The notes: generated from the sequence alone by a model not told the origin. Shown: positions 1-64,000, counted from the stretch's first letter. The stretch is DNA of 64,000 nucleotides from an uncultured Verrucomicrobiae bacterium (GCA_963764165.1 CAVXRD010000001.1:1499070-1563069); one strand, 5' to 3'. Numbers and translations are program-made.

Positions 1-736
1 TCAATGTCGAGAATGCCGTCAGCGAAGCGATGTAAAATCCTGGCCAGCCATCCAGAAATCCGCGCCGCAAAAAATACGCGCGAACGAATCTCCACGCTGG
101 GCGAATGGTCAAATCCGTGATTCCGGCGCTCATTCCGTTTTCGCGCCGATGGCGGACGAAATCAGCGCTGTAGGAAGCGATCTTGGAAAGCTGCTGGTCG
201 ATGCTGTCGTTGCTGTAATGCAGCAATTCCGCCGACAGTGTTCCGATTGGGCCGGTGATTTGCAGGCTGGCGTGCGGCTCAACGCCAGACCATTGCGCCG
301 AGTTCTTCCGCCACAGCCGCACAACGTAATCGGGATACCAATCGCCGTGGCGAATCCAGCGGCCGCAATAAAATGTGCAGCGCGGAAATCGAAGCGCGCA
401 TTCGGACGGTTCCTTTCCGCCGGAAAAAAGCGCCGCGATTTCCTGGCGAAGCTGCGGCGAGACCACTTCATCGGCGTCCAACCCGAGGATCCACGGGCAA
501 TTTGCCTTTGCCGCCACGGAATTTTTTTGCCCCACAAATCCACGCCACGGCTCGCGAAAAACCTTCGCCCCAAAAGACGACGCCACCGCCTCCGTGCCGT
601 CGTTTACTTCCTGATTCAGGACGACGATTATTTCGCTCGCCCAGCCGGCCACGCTTTCCAAAGCGCGGCCGATCCTGTGCGCCTCGGCGCCGGAAACCAT
701 GCAGATGGAGATGGGAAGTTTGGCGCCTGTGGTCAC
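1..736 (-). CDS. glycosyltransferase family 2 (WaaE/KdtX-like), runs off left edge
   Basis: Manual translation from GTG 736: MTTGAKLPISICMVSGAEAHRIGRALESV..EIIVV..DGT..WRGFVGQKN..WILGLDADE (GT2 DxD motif). Not in the ORF track because it has no stop in the window. Confidence 0.85.
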   Translation of the reverse strand, partial: MTTGAKLPISICMVSGAEAHRIGRALESVAGWASEIIVVLNQEVNDGTEAVASSFGAKVFREPWRGFVGQKNSVAAKANCPWILGLDADEVVSPQLRQEIAALFSGGKEPSECALRFPRCTFYCGRWIRHGDWYPDYVVRLWRKNSAQWSGVEPHASLQITGPIGTLSAELLHYSNDSIDQQLSKIASYSADFVRHRRENGMSAGITDLTIRPAWRFVRAYFLRRGFLDGWPGFYIASLTAFSTL

Positions 737-1129
737 TTAAATTGAAACCCCATCCCTGATAGACCCCCCAAATCCAAAAACCCGCGCTTAAAAGCACAAA
801 GCGCGGTGACCGATGCTCGCGTGTATTGCAACCAATGACGCCGATCCTTGGAGAGGGTCGCAAAGTTCATTTCACCATATTACAACGTGCGCGACGAAAG
901 TCAGTCACAAATTCACGGCAAACGCCTTACCCGCACCGCACAACTCAACTTATGGCACACTCTGCCAGGGATGGAATTGGGATTGGGCTGCGACTTGAGG
1001 CGACGGGAAAATCTGGTCGCCGCAGAAGCGCCATAGGCGCTTCGGCTTCGGCGACAAGCCCGTGGGAAGATTTTGTCGCGCACGCCGCGTCCGCCCCCCT
1101 CGTAAATTTGGCATTGAAAAGGAAGCGGC

Positions 1130-2416
1130 GTGCGCGAAAATAGCCGGATGACGTTGACCGAAACCGAAGCGCCACCCACACCGATGCGTCCGATCCGGGG
1201 CGAGGCCGTTTCGCAAAGGCTGATGTCCCTCGACGCCCTGCGCGGCTTCGACATGTTCTGGATCATTGGCGCGGATGCCCTGGTCGGCGCGCTGCATCGG
1301 ATGATGACGGCCAGCGGGAAAAGCTCGGCGGTCCTCGGTTTCATCGCGGATCAACTCGAACATGTCGATTGGGCTGGTTTTCATTTCTACGATCTTATCT
1401 TTCCCCTGTTCGTTTTCATGGCGGGCATCTCCGTGGTGTTTTCTCTGAGCAAAACCATCAGGCAGGAAGGGCGGCCCGCGGCTGTCAAACGCATTTTTAC
1501 GCGTTTCATCCTGCTGTATCTCGTCGCCCTTTTTTACTCGGGCGGGTTCTCCGAGCCGTGGCCGCACTTGCGGTTGATGGGTGTGCTGAATCGCATCGCG
1601 CTCTGCTATCTTTTCGCGGGGCTGATTTTCTGCTTTTGCGGTCTCCGCACCATGATCGCCATCGCGGCAAGTTTGCTGGTGGTTTATTGGGCTTTGATGA
1701 CGTTCGTCCCGATCCGCAATATCCAACTGGCTCCCGAAGCTCTCGCGGCCAAGGCGCGCGAGCGCGGGGTCAAAGATGACGCAAAGGAGCTTTTCTACGG
1801 CACAACGGATCGAGTGACCGGCCATTACGAGCCCGGATTCAATCTGGCCAACCACATCGATTTCGAATATCTGCCCGGCCGCCTTTGGGACACCTACTAC
1901 GATCCCGAGGGTATTCTCAGCACGATGCCCGCCATCGTGACGTGCCTGCTCGGCGTTTTTGCCGGATTGCTGATTTTGAACACGTCATTGAACGATCACC
2001 AGAAGGTTGTTTATTTGATAGGGGCCGGAATGATTTTGGCAACCGCCGGATGGGTATGGGGGCTGCAATTTCCTGTCGTCAAGAAAATCTGGAGTTCGTC
2101 GTTCGTGCTGGTCGCAGGCGGTTACAGCGCGCTGCTGCTGGCCGTATTTTACTGGGTCATCGACATCGCGCAATGGCGCTGGTGGTGCCAGCCGTTTGTC
2201 TGGATGGGAATGAACTCTCTCACGATTTACCTGACGAAGAATATTCTTGGTGGTTTTGCAAAAATCAGCGGACGTTTTGTGGGCGGCGACATCCACGAAT
2301 ATTTTGAAGGCCACGCCACCGGCAGCGGCGATTTGATGATTTCCATCGTGGGATTGCTGCTGGCGTTCTGGTTCGTCCACCTGCTCTACCGCAAGAAAGT
2401 TTTCCTGCGCCTGTAG
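1130..2416 (+). CDS. DUF5009 / heparan-alpha-glucosaminide N-acetyltransferase-like membrane protein
   Basis: RLMSLDALRGFDMFWI, FYDLIFPLFVFMAG, GVLNRIALCY, DPEGILST, KKIWSSSFVL motifs; multiple TM segments. Confidence 0.85.
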   Translation: MRENSRMTLTETEAPPTPMRPIRGEAVSQRLMSLDALRGFDMFWIIGADALVGALHRMMTASGKSSAVLGFIADQLEHVDWAGFHFYDLIFPLFVFMAGISVVFSLSKTIRQEGRPAAVKRIFTRFILLYLVALFYSGGFSEPWPHLRLMGVLNRIALCYLFAGLIFCFCGLRTMIAIAASLLVVYWALMTFVPIRNIQLAPEALAAKARERGVKDDAKELFYGTTDRVTGHYEPGFNLANHIDFEYLPGRLWDTYYDPEGILSTMPAIVTCLLGVFAGLLILNTSLNDHQKVVYLIGAGMILATAGWVWGLQFPVVKKIWSSSFVLVAGGYSALLLAVFYWVIDIAQWRWWCQPFVWMGMNSLTIYLTKNILGGFAKISGRFVGGDIHEYFEGHATGSGDLMISIVGLLLAFWFVHLLYRKKVFLRL

Positions 2417-2422
2417 CCGCTT

Positions 2423-2851
2423 TTGAATCTCATCGCAAAGCTCAAATCGTGTTTCGCGGCCAAGCAGGAAGCCGTGTCCTTTAGGCACGGGAAGCTCGGA
2501 GAATCGGCGGCGAAAAAGCTGCTGCAAAAGCGGGGTTTAAAATTTCTCACCGCCAATTTTGGAACAGAGCGCGGCGAAATCGACCTGATCTTTCGTGACG
2601 GCGACTGCCTTGTGTTCGCCGAAGTGAAGGCCCGGAAGAAAGGCGGATGGACGCGCCCGTCGGCGGCGGTCAACGCCGGGAAGCGGATGCGGCTGACGCG
2701 CTGCGCATTCGACTATCTGCGGCTCCTGAAAAATCCACCCGTCAAAATCCGCTTCGATATCGTGGAAGTCCTGCTGGAAGACGGGGTGGTGCTTGAGGTG
2801 CGGCATTTGCCCAACACCTTCACTTTGTCCGCGCCGTTTCGCTACGGGTGA
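2423..2851 (+). CDS. yraN: YraN family (UPF0102) endonuclease-like protein
   Basis: GKLGESAA..GEIDLI..LVFAEVKAR..RFDIVEV. Confidence 0.9.
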   Translation: MNLIAKLKSCFAAKQEAVSFRHGKLGESAAKKLLQKRGLKFLTANFGTERGEIDLIFRDGDCLVFAEVKARKKGGWTRPSAAVNAGKRMRLTRCAFDYLRLLKNPPVKIRFDIVEVLLEDGVVLEVRHLPNTFTLSAPFRYG

Positions 2852-2854
2852 TCC

Positions 2855-3427
2855 TTAAATCATCAAATAATTCGCCGCCATCGCCGAATGCGGGCTGGAC
2901 GAGCGGGCGGCTTCGATCCATTTCGTCCGCGTCGGCTCAAGCTGCTGCACGAGAATTCCCGAGAGCCGGCGGAAAAGTTCATAGCCGAAATCGTGGTTCC
3001 TGTTGCAAGCCTGCAAAAGGCGGCTGCCGTAAAAGAAAAGCGTTTCCGTGTGCTCCTCCGCTATGGCGTTGAAGTGCCAGCAGTATGGAGGAAACAGCCA
3101 GGACCAGCCCAAGACATCGCCGGGCCCGAGCCTCTGGACGCGCGCCGCGTCCTTTGCGTGCGGCGTTTCCAGCGCCACCCTCCCGTTGACGAGGAGATGC
3201 ATGCAATTTGCAGGTTGATCCGCCTCGATCAGCAGATCGCCCGGCTCAAATGTGGCTCTCATCGAGCAGGCGGCAAAAATGCCGCGGTCGCGTTCGCTCA
3301 TGCCTTCAAAAAGGGGATGCGCGGGCAATGTATCGGCGAGGACGGCCGGTTGTGCGGAGGGCGTGCCAAGAGTTTCAGTCATCTTTCTAATCCTTACGAA
3401 ATGCGAATGTAGCGGGAATGATGCCAA
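2855..3427 (-). CDS. cyclic nucleotide-binding (Crp-like) domain protein
   Basis: HPLFEGM..FEPGDLL..GRVALE..LGPGDVLGWSWLFPPY. Confidence 0.8.
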   Translation of the reverse strand: MASFPLHSHFVRIRKMTETLGTPSAQPAVLADTLPAHPLFEGMSERDRGIFAACSMRATFEPGDLLIEADQPANCMHLLVNGRVALETPHAKDAARVQRLGPGDVLGWSWLFPPYCWHFNAIAEEHTETLFFYGSRLLQACNRNHDFGYELFRRLSGILVQQLEPTRTKWIEAARSSSPHSAMAANYLMI

Positions 3428-3637
3428 CTGCGCCGATGCGAGACGTCATCACCTCATGGCGTCGAACAGGCTGGCGGAGCCATTGAATGCGCATGAGTGC
3501 GAAAACGCCGCTTAATCCGCTACGCCGTTGATTATCAATGAGATAAACCCACCATCAACCGGCGAAATCCTCCTACGGCAAAAATTGTCCAGTTTTTACC
3601 AAGGTTAGGAGAGTCAGACAGCCGATATGCCAATAGG

Positions 3638-3964
3638 TTGATGGTGCTTCGACAAACTGTGATCGAGGCGATGAAAGACAAAGACAACATGAGCAGGTGG
3701 AAAAACATAATTTTGACTTTCACGCTGACAATCTTCAGCGCCAGCCGGATGGCGTCGCCGACGCAATCCGGGCTGTGGATGGGAGTGACTTTGTTGGGTC
3801 TGTTCCTAGTGGCCCAACTTTTAGCAGGGATTCCCGAAACTGCTGGGAGAGCAGTTCGGTGCAGCGGCACTGCCCCTGAACGAACCGATCCGGACCGCGG
3901 TGCCGTCAAAGTATTCTCTGAGGTGGCTACACATCCAGTCCCCGCCATAGCTCGATCCCACTGA
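3638..3964 (+). CDS. small hypothetical membrane protein
   Basis: ORF with two hydrophobic stretches; no family recognised. Confidence 0.3.
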   Translation: MMVLRQTVIEAMKDKDNMSRWKNIILTFTLTIFSASRMASPTQSGLWMGVTLLGLFLVAQLLAGIPETAGRAVRCSGTAPERTDPDRGAVKVFSEVATHPVPAIARSH

Positions 3965-4199
3965 GCTTAACTGGAAAAGACAACGACACAGGGCGCGCCC
4001 CACAGCGCGCCCTGCGATTGTACCGGGGAGCCTCCAAAATTAAACAGGGAGGAAAACCGAGAGAACAGAGAAAAAGACCCTTTTTGACCAATGATGACTT
4101 TTTCATCTCCGTTCCCTCGGTCTTGCTCTCGTGAAAATAGCTTTTCATCATGGGTGGTGAAGGCAGTCCATGAAAACTCCTGTTCAAACTTTCTTCTTA

Positions 4200-4400
4200 G
4201 AGCGTGTTTTGAAAATAGCTTGGGTCAGGGATTGCGAGCGCGGCGGGGCGGATGGCGAGGCAGCCCGCAGAGCGGGCAGCTATTAATTTGTTCTGACTCG
4301 ACGAAGGAGAATATCCCTCGTGGATCTTCGACTGAGGAGCAACGAAGCCAGCCGCCCCGCCCCGCCGCAAAACCGCCCAAGCTATTTTCAAAACACGCTC
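4200..4400. mobile_element. MITE (IS5/IS1031-like ends), 201 bp
   Basis: Terminal inverted repeats GAGCGTGTTTTGAAAATAGCTTGGG ... CCCAAGCTATTTTCAAAACACGCTC, flanked by TTA at 4197-4199 and 4401-4403; no transposase. Confidence 0.85.
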
Positions 4401-5369
4401 TTAGCTCTTTTTGACTCTCCAGGCGCGGTCGAGAATGTCCTGATTATAAAATTCCGGCACGACTCCCTCGGCGGCGTAAACATACAACGCGCAGCGATAA
4501 ACATGGCTGGCCACGCCCGAGACGTAGGCGAGCATCAGCACGGAAATTAGCCAAATACCGGCGCCCGCCAGTGGAATCCATATATTGCGGAAGACCACAC
4601 CCAAGGCGACTGAAATAAGCAGTGGCACAAGGGAGAGGAGGAATAAAACCATATTGCCGGCCGAAAAACCCATGTAGCCAATCAATCCTTCACCCCACGC
4701 CTTTTTCAGCGTCATCGCGGATTGCTTGAGAATGGTTATGGGGTTGAGCATGGGTTGCTCCTGGATGATCACCGGAATGACAAATACCGACGCCACGCTC
4801 CACGCCATGCCAATGAGTCCGGTCACGATTCGACCAACAAGTGGCAGCCGTTCTTGAATTTTGTGGATGAGCCACCCGACAAGACCGGCCAGCAACGACC
4901 ACACAAGCACCGATTTCCACCGGCTTTGGGCGACGGCGAATCCGCGGGAAATTGAAACTCCTTGTCCCTTGAGGGCACTGATGATTTCGCTGTAAAAAGC
5001 GACGTTAAAGAACGTCGCCAAAAACATCGACAAGAAATAGAGAGCGGCCATCTCGGCGGGAAGGGCGGGAGAAAGGTGAGCGACCTGCAACTGCTGATTG
5101 GATGGCGAATCGCCTCCGTGGCTGACGATTGCTTGCGCGAAATTGGGAAAATAATAATCCCTCAACGCAATCCAATGCCGGGCCTGGTTTAGATGGTAGC
5201 CCGTGTTGTGGAGAATCATCGGCGACACGATCCCCAGCAGAAAAAACGCCCCTATGGCGGCAGTCATGACTGCCGTGAGCGCCGGAAAAAGGAGCAATTT
5301 GCGGTGGCGCAGCGTTACCGTGATGGAAGCCTTGAATAACTGCCAGCTATGTTGGAATTTTTCAATCAT
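4401..5369 (-). CDS. DUF6159-like multi-pass membrane protein
   Basis: SWQLFKAS..KLLLFP..FFNVA..WSLLAGLVG..AWSVASVFVIPVI..KKAWGE..YRCALYVYA. Confidence 0.7.
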   Translation of the reverse strand: MIEKFQHSWQLFKASITVTLRHRKLLLFPALTAVMTAAIGAFFLLGIVSPMILHNTGYHLNQARHWIALRDYYFPNFAQAIVSHGGDSPSNQQLQVAHLSPALPAEMAALYFLSMFLATFFNVAFYSEIISALKGQGVSISRGFAVAQSRWKSVLVWSLLAGLVGWLIHKIQERLPLVGRIVTGLIGMAWSVASVFVIPVIIQEQPMLNPITILKQSAMTLKKAWGEGLIGYMGFSAGNMVLFLLSLVPLLISVALGVVFRNIWIPLAGAGIWLISVLMLAYVSGVASHVYRCALYVYAAEGVVPEFYNQDILDRAWRVKKS

Positions 5370-5581
5370 GCAACGGCGCCTTTCTATTGGTTCTTTAAAA
5401 ACTAAGGCTCTAGGAAAAGGGCGGCAGTTGTCAAGTGCTTTTTGGGTTCAGAAAATCAATTATTAACGCGGGTCAAAAATGGCTCCAAGAAAGAGAATTA
5501 AACCATTTCGATTCTCGCGAATGGCAACGAGAAACGGGCGATCCGCTATAAATGTGAACGGTCTTGGCTCGGCGTGCCTTC

Positions 5582-7039
<1,458 letters not shown>

Positions 7040-7072
7040 ATCTCAGGGGCAGGATAACAGCCGGAAAGCCGT

Positions 7073-8179
7073 TCACTCAATCTCGTTTGCGCCGGCGTCC
7101 TGGCCGGTGACTTCGGTGAGATGATCCTTCTGCCGCGACGCCATGTAAACCAACCCGCCGGCAAGGCTCCAGAAGAGGCCTTGCGCCGATGCGATCAGCG
7201 AGACGGACAGCGCGCCCGGCTTGGCCGCCCCAATGGCGAAGAGCATGATTACGTATAGATTCTCCCGCACGCCAAGCCCGTTTGGAGTGATCGGAAGCGC
7301 CGAGATGCAAAATATGACCGGCACGATCACAAACACCGGCAGCCACGGAATGTTCAGCCCAAGCCCTGATGCCAGCATGAGGATCTGAATGACGAACATC
7401 AGATTCGTCAATAATGAAATCGCCACCGTTTTGAAGAGAAAGTGTTTCTGCGTTCCGAAATTCCGGCACGAATCCACCGCCCGTTCCAGCAACTCCCCTT
7501 TCGGGGCTTTGCGCAACAGCATCCGGGCGCGCGGAAATCGTTTCGTGACCCCGCCCCAAAAGGCCAGCCAGAGCAGCACGCTGACGCCGCCCAGCATCGC
7601 AAGAATGAAGAGGGACGGGACGCCGATGTCACGGCTCGTCAATAATAGTTTATAATTCGGGATCATCATGATCCCGGCAAACAGCAGCATCGCCCATAAC
7701 CCCACGATGCGGTCCACGAAGACCGTCGTGACCGCCTCGGTTTTTTTGTGGTGCGTCTCGCGGGCGGCGTAATAGGCCTTGATCAAATCGCCGCCGGTGG
7801 ATCCCAGCAGGAAGGAATTGAAGAATTGCGCGACGAAGGAAATCCGGGTCGCCCGGCCCAGAGGCAAATGCAAACCCTGGGCTTCGAGCACGATTCGCCA
7901 TCGCAATACGCAGAGAAAAATCGCGCCTCCGGCCAGCAGAAGAGAACCGAGCAGTGTTCCCGTGTGGACCAGGCGGAGCATTTGCCACAATTCCTCCGGT
8001 CCCAGCGTCCATGCCATTTTCCATTGCGCATGCCTGTCCAGGTGATCCCAATCGGCGCCGCTGCTTTGAGCCGCCATCTTCGCCTGGCTCATGAAGATGG
8101 AATGAAAAATCCAGAGGAGAAGCAGCAGGCAAAATGCGACCCTCCATCCCACGCTCCAGCACTTCTTCAGCCTGCTCAT
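7073..8179 (-). CDS. lysylphosphatidylglycerol synthase TM / flippase-like (UPF0104) protein
   Basis: RWRIVL, FFNSFLLGSTGGDLIK, VFVDRIVGL, LPITPNGLGVRE. Confidence 0.85.
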   Translation of the reverse strand: MSRLKKCWSVGWRVAFCLLLLLWIFHSIFMSQAKMAAQSSGADWDHLDRHAQWKMAWTLGPEELWQMLRLVHTGTLLGSLLLAGGAIFLCVLRWRIVLEAQGLHLPLGRATRISFVAQFFNSFLLGSTGGDLIKAYYAARETHHKKTEAVTTVFVDRIVGLWAMLLFAGIMMIPNYKLLLTSRDIGVPSLFILAMLGGVSVLLWLAFWGGVTKRFPRARMLLRKAPKGELLERAVDSCRNFGTQKHFLFKTVAISLLTNLMFVIQILMLASGLGLNIPWLPVFVIVPVIFCISALPITPNGLGVRENLYVIMLFAIGAAKPGALSVSLIASAQGLFWSLAGGLVYMASRQKDHLTEVTGQDAGANEIE

Positions 8180-9090
8180 TCCGAACCCCAGAGCCCTTTG
8201 ATGAACGCCACTCCTTTTGTAACGTCTTCTGGTGACAAACGCGGACTCAGCTCAAAAACTTTGATGTGCTCCGGCTTCACCATTGGCTGCAATGCCTTGT
8301 AATCAATGCACCCGCTTCCGGGCGCAGCGTGGTCGCGCCCGGGAAAAACGACATCGTGAATGTGCATCCCGATCATCCGCGGAGCCATCGATTGCAAATG
8401 CAGTCGATGATCAATGAAACCCAAATTCTGCTTGATCTGCGCATGGCCGCAATCGTGCCAGTAACCGACCGACGGGCGGTTGAACTCCATCAGCAAAAGC
8501 TCCATGTCGGTGTCGAGGGGAATTTCCTCCAGCGCCTCGCGGTTTTCCACTCCGAGCTTCAATCCATGCTTGGCCGCTTCGGTGGAAAGGCGGTTTAGCA
8601 TATCGGTGGATTGCGCGACGTATTTTTCCTTTTTGGCTTCGCGCTTCTCAATGACTTCTTCGCACAAAGACTGGTATTTGGGAGTCTCCTTTTTGCCCTT
8701 TTCCACCAGTTCGATGAGCCGGTCTGTGTAATCCTTCATGTCGATGGAGCCAAGGTGAAGAACAACGGCAGGCGCTTTGAGGCGCGCGGCTGTTTCCAGC
8801 GTCTTGATCGAATGCCGCCACGCATTTTCGCGCTCGCGCTGGTCTTGCGAGGAGAATTGGTAGATGTTCGGGGCGGCGTGATTGATGCCCATCGGAAGAG
8901 GGCAGAAATTGTGAAGCGAGGAAATCTTCATTTCGCCCGCCTCGACCGCTTCGACGATGCCGGGGAGAAGACTGATGCGGATGCCGTGGCTGAGCTCCGC
9001 GTATTCAAAACCAAAAGTGCGGAGTTCGCGCAGCATGGCGCGTCCGTCCGTGTGCCGATGGGAGTTCCAGCACGTCGAGATTGAATACAT
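8176..9090 (-). CDS. sugar phosphate isomerase/epimerase (xylose isomerase-like TIM barrel)
   Basis: SSLHNFCP, VVLHLG, LGVEN, WHDCGH, MHIHD. Confidence 0.8.
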   Translation of the reverse strand: MYSISTCWNSHRHTDGRAMLRELRTFGFEYAELSHGIRISLLPGIVEAVEAGEMKISSLHNFCPLPMGINHAAPNIYQFSSQDQRERENAWRHSIKTLETAARLKAPAVVLHLGSIDMKDYTDRLIELVEKGKKETPKYQSLCEEVIEKREAKKEKYVAQSTDMLNRLSTEAAKHGLKLGVENREALEEIPLDTDMELLLMEFNRPSVGYWHDCGHAQIKQNLGFIDHRLHLQSMAPRMIGMHIHDVVFPGRDHAAPGSGCIDYKALQPMVKPEHIKVFELSPRLSPEDVTKGVAFIKGLWGSE

Positions 9091-9143
9091 GGTATGAAAC
9101 CGGGCCCGGCAGGAGGCCGGACCCGGCGGGAAGTGACAAGAGA

Positions 9144-9341
9144 TTACATGTCGGCGTAACGCGCGCTCAACATGGCCGAGAAACGGGCCGCCTTCATTTT
9201 ACGGCGGCGACGTTCGCTGGGCTTTTCAAAATGCCGGTGATTGCGGACTTCTTTAAGAGTGCCTTCGCGGTCAATCTTCTTCTTCAAGCGCCGAAGCGCC
9301 TTGTCCACTGGTTCGCCTTTTTTCAGTCGTATTTCGGTCAA
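9144..9341 (-). CDS. rpsU: 30S ribosomal protein S21
   Basis: [24 protein letters not shown]. Confidence 0.95.
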
Positions 9342-9441
9342 AAAAACTCACTTCCTCTCTAGTTATCGCGGGCCCGCCATGGGCGCGCGTTAAATGGCCG
9401 ATCAAATTGCCGTGTCCCGCCCCGCATGTCAACGCCCAATA

Positions 9442-12306
9442 TTACGGTGTTGAAAGTCGGTAGAATCGGCTGGCGCTGCCGTTTTGCAACGAGTCGCTGA
9501 AGTAGGCGGAACCGTTCGTGAGGGAGAGCGACTGCAACGGAGCCCACGCCGCAGTCGTGAGGTTTGAGCACGCTTCGACCACGACCGGAATATTTGCCCC
9601 GGCAGTGATGTTGAAACCGAATTGGCCGTTCGAAATTCCAAAGCTGCTGTCCATTGCGATGACCGGATTCCAAGCAACGGCGGGAACATCGGCTTCAGTG
9701 GAGAAATTGGTCCAACCGCTGGCTTCCGGAAGATAATAGACCGTCAGATTCAAACAACTGTAGAACACGGAGCCGTCAGCGGACGGCGCGTTTCCTGGGA
9801 AAAAGAGATTTGTCAGGTTCATGGCGCCAGCGAATGCGTCATCTGCCACGTTTGTGACGCTCGCAGGAACGGTGTAGCTGCCCGGCCAACCGCCGGGAAA
9901 TTGGATGAGCGTGTCGAAATTCTTGTCGAACATCACTCCATTCGAACTGGCGTAAAACAAATTGCTGGGATCAACCGTGATCGAAGTGAGGTTAGCACAG
10001 TCCGCGAATGCTCCTGCTCCGATGTTCGTGACGCTGTCGGGAATGAAAACATTGGTCAACGCGGAATCATAGAATGCTTCCGCGCCTATCGTCGTGACGC
10101 TCTCGGGAATCGCAACAGCAGTCAGGCGCACATCATCCACAAACGCGCTCGCCCCAATATTGGTCACCGTCGGCGGAATAGTTATGCCGTAGAGGGACGG
10201 GCAAAACCCGAATGCGTTTGAATCAATGCTCGTGACCGAAGTTGGAATGGCATAAGTCCCGGCTCGGTAGCCAGGATATTGGATCAACGCCGTTTGCAGT
10301 TTGTCAAAAAGAATGCCGTTTGAAGCGCTGAAATACAAATTGGAAGAATCGACGGTGAATGAACGAAGCTCTGGCAACCCACTGAAGGCTCCCGCCAAAT
10401 TCGTCACGCTGGCAGGAATAAATACATTCGTGACATTGGCTTCAGAGAATGCACCGCTTCCGATGTTCACCACGCCGTTGCCGATATTAATATTGGTCAG
10501 CCGAAAGTCGCCGGCAAACGCATGCTCGCCAATGCTCACCACAGTCCCGGGAATTGTGATGTTGGACAGAGCATAACATTCCGAGAACGCATCCATGCCG
10601 ATATTCGTGACGGAGGCTGGAATGACAACCGTTTTCAAACTTGTCAAATACTCGAATTCTAATGGAGCGATGAACGGCGACCCTGGAGCGACAGAAAGTT
10701 GCGCAAGGTTTGTAAGAGGGGAAAGATAATTATCCAATGCCATCACACTTCCCGGAGCGGTAAGATTTGTAAGCTTGTAGCAACCGCTGAAGACGTCGAA
10801 GCTAAGATTGGTGACGCTGGCCGGAAGATACGCGCTTATCAGCCCCGTGCAGCTTCTAAATGCCCCATTCCCAACTGTTGTCACGCTTTGCGGCAGCGAA
10901 ATATTCGTTATTCCAGTGCAATTGTAAAATGCGCTTGCCCCAATGTTTGTCATGCTCCCCGGAATGGTCACACTTGTGACAAAGCTCTTGGGAGAAATCG
11001 CCTCTGGAGCGAGTGACTCGACGAGCAATCCGTTTTCAAAAGCAGGAATGACAACCGCGCTATTGGTTCCGTTATAGCTCTGGATTGTGCAGGTGCCCGT
11101 GCCGCTCTGGACGTAAGAAAACTGCGAGGGAGGGGTGACAGATTCCGCCGGGATCCCTCCAAGGGTTGAATTCCATGCGCTTCCAGAACTTGGAATGTAA
11201 AACGCCACCGCGTTTCCCGCCGCGGCAAAGGCAGACGCGCTGACGATTGGGGAAGCGCCCTCGAAATACAGCGCGGTCAAATTCGAATCACCCGTGAAGG
11301 CGTAATCCTGTATGCTGGAAATGCTCGCCTCGATAAAAATTCCATCCAGGTTCGTCAGCCCCTCGAACGCATCCTCCGCAATCGTTGCGACCGCAATACC
11401 GTTGATGGAAGCCGGAATGGTAATATAATTATTGGTATTGACACAACCGATAATCGAAATAGTTGAGCTGTTGGTCAGGTAGTAAAATCCGTTCAGCGAG
11501 CCAGCCGCGATTGTATTCACACCTGCAAGCGTCGAACCCCAGCCCGTCGTGTCGGGCAAATATACAATGGTTGTATTGTAACTGCCCGCAAACGCGGAGG
11601 GATCAACGCTCGGGGCGTTCCCAAGAAAGACAGCTTGCAGCAAATGCAGGCAGGATTGAAAAGCGCTCGCTCCAACAGTTTCCACGGAAGGCGGAATGGT
11701 TATTCCAGTCAAGGCCCCGCATGCGTAGAATGCATTGCTCCCGATATTGGTCACGCTGTTGGGGATGCTAATCGCAGTCAGAATCGCGCAATTTGAAAAC
11801 AAGGCCGGAGCCACGGTCTGGGAGCCGCTTAGGATGGCAGCATTGGTCAACCGAATGCACGGCGAAAAAACGGTGGCGAAATTCGAGAAGGTTCCTGAGA
11901 CAGTCACAAACGACAACTTGCTGCATTGGCCAAACGCGTTTGCGCCGAAGGTGATGTTGGTGCCGAGCACGCTAAGATTCGACAAGCCAGCGCACCCGAA
12001 GAAAGCGTCCGGCCCTGCATTCGTCACGCTGGCAGGAATCGTGACATTTCCAAGGTTGGTGTTGTTCTGGAACGCGGCTTGATAAATCACCGTCACGGGC
12101 TTGCCGTTGGTGGACGACGGAATAGTTACGATCCCATTTGTTCCCGTGTAGCCGGTGATTGTGATCGCGCCATTGTTCGTGACGAAAGTGAATTGGGCCA
12201 TCACTTGCGGCGATGCGAGAATCCACAACGAAAGCAAGAACGCGAAGCGCAACACTCTCAAAGGCCATGCGCCCATTTTCCGGTGATGAAGAGAATTATG
12301 CCTCAC
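9442..12306 (-). CDS. BspA-like leucine-rich-repeat surface protein
   Basis: Signal peptide, many xIPxSVTNIGxxAFxxCxxL repeats, C-terminal FGFNIT..VVVEACSNL..W..RFYRL domain. Confidence 0.9.
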   Translation of the reverse strand: MRHNSLHHRKMGAWPLRVLRFAFLLSLWILASPQVMAQFTFVTNNGAITITGYTGTNGIVTIPSSTNGKPVTVIYQAAFQNNTNLGNVTIPASVTNAGPDAFFGCAGLSNLSVLGTNITFGANAFGQCSKLSFVTVSGTFSNFATVFSPCIRLTNAAILSGSQTVAPALFSNCAILTAISIPNSVTNIGSNAFYACGALTGITIPPSVETVGASAFQSCLHLLQAVFLGNAPSVDPSAFAGSYNTTIVYLPDTTGWGSTLAGVNTIAAGSLNGFYYLTNSSTISIIGCVNTNNYITIPASINGIAVATIAEDAFEGLTNLDGIFIEASISSIQDYAFTGDSNLTALYFEGASPIVSASAFAAAGNAVAFYIPSSGSAWNSTLGGIPAESVTPPSQFSYVQSGTGTCTIQSYNGTNSAVVIPAFENGLLVESLAPEAISPKSFVTSVTIPGSMTNIGASAFYNCTGITNISLPQSVTTVGNGAFRSCTGLISAYLPASVTNLSFDVFSGCYKLTNLTAPGSVMALDNYLSPLTNLAQLSVAPGSPFIAPLEFEYLTSLKTVVIPASVTNIGMDAFSECYALSNITIPGTVVSIGEHAFAGDFRLTNINIGNGVVNIGSGAFSEANVTNVFIPASVTNLAGAFSGLPELRSFTVDSSNLYFSASNGILFDKLQTALIQYPGYRAGTYAIPTSVTSIDSNAFGFCPSLYGITIPPTVTNIGASAFVDDVRLTAVAIPESVTTIGAEAFYDSALTNVFIPDSVTNIGAGAFADCANLTSITVDPSNLFYASSNGVMFDKNFDTLIQFPGGWPGSYTVPASVTNVADDAFAGAMNLTNLFFPGNAPSADGSVFYSCLNLTVYYLPEASGWTNFSTEADVPAVAWNPVIAMDSSFGISNGQFGFNITAGANIPVVVEACSNLTTAAWAPLQSLSLTNGSAYFSDSLQNGSASRFYRLSTP

Positions 12307-12341
12307 GCGTCTTAATTACCTCGTTCCCTTCGTGCAGAAAG

Positions 12342-12797
12342 TCAAGTCTGCAAGCCTTTGAAGGCGTTCACGAGGTCGGCGGCCTGAAACGGTTTGTGCA
12401 AGAACGAACGCGCCCCAAGTCCGTAGGCGCGCTTGGCCATCGCCGCATCCGTAGTGGCTGTTAAAACGATGACCGGCACGCGATGATGCGGCGGATTGTC
12501 CCGCATCCATGCCAGCACATCAAATCCATCCACGCCCGGCATCTTAAGATCCAACAGCACCGCGACGGGATAGGGGAATTTTGCGCGATCGGAAAAATCT
12601 CCCGTTCCCTGCAAATAGGCAAGACAGCCCTCGCCGGAATCAACAAGCCTAGCGGAAAGCCCCGGAAAAGCCTTTTCCACAACGTCACACGTCAAAGCTG
12701 CAATATTGCGCTCGTCATCGACGACGAGGACAGTGCCTGTCATTTGAGGATTTTTCTCCACTTCCAATTGTCTATTTCCCATCCCAAGCCAACGCAA
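12342..12797 (-). CDS. single-domain response regulator
   Basis: VLVVDD..LLDLKMPGVDG..VIVLT..FLHKP. Confidence 0.9.
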   Translation of the reverse strand: MRWLGMGNRQLEVEKNPQMTGTVLVVDDERNIAALTCDVVEKAFPGLSARLVDSGEGCLAYLQGTGDFSDRAKFPYPVAVLLDLKMPGVDGFDVLAWMRDNPPHHRVPVIVLTATTDAAMAKRAYGLGARSFLHKPFQAADLVNAFKGLQT

Positions 12798-12922
12798 TCA
12801 GGCCAACCCTGATCGGCGGTCGGGGATTTCCTTAGCGGTTGGCGCTGTCAATTACAAGCGCGATTTTTCCTTTGACAGGGCTGCCCGGCAAGCCACAGAA
12901 TTTTGCTGGCTCTCCAATCACC

Positions 12923-13753
12923 GTGAAAAAGTGCTTGTTCAATTCCAGAAGTTACAATGGCCGGAGCGTGGCTTGGTCGAAGCAAAGATTCGCAGCCGGC
13001 GCTTTTACCCTCGCCGAGTTGCTCGTGACAATCACGATCATCGCCATTCTGGCGGCTTTGCTGCTTCCCGCGCTTGGGCGGGCGAAGCGTCAAGCCCGAG
13101 ACGTCAGTTGCATCAACAACTTGCGGCAAATGCTGCTCGTCTTCCATCTGGACATTGACGCTAATTGGGGCGGCGAGGTGGATTGGCTCAATCGTGACGT
13201 GGCCTTATCCAAATCGTGGATTTGCCCCTGCGCGACCAGGACTCCAACCAATATCAGCCTTGGAGCGATGGACACCACCTGGATGTATGGCATAGGCGGC
13301 ATCATGCCGCAACCACGCGCGGCAGGATATGCAATCAACGGCTGGCTTCTCTGGGAGAACGCGGATGGGCAGCCCATGATTTACCAAACCGATCAAGATC
13401 CCCAAGTCTTCCGAAATGAGTCTGATATCATCAGACCTGCAATGACACCTGTTCTCGCGGATGGCATCTTCGCTTATACCTACCCTGAAGAGACGGATCT
13501 CCCCGCCAGCGACCTTTATACCTATCCAACGAACTCCTTACTGCCTTTGGGAATGAATATTTTCAACATCCCTCGACACGGGGACGCCCCGCCCAGCGCG
13601 CCGACCAATTGGCCCATTAGCCGCCCTCTGCCGGGTGCAGTGAACGTCGGTTTTTATGATGGACACGTTCAGGTCGCGAAATTGGATTACCTTTGGCAGC
13701 TCTACTGGCACGTGGGTTACGTTGCGCCAGCGAAAAGGCCGGGGCTTCTTTAA
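12923..13753 (+). CDS. prepilin-type N-terminal cleavage / H-X9-DG domain protein
   Basis: [32 protein letters not shown]; C-terminal [12 protein letters not shown]; start chosen at GTG 12923 (uncertain). Confidence 0.85.
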
Positions 13754-13775
13754 CTTCAAGTCACAGCGCCCGCTA

Positions 13776-15230
13776 CTATTCCTTGGCTCCGTGTTGACGC
13801 AGCAGGTTCGCAGTATTGTTTTGTCCGCGAGATTTGGCCTGCCAGAGGGGCGTCTTGCCATCATTGTCTCTCACGTTGATGTCAGATCCGGCTGCGAGAA
13901 GGACTTCCACAACATCTGGATGCCCGTGGTACGCTGCCATGTGCAATGGCGTGAAACCGTATTGGTCCCGCACCGTCACATCCGCTTTGTGGGCAATCAA
14001 TAATTCGGCAATGGCTTTGCTTCCTGAATACGCGGCTTCGTCCAACGGAGTGCACATAAGCGAGCCTTTAATATTAACATCAGCACCGTGAGCAATCAGT
14101 TCCTCCGCGACAATTAGATGATCGTATCTTGCCGCCGCTTCAAGAGCGGTTTCCCCCCTTTGGTTCTTCGAATTTACGTCTGCGCCGTGTTCTAGGAGAA
14201 GCTCAACAACGTTGTCGCGTCCCTCATGCGCGGCGATAAGCAAGGGCGAATCCCCAAAGCCGTTATTCCCTGAGAAGTCGTTTACATTAGCCCCTGCGGC
14301 GAGTAAAACCGCAGCAACTCCAGCGTGCCCTGCTTCTGCTGCGTGGTACAAGGGGGAATAGCCCAGATAATCCTTTGCGTTCACCGTTTGGGCATCGGCT
14401 TTTAGGAGCGCTTGGATGGCTTCGACATCTCCGGCGGACGCGGCGTCGAGAATGTTCGCCTTCGCCCCGCGTTGTCGCAAAATGGCCGCGATCTCCGGAT
14501 GGTGATATTCCAGCGCCAATGACAGCGCCGTATCTCCTTGTGTATCTTTGAGGTTCGGGTTTGCGCCCTTTGCTAGCAGTATCTTGAGCGCTTCCAAATG
14601 ACCCATTTGGGCTGCCGCCATAAGCGGCGTTTCGTTAAGTTCGTCTCCCAAGCAGTTCACGTCTGCGCCATTTTCCATAAGGAAATTCATCATTTCAATT
14701 TGGCCTTCAACACAGGTGCCAAAAAAGGCTTTGTTGATGGACTTCAAGTCAGCGTTAGGCGGAAAGTAAGTTTTTGCTGTACCAAGGCGTCCCTCGCCTG
14801 CGGCTTCCAAAAAAATATCTGATCTGCTGACCCTTGAGCCGGGAATTTGCACCACGAGTCGCTGCCACCACAGATACGGAATGTAATCCATCGCGACAGT
14901 CAGCACTGTAGCCGCAATGACTGCGGACTGAAATGTTGTGAGTGGACGAAAGCGTTTTGATGCAACGACAAGCGCAGCCACGACCAACAGCCAAACATGA
15001 GTCAACCCAGAGGAAAGCACCCCGAGGATAAAAAAACCAAGTGCTTGATGGGCTAGGGAAAACCCGGTATTTTGAAGCCCGCGCTCCCAAGTCAGATAGC
15101 TCTGTTCGTATACCATCCTTGCAGTCAAGAGAAAGGCGAAAGGGAAAATAACGAGCCAGCAAACCATCACCCACTTAGGCAGTCCCGATCTCCTCTTTTC
15201 GGAATTTAGCGGCTGTCGACTTGAAGTCAT
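13776..15230 (-). CDS. membrane-anchored ankyrin repeat protein
   Basis: N-terminal TM helices; repeated G.TPLH.AA..G...VV..LL..GADVN. Confidence 0.9.
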   Translation of the reverse strand: MTSSRQPLNSEKRRSGLPKWVMVCWLVIFPFAFLLTARMVYEQSYLTWERGLQNTGFSLAHQALGFFILGVLSSGLTHVWLLVVAALVVASKRFRPLTTFQSAVIAATVLTVAMDYIPYLWWQRLVVQIPGSRVSRSDIFLEAAGEGRLGTAKTYFPPNADLKSINKAFFGTCVEGQIEMMNFLMENGADVNCLGDELNETPLMAAAQMGHLEALKILLAKGANPNLKDTQGDTALSLALEYHHPEIAAILRQRGAKANILDAASAGDVEAIQALLKADAQTVNAKDYLGYSPLYHAAEAGHAGVAAVLLAAGANVNDFSGNNGFGDSPLLIAAHEGRDNVVELLLEHGADVNSKNQRGETALEAAARYDHLIVAEELIAHGADVNIKGSLMCTPLDEAAYSGSKAIAELLIAHKADVTVRDQYGFTPLHMAAYHGHPDVVEVLLAAGSDINVRDNDGKTPLWQAKSRGQNNTANLLRQHGAKE

Positions 15231-15263
15231 TGATTTCGCAACTGCGCCTGAATCGCGCTTAGT

Positions 15264-15738
15264 TCACGTCCACAATTGCCGGTCCAGGGATCGGTACTGG
15301 ATGGCTTCCGAGACGTGTTCCGCTCCGACCGTTTCCGCGCCAGCCAGATCCGCGATGGTGCGGGCGACTTTTAGAATTCTATCATAAGCGCGCGCGCTCA
15401 AATTCAAATCCGCCATCGCGAACTTCAGCAATTCCTTCGTCGATTCGTCAATGGCGCAAAATGCTTTCAGTTCCTTGCTGCCCATGCGCGCGTTGCAGGT
15501 GACGGAACGTTTGTTGGCGAAGCGGGCCTGCTGACGCTTGCGCGCCGCAACCACACGATTGCGAATGGTCGCCGAGTTTTCCCCAGTTTGCTCGGCGCTG
15601 ATGTCGCGGAACTTCACTTCCGAAACTTCAATGTGCAAATCAATGCGGTCAAGCAGCGGCCCGGAAATTCGACCGAGATAATTTTGAATTTCCCTTGGCG
15701 AACTGCGCGATTCGCCCGGCATTTTTCCATCGGGCGTG
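15264..15738 (-). pseudogene. comM: 3' fragment of comM/yifB (Mg-chelatase-like AAA+ ATPase) interrupted by island integration
   Basis: TPDGK..SSPREIQNYLGRISGPLLDRIDLHIEV..CNARM..LSARAYDRILKVARTIADL..HVSEAIQYR; similarity stops just before TPDGK, where the AAMNP motif is expected; the 5' part is not in the window. Confidence 0.9.
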
Positions 15739-15755
15739 CGCCATGTTGCCTTTTT
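15724..15755. other. hybrid att site (comM half + element half)
   Basis: comM coding sequence joins ..CGCCA-TGTTGCCTTTTT, the right arm of the full palindromes at 16034 and 32397. Confidence 0.7.
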
Positions 15756-16255
15756 GTGAACGGACTGTGAGCGTCTCACGATCCAAGTATCTTCCGTCCA
15801 TGAACAGAGGAATATCAATCCCAAAAGAGCCAAAGACAATCGGCGAATTTCTAAGAAAACGGCGATTGGAACTCGGCATATTTCAGTCGGAAGCGGCTCT
15901 CAAGCTGGGAGTTAGCACGGTCACCCTGAGCCGGTGGGAGTGCGGCAAGGTATATCCAACATGGCCTCAACAACCCTCCGTCACAGCCTATCTCGGCCAC
16001 AATCCATTCACCGATCCGGCCCTCGGAAAGCCCAAAGGCAACGAATCCCAGCGCGTTGCCTTTTTAGGATCCGGCGAGTCTCAAAACCTTGGTCAACAGA
16101 TCGTCAGCCATTGCCTTAAAATGAGGAAAACGATCCGAAAGTTCGCTGAGGAGGCAGGGATAAGCTCCAAAACAATTTGGAATTGGAAGACGGGCCGAAG
16201 GCAGCCAAGCCGCGCCGCTCACAAGCGAATCGCTGAACTGTTGGCAGCGCAATAA
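15743..16255 (+). CDS. tandem XRE-type HTH protein (copy 1)
   Basis: MLPFCERT..KTIGEFLRKRRLELGIFQSEAALKLGVSTVTLSRWE and a second HTH ..GISSKTIWNWKTGRRQP; ATG lies inside the att-like site. Confidence 0.75.
   Translation: MLPFCERTVSVSRSKYLPSMNRGISIPKEPKTIGEFLRKRRLELGIFQSEAALKLGVSTVTLSRWECGKVYPTWPQQPSVTAYLGHNPFTDPALGKPKGNESQRVAFLGSGESQNLGQQIVSHCLKMRKTIRKFAEEAGISSKTIWNWKTGRRQPSRAAHKRIAELLAAQ
16034..16063. repeat. attP-like inverted repeat
   Basis: AAAGGCAACG-AATCCCAGCG-CGTTGCCTTT: perfect 10-bp arms with a 10-bp spacer. Confidence 0.75.
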
Positions 16256-16536
16256 CTGCTTGGCAAAAGGGATCGATCCCGATCCTCACCTCCACTTCTA
16301 ACCGCTTGTGCGGAAATGGGTTGGGAGGCCAGGAAAGTCAATTGCTAACAGTTTGGCTAACAATATTCGGATTGCGCCAAAATTGTGCCACAATTCGGGA
16401 GGATTCTCCCGTTATTGCCCGACTGCGGGAATCTTCGCCTCGGTAGTCCACGGGCGAACGTGGCGCAGATGTGGCCAGCAAGGTGATTCGCGTGACTGAT
16501 GATGCTTGCGGCAAATGGTATGCCGCGTAACGAAAA

Positions 16537-17115
16537 TCATGATTTCCTGATTTCGTGGAAGAGCCAGGTCCTGGAAAAAACCCAGTAGTTTTTTGCGGAC
16601 GTGAGAGAAATCCCCAATAGTTCCGAAACTTCCTTGATCGTTAGCCCGGCAAAATAGCGAAGCTTGACCAGTTCGGCTTGAAGCGGGTGTTTCACAGCGA
16701 ACTTATTCAGCGCCTCGTGCAGCGCCAGCAGTTGGTCGTCGGCTTCCGACGCGGCAATGTTGCACTCCTCAACGGGGATCCGTTCGCCGCTGGCACCGTG
16801 GCGAGCCGTCAGTTTCCGGCGGGCCCTGTCAATTAAAATTCGCCGCATAGCCTCGGCGGCTGCGGAAAAGAAATGGGCGCGGTTTTCAAACCTCGGATTC
16901 TCCGACCCGACCAATCGCAGCCATGCCTCGTGCACCAGGGCCGTGGGCTGCAGCGTTTGTCCGGGCGCTTCGCGAGCCATTTTGCTAGCGGCCAGCCGTC
17001 GCAATTCCTGATAAACCAATTCAAGCAGTTTCTCGGCGGAACGAGGCTCGCCCTCTCCGATGGCTCTGAGAAGGGCGGTGGCATCAGTTGCATGCGCCGG
17101 CGAAGGTCGTTGCAT
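16537..17115 (-). CDS. ECF sigma factor (Planctomycete/Verrucomicrobia kinase-associated type)
   Basis: LVYQELRRLAA..TLQPTALVHEAWLRL..HFFSAAAEAMRRILID..VKLRYFAGLT. Confidence 0.9.
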   Translation of the reverse strand: MQRPSPAHATDATALLRAIGEGEPRSAEKLLELVYQELRRLAASKMAREAPGQTLQPTALVHEAWLRLVGSENPRFENRAHFFSAAAEAMRRILIDRARRKLTARHGASGERIPVEECNIAASEADDQLLALHEALNKFAVKHPLQAELVKLRYFAGLTIKEVSELLGISLTSAKNYWVFSRTWLFHEIRKS

Positions 17116-17228
17116 GGTAGAAATTACTTCACCACAACATGGCGTCGCGTGTGCGCGTATTTGTGTACACCTCGGCTTAGGGTGTTTTTACAAAATGCTT
17201 AATATAAGCAATTTACAACTTTATCGCC

Positions 17229-17256
17229 AAGGGTTCGAATCCCTTCGCTCGCTCCA
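17229..17256 (+). other. tRNA 3'-end remnant (probably Gly), att-site scar
   Basis: AAGGG-TTCGAAT-CCCTT T-arm followed by CGCTCGC-T-CCA; no D or anticodon arm upstream. Confidence 0.7.
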
Positions 17257-17450
17257 ATTTCTACCACAATCACTTACGTAAGAAGCATCTTCGCGGCATA
17301 ACCTTTTCGCATAACAAATTCAAAGCTGTTCACGACTATTTACCGCTGATTATCGCTGTCATTTTTGACGAATAATTCGTTTTTTCCGCGATTTGGTTTT
17401 CCGCTGATGGCCTCCCAATAAATATTTTTTCTCCACAAACTGAGATTCAT

Positions 17451-17735
17451 TCACGCTTTCCACCGTTCCGCTCCTCGCTGGATCGCTGTTACCTCCACAG
17501 CCTCGGCCAATCGCTGGAACGCAAGATTCTGCCGATTACGAGGCTCAGTCCTCTTTCCCGTAAAGCCGTTCAACTCATGATCAAACCGCCGCTCATGTCG
17601 CTGTCGAACTCGCTCCCAATAAAAAACAATCGCATCCTTCCGTTGAAATAAAAACCCACGCTCCGGCAGGCGGTCACTCTTTTTTCCGTTCACTTGAAGA
17701 TCACACGGAAGCAGGTTCCATAGATCGTTGCAGTG
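17451..17735 (-). pseudogene. C-terminal remnant of an HNH-domain protein
   Basis: HCNDLWNLLPCDLQVNGKKSDRLP (second half of an HNH motif); the 5' part is replaced by the upstream gene's terminator. Confidence 0.65.
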
Positions 17736-17743
17736 TGATAGAT

Positions 17744-17770
17744 AAAAGAAGCCCGCACAGAGGCGAACTT
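17744..17770 (-). terminator. intrinsic terminator
   Basis: Minus strand AAGTTCGC-CTCTGT-GCGGGCTT-CTTTT, just after the 1998-aa gene. Confidence 0.6.
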
Positions 17771-17789
17771 ATTTCCCAAGCCGCGGATA

Positions 17790-20700
17790 CTAGTCTTCAG
17801 TTTTAAATGACACATCCGCACCCTGGCTCAGGCCGAGGCCGTTTACCGCGTTTATCCGATAGTGGTAAGTCGTGTTGCGGCTTAGACCCGAGAGGCTGAA
17901 GATAAGTCTCTGGGCCGAGGTTCCAATCCCGGTATGGGTGGTGGACGTGCCATAACTCGTCGTGGTTCCGAATTCAAAATAGACCGACGCGGGTGCTCCG
18001 TTGGGGTTGACATAGCCCGCCAGTTGCGCGGTGGTGCCGAGGACATTCGTTGCAGGAGAAGTCGTAACGCTCGGGAGGGCGGCGGTGGAGAAGTAAAGCG
18101 AGCTCGAAGAAACGCTTTCGTTGCCGAGGCTGTTGAACGCGGTCATGGACCATTGATATTCCTTCCCAAGTTCAAGGTACCCAGCCGGCAGGGCTTGGTT
18201 GGAACCGTGGGCGGAATAATTAACAATGAGACTGCCCGTGGGATAGGCATAGATGGCGATATTGAAACTAGAAGCCTGACTCTCTCCGGTATAGGTGAAG
18301 TTGGGAGTTGTGGTCGCGAAGGCGGAATTGGAGGGTAAGGACGTGCCGGGTGATAACAGGGTGGGTGGCACGGGCACCCAAACGGTGGTAAAATTGGTAT
18401 CCGCGCCATAAGTGATCCCGCCGCTGTTCACCGCATTGATGCGATAGTGATAGGTGGTTGAAGAACTCAAGCCAGTGAGGGTGGCTTGAAAATCTCCCTG
18501 TGACGCGGTGCCGATGCCAGTTTGGGTGGTGACCCAGCCATAGCTGGTGTTGGTCCCGTATTCGAAATAGGTGGTGGTTCCGCCCCCGTTGGGATTGACG
18601 CTTCCATTCAGAACCGCACCCGTGGTGGTGACCGAGCTTGCGGCCAGCGTCTGGACGATGGGTGGCGGTTGCGAGGCTCCAGGGCTGGTTGTAAAAATAA
18701 CGTCCGCTCCATATGTGATTCCTCCGCCATTCACGGCATTGATTCGATAATGATAGGTAGTGGAGGGATTCAGGCCGGAGATGGTAGCTTGGAAATCACT
18801 TTGTGGCGCTGTGCCGATGCCAGTTTGAGTGGTAACTTCGCCATAGCTTGTGCTGGTGCCGTATTCGAAATACGTGGTGGCACCTCCGCCATTCGGGTCG
18901 ACGCTTCCATTTAATACAGCTCCGCTGGATGTCACGGAACTCGCGGCGAGCGTCTGGACTGTGGGGGGTGATTGCGATCCTCCCCCGGTGGTGGTAAAGG
19001 TGGCGTCCGCTCCGAATCCTTCTCCCGACGAGCTATAAGCAATGGCGCGAAAATGGTAGGTTGTGTTCGGGCTTAGTCCCGTGATGGGAGTGCTGTAGGT
19101 TTGAGCATCGTAATAGTCGGAGGTGGTGAAAAACTGGTTCGTGTAGGTCGAACTTCCATAGCTTGTATCGAGCCCATATTCGAACAAACCAGCAATGGGC
19201 AACCCGTTTCCATTGACGCTGCCGTTCAACGTGACCGAAGTGGCAGCCACGGAACTGGCGGAGAAGGTCAGGACGGTCGGAAGAGCAGGAGGGGGCGCGG
19301 CAGTTGTAACAAACTGGTCTCCACCATAGCTGACGCCGGCGCTGTTGGAGGCAACCAGTTGGAAATGGTAAAGGGTGCCTGGCGAAAGGCTGGCTGCGTA
19401 GGTCACGGCGACCGGATTGGTGATGGCCGCACCGATCACGGTGGCAAAGGTATTCAGGCCGTAATTGGTGTCTCCGCCATATTGGAACCATGCAGTCGTA
19501 TCGTTCCCGCTTGCAAAAGCGCTTCCGTTAAATGTGGCGCCGTTGCTGGTCACCAGTGTGGCAGGCTCCGTCAGCACGGTGGGCGGTTGCGGATTTGTCG
19601 GCGCTGGATCCATGGTTGGGACGACCAATTGGTAAAAGCGTTGTTTGTTCGTCAGTGAATCCGTTGCGATGAGCGCGGAAATGCCGCCGGAAGCGTAAAA
19701 GTTGGTCAGCGTCCGCCAGATCACGGGCCGGGTATCAAGCGCGTCTGTGTAGAGCACCTGGTACGGTCGATAAGCCTGGGCGGTGAAATTGAGGCGGAAT
19801 ACGTTGCTCAGAACCTGGACTGAATCGATCTGAGGCGCCGTGGGCAGAATTTCATATTTCTGCTGCAAGTAGCCGTAGACCATTTGAAGTTCATCGCTGG
19901 TCAGGGCAGTATTGTAAACAAGAAGTTCCGCAATGTCTCCACGCCAAAATGTATCCCCGCTGGCACCGGACAATTTCCCCACGGCATAAGGACCCGCCAG
20001 GCTGGCCATCAGCATAGCCGGTGTGGCCGCCTGCGCGATAACCTCCTGGTTTTGGTACAAGGTGGTAATGTTGGCGCCATCACGGTTGGTTCCCACAACG
20101 ACGGTTAGCACGGAGAAAAGCTGGGGACTGTGCACAACGGCGTTGCCGTTGACAAATTCCCTGCCGAATTGGGCCGTCACAGGGCCTGCACCGAAGAGTC
20201 CAAAGGAAACTGGCTGGCTGGAACCGGTGCTGGCACTGGAAAAGAGTCCCCGGGAAGTGTCGGTCATGCCCTGATCGTTCATCACCGCAACAATGGTAAA
20301 CTGGGGTGACGTGATAACCTGAGTGGGGATAATGAGGGACTGGTTTCCGCTCGCGCCGAACTGCACTGCAGGGAAGCCATTTGCCACGCCCGGCGCCAGC
20401 ATGGGTTCGGCACTTGGGTCGGTTTGGCTCGCATCGTTACCCCAGCCCGATTGGTCGCCCCAGAAAGAAACTAATCCATTGGTGTCGGTCACGAGTTCGG
20501 TGTCGGCGGTGAGCCAAAGGACCAAATTGGTATTGAAAAGGCCCGGGTCAGGCAATGGCTTGGACAAGCCCGAGCGCAATACTTTGACCATCACCGATGC
20601 GCTGGAGCTCCGGCCCATGTAGTCCGTGGCCACCAAGGTCAAAGTTTGGGTGATGGGTGCCAGACCGGAGACACTTATCGAGTTGCCCTGTCCGATTTGC

Positions 20701-23700
20701 TTTTTGCCGGAATACCAGATCAAGCTTCCATCCGGAATCACTTGGTGGCGGTCGTCGACCGCGTTCCCCGCGCAATGGAGAGCTTCCTCGTTGCCGGTGC
20801 TCGAGCCATTTTTGGGGCTGGTGATCGACACGATGGGCGGATTGCCGCCCTCAGCGAACGGGGTCGAAATAACGGTCGTTTCGTTGAAGCCGTCATTTAC
20901 CCGCAAACGCAGCAACGTAGTAGCGCACGTGCTGAAGTGCGAACTGGTAATGGAAACATAATTCGTATCAGGCCCGTAATAGAGTCCATTCCAGGTTTGC
21001 CCCATGTCGGTGGAGAAATCCACCGCCGTCATCAGCATGTCTTTGTCGGCATCCGTTGCCGTCCAATTTACAGTTGTGACCAACTGGCCGATGGCATTGG
21101 GCATATCAGGCACCACATTGTTGATTTGGACCACCGGCGCGTTGGGACTGCGCATCAATTTGGTGATCATCGAACCGTTGTGCATCACGGTCAGGCTGCC
21201 GAAGCCGTCCATGGTGTTGCTGGGAATCAAGGCATCCAAAAGATAGGAGAGTTCGCTATTGGTGTCATCTTGAGCCGTGCTCACGGTCATCGGGATGTCG
21301 TACAACAAATTTCCTGAACCATCCAGAGCCTGCAAATGAAAAGGTGAAGAGGAGGGTGGTCCCAAGTAAGGGAATGTTCCGGGCGTCACATCAAAAATGG
21401 ACGCGCCCAAACGGCTGACCAAGGCATTCACGCGGATGCCAGGGGTATTATTTACGGTGGTCTGATCATCCGAGGTTTCGTAAGGAGGGCAAGACACGTT
21501 GGCGGGGGGATAGCCATAGACCGTATTTGTGCCATAGAAGCCGGCTTGCCCCGAGCCCCCAAGCATCCAGTAAATCGTTTCCTCCCAGCCTTTTGGTGAT
21601 ATCCACTCATCAGGATCAGCGTTGATCCCAAGCAGGGTGCCGATGTCGTTATCGCCGTAAGACATAAAATCATAATAATAGTGGCTTGAGGAACCTCCGG
21701 GTATGGCAGGTCCGCTGATTCCATTGAAATAAACTGGAACCGTCAAGTCGCGGCGGTCGATGCCTACGCCGTCAATGTAACCCATATTATCGGGCGGCCA
21801 CTGCTCCCAGCAACCGCTGGAGGTGTCCCCGGCTCCGCCATTCGGACTGGCGTGAGGTCGTGAAAATTGATGGGAAACCTCATGAATGGCCGAGTTTAAA
21901 GGCCCCAAATTGTCGCGAAACACCGAAACGCTATGGGGGTACAGGAAGCCCAATCCTCCAGCGATCTGGGAAGAGTTATAGGTCTTCCCTCGAATTCGTT
22001 CGGAAAATCCGGACCCGGGGTCGTATTCTGGAAAAATGCCCACGACGATGTTGCCCGTTTGAAAGTAATTGAATTTGTTGGCAATGGCGTGAACTCGCAT
22101 GATGGCAAGGTAGGACCGGTCGTCGCCCGAAATGCTTTGCCCCGCAATCGAAGAGGTGTTCCAAATTCCGGTGATGTCGGAATAGACGGTAAAATCATAC
22201 AGCTTAAGGGGTCCATTACCGGACTGGCTCTCCCCGAGCGGCAACAAATTAATGCCATCGTCCAGGGTTGTTTGCGGTATATTCATGTCACACTCGGGAC
22301 AGGTGGCGTTGTTATTGTTGACGGTCAGGCCAATGGGAATAAATTGAATATTGGGCATGGCCAGAAAGCCAATGTCTGTCATGGTGAGGGTGTCATTCGC
22401 GGGGCAGCAATCCATGCTTGGGACGGCCGGGGCGAGCACCTGCAAGTTCGGCACAAGTTGCGCCTGCAGCGTGATTTTTCCAAACGAGGGAGTAGTCCAG
22501 GACGGTGGCAACGTGAATCTGTAGTCATCTGAACTTGCGCGTTGCGCATCACTAACCACACCGGCCCCAACCCAATGTTGCGGATAAGCGGGATTGGTGC
22601 TCGCAGTTGGAAGCGGACTGCCAGGGAGAGGAGTCACAATGCCAAACGCATCCGCCGCATAACCATAGAGCAGGCAACTGATCTGTGGAACTTTCGTGGC
22701 GGAAGACTGAGGTTGGGGAGAACTCATGGCAGCGAATACGCGGACGACCGTTTTGCCACCCATGGCGAGGTCCACACCCGAGTAGGGGATGGACGACGCG
22801 GGGTTGCCGGTATTCGGATCAGTTGGCCGCACCGGAAGGGCTGTGTATTGAATGCCTTGAGTCACTTCCATGTTGACGATGGCCGCATCGTAGGTGTTGG
22901 CGACCGTCACGTTAAAATTCACGGAGTGGGGACCGTATCCTCCGGCTCCCGATGTCGGCGTCGCGGTGAAGGTTACGTTCTTGTTCAATACTGGAACGGC
23001 CGAGCTGTCTGCGGTCAAAATCACAACGATTAAATCATTGTCAGTTCCCTGAGAGGTAGTGGGCGAGATGCCCGCCGTGACTCCATCGGGCAGACCGGTG
23101 CAGGTGTAAGAAATGTCTCCAGAGGAACCGTTGATTCTTGTCAACTGAATAGTAACCGACGCAAGGAAAGTTCCATTTGCGCTGGTCCCTTCTGGAACCA
23201 ATACTGTGCCAACCGTGGGGGAACCTTGGTATTGGAGGGAGAAGTCCGGCAACTGAGGGCCGGAGAGCGTGTCAAACTCCAAATCATCAATACGGATGTT
23301 CTCGTTATAAAAACCATTGATCACGAAGCTCGCGATGTCTTTTCCCGATGAAGTCACGGAGAGATTGGTCCATCCTTCCTTCGACGCATTTGCTGCCACG
23401 AGAACTTGGTTCGTTCCCACGATGTTGCCTCCAAGATCGTAGGCGGTCAGGGTAACTTGACCGCCGCCGGGTGATTTGGCCCCCACGGAGACGCTTATGT
23501 AAGTGTGATGTGGATCAACGAAAGTCGCTTGCAAATAACTGCTGGGCTGCTCACCGCCATGCGTCGAAATATCTAGGATGTTCGGAGAGGAAGGAGCGGT
23601 GGCGTCCGCGATTACAAAACCAGCCGAGGACTGAAACGGGGCAAAATTTACACCCATGCTGGAATACTGGTCGCTGACGTAGGTTCCGGTCGGAAGGTCA

Positions 23701-23786
23701 TCGAACCCAACGACGGTGTCCGCCCGGGCGGTCAAGCAGGCCGACACGGAGCAAACCGCGATTGCCAGAATGATTTTCAAGTTCAT
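17790..23786 (-). CDS. large secreted multidomain protein: putative zinc metallopeptidase + LamG-like + FN3-like repeats
   Basis: Signal peptide; HEVSHQFSRPH followed by YDFMSY (zincin/Met-turn-like); LVLWLTAD..WGDQSG..GDIAELLVYNTAL; about five LNGSVNPNG..FEYG..YG..TTYHYR repeats. Confidence 0.75.
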   Translation of the reverse strand: MNLKIILAIAVCSVSACLTARADTVVGFDDLPTGTYVSDQYSSMGVNFAPFQSSAGFVIADATAPSSPNILDISTHGGEQPSSYLQATFVDPHHTYISVSVGAKSPGGGQVTLTAYDLGGNIVGTNQVLVAANASKEGWTNLSVTSSGKDIASFVINGFYNENIRIDDLEFDTLSGPQLPDFSLQYQGSPTVGTVLVPEGTSANGTFLASVTIQLTRINGSSGDISYTCTGLPDGVTAGISPTTSQGTDNDLIVVILTADSSAVPVLNKNVTFTATPTSGAGGYGPHSVNFNVTVANTYDAAIVNMEVTQGIQYTALPVRPTDPNTGNPASSIPYSGVDLAMGGKTVVRVFAAMSSPQPQSSATKVPQISCLLYGYAADAFGIVTPLPGSPLPTASTNPAYPQHWVGAGVVSDAQRASSDDYRFTLPPSWTTPSFGKITLQAQLVPNLQVLAPAVPSMDCCPANDTLTMTDIGFLAMPNIQFIPIGLTVNNNNATCPECDMNIPQTTLDDGINLLPLGESQSGNGPLKLYDFTVYSDITGIWNTSSIAGQSISGDDRSYLAIMRVHAIANKFNYFQTGNIVVGIFPEYDPGSGFSERIRGKTYNSSQIAGGLGFLYPHSVSVFRDNLGPLNSAIHEVSHQFSRPHASPNGGAGDTSSGCWEQWPPDNMGYIDGVGIDRRDLTVPVYFNGISGPAIPGGSSSHYYYDFMSYGDNDIGTLLGINADPDEWISPKGWEETIYWMLGGSGQAGFYGTNTVYGYPPANVSCPPYETSDDQTTVNNTPGIRVNALVSRLGASIFDVTPGTFPYLGPPSSSPFHLQALDGSGNLLYDIPMTVSTAQDDTNSELSYLLDALIPSNTMDGFGSLTVMHNGSMITKLMRSPNAPVVQINNVVPDMPNAIGQLVTTVNWTATDADKDMLMTAVDFSTDMGQTWNGLYYGPDTNYVSITSSHFSTCATTLLRLRVNDGFNETTVISTPFAEGGNPPIVSITSPKNGSSTGNEEALHCAGNAVDDRHQVIPDGSLIWYSGKKQIGQGNSISVSGLAPITQTLTLVATDYMGRSSSASVMVKVLRSGLSKPLPDPGLFNTNLVLWLTADTELVTDTNGLVSFWGDQSGWGNDASQTDPSAEPMLAPGVANGFPAVQFGASGNQSLIIPTQVITSPQFTIVAVMNDQGMTDTSRGLFSSASTGSSQPVSFGLFGAGPVTAQFGREFVNGNAVVHSPQLFSVLTVVVGTNRDGANITTLYQNQEVIAQAATPAMLMASLAGPYAVGKLSGASGDTFWRGDIAELLVYNTALTSDELQMVYGYLQQKYEILPTAPQIDSVQVLSNVFRLNFTAQAYRPYQVLYTDALDTRPVIWRTLTNFYASGGISALIATDSLTNKQRFYQLVVPTMDPAPTNPQPPTVLTEPATLVTSNGATFNGSAFASGNDTTAWFQYGGDTNYGLNTFATVIGAAITNPVAVTYAASLSPGTLYHFQLVASNSAGVSYGGDQFVTTAAPPPALPTVLTFSASSVAATSVTLNGSVNGNGLPIAGLFEYGLDTSYGSSTYTNQFFTTSDYYDAQTYSTPITGLSPNTTYHFRAIAYSSSGEGFGADATFTTTGGGSQSPPTVQTLAASSVTSSGAVLNGSVDPNGGGATTYFEYGTSTSYGEVTTQTGIGTAPQSDFQATISGLNPSTTYHYRINAVNGGGITYGADVIFTTSPGASQPPPIVQTLAASSVTTTGAVLNGSVNPNGGGTTTYFEYGTNTSYGWVTTQTGIGTASQGDFQATLTGLSSSTTYHYRINAVNSGGITYGADTNFTTVWVPVPPTLLSPGTSLPSNSAFATTTPNFTYTGESQASSFNIAIYAYPTGSLIVNYSAHGSNQALPAGYLELGKEYQWSMTAFNSLGNESVSSSSLYFSTAALPSVTTSPATNVLGTTAQLAGYVNPNGAPASVYFEFGTTTSYGTSTTHTGIGTSAQRLIFSLSGLSRNTTYHYRINAVNGLGLSQGADVSFKTED

Positions 23787-23872
23787 AGCGTTTTCTGATT
23801 TATGGTGTGCCCCGATGAGTTAAGCAGCCGTTCCTGATTGTTCGTGGGTGAACTGATGCATTTTTCATTAAT

Positions 23873-23902
23873 CAATGCGGGATTTCGCGGCCAAAGACGC
23901 AA
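23873..23902 (-). promoter_or_regulatory. putative ECF-sigma promoter
   Basis: TTGCG-N12-AAATCCCGCATTG, same spacing as the site at 27515-27544. Confidence 0.55.
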
Positions 23903-23958
23903 AATATTTTGCGCGAGGAAAACGAACCGTCGAAGGCGCCCTGCGTGGCGCGTCACTA

Positions 23959-26900
23959 CTAATTTAATCTCAGGCTGGCCAGGACCTGCTCGATTTCCCG
24001 CAAACTCCAGATGGCGATGTCGCCGTTCTCGCGGGCCACGGCAAGGCGACGGCTGTCCAGACTCCAGGCCAATGCGTAGACCGTGCTATTTTCTTCCGGC
24101 AGGGAGTAAAGGTATTTGCCCGTTTTGGGATCCCAGATTTCCACGCCGCGCACAGAACGCGTATCGAACGCGAGCAAGGAACCGTCGGGACTGAGGCAAA
24201 AGTTCCAGATCGACGCCGGCCACGCTCTAATGTCTCCAATTGGAAATGAGGAAATGCATTTTTCCGTCGCCAGATCGAAGGTAGCCACCTCCACGTTGGT
24301 TCCAGTCGTGAACATCAACTGGCGGCTGTCCGGTGTGAAGCTGCAACATTGAACGCCCCACAGCACTCCGGGTCCGACCGAACGCGGTTGATCCGCCCGC
24401 TGAAAATCCCAAATGTAAATGCCGCTCCCCTCAAACACCACGAATTTTGCGTCCGGCGAAAACAACAGGCTGTTTCCGGATGCCGTTGCCGACTTGAAAA
24501 GCGTGGCTGAAATTTTTCCCTGCCTGTCGCCGGGCGAGCCGTGCTGGATCTCCCAAATCTTGGTTCCGCTGCGACCGGTTGCGGCAACGAAATGGCCGTC
24601 GGGACTGAACTGCGCCGCCCAGATTCGCCCGACGCCGTTACCACGGAGTTCGAGAAGCCGCTCGCCAGTATGCGCGTCCCAAATCCAGATCAAATCCGTT
24701 TCCCAATCTCCGGTGACCAGCCATTGCCCATCGGCGCTGTAGCCCACGCATTGGCCTGGGCCGGGAAGAGTGCCAGAATCCCACAGGATGTCGCCTTTTA
24801 CAGCGTCGCTCACTCTTGCCACGCGATCCTTCCCCACCGACACAATGCGCGCGCCATCCGGACTGAAGGCAATGCTGGTCACAGCGTCGCTGTGGGAGTG
24901 CAGCGTCAATTTTTCGGGGGTTTCCAGCCTGTATACCCACGGGCGCCTGGCAGACAGTGTCACCAAAAACCTTGCATCAGGCGCGAAGGCAAGTGGCGAA
25001 GCATCTTCCGGCTCCTCCAAAAAAGCTATGTCCTCCTGGCGCGCCAGACTCCAGAGACGGATGCGCATTTGATGTCTGATTGGAACGGCGATGGTGTCAT
25101 TGGCGATGGCTGCGCCCGATCGAAAAAACTCCTTAAGATCGCTGACTCGTTGGAAACCAGGGAGCGAGTAGACCGTCCCACCTGAAACTGAAAAATAAGA
25201 AAGATGCGTTCCGTCAGGACTGAATTCGAGACTTCCCGAGCTCGCCAACTGGGTTTGTTGCCGTCCCACGCGCCGGCCGCTCTCCACTTCCCAAAGTTCT
25301 AAAACGGGCTTGTTCGTGTCAGTGGGATCCACGTTTTGCACCGCCAGATACTGTCCGTCAGGACTTAGAGCCGCGCTCCGGACATTGGTCATTTCAATCC
25401 CTGGGACGAACGTCCGGGTCTGCAAATTAAACAGCCTCAGCTTCGAGTCTGGATTAGCCGCGTGTTCTTGCAACGGCGAGATCGAGGTAACGATGGAGGC
25501 AAACATGCCTTTGGTGGAGGCCGACAGGTCGATGGCCCCGGGCAACAGGCTATTTTCCGTTTGAGACCAGATTCCGTTGGTTCTGCGGTTCCAAATATAA
25601 AGCCGCACGGCGGGCTGCCCCTGTTTCCGTGTTCCTGGAATCGGCCCGTACAGCGCAAACAATTGATCGCCCGTAGAATTGAAGCTGAGACTTGCTGGAT
25701 AGTTCGTGCCCGCCAGCCGGGCCACTTCCCTGCCCGATGGAATCTCCCGCAGCAGGATCGTGCCATTGGCCAGTGCAAACGCCCCTAATTTTCCAGACAC
25801 ATCGAGATCCGCCGAGGTGATATTCGAGTTCGTTGGAAAATCGTCAAATGTCGTCGGCATCAGCCCAACAAAATCGCCGAGGGCGGCTACGGCTTCGCGC
25901 CGCAAACCAGACGGGTCTTTTTGGGGAACTTGAAGATCGCGCGCCTCTTGAAGAAGTTTGAAAACTTTGTCGCGATAACCCATGCGCCGGGCCAGCCTCG
26001 TCTCGCGCGCCTGGCCAACGAGCGAATCGTAAAGTTCCCGGCGCGCCGACGCTTTTTGATCCGCTTCGCTCGCCTCCGCTTTCTGCGCGCGATAGTGAGC
26101 CTGACGTTCCCGCAAGAACATCCACGTCGAAACTGCCAAGCCTGCGCCGAGCGCGGCGACGAACGTCGCAGCGACGACAAAAGCGACCTTGTTGCGGCGC
26201 ATCATTTTTTGAAAGCGATAGCCCGAACTTGGCGGGCGGGCGATGACAGGCTCGTTGGCTAAATGGCGCTCGATGTCCATCGCCAATCCGTTGGCGGTTT
26301 CGTAACGACGCGTGCGGTCCTTTTCAAGGCACTTCATCGCGATCCAATCAAGATCACCCTGCAATTGGTGAAGCAGCCTGGTCGTATCGGTGGATCTTCG
26401 CTTCGCTGTCGCGGTCAAATCATCGCCCTTGAGTGTTGAGAAACTCGTGCTTGGCCGCACTGGCTCTTGCTCTCGAATGGTTTTGCGCATCGCGTCCAGG
26501 CCCGCTGCGATGAGTTCCTTTCCATCGAATGGAGTTCGCCCGGCCAGAAGCTCGTAGAGCAAAACACCCAGGCTGTAAATGTCGCTGCGCGTATCAATAT
26601 CCAGACCGCTCATCTCCGCCTGTTCCGGACTCATGTAGGCGGGCGTGCCCATGAACTGATGCAACTGCGTGTAAACTGTTTCCGCCGTCAGCCGGCCTTC
26701 CGTCGCCTTGGCGATGCCAAAATCAATGACCTTCGGCACCGGCACGCCGTCGTGAAGCGTGACCATGATGTTCGACGGCTTGATGTCGCGATGGATGATT
26801 CCCTTTTGGTGCGCGTGCTGGACGGCGTGGCAGACCTTGATCATCAAGTTCAACCGTTCCGTCGTGTTGAGTTGGTTCTGGTCGCAGTAATCGGTAATCT

Positions 26901-27425
26901 TAACGCCCCGCACCAATTCCATGACAAAAAACGGCGGCCGGTCTCTGTGGCGGCGGCGTCGAAGACCTTGGCGATGTTGGGATGATCCATCATGGCCAGG
27001 GCCTGGCGCTCCGCTTCGAAACGCGCGACCACCTGCCTGGTATCCATTCCCAGCTTGATGACTTTCAGGGCAACGCGGCGCCGCACTGGCTCGTTCTGCT
27101 GGGCGACGTAGACAACTCCGCAGCCACCTTCGCCTACTTTCTCCAGCAGCCTGTAGCGGCCGATCGTTTGGCCAACGGCCTCGTCATCCGGGTTGATCAG
27201 GCTGGATTTGGCCGATTCGCCACTAGGCCTTGGCGCAGGACTGTCAAAGAAATCGCCAGCCTCCTGATCAGCTTGAAGAAGCTCCTCCACTTGCTGGCGC
27301 AAGGAGGCGTCGCCAACGCACACTTCATCAAGGTACGCGGCGCGCTCATCGCCGGGCAACTTGCGCGCTGTATTGAAAACATCCGCTGCACGCGCGGGGG
27401 ATTCTGGCATAAATTCGCGTCCCAC
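23959..27425 (-). pseudogene. Ser/Thr protein kinase + WD40 repeats, split by a 1-bp frameshift near 26930
   Basis: ORF 26850-27425 has GEGGCGVVY, VALKVIK, HPNIAKVFD; ORF 23959-26922 has MELV, HRDIKPSN, DFG, GTPAYMSPEQ and WD40 repeats. Confidence 0.85.
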
Positions 27426-27514
27426 TATCCGTCCATGGTTGTGAGAAATCGAAGCAAATAGACCGTTCCAACATTCCTATGTTGTTGAACCAGCGGCATT
27501 CGCTCATCCATTAC

Positions 27515-27544
27515 CAATGCAGGATTCCAGCGCAAAAAGCGCAA
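27515..27544 (-). promoter_or_regulatory. putative ECF-sigma promoter
   Basis: TTGCG-N12-GAATCCTGCATTG upstream of the kinase. Confidence 0.55.
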
Positions 27545-27607
27545 AAAAGTTACTCATGCGAAAAACAAATTCGAGCAAACCGCTAGAAGAACATTCGATC
27601 AACCTGC

Positions 27608-28171
27608 TCATGGAAGTTGTGCCTTGATTTCCCGGTAGAGCCAGGCGCGCGCGAAGGCCCAATAGTTGTCGGCAGTGCGCGCGGAAATATTCAGCGCCGC
27701 AGCCGCTTCCTCCAAAGTCATTCCCACGAAATAGCGAAGCTTCACCAATTCAGCTTCCGCCTTGTGCTGCACGGCGAGTTTGTCGAGAGCGTCGTTGACG
27801 GCCAGAAGCTTGTCATCGGGATATGGAGCGCGAACCTCGTCGGCAAGTTCGAAGTCAACGCGCTGCTGGCCGCCACCGTGGCGAATGGCCCGCTTGCTCA
27901 AGGCTCTGTCAATTAGAATACGCCGCATCGCCTCAGCTGCGGCGGAGAAAAAATGTGCGCGATTGGCAAAAGGCGGATTCTCCGCCCCGACCAGTCGCAG
28001 CCACGCTTCGTGGACCAGCGCGGTGGGCTGCAAAGTCTGATTAGGCGATTCACGGGCCATCTTAGACGCTGCCAGCTTGCGCAACTCATCGTAGACGAGG
28101 GGGAGCAGTTCGTCAGCGGCCTTGAGGTCCCCGTGTTCGATCGAATCAAAGATGCGGGTGAGCTGACTCAT
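27608..28171 (-). CDS. ECF sigma factor (kinase-associated type)
   Basis: LLPLVYDELRKLAA..TLQPTALVHEAWLRL..WAFARAWL; paralogue of 16537-17115. Confidence 0.9.
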   Translation of the reverse strand: MSQLTRIFDSIEHGDLKAADELLPLVYDELRKLAASKMARESPNQTLQPTALVHEAWLRLVGAENPPFANRAHFFSAAAEAMRRILIDRALSKRAIRHGGGQQRVDFELADEVRAPYPDDKLLAVNDALDKLAVQHKAEAELVKLRYFVGMTLEEAAAALNISARTADNYWAFARAWLYREIKAQLP

Positions 28172-28450
28172 TGAGCCTCTAGCTTAACCTGCTCCCGAGG
28201 CGTTTCGCCAGAGATTATCGCAGCGGATATCATTTGCCAATGGACCCGGCGGTCGTAGTCTGACGAAGTCTTCCCAATATCATCGGCAGGGACCGCCCCT
28301 CGCGCAACGGTCTCGGTTTCGATTTTATGATCCGTGCTGATGGGTGATTGACCTCGCCCTTCTATCACGGCTCCGATTTCGTCGCAAGTAGGTAAAGACG
28401 CTCTTGAGATTCGGCGTCCCTCCATTATCGTAGGGGTAACTAGAAGCGCG

Positions 28451-28873
28451 ATGGACACGGCTGTCATAAATGTCGATATCTGCTCAGTCAGTATTATTCT
28501 TATCGAGGACGATCAGGACGATATTTTCTTTTTTCTCCGGTCACTATCGGCTGCAGGTTTTCCGAAGCAATGTATTCATGTGTTTGACGGGAATTCTGTG
28601 AGGTCGTATCTCGAAGCCCATGCCCGCCAGCCGCACTTGGTGTTCCTCGATCTGAAAATGTCCCGAGTTAACGGATTTGAGTTCCTCGAATGGCTTAGTA
28701 ACCAATCATTTCGGAGTTTTATCGAAATTGTTGTCCTCAGCGGCTCAAATTCACCTGATGATTTCAGAGAGGCGAGCGCACTTGGAGCGTCGGATTTCCT
28801 TCCCAAACCTCTATCAAGCACTGTTCTCGCGGAAAAAATCCACGATTGGCTGCATCAATCGGCGCAAGCGTAA
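28451..28873 (+). CDS. single-domain response regulator
   Basis: ILIEDDQDD..FLDLKM..VVLSGS..FLPKP. Confidence 0.85.
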   Translation: MDTAVINVDICSVSIILIEDDQDDIFFFLRSLSAAGFPKQCIHVFDGNSVRSYLEAHARQPHLVFLDLKMSRVNGFEFLEWLSNQSFRSFIEIVVLSGSNSPDDFREASALGASDFLPKPLSSTVLAEKIHDWLHQSAQA

Positions 28874-29133
28874 GCCCCTCATGGGGAATTCGTTGCACAA
28901 ACCAATGACGTGAAGTGGCCACACCCTAAAAAATGCACCGACGCGACCGGAAACAAGAGGATTGATCGGTTAGTCGATTCAAAGCGGTCGCATCCGCGCC
29001 TATTAACTTTCCTTAATTCCAATTCCAGTGCCAGAGACGAGAAAATCGCTAGCGTCAGTTCGGCTGCGACCGCTAGGCCGAATTCTGAGCCTCACCGATT
29101 GGCGTTTCAGATTTTGAGAAAGCGTCGTAAATT

Positions 29134-29649
29134 TTACAGTTCTCCAAACTGGACCTTGCGCGCCGCATCCAAGCCGTCCGTGCAAATTAATGGAAGTTCG
29201 TTCAACCGCAGCCAAAAGTCTTTTATCATTCTGGCAAGTTCTGCCCTTTGAGAGATTCCGGGGGGTTTAACGACAAAAGCGTTTACACCAAGCCGGTAGG
29301 CTTGCTCAACATCGGTCGGAATTGCAGAAGATGACAACATTACGGTCGGCAGGCAGCGGAACGATTCCTCACTCTGAAGCCATCGCAATACATCAATCCC
29401 GCTTTTGCGCGGCATTTTCAGATCAAGAATTACCAAAGCAGGCAAAGGAAAATGGTTCCGATCGGAATATTTTCCTTTACCAGAAAGATACTCGATAGCC
29501 TCCTGGCCGTCGCAAACAATGCGAAGTGGAGTCTGGATTCCCGCATCTTCAAACGCGCGTTGCAGAAGGAACACGTCATTTGGATCATCTTCCGCCAATA
29601 ACACTCCACGATCAGTTTTCATGTTTCTGCTCCCGATAATTGCAACCAA
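29134..29649 (-). CDS. response regulator (Rcp1-like)
   Basis: LLAEDDPND..ILDLKMP..MLSSS..FVVKP. Confidence 0.9.
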   Translation of the reverse strand: MVAIIGSRNMKTDRGVLLAEDDPNDVFLLQRAFEDAGIQTPLRIVCDGQEAIEYLSGKGKYSDRNHFPLPALVILDLKMPRKSGIDVLRWLQSEESFRCLPTVMLSSSAIPTDVEQAYRLGVNAFVVKPPGISQRAELARMIKDFWLRLNELPLICTDGLDAARKVQFGEL

Positions 29650-31541
29650 AACCGACTTCCTTTTCCCGGTTCGGATTCAACCCCAGCTTCGCCGCCCATG
29701 CGCTCGGCCGCTTTGCGGACGATAGCCAGTCCGATGCCCGTTCCCGGAAAAGCGTTGCCATGCATCCTTTGAAACATTTGGAAAAGGCGTGGCTTTCCAT
29801 GGGCAGCAATGCCAATACCGTTGTCTTCAATCCAAAGACGCACCCCGCCGCCATTCCGCTCGGTGTAAATGCGGACCGCAGGCACAGTGTTTTGTGACAC
29901 AAATTTAACCGCATTGTCTAACAAATTCGTAATGCACTGGGTCAGGGAAGTTTCGTTTCCCGTCACCCACAATAACGGCGTTTCAATCTTGATCTCGGCT
30001 CGCGGTAGCTGAAAGTCGGGCCGGTCCTGAATAATATTCTGGATAACTTTATACACATCGACAGCCTCAATCGCGACCGGGGCGCGAGCCACGCGAGTAA
30101 ACGTGAGCAAATCGAGGATCAATTTGTCCATGCGTTGGGCAGCCCTGATGGCTTTCCTGAGCAGGTCCGATCCTTTCGGGTCAATTTTTTCACCGTAATC
30201 CTTCAACACAATTTCCGAGAAGCTTTCAATGGTCCGCAATGGAGCGCGCATGTCATGCGACAAGCTATACGAAAAAGCTTCCAGTTCGGAGACGGTCTTT
30301 TCCAGTGTGCGTGTGCGTTCACGAACCTCACGTTCCAACTCTCCGGCATACGATTGAAGTTTTGCGTTCGCTTCTGCCAGGGCCTGCTCGGCGTGCTTGC
30401 GTTCGGAAATATCGCGGGCGATTTTCGAGGCCCCGATTATCTGGCCGTCGCTATCTTTAATAGGAGAGATAGTCAATGAAATCGGAAGTCGGCGGCCATC
30501 CTTGGCCACTCGAACCGTTTCAAAGTGATACACGCGCTCCCCTCGTCGCAACCGGGCGAGGATTTCATCCTCTTCTTTTTGCAGTTCCAGAGGAATCAAC
30601 ATTTTGATCGACCGGCCAATTATTTCGTCCCCTGAGTAGCCAAAGAGGCGTTGCGCGCCTTCATTCCAACTGGTAATAATCCCGTCAAGATTCTTGCTGA
30701 TAATCGCGTCGTCGGAATTTTGCACGATCGCGGCAAGCCTCAATGCCGTCACTTCGGCCGCGCGGTGCTCAGTGACATCCCGGAAAACCAGAACCACTCC
30801 AAGCAACTCCCCCGCGCTTCCGCGTATCGGCGCTCCGCTGTCGTCAATTGGCCGTTCTGTTCCGTCCTTTGAAATGAGAATAGTATGGTTGGCCAGCCCG
30901 ACAACGGTTCCTTGTTGAAGAACTTTGGTGACGGGGTTTTCAACGGGTTTTCGGGTAAATTCGTTGACGATATTAAATGTGTCAACCAACGGAACGCCGA
31001 AAGCCTCTGGTGGCTTATGTCCTGTCAATGCCTCGGCCACGGCGTTCATGAATGTGACTCGACCGTTCCGGTCCGTCGCGATTACGCCGTCCCCTATGCT
31101 GGACAAGGTGACACGAAATTGTTCTTCACTTTGCCGAATCCGTTCCCGGGCAGCCACTTGGGGGGTAATGTCTCTCGCAATTTTGGATGCTCCAATAATC
31201 TTTCCATCTGAATCAACGACAGGCGAGACGGTGAGCGAAATATTCAGCAGGGCACCGTTCTTGGCCCGTCGAATGGTTTCGTAATGTCTAATACGCTCGC
31301 CCCTCTTGATTCGTTCGAGAATCATTGGCTCCTCGTCCGTCCGGTCGGGGGGGATGAGCATTACCACCGGTTGTCCGATGGCCTCCTGCGGCGTGTATCC
31401 AAAAATCATTTCGGCGCCTCGGTTCCAACTCGTAATGACGCCATCGAGATTTTTAATAATGATCGCGTCGTCGGACGAGTCCATAATGGCCACCAGCAAT
31501 GCATGAGACTGCTCCTCGAACGGATTCATAATTCTCAACAC
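29619..31541 (-). CDS. PAS-domain sensor histidine kinase
   Basis: Three PAS/PAC units, FSYSLSHDMRAPLR (H-box), NLLDNAVKF, DNGIGI, GTGIGL. Confidence 0.95.
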   Translation of the reverse strand: MLRIMNPFEEQSHALLVAIMDSSDDAIIIKNLDGVITSWNRGAEMIFGYTPQEAIGQPVVMLIPPDRTDEEPMILERIKRGERIRHYETIRRAKNGALLNISLTVSPVVDSDGKIIGASKIARDITPQVAARERIRQSEEQFRVTLSSIGDGVIATDRNGRVTFMNAVAEALTGHKPPEAFGVPLVDTFNIVNEFTRKPVENPVTKVLQQGTVVGLANHTILISKDGTERPIDDSGAPIRGSAGELLGVVLVFRDVTEHRAAEVTALRLAAIVQNSDDAIISKNLDGIITSWNEGAQRLFGYSGDEIIGRSIKMLIPLELQKEEDEILARLRRGERVYHFETVRVAKDGRRLPISLTISPIKDSDGQIIGASKIARDISERKHAEQALAEANAKLQSYAGELEREVRERTRTLEKTVSELEAFSYSLSHDMRAPLRTIESFSEIVLKDYGEKIDPKGSDLLRKAIRAAQRMDKLILDLLTFTRVARAPVAIEAVDVYKVIQNIIQDRPDFQLPRAEIKIETPLLWVTGNETSLTQCITNLLDNAVKFVSQNTVPAVRIYTERNGGGVRLWIEDNGIGIAAHGKPRLFQMFQRMHGNAFPGTGIGLAIVRKAAERMGGEAGVESEPGKGSRFWLQLSGAET

Positions 31542-32105
31542 TTTATTCCAGTAATTTTGACGAGTGTTATAAGGTGCTCTCCTACGCGGTCAGAAGAAAC
31601 GGAATCATTCAGCCTCTCCCATCTCTTTCGAAATATCGGCGCAAGACGGCGATCCCGCAACCCCAAATTCGCATTGGAAACGTGTCCACTGCCGCGCTCG
31701 GGAGGGCCTCGCCATCGCACGAGGGAATACGGGCTCTCCGATTCAACCCATCGTAACAGACGTTGTAATGCCACATAGGGGTGGCCACTATGAGTGAACG
31801 CCATCGTCGCAATATGCCCGAACGTCAAAACACTGATTAGATCGGGCTACGCCGATGAAAACACAGCGCTTTTCATGTTCTCCCGCAAGGCCGTGCGTCC
31901 CTTCCAAAGCCTTATTTGTTAGTGGCTCTTACGAACAAGGTTCGAGAAATGTTGGATCATTAAGACAGGCTCGATTGTTCACGGGTCGGCCACTCGATTA
32001 TATTACACGCTCTCAACCCTGAACCTCTTTAATATTGCGCGGTGTTTGAACTTGTCACATTGCCTTCTAAGTTCCTGGTCGTAAAGGTCTTACAGCTTGT
32101 GCGCG

Positions 32106-32612
32106 ATGTTGCCTTTTTGCGACCGCACTGTAAGCGTCGCCCGGAAGGATGTTGCACCCGTATGGACACGGAGTTTTCCAATTGCAAAGGAGCCTACAAC
32201 CCTTGGCGAACACCTCAAGAAGAAACGGTTCTTGGCTGGCATCCGACAATCGGAAGCCGCTCTAAAACTGGGGGTTAGCGACAGAACCCTTAGCCTTTGG
32301 GAAACAGACCGGGTGTATCCGGCCTGGGCTTTCCAGCCCCGTCTAATCACTTACCTCGGATACGACCCATTCACCAACCCGGCGCTTGGAAATCCTAAAG
32401 GCAACGAAACATCGCGTGTTGCCTTTTTATCACCCGATGCCCCCGCCACCACCGGTCAGAAAATCAAAAACCGCCGTTTTAAATTAAAGAAAACGAGGAA
32501 GCAATTGGCATCGGAACTAGGCGTTAGCGTCAAAACGCTGTGGAGCTGGGAAACAGATCGCCGGCAACCGACATCCCAAGGCCAAGAGCAGATTGCAAAG
32601 TTTCTTGAATGA
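32106..32612 (+). CDS. tandem XRE-type HTH protein (copy 2)
   Basis: MLPFCDRT..TLGEHLKKKR..QSEAALKLGVS..PALGNPKGNE..; collinear with 15743-16255. Confidence 0.75.
   Translation: MLPFCDRTVSVARKDVAPVWTRSFPIAKEPTTLGEHLKKKRFLAGIRQSEAALKLGVSDRTLSLWETDRVYPAWAFQPRLITYLGYDPFTNPALGNPKGNETSRVAFLSPDAPATTGQKIKNRRFKLKKTRKQLASELGVSVKTLWSWETDRRQPTSQGQEQIAKFLE
32397..32426. repeat. attP-like inverted repeat
   Basis: AAAGGCAACG-AAACATCGCG-TGTTGCCTTT. Confidence 0.7.
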
Positions 32613-32968
32613 GCGGATTACCGTTGGCGGCACTGGGCCTGTTGGCTTCTTGCCACCGCACCATTCACCATGTTCACAGAACAACATCGCTCCATTTTAA
32701 GCAGTTGCGAAACTATCCAGCAAGCCCCAAGACCCTTGGCGAGCACCTTCGCAAAAAGCGGATGGACCTCCACCTTTCCATGCCGCAACTTGCTGCAACG
32801 CTGGGACTTGGAATCACCGTCACCGAGATCGAGAAATGGGAAAAGAATCAGAATCGACCGACGAACGAACACCGCCATCAAATCGTTCAGTTCCTTGGGT
32901 TTGACCCGGCAACCACAAAAAACAGGCAGCTAATAGCGAGCCGCCTGTTGGGTATTGACCACCGATAA
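32609..32968 (+). CDS. XRE-type HTH protein (copy 3, single HTH)
   Basis: LASCHRT..YPASPKTLGEHLRKKRMDL..IEKWEKNQNRP..FLGFDP. Confidence 0.65.
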   Translation: MSGLPLAALGLLASCHRTIHHVHRTTSLHFKQLRNYPASPKTLGEHLRKKRMDLHLSMPQLAATLGLGITVTEIEKWEKNQNRPTNEHRHQIVQFLGFDPATTKNRQLIASRLLGIDHR

Positions 32969-33422
32969 GTGCTAGCGCGGTGACAGCGCAACGCCCTAAA
33001 TTGTGGAAATTTGATTCAAGAGCCAGCCTGCCGTAGTCTCTCTGGCATGATTAAACGGATGATTGGTGGACAGAATTGCAGGACTGTCGCCTTCCGAATG
33101 CGCTCCGGTGGTCCCCCAATTCTTGGTTTCTTGATGAGGTTTTAGTCAGGCATATGGTTTGGTCCTTAGGCTCGTTTAGTTTGGAAGTGCTTGCTTGTTA
33201 ACGGGTTTAGGACGGTTCGAACGACTCATCAGAGTGAAAAGTAGCGACGGCGAAGAAGTTGTGGAAACCGTTTGCACGTCGCGAGTTCTGGTGACGGGCA
33301 GTCTGGATTTCGTCGCCAACGCCCAGCGAACTTCATTCGCTATTTATAGATCTTAAAAGAAGTACATTCTATTTGACGATTGTTCTTGAACTTCACGATG
33401 GAAACGCATAATGTAATAACCA

Positions 33423-34382
33423 ATGGTACCAAGCTTATTGGAAACTTTTGCGCCGATCCTTAGAGCGACTCGTGAGGAAAAAGGCTGGGCGCAAGCCGAA
33501 TTGGCCGAAAACAGTCGCGTCGCGCTACGAACGATTATGAACCTTGAATCTCCAAAAGGGAATACAAAGGTCAGATTCGACGTCATCGTTAGATTGGCAC
33601 ATGCACTGAGCAAGCCTCAGACCGATTGGCTGAAGCACACGGGGCACTCCCAAATCCCCCAGACCCGAATTGACCAAGTATTGAAAAAAATGGGCGTAGT
33701 CGATTTCCACGGGGAGAAGGAACCAGTCCATTTTTTTCAAAGCTTGGATGACAAGCTCCAAAAGGGGAGTCCTGTGATCGCCATCATTTGCTATCGAACA
33801 TTTTCATCGTACACTCACCAAAAATTCTTTGCGACTAGCATAGCGCCGTTGCTCGACACAGGGAAACTGTTTCTCGCTCTTGTTTGCCCATATCCCAAAA
33901 TCCAGGATATCGATCAAGTACAGAAGCAAACTCTTTCAAGGATATATTCGCAAGTGAGAAGTGAAGTGATCGGAATCACCAAGGAAGTAAAGACCGTGAT
34001 GAGAAATCCGCAATTCAGAAATCACATGGCGGCGTTCTCTTTAAATGCGAAGCTCGACAACGCGGTGCCTCCAACGCTCGGACTCTCGGAGTTCCGGCCC
34101 ATACTGGTGCAATCATTTGTAGAATATTCGCCAACAAACAAGAAGCCAGAGTATGAATTGACCGGTTGGCTAACGTTCCTACAAGATCACAAGGAACGCT
34201 GGATACATATTTTTCCTGCACCGCCGAAACTCACATCTCAACAAGACGCCCATCGTAAAATATGCGATGCTTGGAAGGAATATTTTCAAGAGATCCTTGA
34301 TAACTGTAACTATGAAAACGAAGGTTGGATGAAAGACTCACAGCATTGGGGCATTTGGGATATGGCGGACATTATGATATAA
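33423..34382 (+). CDS. XRE-HTH regulator with uncharacterised C-terminal domain
   Basis: LRATREEKGWAQAELAENSRVALRTIMNLE. Confidence 0.7.
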   Translation: MVPSLLETFAPILRATREEKGWAQAELAENSRVALRTIMNLESPKGNTKVRFDVIVRLAHALSKPQTDWLKHTGHSQIPQTRIDQVLKKMGVVDFHGEKEPVHFFQSLDDKLQKGSPVIAIICYRTFSSYTHQKFFATSIAPLLDTGKLFLALVCPYPKIQDIDQVQKQTLSRIYSQVRSEVIGITKEVKTVMRNPQFRNHMAAFSLNAKLDNAVPPTLGLSEFRPILVQSFVEYSPTNKKPEYELTGWLTFLQDHKERWIHIFPAPPKLTSQQDAHRKICDAWKEYFQEILDNCNYENEGWMKDSQHWGIWDMADIMI

Positions 34383-34448
34383 TGCTAGCGATGCCACGGT
34401 CGATCTCTAAGATGAGGTTGATCAACAATTTAATATCTGCTTGATGAT

Positions 34449-35231
34449 ATGAGAGACATTTGCGACAATGCTGAGTCACCTAGCTACGTGTCACTACCAG
34501 TGATTAAAGCAAACACATTGGTCCCCAAAAGCAGAGCACAGCAACGACGTGAATCCTCCTTGCACCCCCCTGCTCGCCCCCTTGAACCGGATTTCAAGAT
34601 AAGAGCGCGCTCGATTCTCGTGACTGGAACAGATCTGGTAGGCAAAACGACTCTAATAAATCGACTTGTCCCGCATCTAAGAAACAGTGGCTTTAAAATC
34701 ACTCCAAACAAGCACGACCTTCACAAAACGGCATTGATGCCTAGTATTCATACTCTGCTAGAGGCTGCTTCGCCGGAAGACCTCCTGCAGATAAACAGCC
34801 TCTTCTTTGTGACTTTCCTCATCGACTCAATGAAATTCAATCCGGAGCCTGACGCTATCATCATTCAAGACTCTTACGTCTGTCGCACTATGGCATTCTC
34901 CTTGGCTTATAATTTAACTCCTATCACTGATCTCTTTGAAGCATTTAGGCATCACTTCTTCTCTTTTGATGTAACAATTCACCTGACCGCAACGATCGAA
35001 GCGAGAAAGCAGCGACTGTCAGTTAGAGGCAATTCCAATTCTCAAGATCACTTGATCATTACTGATCCAGCGAAGGTGTCACTAATGGATCACCACCTAA
35101 GCAACATAGTCAAAACCCATAAGGAGTATCTTCAGCTCGACACGTCGGAGTTGACAATCCCCCAGGTATTTGAGACGGTTACTAAGTACCTATGCGAGGA
35201 CATCTCACCGCTCCTGGGAATCGAAGTTTAA
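34449..35231 (+). CDS. thymidylate-kinase-like P-loop nucleotide kinase
   Basis: ILVTGTDLVGKTTL, IIIQDSY, TIHLTATIEARKQRL, LQLDTS; start uncertain. Confidence 0.75.
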   Translation: MRDICDNAESPSYVSLPVIKANTLVPKSRAQQRRESSLHPPARPLEPDFKIRARSILVTGTDLVGKTTLINRLVPHLRNSGFKITPNKHDLHKTALMPSIHTLLEAASPEDLLQINSLFFVTFLIDSMKFNPEPDAIIIQDSYVCRTMAFSLAYNLTPITDLFEAFRHHFFSFDVTIHLTATIEARKQRLSVRGNSNSQDHLIITDPAKVSLMDHHLSNIVKTHKEYLQLDTSELTIPQVFETVTKYLCEDISPLLGIEV

Positions 35232-35244
35232 GCCATAATCTCAT

Positions 35245-36894
35245 ATGAAGCCTACTCTTCGATCGCCGCCGGTAATCTTGCCATTTTGTCGCACGCTTCT
35301 ATCCCAATCTGGAGCGTCTCTGACAATGTCATCGATAGCGAGTTATTTGGAAATGCACGGATACGAGGCGGACTTGCAGTTTATCGAGAGAGATAATACA
35401 GAAAGTATTCCACGCTTTCTAGCTCATCTAAACGGATTGGCCAACCCGCTGGTAATTGCAAAAATCAATTTTCAAGATCAGTCGGTTATGTTGTCGCTGC
35501 TTAAGCACTTGAAGGAACTCAAAAGGGTGGCGAAAGTGGCTTTATGCGGCCCATTTGCCGCCCAACATTATCTCTCCATCATGGCGGCTAACCCATTCGT
35601 AGATGCAATATTGGTCGGTCAACCTGAGGTCGCTGCTCTTGATTTTGTTCAGTCTGAGTCGAATACCAACCAGGGCGGCACAACATATTCCTTCGCCCGA
35701 AGAGATCATGTCCAGACTGATATGATCGTTGCTCCCGTTGTTGGACGCACTGTCGCGCTTGAGAATCTACCGCATCCAAAACGATCCGTGGAAATTGAGG
35801 AAACTACTCCTCACGTTAATCTGGAAGCCTCTCGCGGATGCACGTTCGGCTGCAGTTTCTGTCACCTCAGTAAAACAGCAATCAGTTACAGATCACCAGC
35901 CTCTGTAATCGAAGAGATTGCTTATCTGAACAGGTCTTTAGGCAAATCGCTTTTCATTTTTAACGACAGTTGCTTTTGGGCAAGCTCAGAGGATGATGCA
36001 CGCATTATGGCGATCGCCAACGGCATTCTCGCCAAGTCGCTTGATGTCCGCTTATACGTTTACCTTAGAGTAAGGCCGCTTATCTCAAAGCCCATTTTAG
36101 GCGCCCTAGTTGAGGCTGGGCTGGTGAGGGTGTTTTTGGGAGTCGAGTCAGCTGTAAAACGAATCAAACGCGATTTCCATAAGCCCTCAGATGATGTGGA
36201 CTTTGGAAAGGCGCGAAGTCTCTTCGAGAGAGATTTTAATCTGAATGTCCATATCGGTTTTATTACCGTCGAACCTCATTCCACTATTGTGGAAGTCGAA
36301 CTCAATATCGATTATCTGATGGATATTGAGAAGTTGTTTAGAATAGGCATCATAACGGAACCGATGCGAGCTATACCTGGCACCGAAAGCTTTAATCGGC
36401 TTCTTGAAAGAGGCTTAATGCCAGATGGTTTGAACTATACCGCTATCACTTATGGTTATCGGTTTCAACATCAAGAAACTTTTGTTTTTTTGCGTGAGAT
36501 GCAACAATTGTTTAGGATGACGCTTAGACAAGAGGCCTACAAATTCGAGTATTTTTCCACGGTTGTTGGGTTGCTTAAATCGCTTTCGATTCGCTTGCTC
36601 GGCTCCCTGCCTGCTCACATAGATATTCAATTCCAGACAGTTTTACGATTGCGCGGCGAGGGTATGGTTATGCTTTACCATCATATGAAACATCAAATTC
36701 AATACCTAAAGCACAATCCACAGTGCTCCGAAATACCAAAAGGACAAAGCTATGCGGATTTTGTATTTAACTTCAAGCGAACCTCCTTGGAATTGGAACT
36801 CGCTTATGGCTCCTTAGTCGCGCTTTTGCAAGGAACTGGTGCCGGAAGGGCGGTTCGGGAAGTTTATTCTGGTATGGAAAGGATTCGTGGTTGA
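35245..36894 (+). CDS. B12-binding-domain radical SAM enzyme
   Basis: SIASYL..G..; CGPFA; VDAILVGQPE; SRGCTFGCSFC (CxxxCxxC); YRSPASVIEEI; VFLGVES. Confidence 0.9.
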   Translation: MKPTLRSPPVILPFCRTLLSQSGASLTMSSIASYLEMHGYEADLQFIERDNTESIPRFLAHLNGLANPLVIAKINFQDQSVMLSLLKHLKELKRVAKVALCGPFAAQHYLSIMAANPFVDAILVGQPEVAALDFVQSESNTNQGGTTYSFARRDHVQTDMIVAPVVGRTVALENLPHPKRSVEIEETTPHVNLEASRGCTFGCSFCHLSKTAISYRSPASVIEEIAYLNRSLGKSLFIFNDSCFWASSEDDARIMAIANGILAKSLDVRLYVYLRVRPLISKPILGALVEAGLVRVFLGVESAVKRIKRDFHKPSDDVDFGKARSLFERDFNLNVHIGFITVEPHSTIVEVELNIDYLMDIEKLFRIGIITEPMRAIPGTESFNRLLERGLMPDGLNYTAITYGYRFQHQETFVFLREMQQLFRMTLRQEAYKFEYFSTVVGLLKSLSIRLLGSLPAHIDIQFQTVLRLRGEGMVMLYHHMKHQIQYLKHNPQCSEIPKGQSYADFVFNFKRTSLELELAYGSLVALLQGTGAGRAVREVYSGMERIRG

Positions 36895-37525
36895 TCACCC
36901 TTTAATCATCAGTGTCGACGGGAATGTGAATGCTGGAAAAACAACATTGCTCAAGACACTTGTAGCAGCCGACCTGGGAACCAGAATGCAATACATCCCG
37001 GAGCATTCAGACTTGTTAACTTGCATTGCAGAGGCGCCGGAGCACTCATATTTCGACTCGCAGAAAAAGTTTCTCTTAACGGAGAGAATCCGACTGACAA
37101 TGGTGACTGGATCATCAGCCACATTGCTTCTGATGGACCGCTCCTTTGTTTCCATTTTCGCTCATACGATTGCGACAAAGCCGCGTTCTAGTGCTGCTAG
37201 GCACAGTGTTCTCGAAGAGCTGTTTGAACTCATCAAATCGAGGCTGTTAAGCATTCCCCACTGTTTTGTGTTCCTTGACGTGGCTTACTCAACTAGCCTT
37301 AGTCGCTTTTACACCAATCGATGGGAGAAAGGCACCGACCTCGCTTTGATCGCTAAGCCCTACTTCCACCGCCTGCGCCGGATATACACTCGTTGGATTT
37401 CTTTGGTGGAAGGGCACTTGTTATTGTCCCCAGGCAGATTTGATATCTCTCGGCTAACTCTGCGATATTACAATCCGGGAGCGTTGATTCAGGCGTTGCA
37501 GACAATCTCCCAGGAGGAGGATTAG
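36887..37525 (+). CDS. deoxynucleoside-kinase-like P-loop protein
   Basis: IISVDGNVNAGKTTL, YIPE, LLMDRS, FVFLDV..SLSR; GTG start overlaps the upstream stop region. Confidence 0.75.
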   Translation: MVDHPLIISVDGNVNAGKTTLLKTLVAADLGTRMQYIPEHSDLLTCIAEAPEHSYFDSQKKFLLTERIRLTMVTGSSATLLLMDRSFVSIFAHTIATKPRSSAARHSVLEELFELIKSRLLSIPHCFVFLDVAYSTSLSRFYTNRWEKGTDLALIAKPYFHRLRRIYTRWISLVEGHLLLSPGRFDISRLTLRYYNPGALIQALQTISQEED

Positions 37526-37526
37526 T

Positions 37527-38471
37527 ATGCCCATCGAGATAAGTTGCGGCTATCGGATACACGTCAATAGCATCGATATGAACGGCTTCAATCTGCGCGT
37601 GTGTGGTGGAATCGGATTTTGCCTAGATGAACCTCGCCTCCACGTTGGTGTGGAGAATTATGATTATGATCTGGTTCCCGAGGATTTGCTGGAGGAATTG
37701 ATGCCTCTTTGTGCGGAATTTCGACTACGTTATGGACGTGCGGACTTTTATCGCGTTTTTTGCCATGATCGCATTCATCGGCATAAGGGTTTGGGCAGCA
37801 GCACGCTTCTTAAGCTTTGCGTTCTAAGGGGCTTGCATGAGTTAGCAGACTTGCCATTCACGAAGAGCGTTGCTACATCATTCCGCCTTGGACTAACATC
37901 CGGCATTGGGTTTAACGCGTTCTTCGACGGTGGGTTTTTAGTGGACGGTGGCTATTTGGCCTATTCCGGTCACAAGACTCTCAATGGAGAGGTTGCTGGA
38001 CACCGCGCTCCTATTCTCTTCCGGGCGGACTTTCCAAGTGATTGGCTGGTTCATGTCGCCATTCCAAATAAACACAAATCTTTGGACGCGGATGATGAGG
38101 TGGCTTTTTTTAATCGAATCACTCCGATTCCAAATGAGGAGGTGCATATGATTGCCTATAATGTCCTTATGGGAGTGATGCCAAGTCTGATGGAGGGCGA
38201 CTTGGACGCATTTCTAAAAAGTTTGATCGCTGTGGTTAGCTGTGGCACTAAACGACACGAAACAGCCCTGCATGCGACGCTTTGCCAGAGTCTAATGACT
38301 CGTATGAACGCGGATTTCGGATTTGTGGCTGTATCTTCGTTAGGGCCTAGTGTGTATGCCATCTCTAACCAATGTATTGATATCTCCTCATATCAGCGCG
38401 ACTTCACTGACTTCATTTTTAGTTCTTCTCGCGTCTCTTGTGCCGGGCACAGAATGGTAAGAATTCCATAG
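37527..38471 (+). CDS. beta-RFAP-synthase-like (GHMP family) C-glycoside-forming enzyme
   Basis: RIHVNSIDMNG..RVCGGIGF.LDEP, HKGLGSST, TSGIG..AF..GGFLVDGG, FPSDW, SSLGPSVY. Confidence 0.85.
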   Translation: MPIEISCGYRIHVNSIDMNGFNLRVCGGIGFCLDEPRLHVGVENYDYDLVPEDLLEELMPLCAEFRLRYGRADFYRVFCHDRIHRHKGLGSSTLLKLCVLRGLHELADLPFTKSVATSFRLGLTSGIGFNAFFDGGFLVDGGYLAYSGHKTLNGEVAGHRAPILFRADFPSDWLVHVAIPNKHKSLDADDEVAFFNRITPIPNEEVHMIAYNVLMGVMPSLMEGDLDAFLKSLIAVVSCGTKRHETALHATLCQSLMTRMNADFGFVAVSSLGPSVYAISNQCIDISSYQRDFTDFIFSSSRVSCAGHRMVRIP

Positions 38472-38497
38472 TAAGTTACCTTAAGACTTAAAGTCTT

Positions 38498-38953
38498 ATG
38501 CAAATCCGCTCGATCGCTATTTGTCTTTTTCGTAATGGGTCGCGAATTCTTGTAATGGAAGGGCAGGACTCCTCGAACGGAAGATTTTATTATCGCCCGT
38601 TGGGCGGCGAGATTGAGCCTGGTGAGAGTAGTGCACAAGCATTGATGCGCGAAATGCGCGAAGAACTCAATGCCACTGTCGCCGGATTACGCTTAGTGCA
38701 TGTGATCGAGAACTTGTTCGCGGTTGAGGGTGTATGTGGGCATCAGATCGTTTTCGTATACGATGGGCATTTCACCGACTCTCGCCTATACGAAAACGAA
38801 TGCTTAATGTTTCGAGAAGGCGCAGGTCCGGAACGAACGGCCGTTTGGAAGGAGTTAAGTGAGTTCGATTTTAGGCACCGTCTTGTTCCCGCTGGTTTAT
38901 TAGACCTCATAGTAAACAGAAGTTCCGATCCGTTTTTGAGTAGTGGCTTTTGA
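38498..38953 (+). CDS. NUDIX hydrolase
   Basis: PLGGEIEPGESSAQALMREMREEL (Nudix box). Confidence 0.9.
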   Translation: MQIRSIAICLFRNGSRILVMEGQDSSNGRFYYRPLGGEIEPGESSAQALMREMREELNATVAGLRLVHVIENLFAVEGVCGHQIVFVYDGHFTDSRLYENECLMFREGAGPERTAVWKELSEFDFRHRLVPAGLLDLIVNRSSDPFLSSGF

Positions 38954-39040
38954 TGCAAAGTTTGGTTTGCGTCGCATATGTCGGTCAACGCCACGCGAAC
39001 CATTGGCGAAAAAGCACCTTTGAGCCGAAGAATCGCTTTC

Positions 39041-39553
39041 TCACCAAAGAAATTGGTCCCTATGGAGACGTTGCATAAGCCCCTTGAAGTCGAATCCCAA
39101 ATCAAGCTCAAGCACCTCGTGGTAGTAGAACCAACCGTAATCGGCGATTTCAGAATGTTGGACTTCGATGGCACCCTTACATATTCCTAGAAACTTGAAA
39201 TAATTGCTCTCCGGCGTGAGTTGAGTTTCGTAGAGTGATTGGGGCTTAAAGGTAAGATTCACCTCCTCTAAGAACTCACGAGTGACCGTTTCCAAAGGAG
39301 TCTCGTTGAGAAGGCCCTTTCCGCCAGGACAAACCCAACAACCCTTGAATGGACTTTGGGCCCGTTTCACCAAAAGAATTCTCCCTTTAACGATGACTAT
39401 TCCTGCACAAGAATGTCGTCTGACATCGTTTTCCTTCCCCAAGTTCTCGCAGTCAACGGGGACTGAACTGAAGGTTTTCTCAGAAGGCATAGTGGAAAAT
39501 CTTAACCCATGGAAGGGGCAACCTCCCACTGCCACTGATTTTGACATTGGCAT
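39041..39553 (-). CDS. NUDIX hydrolase
   Basis: WVCPGGKGLLNETPLETVTREFLEEV; start uncertain. Confidence 0.8.
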   Translation of the reverse strand: MPMSKSVAVGGCPFHGLRFSTMPSEKTFSSVPVDCENLGKENDVRRHSCAGIVIVKGRILLVKRAQSPFKGCWVCPGGKGLLNETPLETVTREFLEEVNLTFKPQSLYETQLTPESNYFKFLGICKGAIEVQHSEIADYGWFYYHEVLELDLGFDFKGLMQRLHRDQFLW

Positions 39554-39661
39554 TCATATGGGGACATTGTTTCACGGAGAGTCCATTATTGCAAGCCAAT
39601 CCGAGTGTCGCGTAGTTTTCAAACCAGGACGTGGCGCAATTTTTGCGATTGGTATAAACGA

Positions 39662-39925
39662 TCACGGGTTTCGCTTTTTTGTCGGGTGGCGCAGCGCGAA
39701 CGGAATGATGTCCGGTAGGATGGAGGCACAGGACGACTTTGGCGCCCGGGGAGGCGGAGAGCGCCTGAGGGTAATTCCACGGCGGCCAGTCAGCGCGGGC
39801 CTTGGCCGCCTCGCTGGGCTTGGTTTTCCTCGGCGACCAGCAACAGTTGGTCGCCGATTTTTAATACGCAGGAAACTATTCGGTGAACTGGCAGAAGCAT
39901 CTAGTTCCATTCGGAATTGTATCAA
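39662..39925 (-). CDS. small basic hypothetical protein
   Basis: Same strand and directly downstream of the RuvC-like gene; Arg/Pro-rich. Confidence 0.35.
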   Translation of the reverse strand: MIQFRMELDASASSPNSFLRIKNRRPTVAGRRGKPSPARRPRPALTGRRGITLRRSPPPRAPKSSCASILPDIIPFALRHPTKKRNP

Positions 39926-39945
39926 GGCCGGTGAGGGATCTCTGG

Positions 39946-40455
39946 TTATTCCCTGCCCCGCAAAAAATGCTCCGCAAGCGCCACAGCATCAAAAATGTCC
40001 ATTCGGCAATCATCGCTCGTCCAAAGTTTGGGCTTTGGAGGCAAACGAGGGATCAATTCTTCCGGGAAGCGAGCGGCCAGATATTCGGCCAGGGCATGTT
40101 TTGTCCCTTGCTCATCCGCCAGAAAATCAAGGTTCATCTGCTTCCGGGAGCACTGTTTCACCTTGATCTTCCCATCCTTTGCCATAAGGACAATCTCATC
40201 AAGCAGTGCCCGTATCCGTTCCGAGCGCCGCGACCCTTTGGCCCAGGCATCTTCGATTGCGATGGCGTTTGGGTGATAAAGGGCAATCAGGTTTCCAATA
40301 TTCGAGAGGCAGCGGGCATTCTTGTCCCCACCCTTTACCGTTTTGACGCCCCAAGCAACGAGGGTGTTCTCCCCCTCCATCACGGCAAAACCGCAGCCGA
40401 AGGCAGATGGCGCAAGTCCCAAAACGCGGATATTTTTTGAAAGGTGATTTTTCAT
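39946..40455 (-). CDS. RuvC-like (RNase H fold) protein
   Basis: RVLGLAPSAFGCGFAVMEG..WG..AIAIED..TKHALA..IFDAVALA. Confidence 0.65.
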   Translation of the reverse strand: MKNHLSKNIRVLGLAPSAFGCGFAVMEGENTLVAWGVKTVKGGDKNARCLSNIGNLIALYHPNAIAIEDAWAKGSRRSERIRALLDEIVLMAKDGKIKVKQCSRKQMNLDFLADEQGTKHALAEYLAARFPEELIPRLPPKPKLWTSDDCRMDIFDAVALAEHFLRGRE

Positions 40456-40835
40456 GGGTTTTGTAATTGATTAAGAGGGCCAGTGGGCAAGATCGAAGCG
40501 AGGAATTGGCGCTTTCGGGCCGTTTGGGCTTTTGTATTGCTGCGTAAAGCCTTTTGTTCCAACAACTTGACTCGCGCCTCTAACTCAATTTGAATCTCTT
40601 TCACGAGTCCCGGAAAAAGTTCAGAAATAGGCCGCTTGTAAATCGCTTCATAGACAAGGGCAGATCGAAGGCTGGGGTCCAGAGTGAACCGTTCATGTTG
40701 GCAGACTTTGCCGCCGCCTTGAATTCCCAAGAGGAAAGCCACTTCCGTTTGGGAAAGTGCGGAGCGTTTGCGATGCGATAAAAGATGATTGGAGAGATAT
40801 TCCGAGGCCATAAAGTGTGTTTTGGTGAACCGCAC
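40452..40835 (-). CDS. XRE-type HTH regulator
   Basis: NHLLSHRKRSALSQTEVAFLLG..HE..PSL..YEAIY..LFPG; likely start ATG 40811. Confidence 0.75.
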   Translation of the reverse strand: MRFTKTHFMASEYLSNHLLSHRKRSALSQTEVAFLLGIQGGGKVCQHERFTLDPSLRSALVYEAIYKRPISELFPGLVKEIQIELEARVKLLEQKALRSNTKAQTARKRQFLASILPTGPLNQLQNP

Positions 40836-40880
40836 GGGCGAGTCCAGAATGCAACACTAATGGAAAAGAAAGGCACTCAG

Positions 40881-40910
40881 AAGACTGTGGTCTTTGCCGA
40901 AAACGGCAAA
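40881..40910 (+). promoter_or_regulatory. conserved operator-like motif, copy 1
   Basis: AAGACT-GTGGTC-TTTGCCG-AAAA-CGGCAAA. Confidence 0.7.
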
Positions 40911-41063
40911 TTCTACAAAAAACACCGGGCTTTTTAAGGCTCGGTTAGTGTCAACTATATTATGACATATATATGAATAAATAGCAAATAACCATTCGAT
41001 ATCACCGAAAACGGACAATCCTGCCGTCTATCCCCATTCAATGTGCCCGCATACAGTTGAGGA

Positions 41064-41234
41064 ATGAAAATTGAACCAGCCGCACTCCATGAATTAAAAC
41101 GGATTTGTGCCGAATCCTTCCAACGAACCCTTTCCGATACAGAGGCACAGGAGATCGGGCAGCGGATCATCCGTTTCCTTATGAATTCCGAAGCGCCCTT
41201 TCCTGCCGCTGTCCGCGATGTTGACGCGGAATAA
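41064..41234 (+). CDS. 56-aa protein immediately upstream of the recombinase
   Basis: GAGGA RBS; MKIEPAALHELKRICAESFQRTLSDTEAQEIGQRIIRFL..; shorter than any ORF in the supplied track. Confidence 0.6.
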   Translation: MKIEPAALHELKRICAESFQRTLSDTEAQEIGQRIIRFLMNSEAPFPAAVRDVDAE

Positions 41235-41265
41235 TGGTACGTTACGCTTGAACCATCCAATCCCA

Positions 41266-43131
41266 ATGACCCAATATGTAATCTACAGCCGAAAATCGCA
41301 GGAGGACGAAGGCAAACAAATTCAATCCATTCCGGCCCAGGAGGACGAAATGAAACTGGTCGCATCAAGATTGGATTTGACCGTTATCACGCCCCTGTTG
41401 AGCGAAGCCAAATCCGCCAAAGCACCTGGCCGGCCTGTTTTCAATGACATGATGGAGCGGGTTGATCGGGGCGAAATCCGAGGAATACTTTGCTGGAAGC
41501 TTGACCGGCTTGCCCGAAACCCGGTTGACGGCGGACGGATCATTTGGGCGATCAAACAGCATGGCCTGGTCATTCAGACCCCTCACCAAACATTCTCCCA
41601 AGCGGAGGATAACATGATTCTCATGTATATCGAATTCGGCATGGCCCACAAATATGTCGAAGACTTGAGCAGGAACACAACCAGAGGCTTGGAGAAAAAG
41701 GCCAAGCTGGGTTGGTATCCCGGCATCGCGCCACTCGGGTATTTGAACTCAAAAGTGGAGGAACGGGGCAATAAGACCATATTCCGCGACCCCGCCCGCT
41801 TTGATGCCGTTCGCCGAATGTGGGACCTCATGCTCACCGGGAACGCCAGTCCCACGAGGATTCAGAAGATTGCGAATGATGAATGGGGCTTTCGCACCCG
41901 GCAGACAAAGAAAACAGGTGGAAAGCCGATCTCCCGGAGCACCATCTACAGAATCTTTGCCGACCCGTTCTACTATGGCCGGTTCGAGTATCCAAGAGGC
42001 AGCGGCCTCTACTATCCCGGCCTGCATGAGCCGATGGTCACGAAGGCGGAATTTGAATGTGTGCAGAAGATTCTTCACCGGGAGATCAATCCAAGACCCC
42101 GAACAGAATTCGCTTTGCCGTTCCGGGGGGCCATCAAATGCGGGGAGTGCGGATCGTGCATAACCGCGCACTTCAAAGAGCAGGTCCGATGCACCAAGTG
42201 TCACTTCAAATCGTCGGTGAAGAACCGTGCCGCGTGTTCCAAGTGCGGTTTGGCTTTGAGTGACATGAAAGCGCCCACCATGCGCCGTTACGGTTACTAC
42301 CATTGCACCCGGACTTTGAATCCGCTCTGTCGCCAAAAATGTGTGTCGGCGAGCGCGCTTGAGAAGCAGTTGACAGAGAAATTAAAGCCATTCGGGCTTC
42401 CAGCAGAGTTGCGGGACTGGGGTTTCCAATATATCGAAAAACTGCAAGACCGGGACCTCGACGGGAAGCGGCAAATCCTTGTGGAAAGGAAAAAGGCGTT
42501 CGATCAGTGTGTCATTCGGTTGGAAAATCTGGTGAAGCTCAAAACGGCAGCGGCAAACGCTGACAACAGCCTTCTTTCCGACGAGGAATACCAGAAGCAG
42601 CGTGCCGATTTGCTTGCCCAAAAGAGCACACTGGCGACTGATACCGCCGCCTTTGAGACGGAGTTGGAGGGCAAAGTTCGACGCACCAAGGAAGCGCTAA
42701 AAGTTCTTGGAAAAATACACGACATGGCTCCCGATGCCGACGCGCTGAGAAAAAGAGAAGTTCTGACCGCATTAGGATTGAACCACGCTTTGAAGGAAAA
42801 GGAGCTAGAGATCAGGCCGGAATTTCCCTTTTCTGACCTGCCGCGTGGAGACAATCTGGAGCAGCGTGATTTGACTCCGATTGAACCAGATAATATGCAG
42901 GGCGGACAAGGCCCAAATGGTGTTTTCCGTTCTGCTTTTCCCGTTCTTGAGCGGGAACGGGACGATGATCGAACCAAATTGTTGAAGATAGCACTCGACA
43001 CAATCTGGAAGAAAATCGACCCGTCAAAGCACTTTACCAAAAAAATCCCGATTACGGAAGGAGGATCGAGCGCACCTGGCGTCCCCGATAGAGGGCATGA
43101 TACCAAAGGCACCAATAAGTCCAAGACTTGA
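41266..43131 (+). CDS. large serine recombinase (resolvase + recombinase + Zn ribbon)
   Basis: YSRKS catalytic Ser, SAKAPGRPVF, WKLDRLARN, APLGY, FADPFYYG, HEPMV, KCGECG, YYHC. Confidence 0.95.
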   Translation: MTQYVIYSRKSQEDEGKQIQSIPAQEDEMKLVASRLDLTVITPLLSEAKSAKAPGRPVFNDMMERVDRGEIRGILCWKLDRLARNPVDGGRIIWAIKQHGLVIQTPHQTFSQAEDNMILMYIEFGMAHKYVEDLSRNTTRGLEKKAKLGWYPGIAPLGYLNSKVEERGNKTIFRDPARFDAVRRMWDLMLTGNASPTRIQKIANDEWGFRTRQTKKTGGKPISRSTIYRIFADPFYYGRFEYPRGSGLYYPGLHEPMVTKAEFECVQKILHREINPRPRTEFALPFRGAIKCGECGSCITAHFKEQVRCTKCHFKSSVKNRAACSKCGLALSDMKAPTMRRYGYYHCTRTLNPLCRQKCVSASALEKQLTEKLKPFGLPAELRDWGFQYIEKLQDRDLDGKRQILVERKKAFDQCVIRLENLVKLKTAAANADNSLLSDEEYQKQRADLLAQKSTLATDTAAFETELEGKVRRTKEALKVLGKIHDMAPDADALRKREVLTALGLNHALKEKELEIRPEFPFSDLPRGDNLEQRDLTPIEPDNMQGGQGPNGVFRSAFPVLERERDDDRTKLLKIALDTIWKKIDPSKHFTKKIPITEGGSSAPGVPDRGHDTKGTNKSKT

Positions 43132-43152
43132 CAGTTTGCCGAAAACGCCAAA
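43123..43152 (+). promoter_or_regulatory. conserved operator-like motif, copy 2 (overlaps recombinase stop)
   Basis: AAGACT-TGACAG-TTTGCCG-AAAA-CGCCAAA. Confidence 0.7.
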
Positions 43153-43458
43153 TGGCCATACGTCTTGTCGAGTCTTCTACGAGACTATGCCGTGCAATGT
43201 GGCGGATAGGTGACAATACAATCATACGCCACAAAATTCAATACCGGCAGGGACTTCTCCGATAGCCAAATCAGCAAATAGCCGCCCAAATAGCATTTGC
43301 AAACTGCACAGAATGCGTTACATATCGTTGTTACAAGGACAGATCACACTAATAGCTACCGTTTTCGAACTTATTATCATATTCGATATAGGAAACTGAT
43401 TCGTCAGTCACGAAATGACTGAAGAACGGGCCTTAGATTGTCTGTCGGAAAGCACTAT

Positions 43459-43647
43459 ATGTCAGACCACAAGAAAATTGAAATAATCAAGCATGAGCAA
43501 GAGGGCGGTATACTGTCTCCAGAGAGACACCGGGCAACAAGCCAATCCGGCGACCAAGTTCGAGCAAGCGAATTCCAAAAGACCCGTGGCGCAGCCGAAC
43601 AAGAAGCGATTGAACGGCAAAGTGGGAGTCAAACTCAAAAAAAATAA
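43459..43647 (+). CDS. small hydrophilic hypothetical protein
   Basis: MSDHKKIEIIKHEQEGG..; isolated ORF in an AT-rich segment. Confidence 0.45.
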   Translation: MSDHKKIEIIKHEQEGGILSPERHRATSQSGDQVRASEFQKTRGAAEQEAIERQSGSQTQKK

Positions 43648-43752
43648 CCCACCCCCATACAGATCACACTGAGGGAGGGTGGGAGACAAATGAACTCCGA
43701 AGGGGTTCACTTACCTATGTTTTAAGACGGTGCGAGACTCAAATCATTACAC

Positions 43753-43785
43753 GGAGCGATTTACCCTGATCGCTCCCCTTTTTTT
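43753..43785 (+). terminator. intrinsic terminator
   Basis: GGAGCGAT-N8-ATCGCTCC-CC-T7. Confidence 0.75.
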
Positions 43786-43919
43786 CCTTACCGTGGGGGA
43801 CTCAGAGGACGTTAGAACCTACGGCTACAAAGCGAAACGGGCGGCCGCGCTCATATACGCTCATTTCAAAAAGGAATTCGGATTTCCAGAAGATCACTGA
43901 AATTGTCGGATTGGTATGG

Positions 43920-44060
43920 GACCAACAACAGGACACAGCTCGAATGTGGGATAACATTTTGGATCGGTTGGCAACATTGAATAGGCAAGGGTTGTTGCCC
44001 GATCTCTCGACACTGGCGGCATTTCGGCATAGAGAGGATACAACAGAGTTGAATGAATGA
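43920..44060 (+). repeat. orphan recombinase-tail-like repeat B
   Basis: GACCAACAACAGGACACAGCTCGAATGTGGGA; reads DQQQDTARMWDNILDRLATLNRQGLLPDLSTL..stop. Confidence 0.7.
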
Positions 44061-44062
44061 CG

Positions 44063-44092
44063 AAGACTCCGGATATTGCCGCAAACGGCAAA
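44063..44092 (+). promoter_or_regulatory. conserved operator-like motif, copy 3
   Basis: AAGACT-CCGGAT-ATTGCCG-CAAA-CGGCAAA. Confidence 0.7.
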
Positions 44093-44138
44093 TCCCGCAG
44101 CCTATTATCATTCCCCTATTCTTACTACCCTTATTATC

Positions 44139-44393
44139 ATGCAAAACACACAATTCATTTCAAACCGTCTTCGGGCTTGTCGCAAGGAGACTAACCTCCT
44201 GCAAGTAGATGTCGCCAAGTCCCTGGGACTCGATTGCGCTGATCGCATCTCGCGCTGGGAGAACGGCACTGCCATGCCGAATGTCATCAATCTGTTCAAA
44301 CTAGCAGCCATCTACAACGTGATGCCCCACGACTTATATCCTGAACTTCTTCAGGTCACGAAGGAACAATCGAAATCAACCGAAAATAATTAG
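44139..44393 (+). CDS. XRE-type HTH regulator
   Basis: NRLRACRKETNLLQVDVAKSLG..RISRWENGTAMPNVINLFKLA. Confidence 0.85.
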   Translation: MQNTQFISNRLRACRKETNLLQVDVAKSLGLDCADRISRWENGTAMPNVINLFKLAAIYNVMPHDLYPELLQVTKEQSKSTENN

Positions 44394-44424
44394 GCGGCAT
44401 CGATACTTATAGCTTTGCATTACA

Positions 44425-44961
44425 TTGACAGACAACGCCCTTGTGGAGCACAATGATGCGAACGACTGGCAAAAATCATTACGAACTATGGAAGAAACTC
44501 AACCTGTAATTATTCCGACTGAGGCCGCCCTGCGGGCAATGGTCGAGGCGGCTGCGCGTTTGACGATGCGAGACGAAATCGCCATATTAAAAAACGGCAA
44601 AGTCGAAAGAACCTTTTCTTCCTATTTTGCGAATAAAATCGCAGAGACAATTTGCATGGCAAATGTGCGCGCCGATCCATTTTACAACAAACATTTGGGC
44701 GCCACAAAGATACTCGACGGAAAGGTCATTGAGTTGGATATAGCCGTTCACGAGAGAAACAGCGACAAGAACAATTTGGTTGCAATAGAACTTGAAACAA
44801 CGAATCACCCAAAGAGAGATGATATTTGGAAATTGGAGAAGTTGACGCAGCAACTCTATGGCTTCGGGTATAAGCTCGGTTTTTATATTGTGTTCGGCGT
44901 AAAAAAAGAAGCTGGGAAAATCAGCATTGCAGAATGGTTCAAAAATGGCACGATCTTGTGA
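44425..44961 (+). CDS. putative PD-(D/E)XK nuclease-fold protein
   Basis: ERTFS..ADPFYNK..LDIAVHER..NLVAIELE..DDIWKL..YKLG. Confidence 0.55.
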   Translation: MTDNALVEHNDANDWQKSLRTMEETQPVIIPTEAALRAMVEAAARLTMRDEIAILKNGKVERTFSSYFANKIAETICMANVRADPFYNKHLGATKILDGKVIELDIAVHERNSDKNNLVAIELETTNHPKRDDIWKLEKLTQQLYGFGYKLGFYIVFGVKKEAGKISIAEWFKNGTIL

Positions 44962-44983
44962 TTTGTTACTTCTAACAAGTTGT

Positions 44984-45163
44984 GACCAACAACAGGACAC
45001 ACCTCGAACCTGGGACCGAATACTCAGTAAATTAACGGAACTTGCCGAAAAGGGCCTCTTGCCAGATTTGACTACCCTGTTCATAGGTGGGGGACATCAT
45101 ACCAAGAGTGCCAATGAGACCAAGACTGTGGCCTTTGCCGAAAGCAACCAAACGGAGCAATAG
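44984..45163 (+). repeat. orphan recombinase-tail-like repeat C, with partial operator motif at 45122-45151
   Basis: GACCAACAACAGGACACACCTCGAACCTGGGA (29/32 identical to B); reads DQQQDTPRTWDRILSKLTELAEKGLLPDLTTL; AAGACT-GTGGCC-TTTGCCG. Confidence 0.7.
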
Positions 45164-45937
45164 TCACCTCACGCTATCGACTGGAGGATCGAGTTTCTTT
45201 TCACCGGCATCATGCGGTTTTCGGGCACGAGGGGCGTTTTCCGTGCTTTCAAAAAGCCGTTCAGCATATGCAAAGGCGGGAATTTTCACCCATGCGGGCT
45301 TAATCGTGAAAATCCACCAATAAAGAAGCAGTGCGTTCGCTGCCGTGCAGACCCATGGAGCGATTTTTGGGTCGCCAGAATGAACAAACCAGATGCCCGC
45401 ACCACCACTCACGACGATACCAAGGAGCGTAACCATAACTCCCGTCGAGCGCAAAGCAAACAGATTTCGGCAAAACCCGTATTGGACGTTTTCCTTATGT
45501 AACAAAGGATACTTTTTAGTGTCGCGGGTTTTGCCGATTTGGAGCTTCACTGCCGCGTTATAAATATCATCCGCGCCGGAGGGATTAGAAACTTCTTCCT
45601 CTGCCGTAGGAAATGCCTTTCCCAGCAGCTTGTGAAGACTTTTGTGCCAACGTTCCCGCATAACCGGATTTGCTGGCCCTGAATGGCGGAGGAATTGTGT
45701 AGTTGGCGCACCGCCCCAAGATTGCCAAAGACCGGGTTCAATTCTTTTTCCGAAATTGCGAGCAAGTATTGCGAGGAAAAATGTGCCGCCAGCCGTTGAA
45801 AAAAGCGTCCAGAGAGCCGACTGCCATTTGACGCCGGGACCCGTCCATGCGAACACACCAATTGCAGCAGGTAGCAAGGTCAAAAGCGCCGGTTGAACCC
45901 GCGCCCGCAAGCTGTAATAGTCAAACAAATTAGTCAT
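45164..45937 (-). CDS. multi-TM hypothetical protein (putative defence effector)
   Basis: FDYYSLRARVQPALL..WGGAPTTQFLR..ENVQYGFCRNL; overlaps the end of the MBL gene. Confidence 0.6.
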   Translation of the reverse strand: MTNLFDYYSLRARVQPALLTLLPAAIGVFAWTGPGVKWQSALWTLFSTAGGTFFLAILARNFGKRIEPGLWQSWGGAPTTQFLRHSGPANPVMRERWHKSLHKLLGKAFPTAEEEVSNPSGADDIYNAAVKLQIGKTRDTKKYPLLHKENVQYGFCRNLFALRSTGVMVTLLGIVVSGGAGIWFVHSGDPKIAPWVCTAANALLLYWWIFTIKPAWVKIPAFAYAERLFESTENAPRARKPHDAGEKKLDPPVDSVR

Positions 45938-47027
45938 CGTTTTCTACTTGGGTATAAAATTGTATTGGTTCGATTGACCCGTATGTGCTTCTGGCAGGTG
46001 CTTGATCGCGCAGCCAAATATTGATCCCGGCTGTGGCGTGGACGGATGCTCCACGGCGGCGGAGGGCGTTGGTCACCTTTTTGTGGGGATGTTTCGGCGC
46101 GCCATCTTTTGCTGCGGAGATATAAGCATACCAATCTTTTGCATCCAGTCCTCGGACGCCTCCAAATAGACGATTGAGCACTGAGGGGCCGAGATTCCGA
46201 CGGCTTCCGTGGTGTGGCACATCGAAGAAATATAGTCCCGCGAGCGAAATCCCGTTTGCGTCTACAAATGCAATCGCCGCCTGTAGCGCGGGAACGCCTG
46301 CATCGCCTGTGAACAGGAACTTCTTGTCATCCACATCAAGGGTGAAAATCACGGATGAATTATTCTCGGAACTTGTCGCGTCTGGAGCAGGCTCTTGGAG
46401 CTTTTCCGTGAACCAATTCTCCGAGACCCAATTCGCAACCGTGGCTCCCAACGCCCTGAGTGCCTCCCCAAGACGTGCAGAAGTAGTTTGGATTTCAGTT
46501 CCTGGCATAAATCTGAATCCCGCGAGCATTTCTTGGTAAAAATCTTTTGTCGGCCCAATGACGCGTAGTCCAAGCCCGCTTGCACCGGCAAAAGGCTCGA
46601 TAACGGGGATCCCCTTTTCCTTCGCGAGCTGTTCAATCTCTCGCACAGTGGAGAGATTCCGTTTGGCATTTTCCCGTATCGAATCGGTCGTCACGCGACC
46701 GTCATCCAAGAATTCTTTGACATCGCTTGAATGATTCCAAGGCAAGTGCATCGCCAATTGTTTCACTTTCAGCCCCTCCAAGATGTTGCGCATTCCCGAT
46801 GCGTGATCCGTATCGGCATGCGACAATATTGCAATGTCCACTGTGTCGGTCCCATAATACGTTTTGACATGCTTCACCAGTGCATCGCCGGATTCCAATG
46901 TTCCACCGTCGATTGTGACGACGGTCTGCTCATTGCGTTGACCAAAGAGGTTGCCGTAGCGCAGACATACCGCATGTGCGCTTCGCTCACCATCGCCCGC
47001 CGCTAAATAATCGATTTCGTATCCCAT
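45930..47027 (-). CDS. ComEC/Rec2-like metallo-beta-lactamase-fold hydrolase
   Basis: IDGG, SHADTDHASG, NNSS, FTGDAG, VPHHGS, KHP. Confidence 0.85.
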   Translation of the reverse strand: MGYEIDYLAAGDGERSAHAVCLRYGNLFGQRNEQTVVTIDGGTLESGDALVKHVKTYYGTDTVDIAILSHADTDHASGMRNILEGLKVKQLAMHLPWNHSSDVKEFLDDGRVTTDSIRENAKRNLSTVREIEQLAKEKGIPVIEPFAGASGLGLRVIGPTKDFYQEMLAGFRFMPGTEIQTTSARLGEALRALGATVANWVSENWFTEKLQEPAPDATSSENNSSVIFTLDVDDKKFLFTGDAGVPALQAAIAFVDANGISLAGLYFFDVPHHGSRRNLGPSVLNRLFGGVRGLDAKDWYAYISAAKDGAPKHPHKKVTNALRRRGASVHATAGINIWLRDQAPARSTYGSIEPIQFYTQVENDD

Positions 47028-47063
47028 ATTGACTTTATATATGTTATATCATAACATGCACTC

Positions 47064-49550
47064 ATGCAAAATGCAATAAAAATCGATGAGCGCCTCCGTT
47101 TACTTCGTTCAAAGTTGAACCTGAGCCAAGAACAATTGGCGTCACGTCTAAATATCTCATTTGCAACGGTTAATCGCTGGGAAAGCGGCAAGGTGAAGCC
47201 GCAAAAGGCTCAACTTGACTCACTCGATAAACTCATGGGGGAAGCTGGCATTCAGGATGGAGATAAGGGCAATGTTGCGGAGGGTGATGGAGCTTCTGCG
47301 CAGCAGCCCCGCCGTCGTCGAGGGGTTGCAAAAAGCGCCGTGCTCGGAAACCGGGGCATGGAGCAGATGCTTTGGGACGCGGCATGCTCGATACGCGGCG
47401 AAAAGGACGCGCCGAAATTCAAAGATTATTTGCTCCCGCTGCTTTTCATCAAACGCCTGTCGGACGTTTTCGACGACGAAACGCAACGGCTCGCCGATCA
47501 GTTTGGCGACCGCGCCACCGCCCTTGAAGTCCTGGAAGACGATCACAAACTGGTCCGCTTTTACATCCCGCCCGAGGCACGCTGGCCGGTGGTGAGCGGA
47601 CGCGAGGCGTTCAAATGGCCAAAGGACAAAACGCCGAAGGGTCTTGGCGAACAACTCACCACGACCATTCGCGGCATCGTGAAACACAATCCGTCGCTCG
47701 CGGGCGTGATTGATATTGTGGATTTCAACGAAACCCGAAACGGCGAGCGCGAGATTAGCGACTCCGCGTTAAAGGGTATCATCGAAACTTTCTCTGACGC
47801 CCGCTACCGGCTTGGCTTGCACGACGTAGAACCTGATTTTCTCGGACGCTGTTACGAATACCTTTTACGGAAGTTCGCCGAAGGCCAGGGGCAAAGCGCC
47901 GGAGAGTTTTTCACACCCACCGAAGTCGGCTTTCTAATCGCCGAAATAATGCGGCCACGACCCGGCGAGGAATGTTACGACTACGCTTGCGGCTCGTTTG
48001 GTCTGCTTGTCAAATTGCAAATCATCTGTCGCCGCCTCGATCCCCTTTCAAAAGTCCCGCTTAAGCTTTATGGCCAAGAACGAGAGGCATCTAGTTATGC
48101 CATCGCTTGTATGAACAGAATAATTCATGATATGGAGGGCCAAGTGGCGCGCGGTGACTCTATGCGCAATCCCAAATTCAAAGACAGCGATACCCGGCTG
48201 AAACAGTTTGATATTGTGGTCGCAAATCCCATGTGGAACCAATCGTTTGATGCCGACGTTTTCGAAAACGACCCTTTTGAACGCTTCGAGGAGCAAGGCG
48301 GTGTCACCACCACCAAGGGTGATTGGGCTTGGTTACAACACACGCTCGCGGCGTTGAAAAATGCGGGGCGAGCAGCCGTCGTCATGGATACAGGGGCAGT
48401 CACGCGCGGAAGCGGCAGTAAGAACGAGGACAAGGAGCGCAACATACGCAAATGGTTTGTGGACCACGACCTGATTGATGGCGTTATACTATTACCGGAC
48501 AACCTCTTTTATAACATGAATGCGGCAGGGGTGATAATTATATTGCGTAAGCAAAAGCCAAAAGAACGAAAAGGCCGCATTTTTCTCGTGGATGCAAGCA
48601 GCCAGCGCCAGAAAGGCAATCCCAAAAACTTCATTCCAGAATCAAGCATCAAAACGATTGCAACAGCTTTTCATAAAGGAGAGGCAGTGGATGGATTTCT
48701 TTCAGTGATCACAAATCAGGAAGCATCCAACAATGACTACAATCTTCATCCTTCACGCTTTTGCTCTACGACTGCAAAGAACACACACCATAGCGCAGAT
48801 GCACTTAGAAAGGAGTTAGATGCCCTTGAACTTGAGGCGACTTCAATTGAAAAAGGTTTAGCCAGAATCTTGAGTAAATTTAACGTTTCGATGGATATCG
48901 ATGAAGCTCCCTTGCCAGATGATTGGCAGTCTTCTGTGCTCGAAACATTTTATCGCATCACAAAGAAGCCGAAGGGCCTTGCTCTGGACGGAATCGACAC
49001 AATTCCGTTTATTCCAATGGAATTGGTTCCTGCCAAGGGGACTCATAAAACTCCATTTAATCTCAAAAAACGAAAGGATATCACGAGCGGCACATACTTT
49101 GAAAAAGGTGACGTTTTGCTCTCGAAAATCACGCCTTCCTTTGAAAATGGAAAACAAGGCATAGCCGATGAAATTCCGAGTGCTTTCGGCTACGCGACCA
49201 CCGAAGTGATACCCATTCACTCACTACCCAATGTGAGCAACAAGTATTTTCTGTTCTATTGGCTCTTACAGCAATCGGCGCGCTCTTGGCTTGAGGCTAG
49301 AATGGAAGGAAGCACCGGGCGGCAACGTGTTCAGGAACATTCAGTTAAGGAGATTCCATTCAGTAAACCTCCTTTTGAGGAAGAAAAGAAGATTGCCGCC
49401 GTGCTAAGAAAAATTCAGCGCATGATTGAAATTAGAGAACGACAGACTTTTCTTCTGCGAGAGCTGTTCAAGGGTTCATTGAATATCCTCATGACTGGTC
49501 GCGTGCGGATAAACGATCTCGACATTGATACAAAGGATATCGAGTCATGA
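47064..49550 (+). CDS. hsdM: type I RM fusion: XRE-HTH + HsdM methyltransferase + single HsdS TRD
   Basis: N-term [21 protein letters not shown]; [39 protein letters not shown]; C-term [33 protein letters not shown]. Confidence 0.9.
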
Positions 49551-52468
49551 GCACATTACTCGCAAACGAGGCCAGCACGGTTCAGTTTCCGCTCGTAAAG
49601 CACGCGGCGGAAATCGGCTGGACTGTCATATCAGACGCCGAGGCACTTCGTCGGCGCGGCGGCGAAGCCGGTTTGTTTTTCGACAAAGAACTTGAAGACG
49701 CCTTGCTCCGCCTTAATCCCGACATCATCACGGCGGAGAACGTGCAGTCTGTCATTCAACGCATGGAGAGCGTGCCGAACACCATTGAGGGCAACCGCGA
49801 AATTCTCGAATGGTTGCGCGGCAACAAAACGGTGTTCGTCGAAAGCGAGAAAAGGCATCGCAACGTTACGCTTTTAGATGTCAAAAACATTGACCGTAAT
49901 GTTTTTCAAGTCACCTACGAATGGACATTCCGTGCGTTGAACAAAAAAGGCAATCGTGCGGACGTGATGTTTCTTATCAACGGAGTTCCAGTTGCCATAG
50001 TGGAAAATAAAAACCCAAAATTGCCGGATGCGACCGAACGCGCCATCAAACAACTTCGCCGCTACCAACTGGAAACGCCGGAATTGCTCACCATGTCCCA
50101 AGTGTTCAACGTGACGCACTTGATCGAATACCTTTACGGCGTCACTTGGAATTATTCGCGCAAGGGCATCTTTGAATGGAAAACCAAGCGCGAAGAAACT
50201 TTCCGCAGCGCGGTTCAAGGATTCTTTGACCGGGGCATCTTTCTGAAAATGCTTGGCGAATGGATTTTATTTTTTCTCAAAGACGATGAATTGCAGAAAA
50301 CTGTTTTGCGCCAGCACCAGACGCGCGCCGCTGAAAAAGTTGTGGAGCGCTGTGCCGACCCGAAAAAGAAAACTGGCCTTGTCTGGCATACACAAGGTTC
50401 AGGAAAAACTTTTACGCTCATCACGGCGGCACGGCTCATTTTGGAAGACAAGGAACGCTTCCCCGGCGCGACGGTGATGCTTGTGGTTGACCGCAACGAA
50501 TTGGAAGGCCAGTTGTCAGGCTGGGTCGAGCGACTTGTTGGTGAGGTTCACGGACGCGACATCAAAATTAAATACGCCGACAGCCGCGCAAGGTTGCAGG
50601 AATTGTTAGATCAAGATTTTCGCGGCCTTATCATTTCGATGATTCACAAGTTTGACGAAATCCGAAAGGATTCATGCAAGCGTTCAGACTTTTTTGTGCT
50701 GATAGACGAAGCGCACCGTTCGACTAGCGGTGATCTTGGCAATTTCCTAATGGGCGCATTACCGAACGCGACGCTGATCGGTTTTACCGGCACGCCGATT
50801 GATAGAACGGCCCACGGCAAAGGCACATTTAAAGTTTTCGGCAAGGAGGACGACAAGGGTTATCTCGACAAGTATTCCATCCGAGAATCCATTGCAGACG
50901 GAACGACAGTTATGTTGCGTCACACGTTGGCGCGAAGTGAAATTCAGCTTCCCGAAGATTTGCTCGAAAAGGAATTCTTGAACATCGTCGAGAGCGAAGG
51001 CGTCAGCGACGTGAACGAATTGAACCGCATCCTTGACCGTGCGGTAAATTTGAAAGCGTTTTTGAAAGCCGACGACCGCGTAGAGAAAGTGGCACAATTC
51101 GTCGCAAAACACTTCAAGGAAAACGTCGAGCCGCTGGGCTACAAAGCATTCCTTGTAGCAGTGGATCGTGAAGCGTGCGCCCTTTACAAAAAGGCACTCG
51201 ACAAGTATCTACCCCGAGAATACTCGATACCGATTTATACGAAGAATGCAGCGGACTCCATTGACCGCCCTCTTGTGGCACAAATGCAGTTGGACGAAAC
51301 CGCCGAGAAGAAAGCCCGCAAAGCGTTTCCGAAGCCCGACCAATTGCCGAAAATTTTCATCGTCACCGACAAACTTCTCACCGGCTACGACGCGCCCGTT
51401 TTGTATTGTATGTATCTCGACAAGCCAATGCGCGATCACGTCTTACTTCAAGCCGTGGCGCGTGTGAACCGGCCTTACGAGGACGACAAAGGTGTTAAAA
51501 AGCCGTGCGGCCTCATCGTTGATTTCATCGGTATCTTGAAAGAATTGAACAAGGCGCTGGCGTTTGATTCTGACGAAGTGAGGGGTGTAATTGAAGACCT
51601 CGACATTTTGCTCGCTCGTTTCAAAGAGTTGATGGAAGCCGCTGGCAAATCATACTTGGAAGCCGCTGGCACAAACGGCGGAAGGGACGTGAAGATCGAG
51701 AAACTGCTTTACGATATTTTCCTAGACAAGCAGAAGCGGCAGGAGTTCGTCGAGTTTTTCAAGGAGGTTGAAATGCTTTACGAAATCCTTTCGCCTGATT
51801 CCGCGTTGCGTGATTACATAGAAAATTACAATAGGCTCGCTGACCTTTACGTCATGCTGAAAAACGCCTATGGCAAGAAAACGACGTTTTACGCAGACAT
51901 CGCCCACAAAACTGAAATGCTTGTCCGCGAAAATGCCGCATCTCACGGTCTCGCCAAGATGACCAAGACGGTGGAATTTGACGCAGCGGCATTGCAGGCG
52001 TTGAAAGATAAAAAGGGTTCAGACAACGGCAAGGTAATCAATCTCATAAAAAGCCTCACTAAAAGTGCAACCGACCGAGGCGAGAAAGAGCCATATCTCA
52101 TTTCGATTGCCGAGCGCGCCGAGTCTGTAATGGGTGCGTTGGAAGATCGTCAGGTTTCCACGGCAGACGCGCTTTCGAGAATCGAAGGATTGATGCGGGA
52201 AAAACTGGCGGCTGAAAAAGTCCGTAAGGAAAGTGGGCTTGACCCCGACACGTTTGAGATTTTTTGGTTTTTGCAGCAGCAAGATGTCAAAGACGCTCTC
52301 CTTATTGCAAAGGAAATCAATGCGGTATATTCGCGCTTCCCCAATTCCGCCAGCAATGCGGACGAGCAGCGACAATTGAAAGCCGAGATTTACAAATCAT
52401 TGCTCCGCGTCGTCAGCGGCAAGCGCATGGTTGATCTTGCGGAAGAGATTTTACGTCTTAAACAATAA
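49547..52468 (+). CDS. hsdR: type I restriction endonuclease subunit R
   Basis: [52 protein letters not shown]. Confidence 0.95.
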
Positions 52469-52815
52469 TGAAATCACGACACCAAAACGCTGTGCCGTTG
52501 GATCAACCTTTCAAAACAAAGGTGCATTCATGGGCATTGAGAGTTCGTGTGAAGCCGACGCAAGTCCGCATTCAGAAAATGACTCGCAAATGGGCGTCAT
52601 GTTCGACTCGCGGATGGATCAGCTTTTCATACGACCTTTTGCTTGAGCCGCAACCCTTTCAAGATTATGTGGTCGTTCACGAACTGCTTCACTTGAAAGT
52701 CCGCAATCATGGCAAGCTTTTCAAAAGTTTGCTTTCAGCATATCTACCAGGTTGGAAAAAATTTAGCCTTGAATGTCGCGCTACAAGACCAGTAGGTTCA
52801 GGAGCGGTGAAATAA
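52468..52815 (+). CDS. short YgjP/M48-like metallopeptidase-domain protein
   Basis: MTRKWASCS..DYVVVHELLHL..NHGKLF; usual neighbour of hsdR. Confidence 0.8.
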   Translation: MKSRHQNAVPLDQPFKTKVHSWALRVRVKPTQVRIQKMTRKWASCSTRGWISFSYDLLLEPQPFQDYVVVHELLHLKVRNHGKLFKSLLSAYLPGWKKFSLECRATRPVGSGAVK

Positions 52816-52832
52816 ACTCACCAAACAAAATC

Positions 52833-55520
52833 ATGCCAATTACCTTTAATGAAATTGATGTGGTAGATAACGGCGCTCAGTTTTCCAATGCCGATCTGCA
52901 CGTTCACTCCTTCGGCGCTTCCCACGATGTCAAAGATTCCGCGATGACTGTGGAAGCCATCATTGATGAAGCCGTAAAAATTGGCATTCAAATTTTGGCT
53001 ATCACCGACCACAACACAGATGCAAACACGCAGAAGAGCATTGATTATGCGCAAAAATATACTGGCCAGATTCTCGTGCTGCCCGGTGTTGAAATTACGA
53101 CCGCACATGGCCATCTTCTTGTTTATTTTTCCCCGATTAAAGCCGCGAATGTCCGTAATTTATTAGCAAAGATAAATGTTGTCGGCAACCTCGGCGATCA
53201 AAACAGTCACACTGCCATGTCCATGGCTGATGTGATCAAAGAAGCTGAGCTTTTGGGCGGCATCTGTGTCGCCGCGCACATCGATAGAGTAAAAACTGGC
53301 TTTGAAATGCAGATTCAAGGTTATCCCAATTGGAAGAAAGACATCATGCTGAGTCCTGGGCTTTACGGCTTGGAATTCGATATCCCGACAAATCTTGGTT
53401 GGTATTCAGATACGGACGAGCCGACCACAAACGGCACGGAACGGAAGCAAATCGCCCGGACCAGGGCAAATGTGCCGCAAATCATGGGGCGTCCCCACTT
53501 GGCTCGCATTCAAGGGTCTGACGCACATACGCTCAAGATTTTCACCACAGGTCGAAGTGGCAAAATTCTTACGCGATTTAAACTCACCGAGCTAAATTAC
53601 GACGCGTTTAGAACCGCTCTATCTGACCCGGAAGCTCGCGTCCGGGCCGTGGCAACAATTCCACGCACATTGCCTCGCATTCTAGGAATGAAGATAGCCG
53701 GGGGGTTTCTGAATGGAGAAACCTACCATTTTAGTGATAATTTGAACTGCTTCATCGGCGGCCGTGGAACCGGAAAATCTTCTGCGCTCCAAACGCTTGC
53801 GCACGGCCTGGGGCTTAACGACGAAATGAATACGCACGATAACTGCCCTGGGTCCGTAGTTGTATATTGTGAAGACACGAATGGAATCCGTTATCGGTAT
53901 GAACGAATGCAGGGATCAAAGCCCGTTGTAAGGGCAAAAAATGACCTAGATATTAACGATGTTCCGATTGATGCTTTTCGAGTTGAATATTATCAGCAAG
54001 GTGAGTTGGCGGAAGTTGCAAAAAACCCTCTTAAAAACCCAGGCTTGCTTCAACAATTTTTGGACAGACACCTATTATTATCTGATCTCCTCGGCAAAGA
54101 GGAACAGTTGGTCACAGCCCTTGAACAAAACAGTGCGCAGCTTATTCCACTTGAGGTCAGCGCCGGCCAACTCACTGGGAAAAAACAGATTCTCGCAGAT
54201 ATAAACAAGAAATTGTCTATCGCAGAGGCCGGAAAATTGAAGGACATAGCGGCCGAACAAAGTTGTCTGGCCAATGAAAAGAATTTTGCAATATCACTCG
54301 AACAAATCGGAAATGAGTATGCGCGCGGTTTAACCCTTTCAAATTTTGCCCGCGATTATGGAACAATCGAGGCCACCGTTGCCCCGCTGACAAATTCGCC
54401 CGCCTGTAACGCCACACTCCTCAAAATTAAGAATGCAATCGAAGTGGTGAACACATTCTTAGATGAAAAGGAAAAGGATATTAAGGCAAAATTTAACAGT
54501 GCATCAAAAGAGATTACGGCTGCATTGGCCGAGTTGAAACAGATCCATAGCCAGCTGGAAACACAATTGAACGTCAAAATAAAAGAACTCCAGCAAAAAG
54601 GTCTGTCAGGAAGTATTACCGAGCTACAGAATTTTCTCACCCAAAAGGGTGCAGTAACGCTCGAAATCAATAAAATCAACACCCAGGCACCACAGTTGAA
54701 ACAGTTGAGGCAGGATAGACAGCAATATTTGACCGATCTCGAAAATCTCCGGGAGGAAATTATGAAACGGAGAAAAGGACAGCTAAATTCGATCAATCAA
54801 AATCTCGCCGCGACCATTGAGGATTACACGGTCTTCGTGCATTACGAGCCGAGTGGAATAATCGACGCGTTCAAGAAGTTTATTCTCGAGAAGATGCAAG
54901 GAACGTATTTTCAAGAAGACGCAGCAGAACAATTTTGTTCCCATATTACGCCACCAGCACTTGCAAAATTTGTGCTCGATGAGAACTTTACTGAAATTAG
55001 TAATGTTACCGGCGTCACCAAAGAATGGGCGGGACAGATTTGCAAAAAGCTCCGATTTTATCAACAACTTCACGCGTTGGAAGTTATGTGGAAAACGCCA
55101 TGTCCCATTATTTCTGTGAAAACGAAAGGCGCGAAGCCGAAAAGTATCCCGGTTAATCAACTTTCGGACGGCCAGAAACACACCATTATGCTGACCATCG
55201 CCATGCTGGCAGAATCAAACATTCCATTGGTGATTGATCAACCGGAAGATGATTTGGATAATGCTTTTATTTTTTCGGCCGTTGTCAAAGCACTCCGTTC
55301 GATTAAGGAGCGAAGGCAGGTCATACTCGTTACACACAATGCTAACATAGCTGTTTTGGGGGACGCCGAATTACTTTTGCCAATGCGACGAAACGGTGAT
55401 GGAGGAACCGCCTTCGATCTTGGTTCAATTGATAAAACCGAAACAAAAAAGACAGTTTTGAATATTCTTGAAGGTGGAGATTTAGCCTTCCGGCGCAGAC
55501 GTGAAATTTACGGTTACTAA
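52833..55520 (+). CDS. PHP phosphoesterase + SMC-like ABC ATPase (Ppl-like anti-phage protein)
   Basis: ADLHVHS, AITDHN, PGVEI, AAHID, GSDAH; GGRGTGKS; coiled coil; LSDGQK, IDQPEDDLDN, VTHNAN. Confidence 0.85.
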   Translation: MPITFNEIDVVDNGAQFSNADLHVHSFGASHDVKDSAMTVEAIIDEAVKIGIQILAITDHNTDANTQKSIDYAQKYTGQILVLPGVEITTAHGHLLVYFSPIKAANVRNLLAKINVVGNLGDQNSHTAMSMADVIKEAELLGGICVAAHIDRVKTGFEMQIQGYPNWKKDIMLSPGLYGLEFDIPTNLGWYSDTDEPTTNGTERKQIARTRANVPQIMGRPHLARIQGSDAHTLKIFTTGRSGKILTRFKLTELNYDAFRTALSDPEARVRAVATIPRTLPRILGMKIAGGFLNGETYHFSDNLNCFIGGRGTGKSSALQTLAHGLGLNDEMNTHDNCPGSVVVYCEDTNGIRYRYERMQGSKPVVRAKNDLDINDVPIDAFRVEYYQQGELAEVAKNPLKNPGLLQQFLDRHLLLSDLLGKEEQLVTALEQNSAQLIPLEVSAGQLTGKKQILADINKKLSIAEAGKLKDIAAEQSCLANEKNFAISLEQIGNEYARGLTLSNFARDYGTIEATVAPLTNSPACNATLLKIKNAIEVVNTFLDEKEKDIKAKFNSASKEITAALAELKQIHSQLETQLNVKIKELQQKGLSGSITELQNFLTQKGAVTLEINKINTQAPQLKQLRQDRQQYLTDLENLREEIMKRRKGQLNSINQNLAATIEDYTVFVHYEPSGIIDAFKKFILEKMQGTYFQEDAAEQFCSHITPPALAKFVLDENFTEISNVTGVTKEWAGQICKKLRFYQQLHALEVMWKTPCPIISVKTKGAKPKSIPVNQLSDGQKHTIMLTIAMLAESNIPLVIDQPEDDLDNAFIFSAVVKALRSIKERRQVILVTHNANIAVLGDAELLLPMRRNGDGGTAFDLGSIDKTETKKTVLNILEGGDLAFRRRREIYGY

Positions 55521-55672
55521 TGTTTGTTTTCACTTGATCCGATTTTCCGCTATCGCTCCCAACGTGTTTGTGACATGCCTGTCCCCCCACATCACGGGCT
55601 ACATACATGGTATGTAGGGGCTGACGCCCATCACTATTGAATTGCACGGCTTAACCGCCGCACCAACTAGCT

Positions 55673-55796
55673 CCCCAACGTGTCGTCGGCCAGGCCGACT
55701 GTTTGCTTTTTCCCTGCGGGCTTCGGGATAACGGACATCTAACCGCTGTCCTTTACCAAAAATCAAACAGTCGGTCTAACCGCCGACACGTTGGGG
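55673..55796. repeat. 39-bp imperfect inverted repeat (124-bp hairpin)
   Basis: 55673-55711 versus reverse complement of 55758-55796: 34/39 identical. Confidence 0.85.
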
Positions 55797-56050
55797 CACT
55801 GGTTTTTGGAAAAGGGGTTATCACCCCGACGACCGGTCCGTTATCACGCAGCGTTCACGCATGAAGCGTGGAGGACGACGGGTTGACTGCCATCACAAGT
55901 TCGTTCGTGATGCCACGACCGACGACCGTCCGGAGAAAAAGCGCTGCCGCGCCGCAGGCGCGACCGATTTTCCCGTTGAGCACGAATTTGCCGATTTCGC
56001 CAAATCCAGCAGTCTTTGATCGAATCCCCGTTCCGGTAATCTTGACGCAT

Positions 56051-56284
56051 ATGAAAAACACAAACAAAGAGGAAGCAAATGTGCCCGGTGCGTCAGAAGC
56101 GAGCCATGAAAAGAAGGCCGACATTACGAAACTGCCCCGCATGGAAATGTATGCCGTTTTGGGCTTGGAATTAAGTCAGAAGATTTTCGAAAAATTGATC
56201 GAAGTTGAGGAATCAGTTGAGATTTTGGCGCGCCAGAAGGCGCGGGAGTTGCATACCGAGCAGCCGGAAGCCACAGGCAGATAG
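56051..56284 (+). CDS. small hypothetical protein
   Basis: MKNTNKEEAN..; lies between two long inverted repeats. Confidence 0.5.
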   Translation: MKNTNKEEANVPGASEASHEKKADITKLPRMEMYAVLGLELSQKIFEKLIEVEESVEILARQKARELHTEQPEATGR

Positions 56285-56292
56285 CCCATTCG

Positions 56293-56445
56293 GGTTCCAA
56301 AACCAGCCGCCATTACCCCGCCTACTCGCACCAAAAGCGGTTGTCGGCGTTTGCGTGCGGTCATACCCCGCACTCATGCCGCAACTAACTTTCAAACGAC
56401 ACGGGGAAGTTCGGTCCGGCGGGAGTGGCGGCTGGTTTTGGAACC
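56293..56445. repeat. perfect 20-bp inverted repeat abutting the ATPase start codon
   Basis: GGTTCCAAAACCAGCCGCCA (56293-56312) and TGGCGGCTGGTTTTGGAACC (56426-56445). Confidence 0.9.
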
Positions 56446-57729
56446 ATGAATCTAAATACCCCCATCGTGATCGGTGAGCGTGACGGCTGGGGTGACTCAC
56501 ACCCTTTCGGCATTTCGGCTGGGGATCATTGCCACCATATATATATTATTGGCAAAACCGGCTCAGGCAAAACAACATTGCTCCGCAACTTGCTTATTCA
56601 GCATATTGCACTTGGTCATGGGGTCGCGTTGATTGATCCCCACGGCGATCTTGCCGAGGAATTGTTGAATCACATACCACCTGATCGAACCGACCATCTG
56701 GTATATTTCAATCCAGGTGATCTTGAATTTCCCGTTGGCCTGAATTTGCTGGCGAACGTGGAGCAGGACGACCGTCATCTTGTCGCATCTGGGATTGTCG
56801 GCGCTTTCAAAAACATCTGGCGTGATTCATGGGGTCCGCGCATGGAATATATTTTTTACAATGCCGTGGCCGCGCTGTTGGATTGTCCCAACACGACCCT
56901 TTTGGGCGTAAACCGGATGCTCACCGACGAAACATATAGGGCATGGGTCATCCGGCAGATCAAAGACCCGTTCATCAAGGCATTTTGGTCGGAGGAATTT
57001 GCAAGCTATGACCCGCGCTTTCAGCGCGAAGCCATCGCCCCGATCCAGAACAAGCTGGGCCAGTTTCTTTTGAATCCAGTCATCAGAAACATTTTGGGCC
57101 AGGTCAAAACAAAAGTGAGCATTCCGTTTACGATGGATCATGGACGCATTTTCATTGCCAATCTCTCCAAAGGCCGCCTGGGCCATGACAAGGCGAACCT
57201 GCTTGGTTCCCTCTTGACCACGCAATTCCAGTTGGCGGCAATGGCCCGCGCCAAAATCCCAGAATCCCAACGGCGTCCTTTTTTCCTTTATATCGACGAA
57301 TTTCAAAACTTCTCTACCGACGCCTTCGCATCCATTTTGGCCGAAGCCCGCAAATATCGACTCTGTCTGACAATCTCCCACCAATACATTGACCAACTCA
57401 CGCTGCCGGTCCGCCAAGCGGTGTTTGGGAACGTGGGCACCCTGATTTCCTTCCGTGTCGGATATGCGGACGCGGAGGTCTTGGAAAAGGAATTTGGCAA
57501 TGCTTTTCCCCCAAGTGCTCTTGCCGACCTTGGGCGTTATGAGGCAGTTGTGAAATTGCTTGAGAACGGAGCAAACCGGGAACCGTTTCGGGCGAAAACC
57601 GTTGCTCCACTAGAAAACCGAATGGGCCGAAAAGACAAACTCATCGCCCGGTCACGGGAGCGGTTTGCAACTCTGCGAATCAGTATCGAAGAAAAGTTGA
57701 ATCGCTGGATCGAAACGCATTCCTTTTGA
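56446..57729 (+). CDS. type IV coupling-protein-like (TraD/VirD4/HerA-family) ATPase
   Basis: HIYIIGKTGSGKTTLL, IDPHGDL, WGPRME, LYIDEFQNF, EARKYRL..HQY, FGNVGT. Confidence 0.85.
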   Translation: MNLNTPIVIGERDGWGDSHPFGISAGDHCHHIYIIGKTGSGKTTLLRNLLIQHIALGHGVALIDPHGDLAEELLNHIPPDRTDHLVYFNPGDLEFPVGLNLLANVEQDDRHLVASGIVGAFKNIWRDSWGPRMEYIFYNAVAALLDCPNTTLLGVNRMLTDETYRAWVIRQIKDPFIKAFWSEEFASYDPRFQREAIAPIQNKLGQFLLNPVIRNILGQVKTKVSIPFTMDHGRIFIANLSKGRLGHDKANLLGSLLTTQFQLAAMARAKIPESQRRPFFLYIDEFQNFSTDAFASILAEARKYRLCLTISHQYIDQLTLPVRQAVFGNVGTLISFRVGYADAEVLEKEFGNAFPPSALADLGRYEAVVKLLENGANREPFRAKTVAPLENRMGRKDKLIARSRERFATLRISIEEKLNRWIETHSF

Positions 57730-57736
57730 AGGCCGG

Positions 57737-58189
57737 TCATCCCGAACTCCGACAGGATTCCACGAAGGCAACGAAATCATCGTTCTGAAACACTTTCGAT
57801 TTTTCCCAAACAGCGTGCGGAATCGGGAGCGAAAAGAATGCGCAGACATCCCGTTGCAAACCTTCCTGTCGAATAACGAGTTCATCCTTAAGCGATTCGT
57901 ATACGCTGCTCAGATGGAGCACGACCATAGTGACGAATTCGTGCTCCCCGGGACTGATGGGGATTCTTGACAGATCAGCAGAACTGTCAAGAACTCGCGC
58001 GAGTTCCGGGTGGCGGAAGAATTCTCGCCACACGTCCCGATGATTCGATGTCAGGGCGATGAGATTTGCGACTCGCTGCGTCTTGGTTGCGGATCGTAGC
58101 GAGCTTGCGGTAAGAAAAAGACCGCCGACCACTCCAACGGCGTTTAACAGTGTCACCCAATTGTCGGCTATCCAGCGGGGGCCTTCCAT
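57737..58189 (-). CDS. hypothetical membrane-anchored protein (DUF6082-like)
   Basis: N-terminal TM helix followed by a helical domain. Confidence 0.5.
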   Translation of the reverse strand: MEGPRWIADNWVTLLNAVGVVGGLFLTASSLRSATKTQRVANLIALTSNHRDVWREFFRHPELARVLDSSADLSRIPISPGEHEFVTMVVLHLSSVYESLKDELVIRQEGLQRDVCAFFSLPIPHAVWEKSKVFQNDDFVAFVESCRSSG

Positions 58190-58229
58190 CGCCCCATGCT
58201 AGCACGCGTGAAAGAAGGCAGCAACGAGG

Positions 58230-58472
58230 TCAGAGCCGGTCGGGAATATCCGATTTGGCGAGCACAAGCGTCTTACGAGGAATTCTTACCATCCGCTCGT
58301 CGGGTCCACAGCCAGCGGAAGGCGGGAGCGCCCCTGCCAAATTGGTGATGTCAATGCCGATGACGGCAAAATCGCCGCCTTCGAGTTCCCAAATATCCGG
58401 GCACCCATGACAACCGACGCTTTTTGCGCCATTCTCGTGCGGATCAGGGCCAATGCGTTTGATAAAAGTCAT
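58230..58472 (-). CDS. small hypothetical protein
   Basis: GCPDIWELEGGDFAVIGIDIT..CGPDERMVRIPR; co-oriented with 57737-58189. Confidence 0.6.
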   Translation of the reverse strand: MTFIKRIGPDPHENGAKSVGCHGCPDIWELEGGDFAVIGIDITNLAGALPPSAGCGPDERMVRIPRKTLVLAKSDIPDRL

Positions 58473-58532
58473 GCGTCACTTCTAACTATAGTGAGATGCG
58501 TTGTCAAACTCTTTTGCGGCTAGTTTTCCACG

Positions 58533-58802
58533 GTGGTAACCGACAAATCGCAGCAGGCCGTTTGCTCCCGTGTCGCGCATCTTTTGCGGCAGGAACGAGA
58601 GAGGCGCGGCCTATCCATGAATCTGGTGGCCGAGCGAGCGGGTTTATCCCAGCAAATGGTGAGCTACGTTGAACGCGGAATGCGCAACCCCACCTTGGAA
58701 ACGCTCTTGCGTATCGCCGCCGCGATGGAGATCAACCTCTCGGAGATACTCAATCAAGCAATGATAGAGACTCGGAAAGTTGCCGCAAAGCGCAAAGCCT
58801 AA
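58533..58802 (+). CDS. XRE-type HTH regulator
   Basis: RERRGLSMNLVAERAGLSQQMVSYVERGMRNPTLETLLRIA. Confidence 0.9.
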   Translation: MVTDKSQQAVCSRVAHLLRQERERRGLSMNLVAERAGLSQQMVSYVERGMRNPTLETLLRIAAAMEINLSEILNQAMIETRKVAAKRKA

Positions 58803-58840
58803 CGGCTTCCCCGCCTGTCCTCGCCTGATATTCTGGACGG

Positions 58841-59752
58841 ATGTCATCCCGACGTCCTCCACGTTTCAAACGCACACCCACGGTTGCCCCGATGGAGCTT
58901 ACGGAACGAGATCGTGCGATCATCCGGTTGATCTATCGGCACCGCTTTTTGCGTTCATCCCACATCGTCTCGCTCATGGGCGGCAGCCGACAGCAGATTT
59001 TACGGAGATTGCAATTGATGTATCACCACGGATTTCTGGACCGGCCACGCATTCAGATTGAATACTATTATCAGGGCGGCTCCCGGCAGATCGTTTACGG
59101 TCTTGGAAAGAAAGGTCGTTCTCTTCTGAAACAGGAAGCCAATACGGAATCCCCATCTTTCCAATTTGAGGGGAACATCAGTCTGCCCCACCGAGTCTTC
59201 TTTGAGCACGCCGTTCTGGTGTCCGACATTATGGTGGCCATTGAACTAGCCTGCCGCAAAGTGCAGGGTGTCCATCTGCTTATGGGAGAGGAATTGCCCC
59301 TTGCCGGTGGTGTCCACCGGAAACTCAAATGGAGGGTCAAAGTGAACAGGCGGGTGTTGCCCTATATCATACCTGACAGGGTGTTTGCGCTCATTTTCAA
59401 GGAGTCCCCCGACCAATCTCCCGGCCTCTTTTTCCTCGAAGCCGACCGGGGAACCATGCCCATTGTCCGCCAAAATCTCTCCCAATCCTCCTTTTACCGG
59501 AAGCTCTTGGCATATGAGTCCACATGGACACAAGGATTGCACCGCACGCGGTTTGGATACCACCGCTTCCGGGTCCTCACCGTGACCACGAGCGCCGCGC
59601 GGGCGGAGTCGCTTGTGGCGGCATGTTCGCAGTTGAAAAGTGGACATGGCCTGTTTCTCTTTGCCGACCAGGCGGCACTCAAAAGGCACGGCGATATTTT
59701 GACGTTTTCGTGGAAAACCGGCAGAGGCGAGACAGCCAAGATATTGCCGTAA
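58841..59752 (+). CDS. replication-relaxation family protein
   Basis: LTERDRAII..RHRFL..RRLQ..EHAVL..PDRVF..FLEADRGTM..KLLAY..FRVLTVT. Confidence 0.85.
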   Translation: MSSRRPPRFKRTPTVAPMELTERDRAIIRLIYRHRFLRSSHIVSLMGGSRQQILRRLQLMYHHGFLDRPRIQIEYYYQGGSRQIVYGLGKKGRSLLKQEANTESPSFQFEGNISLPHRVFFEHAVLVSDIMVAIELACRKVQGVHLLMGEELPLAGGVHRKLKWRVKVNRRVLPYIIPDRVFALIFKESPDQSPGLFFLEADRGTMPIVRQNLSQSSFYRKLLAYESTWTQGLHRTRFGYHRFRVLTVTTSAARAESLVAACSQLKSGHGLFLFADQAALKRHGDILTFSWKTGRGETAKILP

Positions 59753-59772
59753 ACGGCAAACCACACAGTCTA
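59743..59772 (-). promoter_or_regulatory. conserved operator-like motif, copy 5 (inverted)
   Basis: Minus strand TAGACT-GTGTGG-TTTGCCG-TTTA-CGGCAAT, upstream of the primase. Confidence 0.65.
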
Positions 59773-59876
59773 TTAGAGAGTCATCACACGGCATACGATA
59801 TTCCCCAGAGACGGTTCATTTCGTGAGCCGCACTTAGTTCTTCATTAGTTCGTTGACAATTAACCCAAGGAATATC

Positions 59877-60905
59877 ATGCCAAAAACAAAGTTCGTTGAC
59901 TTCAAGGCTGTCAAATCGGCCATCACCATGGAGCAGGTGCTCCGTCACTACAAATTGTTTGATACGTTCAAGCAAAGCGGTGACAGCCTCAGCGGTCCTT
60001 GCCCCATCCACAAAGGTTCAAATCCAACGCAGTTTCGAGTGAGCATTTCCAAGAATGTGTGGAATTGCTTTTCGGAATGCAAACATGGTGGTAACACTCT
60101 CGACTTCATCGCCAGGATGGACAACGTAAGCATCCACGCAGCGGCGCTTCGAGCCGTCGAATGGTTCAACCTCGACTCTGATTCCATGGCCACGGATTCC
60201 CCACAGGAACCCGATGAATCCAATGGCAGATCGTATTCCGCAGAGAGCCCACGTCCGCGTCCGGCCTCAAGCACGCCAGTATTAGACAATGTCCCGCCGA
60301 ACAAGCCATTGAAATTCAAGTTGGACAAATTGGACCAGAATCATCCCTCGCTTGCGGAGCGCAAACTGACGCCTGAAACCGTGAGTGATTTCGGAATCGG
60401 ATTTTGCACCAAGGGCATGATGGCGGACCGAATTGCCATCCCCATCCGCAATCCGGAAGGAGCAGTCGTGGCCTACGCAGGGCGTTGGCCAGGAGAACCA
60501 GCAGAAGATACGCCCAAATACAAGCTGCCGCAGGGTTTCCGCAAATCGCTGGAGCTATTCAATATAGACAGAGCGATAAAGGAACCGAGCGAGTTGCCTC
60601 TCGTCATCGTCGAAGGATTCTTTGGCACAATGACACTTCATCAGCTTGGTATTCGGAAGGTCGTTGCACTCATGGGCAGCACCATGTCCGCAGCCCAGGA
60701 AGAATTGATACGGAAGCATACCAAGGCCAACAGCCAGGCCATCGTCATGCTTGACGAGGACGATGCCGGTCGGGCGGGACGCGAGGACATCGCAGTTCGC
60801 CTCTCCAAATTCCTCTTCGTAAAGGTTCATGCCTTTGCCGAGGAAGGACGACAACCGGAGAGTATCAGCGCGGAAGAATTACATTCCATATATCCAGAGG
60901 CTTAA
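59877..60905 (+). CDS. DnaG-like primase (CHC2 zinc finger + Toprim)
   Basis: CPIH..WNCFSEC..GGN; RIAIPI..YAGR..PKY; IVEGF; MLDEDDAG. Confidence 0.9.
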   Translation: MPKTKFVDFKAVKSAITMEQVLRHYKLFDTFKQSGDSLSGPCPIHKGSNPTQFRVSISKNVWNCFSECKHGGNTLDFIARMDNVSIHAAALRAVEWFNLDSDSMATDSPQEPDESNGRSYSAESPRPRPASSTPVLDNVPPNKPLKFKLDKLDQNHPSLAERKLTPETVSDFGIGFCTKGMMADRIAIPIRNPEGAVVAYAGRWPGEPAEDTPKYKLPQGFRKSLELFNIDRAIKEPSELPLVIVEGFFGTMTLHQLGIRKVVALMGSTMSAAQEELIRKHTKANSQAIVMLDEDDAGRAGREDIAVRLSKFLFVKVHAFAEEGRQPESISAEELHSIYPEA

Positions 60906-60908
60906 TCC

Positions 60909-61235
60909 ATGGACGTATATTGTTCCACCTGTAACGAACCATGGGACACGTATCATCTCTGGCAGGACGCCATTTTTGACGTGTTGCCACACGACGAGGC
61001 CAAAGCCTGGTGTTCACTTCCCCGCGAAAAAAAGCTCACGCCGAAATATCGGGAGCAATTCCGAGCCGCCGGCTGGGTCTTCGGTGAGTCCATCATCAAC
61101 GTCATACGCTGCCCAGGTTGTGTCGAGAATGCGAAGGCGAATCGGGAGAAACTCGAAACCAAAGCAGCCATCGAGAAACTCTTGGGCGATGACGAGGATG
61201 GCCTCGCCGCCGCCTTCGAGGAGTTCGGGCTATGA
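60909..61235 (+). CDS. hypothetical Cys-rich protein
   Basis: MDVYCSTCNEPWD..RCPGC; operonic with the primase. Confidence 0.6.
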   Translation: MDVYCSTCNEPWDTYHLWQDAIFDVLPHDEAKAWCSLPREKKLTPKYREQFRAAGWVFGESIINVIRCPGCVENAKANREKLETKAAIEKLLGDDEDGLAAAFEEFGL

Positions 61236-62152
61236 ACGCCACCTGTAACGGCGATCATCTCGCCGCTCTGCGTCACGCAATCACGACTGCCACCGCCAAA
61301 AAGCCCACACCGCTTACGTCCCCGCTTCAATTACAGCACGGGTGGCTCGTGCCGCTGATGCTCGATATTGACGCCTTTCTGTGGCGGCGGTGGACGCATT
61401 GGTGCGAAACAACGACCGCCGGGCACATCATCGCTGCCATTCCCACGATTGAATGGCAGCGGCATCAGGCAGGGTTCGCAATGCTCGACCGGACACTGTG
61501 CGCCGTCACTGGCGACGGAGACTGGCGCGGATGGAGCAGTTGGTCGTCCTTCGATTACTTCATGGATTGGCTTCTGTTTGCGTTCGGGCATCGAGGCCAA
61601 CCGGAGTTGCCGCAGGAACCGTCCGGTTCTCCAGGAGCAAGCGAGCGCCTGTATCAAACGTTCAACTTGGAAACACTGCTTGCCTTCCCCTACGACTACT
61701 TCGGCGAGATTCTCGCCGAAAATCGCCATGGCCGACATCTCGGCTTCTATCCAACCCCGATGCACGTCTCGACCTTAATGGCCGAGATGACCTTGGGTGA
61801 GGAAGATGCCAGAGACAAAACGGTGTGCGATCCATGTGTCGGCACCGGTCGAATGCTCCTTGCAGCATCCAACCGTTCCTACCGGCTATATGGTTGCGAC
61901 ATCAATCCAACCGTTATCAAGGCCACGCTCGTCAATGGCTACCTCTACGCCCCGTGGCTTGTCCGGCCATTTCCGTTTCTCGACGGAATACTCTGCGATC
62001 CCGCAGAGAGCTTAGCCGTAAGCGACTCGATTGCGGCGCAGGGTAATGCTCAAAACACCGAGCATGACGCTCGCGAGCAGTGGAAGTTTGAGCCGATCAA
62101 GAAACGGCGCATCGCCGGCGAGCCGATGACAGAACAAGGCATCTTGTTCTAA
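61232..62152 (+). CDS. N-6 DNA methylase-like protein
   Basis: GFYPTPMHV..MA..DPCVGTGRMLL..YGCDI. Confidence 0.75.
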   Translation: MNATCNGDHLAALRHAITTATAKKPTPLTSPLQLQHGWLVPLMLDIDAFLWRRWTHWCETTTAGHIIAAIPTIEWQRHQAGFAMLDRTLCAVTGDGDWRGWSSWSSFDYFMDWLLFAFGHRGQPELPQEPSGSPGASERLYQTFNLETLLAFPYDYFGEILAENRHGRHLGFYPTPMHVSTLMAEMTLGEEDARDKTVCDPCVGTGRMLLAASNRSYRLYGCDINPTVIKATLVNGYLYAPWLVRPFPFLDGILCDPAESLAVSDSIAAQGNAQNTEHDAREQWKFEPIKKRRIAGEPMTEQGILF

Positions 62153-62161
62153 CTCAGCACA

Positions 62162-62195
62162 CAACCTCTCTCATTGCGAGGGAGGTTGCCTTTTT
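62162..62195 (+). terminator. intrinsic terminator
   Basis: CAACCTCTCTC-ATTGC-GAGGGAGGTTG-CC-TTTTT. Confidence 0.7.
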
Positions 62196-62324
62196 CCCCA
62201 CACGGCGCTTTGGCGCGCCGTTCAATTTCTCGCTGGAAAACAAAGCGCCGTCCACGCCCCCAGTGAGAGTTACCAAACCAGAGGCAGCCTGTTTGCGCAG
62301 GCGGACGGCCAGATTGAGAGTTAC

Positions 62325-63635
62325 ATGAAAAATGACGTATATCAAATCATTACGGACAAGATCATCCAATTGTTAGAGTCAGGCACCGTTCCGTGGCGAA
62401 GGCCATGGAACGGTGGGTATCGGCCTCCCCGAAACTTCATGAGTCGTAAGGTCTATCGAGGAATCAATCTGTTCCTCCTGGACTCCACGGGGTTTGCCTC
62501 GCCCTTCTGGCTGACGTTTAAGCAGGTTGAATCGTTGAACGGTCGGATAAAAAAAGGCGAAAAATCGCTTCCGGTTGTCTTCTGGAAAATTCTTGAGGAC
62601 GTAGATAACGGCGAAACCAGAAAGATTCCGTTTCTGCGCTATCATCGCGTGTTCAACGTCCTGCAATGCGAAGGAATCACAGTTCCAACCCCGCCGATGG
62701 TCAACGGGACATTTCAGCCCATCGAACGATGCGAGGATGTCGTTGCCAACATGCCTCACCGCCCGGCGATTGAACACGGAGGCGGACGCGCCTGCTATTC
62801 CCCTCAACGGGATGCCGTGAGCATTCCAGAAGCAAGTCTCTTTGAATCGCCTCAGGCGTTTTACGGAACCTTGTTCCACGAATTGACGCATTCCACAGGG
62901 CATGTGTCACGGTTGAACCGCAAGGAGGTTGCCAACCCAAGTGATTTTGGCAGCGATCTCTACAGCCGCGAAGAATTGGTAGCGGAAATGGGTGCGGCAT
63001 TCCTCTCACGCCATTGCGAAATTGAGCATACGACGTTGGATCAATCGGCCAGCTATATTCAAAATTGGCTGGAGCGATTGAAGGAAGACCGCAAACTCGT
63101 CGTTCATGCAGCCGCGCAGGCCCAAAAAGCCTGCGATTTCATCCTCGATATAAAACCCGAGGACGAAGGGCCGATTCAAGAGCAACCCAAGGAGTTCAAG
63201 GTGGTGGCGCTACGCGAATGCGCGACGCCGGAAAACATGCACATCTGCGACACGCCACAGCTTGCCGCCGATTACTGGAAGCTGCATATCGCCACTTCGG
63301 TTCAGTTCAATTCTGAATGTGAGTGCTTGGTAGTGCTGCTTTTGAACACCCGTCGCCGGGTCAAGGGCCATTACATCGTATCCACCGGAACGCTGGACGC
63401 CGTATTCGTCCATTGCCGAGACGTATTCCGAACTGCAATTATTGGCGCAGCCTCGGCCATCGTGATTATGCACCACCACCCAAGTGGCGAGCCACAGCCG
63501 TCCGAAGCCGACATCAAAGTTACCCGCGATTTGATCCGAGCCGGTAAACTTCTAAAAATCGAGGTTATGGATCATGTCATCATTGGAAATCCGACCCATT
63601 GTTCTTTGCGAGAGCTTGGCTATTTTTATAGCTAA
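62325..63635 (+). CDS. ardC: ArdC-like ssDNA-binding/zincin protein fused to a RadC/JAB domain
   Basis: VPWRRPW..YRGIN..WLTFKQ..KGEK..VFN; HELTHSTGH..YSREELVAE; C-term LLLNTR..GTLD..RDVF..HHHPSGEPQPSEAD..DHVIIG. Confidence 0.85.
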   Translation: MKNDVYQIITDKIIQLLESGTVPWRRPWNGGYRPPRNFMSRKVYRGINLFLLDSTGFASPFWLTFKQVESLNGRIKKGEKSLPVVFWKILEDVDNGETRKIPFLRYHRVFNVLQCEGITVPTPPMVNGTFQPIERCEDVVANMPHRPAIEHGGGRACYSPQRDAVSIPEASLFESPQAFYGTLFHELTHSTGHVSRLNRKEVANPSDFGSDLYSREELVAEMGAAFLSRHCEIEHTTLDQSASYIQNWLERLKEDRKLVVHAAAQAQKACDFILDIKPEDEGPIQEQPKEFKVVALRECATPENMHICDTPQLAADYWKLHIATSVQFNSECECLVVLLLNTRRRVKGHYIVSTGTLDAVFVHCRDVFRTAIIGAASAIVIMHHHPSGEPQPSEADIKVTRDLIRAGKLLKIEVMDHVIIGNPTHCSLRELGYFYS

Positions 63636-63674
63636 AAAACAACCCCGACCAGACTTGGCCGGGGCTTTTATTTT
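63636..63674. terminator. bidirectional terminator
   Basis: A-tract, CCCCGACCA-GACT-TGGCCGGGG stem, T-tract, between convergent genes. Confidence 0.65.
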
Positions 63675-63729
63675 ACGGGCGTATCCATCCACGACAAGCA
63701 ATTCACTTTATTTTTGGCGGCGGAAGAAT

Positions 63730-64000
63730 TCACCCGACGGTTCCTTGGACTAATCTTTGCATGAAATCGCACACTCGATCAAAAACCCCTACGGCCTCTG
63801 ACGCTTTATATGAACTGCGGGTGTGCATTGTGTTGTTTCTCCAATTCTGCCGAAAAACATTCATTTCATCTGTAATCGCTCTGTAAAAATCCAGCTTCTT
63901 GAATTCTCCCTTTTTCTTCCTTTTGCTTTTGTCATACTTTTGCTGGCGTAATTCGATTTTGGCTCTTATGGCCTTAATCAACGTTCCCCAGTCGGCAGAC
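63730..64000 (-). CDS. HEPN-like protein, 3' part (runs off right edge)
   Basis: Frame open to the edge: ..ADWGTLIKAI..WRNNTMH (R-x4-H)..Y..EA..F. Confidence 0.55.
   Translation of the reverse strand, partial: SADWGTLIKAIRAKIELRQQKYDKSKRKKKGEFKKLDFYRAITDEMNVFRQNWRNNTMHTRSSYKASEAVGVFDRVCDFMQRLVQGTVG

Follow-up and report, generated by a model that had tools for sequence, protein, structure and literature searches.

In the Myxococcus phage Mx8, attP lies inside the sequence that encodes the integrase IntP, a tRNA gene region serves as the target, and upon integration the integrase gene is not destroyed but receives a different 3′ end (PMC6070905, available part). The available part of PMC4383910 describes the integrases of Mx8 and SSV as ones that "extend across attP" and serine-family integrases as not known, in 2014, to target tRNA genes. 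The SSV-type ("suicidal") integrases of archaea also carry the site in their own genes, use tRNA targets, and bring about "gene capture"; recombinases that disrupt their own genes are, according to the accessible portion of the review cited, known from archaea only (PMC8371274). By analogy, these integrases that span attP, along with the tandem accretion of genomic islands, are the closest counterparts of the locus analyzed here, which is part of a 64,000-nt stretch (hereafter, the window) of the genome of an uncultured Verrucomicrobiae bacterium. Its recombinase, according to Pfam, belongs to the serine family and does not share the tyrosine recombinase chemistry of the Mx8 (phage) and SSV-type (archaeal) enzymes. 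Further, an SSV-type integrase gene is broken into two large pieces, both inactive, whereas only the last 35 to 65 codons appear to be exchanged here. Canonical large serine integrases (phiC31, Bxb1, and A118/LI) share the Resolvase and Recombinase domains, and probably the overall domain architecture, of the resident enzyme but have an intergenic attP, whereas the predicted att site of the latter is inside its gene. In the tandem accretion of ICEs, IMEs, and CIMEs and in composite SCC islands, the target whose end is duplicated is some other gene; here, it would be the recombinase gene itself, as a mimic of a tRNA 3′ end, and the units, unlike those in such arrays, are as short as 124 bp. SCC elements depend on Ccr-type large serine recombinases that act at the rlmH 3′ end; the resident enzyme shows only distant similarity to CcrA, CcrB, and CcrC (E values of 1e-11 to 1e-14, far below the NCBIfam cutoff).

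The large serine recombinase (LSR) of the window is encoded on the plus strand at positions 41218 to 43131 (637 aa, or 621 aa if counted from the Met codon at 41266). It contains Pfam Resolvase (residues 21 to 165, E = 1.2e-18) and Recombinase (E = 5.3e-09; 36.7 bits against a cutoff of 21.1) domains; the Zn_ribbon_recom score of 18.9 bits is below its cutoff of 25.3, and the Cys columns C292, C295, C309, C312, C324, and C327 are present in an alignment of 23 LSR sequences, in which R9 and S11 of the resolvase-type N-terminal catalytic domain are invariant. More than 3000 homologs were found. The gene forms the right end of a conserved four-gene module that starts with a RuvC-like gene (39946 to 40455, minus strand, 169 aa; weak NCBIfam RuvC match with E = 0.005 and no Pfam match), which adjoins the LSR gene in 25 related loci. 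It is followed by an XRE-type HTH regulator divergent from the LSR gene (40452 to 40835, minus strand), predicted from reading of the sequence and from similarity to the HTH protein encoded at 44139 in the absence of a Pfam match, which accompanies the LSR in 30 related loci, and by a 56-aa ORF directly 5′ of the LSR gene (41064 to 41234, plus strand), which had no family match in PADLOC and NCBIfam profile searches and is found at the equivalent location in 21 related loci (all counts by tblastn).

This module is located within an ∼59-kb island that splits comM (yifB) and carries a second LSR gene at the junction; this second LSR accounts for the current insertion of the island in comM, so the resident one need not be active. 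The island encodes a relaxase (Replic_Relax, 4e-19), a TrwB-type coupling protein (T4CP, 7e-11), and a primase, all recognized by Pfam, and this combination of relaxase, coupling protein, and integrase identifies it, at the level of gene content, as an integrative conjugative or mobilizable element (ICE/IME). The conserved transfer backbone (55584 to 60905, plus strand) starts with a hairpin block, followed by genes for the T4CP (56425 to 57729), Replic_Relax (58841 to 59752), and primase (59853 to 60905), and is ∼70% identical in nucleotide sequence to those of the related elements L024 and L054. The resident LSR is part of a conjugative-element module.

Downstream of the LSR gene, an earlier note on this DNA had reported repeats and three start-less reading frames that it took for orphan recombinase tails. 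All of these are present, and each of the three frames matches the C termini of full-length LSRs encoded elsewhere, representing two further LSR subfamilies. Orphan tail 1 (43793 to 43900, plus strand; VGDSEDVRTYGYKAKRAAALIYAHFKKEFGFPEDH), which carries its own att core and had been considered the weakest match, is actually the best-supported one: it shares 84% amino acid identity with the C terminus of the complete LSR of locus L028 and 81%, 80%, and 75% with those of L061, L036, and L040, respectively, and the 12 residues that precede it are unrelated to LSR sequence. Orphan tails 2 (43917 to 44060) and 3 (44981 to 45163), both on the plus strand, match the DQ-type native C termini of 520-aa LSRs, such as the 523-aa LSR of L017, a genome of the same family. 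Their att cores (43917 to 43951 and 44981 to 45015) form a direct repeat, 89% identical over 35 nt, with a spacing of 1064 nt; counted from 43920, our recount agrees with the previously noted 29 identical positions out of 32. At the protein level, the two DQ-type tails share only 64% of 33 aligned residues (E = 6e-14), which indicates that the array is old. The present genome contains neither a DQ-type nor a tail-1-type LSR. In metagenomes, the DQ-type tail was found in 19 loci, 12 of them with complete LSR frames, 3 with LSR frames cut by the contig end, 3 with truncated remnants, and 1 with an orphan. Among the 91 sources analyzed, 9 contained a total of 13 orphan tails, all of them on the LSR strand, starting within 6 codons of the R-T codons, and preceded by sequence unrelated to LSR. 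These comparisons identify the three frames as stranded 3′ ends of LSR genes, which suggests that the att site is inside the end of the enzyme's own gene.

The material between the tails consists of small cargo units followed by a large defense block. The first unit carries a 69-aa ORF without a family match (43438 to 43647, plus strand) and, in line with the earlier note, a terminator (43753 to 43776 plus a T-run, to 43785). Tail 2 is followed by genes for an HTH_3 regulator (44139 to 44393, plus strand; Pfam, 8.1e-09) and for a 178-aa protein (44425 to 44961, plus strand) with a borderline PADLOC match to PD-Lambda-3_A (E = 7e-4) and no Pfam or NCBIfam match, for which the nuclease fold named in the earlier note is putative. 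The region from the last tail to the transfer backbone (45164 to 55520) encodes, according to PADLOC and Pfam, a transmembrane protein with an MBL protein (PDC-M48B-like, 2.1e-86), a type I restriction-modification system (an HTH-HsdM-HsdS fusion, MTase_I 5e-149, and HsdR, REase_I 6e-90), and a PHP-ATPase (Ppl-like, 2e-35). In line with the defense cargo proposed in the earlier note, the variable cargo near the tails is rich in defense genes; this holds for the window and for two sister elements. Arrays of orphan tails and cargo behind an intact int gene are not described for Mx8 in the available part of PMC6070905.

The resident LSR ends with the residues ERERDDDRT (42949 to 42975), followed by KLLKIALDTIWKK. 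Codon-level comparison with tRNA-fused and native relatives places the predicted attachment core, att0, at these E-R-E-R-D-D-D-R-T codons (GGGAC-GATGA-TCGAACC; putative extent, 42949 to 42990, plus strand). CGAACC, the sequence of the R-T codons, is antisense to GGTTCG of the tRNA T-loop, and the L-G-D-L-D codons of relatives correspond to the tRNA acceptor and T-stem. Of the 74 related loci whose LSR 3′ end is complete, 30 have a tRNA gene on the opposite strand at the LSR stop codon, and the LSR frame reads straight into it. Such tRNA-fused LSRs end with ...LGDLDSNQ..., and the native ones end with ...LGDLDDVRT and a helix. The LSR genes of L027, fused to tRNA-Gln, and of L028, with its native tail, agree over 15 nt, CTGGGGGACTTGGAC, after which the former continues with TCGAACC and the latter with GATGT-TCGAACC. 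The TCGAACC heptamer directly follows GGA[CT] in 7 of 7 tRNA-fused genes and comes 5 nt later in all 12 native genes compared. Of the two half-sites, the element-type one has the conserved heptamer 5 bp further from the presumed center than the tRNA-type one, which recalls the attP/attB half-site rule described for the LI integrase. A native-type tail at the far junction, 5 to 7 kb upstream of the tRNA-fused LSR gene, was found in only 2 of the 26 tRNA-fused loci searched within 10 kb (L027 and L071); a C terminus changed by integration, with the native end at the other junction, is seen in relatives only. The orphan tails begin with a 15- to 20-nt arm that resembles a tRNA 3′ end and its LSR mimic (e.g., GTGGGGGACTCAGAG versus CTGGGGGACTTGGAC), and, as in tandem island arrays, a displaced piece of the target 3′ end is present in direct orientation at each junction. 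ARAGORN detected no tRNA, and hence no intact tRNA end of the kind found in tandem arrays, in the window or from 40 kb upstream to 60 kb downstream of it; the anchor of the array is the intact LSR gene.

Two sister elements differ by such an insertion. L024 and L054 are 90% identical until ∼5 codons before D-R-T, beyond which L024 has a different tail and a 732-bp unit, followed by an L054-type tail at 91% identity, i.e., the unit supplied a new tail and displaced the old one. A second breakpoint is located ∼44 nt into a DQ orphan, with different defense systems to the right. As to the check proposed in the earlier note, whether tail repeats mark cargo boundaries in relatives, the homology breakpoints fall at D-x-x-R-T cores, in L024/L054 at the position equivalent to att0. 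Judging from this common breakpoint 5 to 6 codons before R-T, the attachment site lies inside the 3′ end of the LSR gene, at the D-x-x-R-T codons, within the integrase ORF as in the Mx8 and SSV-type integrases, and, from the L024/L054 pair, insertion at this core provides a new C terminus and moves the old one downstream.

These observations are probably best explained by an LSR family with the att site in the end of its own gene, where inserted units bring a new C terminus and displace the old tail downstream. The site, within the last 35 to 65 codons, would be a backwards copy of a tRNA 3′ end, and recombination at the core would swap everything downstream of it. Upon integration into a tRNA gene, the LSR body would be kept and read into the tRNA, and the native tail would end up at the far junction. 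Within the window, the core inside the intact LSR gene of the conjugative element would serve as a docking point for units with the order att core, tail, palindromic site, and cargo, inserted one by one, presumably by the LSR itself; each would give the LSR a new C terminus and push the earlier tail and cargo downstream. The crossover would fall just left of the 5-nt spacer. The present arrangement is LSR body, resident tail with the small ORF, tail 1, DQ tail 2 with the HTH and 178-aa genes, DQ tail 3 with the defense genes, and transfer backbone, with a presumed direction and order of the insertions. The parts with direct support are the tail homology, the common breakpoint, the tRNA overlap in relatives, and the single insertion/deletion difference between sister elements. 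The earlier idea that incoming units renew the C terminus agrees with the L024/L054 pair, but the resident tail is collinear with the consensus of its own subfamily and so shows no sign of having been swapped in. As the three LSR subfamilies behind the tails are only 24 to 47% identical to each other, one resident enzyme would need to handle rather different sites, or other enzymes acted. All sites of the array carry an attP-type right half, and textbook LSRs are not known to recombine one attP with another, which counts against the proposed capture. The sole public run that covers part of the stretch yielded two 151-nt contigs without recombination joints.

A different assignment of the site is suggested by the AAGACT-N6-TTTGCCG motif, which the earlier note had seen at the tails. 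It is exact at 43123 and 45122 and has one mismatch at 44063; an exact copy at 40881 had been overlooked. Motif scanning, supported for site A by related loci, places its palindromic form (AAGACT-N6-TTTGCCG-AAAA-CGGCAAA) on the plus strand at 40879 to 40911 (site A, divergent promoter region), 43121 to 43153 (B, overlapping the LSR stop codon), 44061 to 44093 (C, 46 nt 5′ of the HTH gene), and 45120 to 45152 (D, degenerate, PWM score of 17), and in the transfer backbone at 55986 (E, minus), 58765 (F, plus), and 59742 (G, minus). With up to 2 mismatches, the motif occurs 13 times in the window against 1.92 expected, a count reached in none of 100 shuffles, and all seven genomic copies of the 30-nt form with up to 5 substitutions are in the window. 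By eye, a degenerate inverted copy of site A is seen at ∼41008 to 41036; related loci have a matching plus/minus pair 110 to 145 bp apart, ∼420 to 480 bp upstream of the LSR gene. Were this palindrome the recombination site, the cassettes would be the segments A-B, B-C, and C-D. In favor of this, the four direct copies (40881, 43123, 44063, and 45122) occur nowhere else in the 7.0-Mb genome and have dyad symmetry with a central AA in 4 of 4 cases; the site is located at or just past the LSR stop in many relatives (within ∼10 nt in the window and in L030, L032, L034, L036, L038, and L057), and homology stops at the site in the pairs L030/L034 and L036/L038. However, neither boundary of the L024/L054 insertion carries such a site (L054 lacks it from 9729 to 14808), homology between L029 and L050 continues ∼250 nt beyond it, tail 1 is devoid of it, and the orphan tails start 130 to 180 nt upstream, at a different conserved core, so that the claim of an att site inside the recombinase 3′ end stands for D-x-x-R-T and not for this motif. 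An inverted pair is present in the XRE/LSR promoter region and further copies precede the relaxase and primase genes, all of them places where a cassette boundary would be meaningless; a role as the recombination site is highly improbable. The palindrome, a 6-4-6 site and the only recurring one, unlike the att core and away from the cassette junctions, is present in both orientations in the XRE/LSR intergenic region and before backbone genes, which favors an operator; chances are about even that it serves the linked XRE regulator in this way. Where a locus has its own variant (TTGCCA..TGGCAA in L035 and L040), all its sites share it, and the palindrome was not found in most of the tRNA-fused loci of other phyla compared.

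The tails could also be decay products only, left by whole elements, each equipped with an LSR gene, that entered a regenerated site in tandem and whose bodies were subsequently deleted, with no LSR-less mobile cassettes or ongoing capture. The available part of PMC5704250 documents other elements that accreted in tandem and then decayed to cis-mobilizable remnants, three LSR subfamilies are what the passage of three different elements would leave behind, and the tails are old; besides, three metagenome tails retain 44 to 83 codons of a partly deleted LSR body, so plain decay of whole elements also occurs. Still, all 13 orphans of the genome set begin at the same few nucleotides without any LSR body, which random deletion does not predict, and, had elements integrated in tandem at a regenerated tRNA, the orphans would be expected at the far ends of whole elements, not 0.1 to 1 kb apart directly behind an intact LSR gene. 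At 732 bp and 124 bp, respectively, the L024 and tail-1 units are much too short for decayed elements with chance ends, making decay alone unlikely. Chance similarity, or local duplications or gene-conversion tracts at the LSR 3′ end, without any site-specific recombination, might be invoked for direct repeats as short as 35 nt at 89% identity and for the weak BLASTP match of tail 3 to the resident LSR (E = 0.038). Yet the orphans are unlike the resident tail and share 60 to 84% amino acid identity with the tails of other subfamilies, and the arrangement recurs in 8 unrelated loci, so this origin is hardly credible.

The proposed insertion of tail-bearing units at the LSR gene end resembles integrons in its recombinase-adjacent insertion point, the newest unit nearest the recombinase, and stacked promoter-less or small cargo units, here including defense genes. 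The earlier label of an integron-like array holds as an analogy only: integrons have an IntI tyrosine recombinase, attI, and folded attC, none of which are found here, whereas here the insertion would be inside the recombinase ORF, with a coding tail needed for each unit. Membership among integrons was rejected since the enzyme is a serine recombinase, and the junctions are tRNA-like cores in coding tails rather than attC or attI. A broader and distinctly more tentative proposal is that of a serine recombinase gene capture platform that stocks conjugative elements of Verrucomicrobiota with antiphage systems. Its docking site in the recombinase coding end would mimic a tRNA 3′ end, the tails might be interchangeable among the three LSR subfamilies, and the intact orphan tails could be spare ends that restore the enzyme after cassette loss. 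Each captured cassette would have to bring a replacement C terminus, so the tail of the enzyme would change at every capture or loss; if so, the swapped tail may tune the activity or direction of the LSR, as reported for Mx8 Int.

The large serine recombinase (LSR) gene of the window (41218-43131, plus strand) encodes a protein in which Pfam recognises Resolvase and Recombinase domains, along with a zinc ribbon scoring below threshold. Its C-terminal end, ...LERERDDDRTKLLKIALDTIWKKIDPSKHF...KSKT, is collinear with the consensus of its own subfamily, ERxxDEDRTKxLKxALExIWKKLDP.... The LSR family comprises more than 3000 homologues (E ≤ 1e-10) from Verrucomicrobiota, many Patescibacteria, and other phyla, and has a conserved module order, with genes for RuvC-like and XRE proteins on the minus strand and a 56-aa ORF and the LSR on the plus strand. 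The three frames without start codons that the earlier note regarded as orphan recombinase tails are confirmed as such by their matches to the C-termini of complete LSRs in five related loci (L028, L061, L036, L040, and L017) and in metagenome loci. Tail 1 (43793-43900, plus strand, VGDSEDVRTYGYKAKRAAALIYAHFKKEFGFPEDH) had been listed as the weakest match; instead, it is 84% identical to the C-terminus of a complete LSR in L028 and 81, 80, and 75% identical to those of L061, L036, and L040, respectively.

Tails 2 and 3 (43917-44060 and 44981-45163, both plus-strand DQQQ frames) have their counterparts in a third LSR type. Each opens with one copy of a direct repeat of 35 nt (89% identity, 1064 nt spacing), and their peptides are 64% identical across 33 residues. 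This DQ tail type forms the end of a 523-aa LSR (...CPPQRDRPRTCGEILGLIIALNKQGKLPDLATA...) in L017, which comes from a genome of the same family, and is found in 19 metagenome loci, in several cases identical sequences from separate samples: a complete LSR frame of 479 to 488 aa lies upstream in 12 of these, and the remainder consist of three frames cut by the contig start, three truncated remnants (44 or 83 codons), and a single bare orphan. A set of 1.84 billion representatives, queried with the DQ3 tail in HMMER (E ≤ 1e-3), yielded 20 matches: the query itself, 9 short true relatives (LSR sequence upstream in 3 and none in 6), and 10 multi-stretch matches, two of which were inspected and both proved to be PPR-like repeat proteins. 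No complete LSR was present among these 20 matches, the complete ones having come from L017 and the metagenome loci. At positions 1403-5390 of L112, the order is a DQ-type LSR, then, 2 kb further downstream, an orphan with the other kind of tail (81% identity with that of L028), and finally a palindromic site, an arrangement which indicates that tail types have been mixed in both directions.

When the tails were searched against six-frame fragments from the window plus 90 loci, 13 detached tail fragments emerged in nine sources (three in the window, two each in L024 and L025, and one each in L027, L029, L050, L054, L056, and L057). All 13 are on the LSR strand and start no more than 6 codons from the R-T pair; the sequence ahead of that start is unrelated. 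The loci L024 and L054 share 90% identity over a stretch that begins where the RuvC-like gene ends and stops approximately 5 codons before the D-R-T of the LSR. Past this breakpoint, L024 carries a different tail and a 732-bp segment with a palindromic site and an XRE-like ORF, beyond which lie an L054-type tail (91% identity) and the sequence that comes after that tail in L054. The second breakpoint falls ∼44 nt into a DQ-type orphan present in both loci. As read from the alignment, this pair displays one insertion or loss event directly, and this gain/loss difference bears out the proposed accretion by tail swapping. The placement of the att site inside the LSR gene likewise holds, given the common R-T breakpoint of the detached tails, the L024/L054 boundary, and the overlap with tRNA genes in relatives. 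The palindromic AAGACT-N6-TTTGCCG sequence, which had been put forward as the att site, is found at neither boundary of the L024/L054 difference and is rejected in that role; the interpretation in the earlier note is, as a whole, partly supported.

An opposite-strand tRNA gene is located at the LSR stop in 30 of the 74 related loci with a complete LSR 3' end, the tRNAs being those for Gln, Asn, Lys, Trp, Ile, Ser, Leu, Arg, and Asp. Such tRNA-fused LSRs terminate in ...LGDLDSNQ..., which is the tRNA read backwards; judging from the sequence, the L-G-D-L-D codons correspond in antisense to the acceptor and T-stem. The tRNA-Gln-fused L027 and the native-tailed L028 both contain CTGGGGGACTTGGAC, after which L027 continues as TCGAACCAAAAT and L028 as GATGT-TCGAACC-TACGGG, a comparison that identifies the R-T codons (CGAACC) as the antisense of the T-loop GGTTCG. 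The heptamer directly follows GGA[CT] in all seven of the tRNA-fused genes compared and lies 5 nt further along in all 12 of the native genes compared and in the compared orphans; this 5-bp offset recalls the difference between the attP and attB half-sites of the LI integrase. Native-type tails with the 5-nt spacer are also found 5 to 7 kb upstream of the tRNA-fused LSRs in L027 and L071. They appear much as a far junction should look, and they would place the crossover to the left of the spacer. A 24-nt probe for the tRNA 3' end detected no far-junction copy upstream of 26 tRNA-fused LSRs, and a 15-nt probe with up to 3 mismatches gave 9 matches in the same set (∼3.6 expected by chance, by our own estimate), only one of which, at position 4854 of L071, continues with N5, TCGCACC, and D-A-R-T. 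No tRNA was detected within −40/+60 kb of the window, so that the LSR site here is unsplit and the array anchored on the LSR gene itself.

The palindrome, AAGACT-N6-TTTGCCG(-N4-CGGCAAA), calls for a different explanation. Exact copies of AAGACT-N6-TTTGCCG are found at 43123 and 45122, a copy with one mismatch at 44063, and a fourth, exact one upstream of the LSR at 40881. All seven copies of the 30-nt pattern (up to 5 substitutions) in the 7.0-Mb genome lie inside the window, at 40881, 43123, 44063, 45122, and 58767 on the plus strand and at 55987 and 59743 on the minus strand. The palindrome (consensus AAGRNG-N7-TTGCCG-N4-CGGCAA) is part of the RuvC-like/XRE/56-aa ORF/LSR module: in related loci, a first copy precedes the LSR by 420 to 480 bp, an inverted copy comes 110 to 145 bp further on, and a third is located at the LSR stop or just past it. 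The window has extra copies before the HTH gene (44061), the relaxase gene (58765), and the primase gene (59742), the last of which is conserved in L024. Variants such as TTGCCA..TGGCAA are common to all sites within one locus (L035 and L040). We give about even weight to the palindrome being the putative operator of the XRE regulator, and it may have an accessory role in recombination. A function as the start of a small ORF (Shine-Dalgarno sequence plus TTG) was rejected, as the peptides after M-P-K/Q-T are not conserved, and so was a terminator function, the stem being only 6 to 7 bp long and a T-run being present only in some copies. Because it abuts the tail's stop codon, the palindrome moves with each tail.

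The proposed mechanism is that units consisting of an att core (the D-x-x-R-T codon region), a tail, a palindrome, and cargo recombine with the att core within the LSR gene. The tail of the new unit would join the LSR body, and the old tail, with its two-armed site intact, would be displaced downstream. The window would thus hold four units, 42949-43792, 43793-43916, 43917-44980, and 44981 to ∼55580, and recombination of any pair of cores would excise the intervening units and restore an older tail to the LSR. Each of the three orphan tails of the window is still open as far as a stop beside the palindrome. Catalysis by the resident LSR and the sequence of the insertions are inferred, as is any activity at the present time. 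Several observations count against the model: far junctions were seen in only 2 of the 26 tRNA-fused loci within 10 kb; the window tails represent three LSR subfamilies that are only 24 to 47% identical, and the host genome contains no cognate enzymes for two of these; all array sites have element-type right halves; and some LSRs in the metagenome loci are partly deleted. Nor were any junction reads found: a public peat metagenome run (8% of sampled words; kept as contigs) gave, at 80% likeness, a pair of contigs of 151 nt that cover 45134-45452 and contain no joints, which are uninformative on circles or deletions.

The cargo after the last tail includes a PDC-M48B-like metallo-beta-lactamase (MBL) protein (end-to-end PADLOC match to this candidate defence family, 2e-86) and its 257-aa membrane partner, which has no match in PADLOC, Pfam, or NCBIfam (45164-47027, minus strand). 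Between tail 3 and the backbone there are also a Ppl-like PHP-ATPase and a type I restriction-modification system, whose methylase, 828 aa long, joins an N-terminal HTH_3 domain, HsdM, and one HsdS half-domain in a single protein (47064-49550). To the right of the second breakpoint, L024 encodes GajA (Gabija) and a CBASS with a patatin effector, and L054 encodes PDC-S06 and, at a greater distance, a CBASS whose effector is of the TIR-STING type. The backbone that the window shares with both loci (∼70% identity from ∼55590) carries genes for a coupling protein of the TrwB type, a Replic_Relax protein, a primase of the DnaG type, and a methyltransferase, as well as for a 436-aa protein (62325-63635) in which the N-terminal domain of ArdC is fused to a zincin peptidase and a RadC-JAB domain. 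It starts with a conserved block (55590-55720) containing the inverted repeat CTACATACA(G/T)GGTATGTAG, a candidate oriT or regulatory hairpin; the right edge of the variable region (∼55590) is this hairpin block and does not resemble an att site.

The whole region lies within an insertion of ∼59 kb by which comM/yifB is interrupted. On the minus strand, 15267-15839 holds the 3' part of this gene (C-terminal third; TIGR00368 positions 348-499, E 7e-45), and the 5' part, along with a second LSR of 500 aa reading into comM, is located 9.5 to 12 kb past the right end of the window (G000:C1:1572575-1575050, L003). These define the boundaries of a ∼59-kb island with the tail array inside. The resident LSR is missing from the four same-genus genomes (G001-G004), which have almost no DNA in common with window positions 32.5 to 63 kb, which precluded reconstruction of an empty site. 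Directly to the left of the LSR module, 33423-39553 encodes HTH, MobB/AAA-like, radical SAM, deoxynucleoside-kinase-like, and GHMP-kinase-like proteins and two NUDIX proteins, a cluster that might represent a nucleotide or DNA-modification system or serve in defence. A Ser/Thr kinase-WD40 protein and an ECF sigma factor are encoded at 23959-28171, a pair that belongs to a large paralogous family, as judged by dozens of 68 to 80% identical DNA copies in same-genus genomes.

To our knowledge, integrases that span their own attachment site come from one myxophage and from archaeal viruses, and all are tyrosine recombinases. The attP of Mx8 Int lies within int, which gains a new 3' end upon integration (PMC6070905), and SSV-type integrases have the site in their own gene, such enzymes being described in a review as found only in archaea (PMC8371274). 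Both are tyrosine recombinases, whereas the LSR described here is a serine recombinase. Serine-family integrases were not known to target tRNA genes, according to a 2014 database paper (PMC4383910). Streptococcal elements are described as undergoing tandem accretion with cis-mobilizable remnants (PMC5704250), and the only likeness to integrons is the logic of a recombinase-proximal stack. The full texts searched gave no account of serine integrases spanning their own site or of orphan-tail arrays. This LSR family combines the two properties, a serine integrase that spans its own attachment site and tRNA-gene targets. For genome engineering, it offers natural LSRs with such targets and a detachable C-terminal module with a possible role in activity or direction. 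The start-less D-x-R-T tail is a simple sequence signature of past insertion, by which the limits of cargo units in uncultured genomes can be set with nucleotide precision, and the tail array is a spot that holds differing anti-phage systems in the sister elements L024, L054, and the window.
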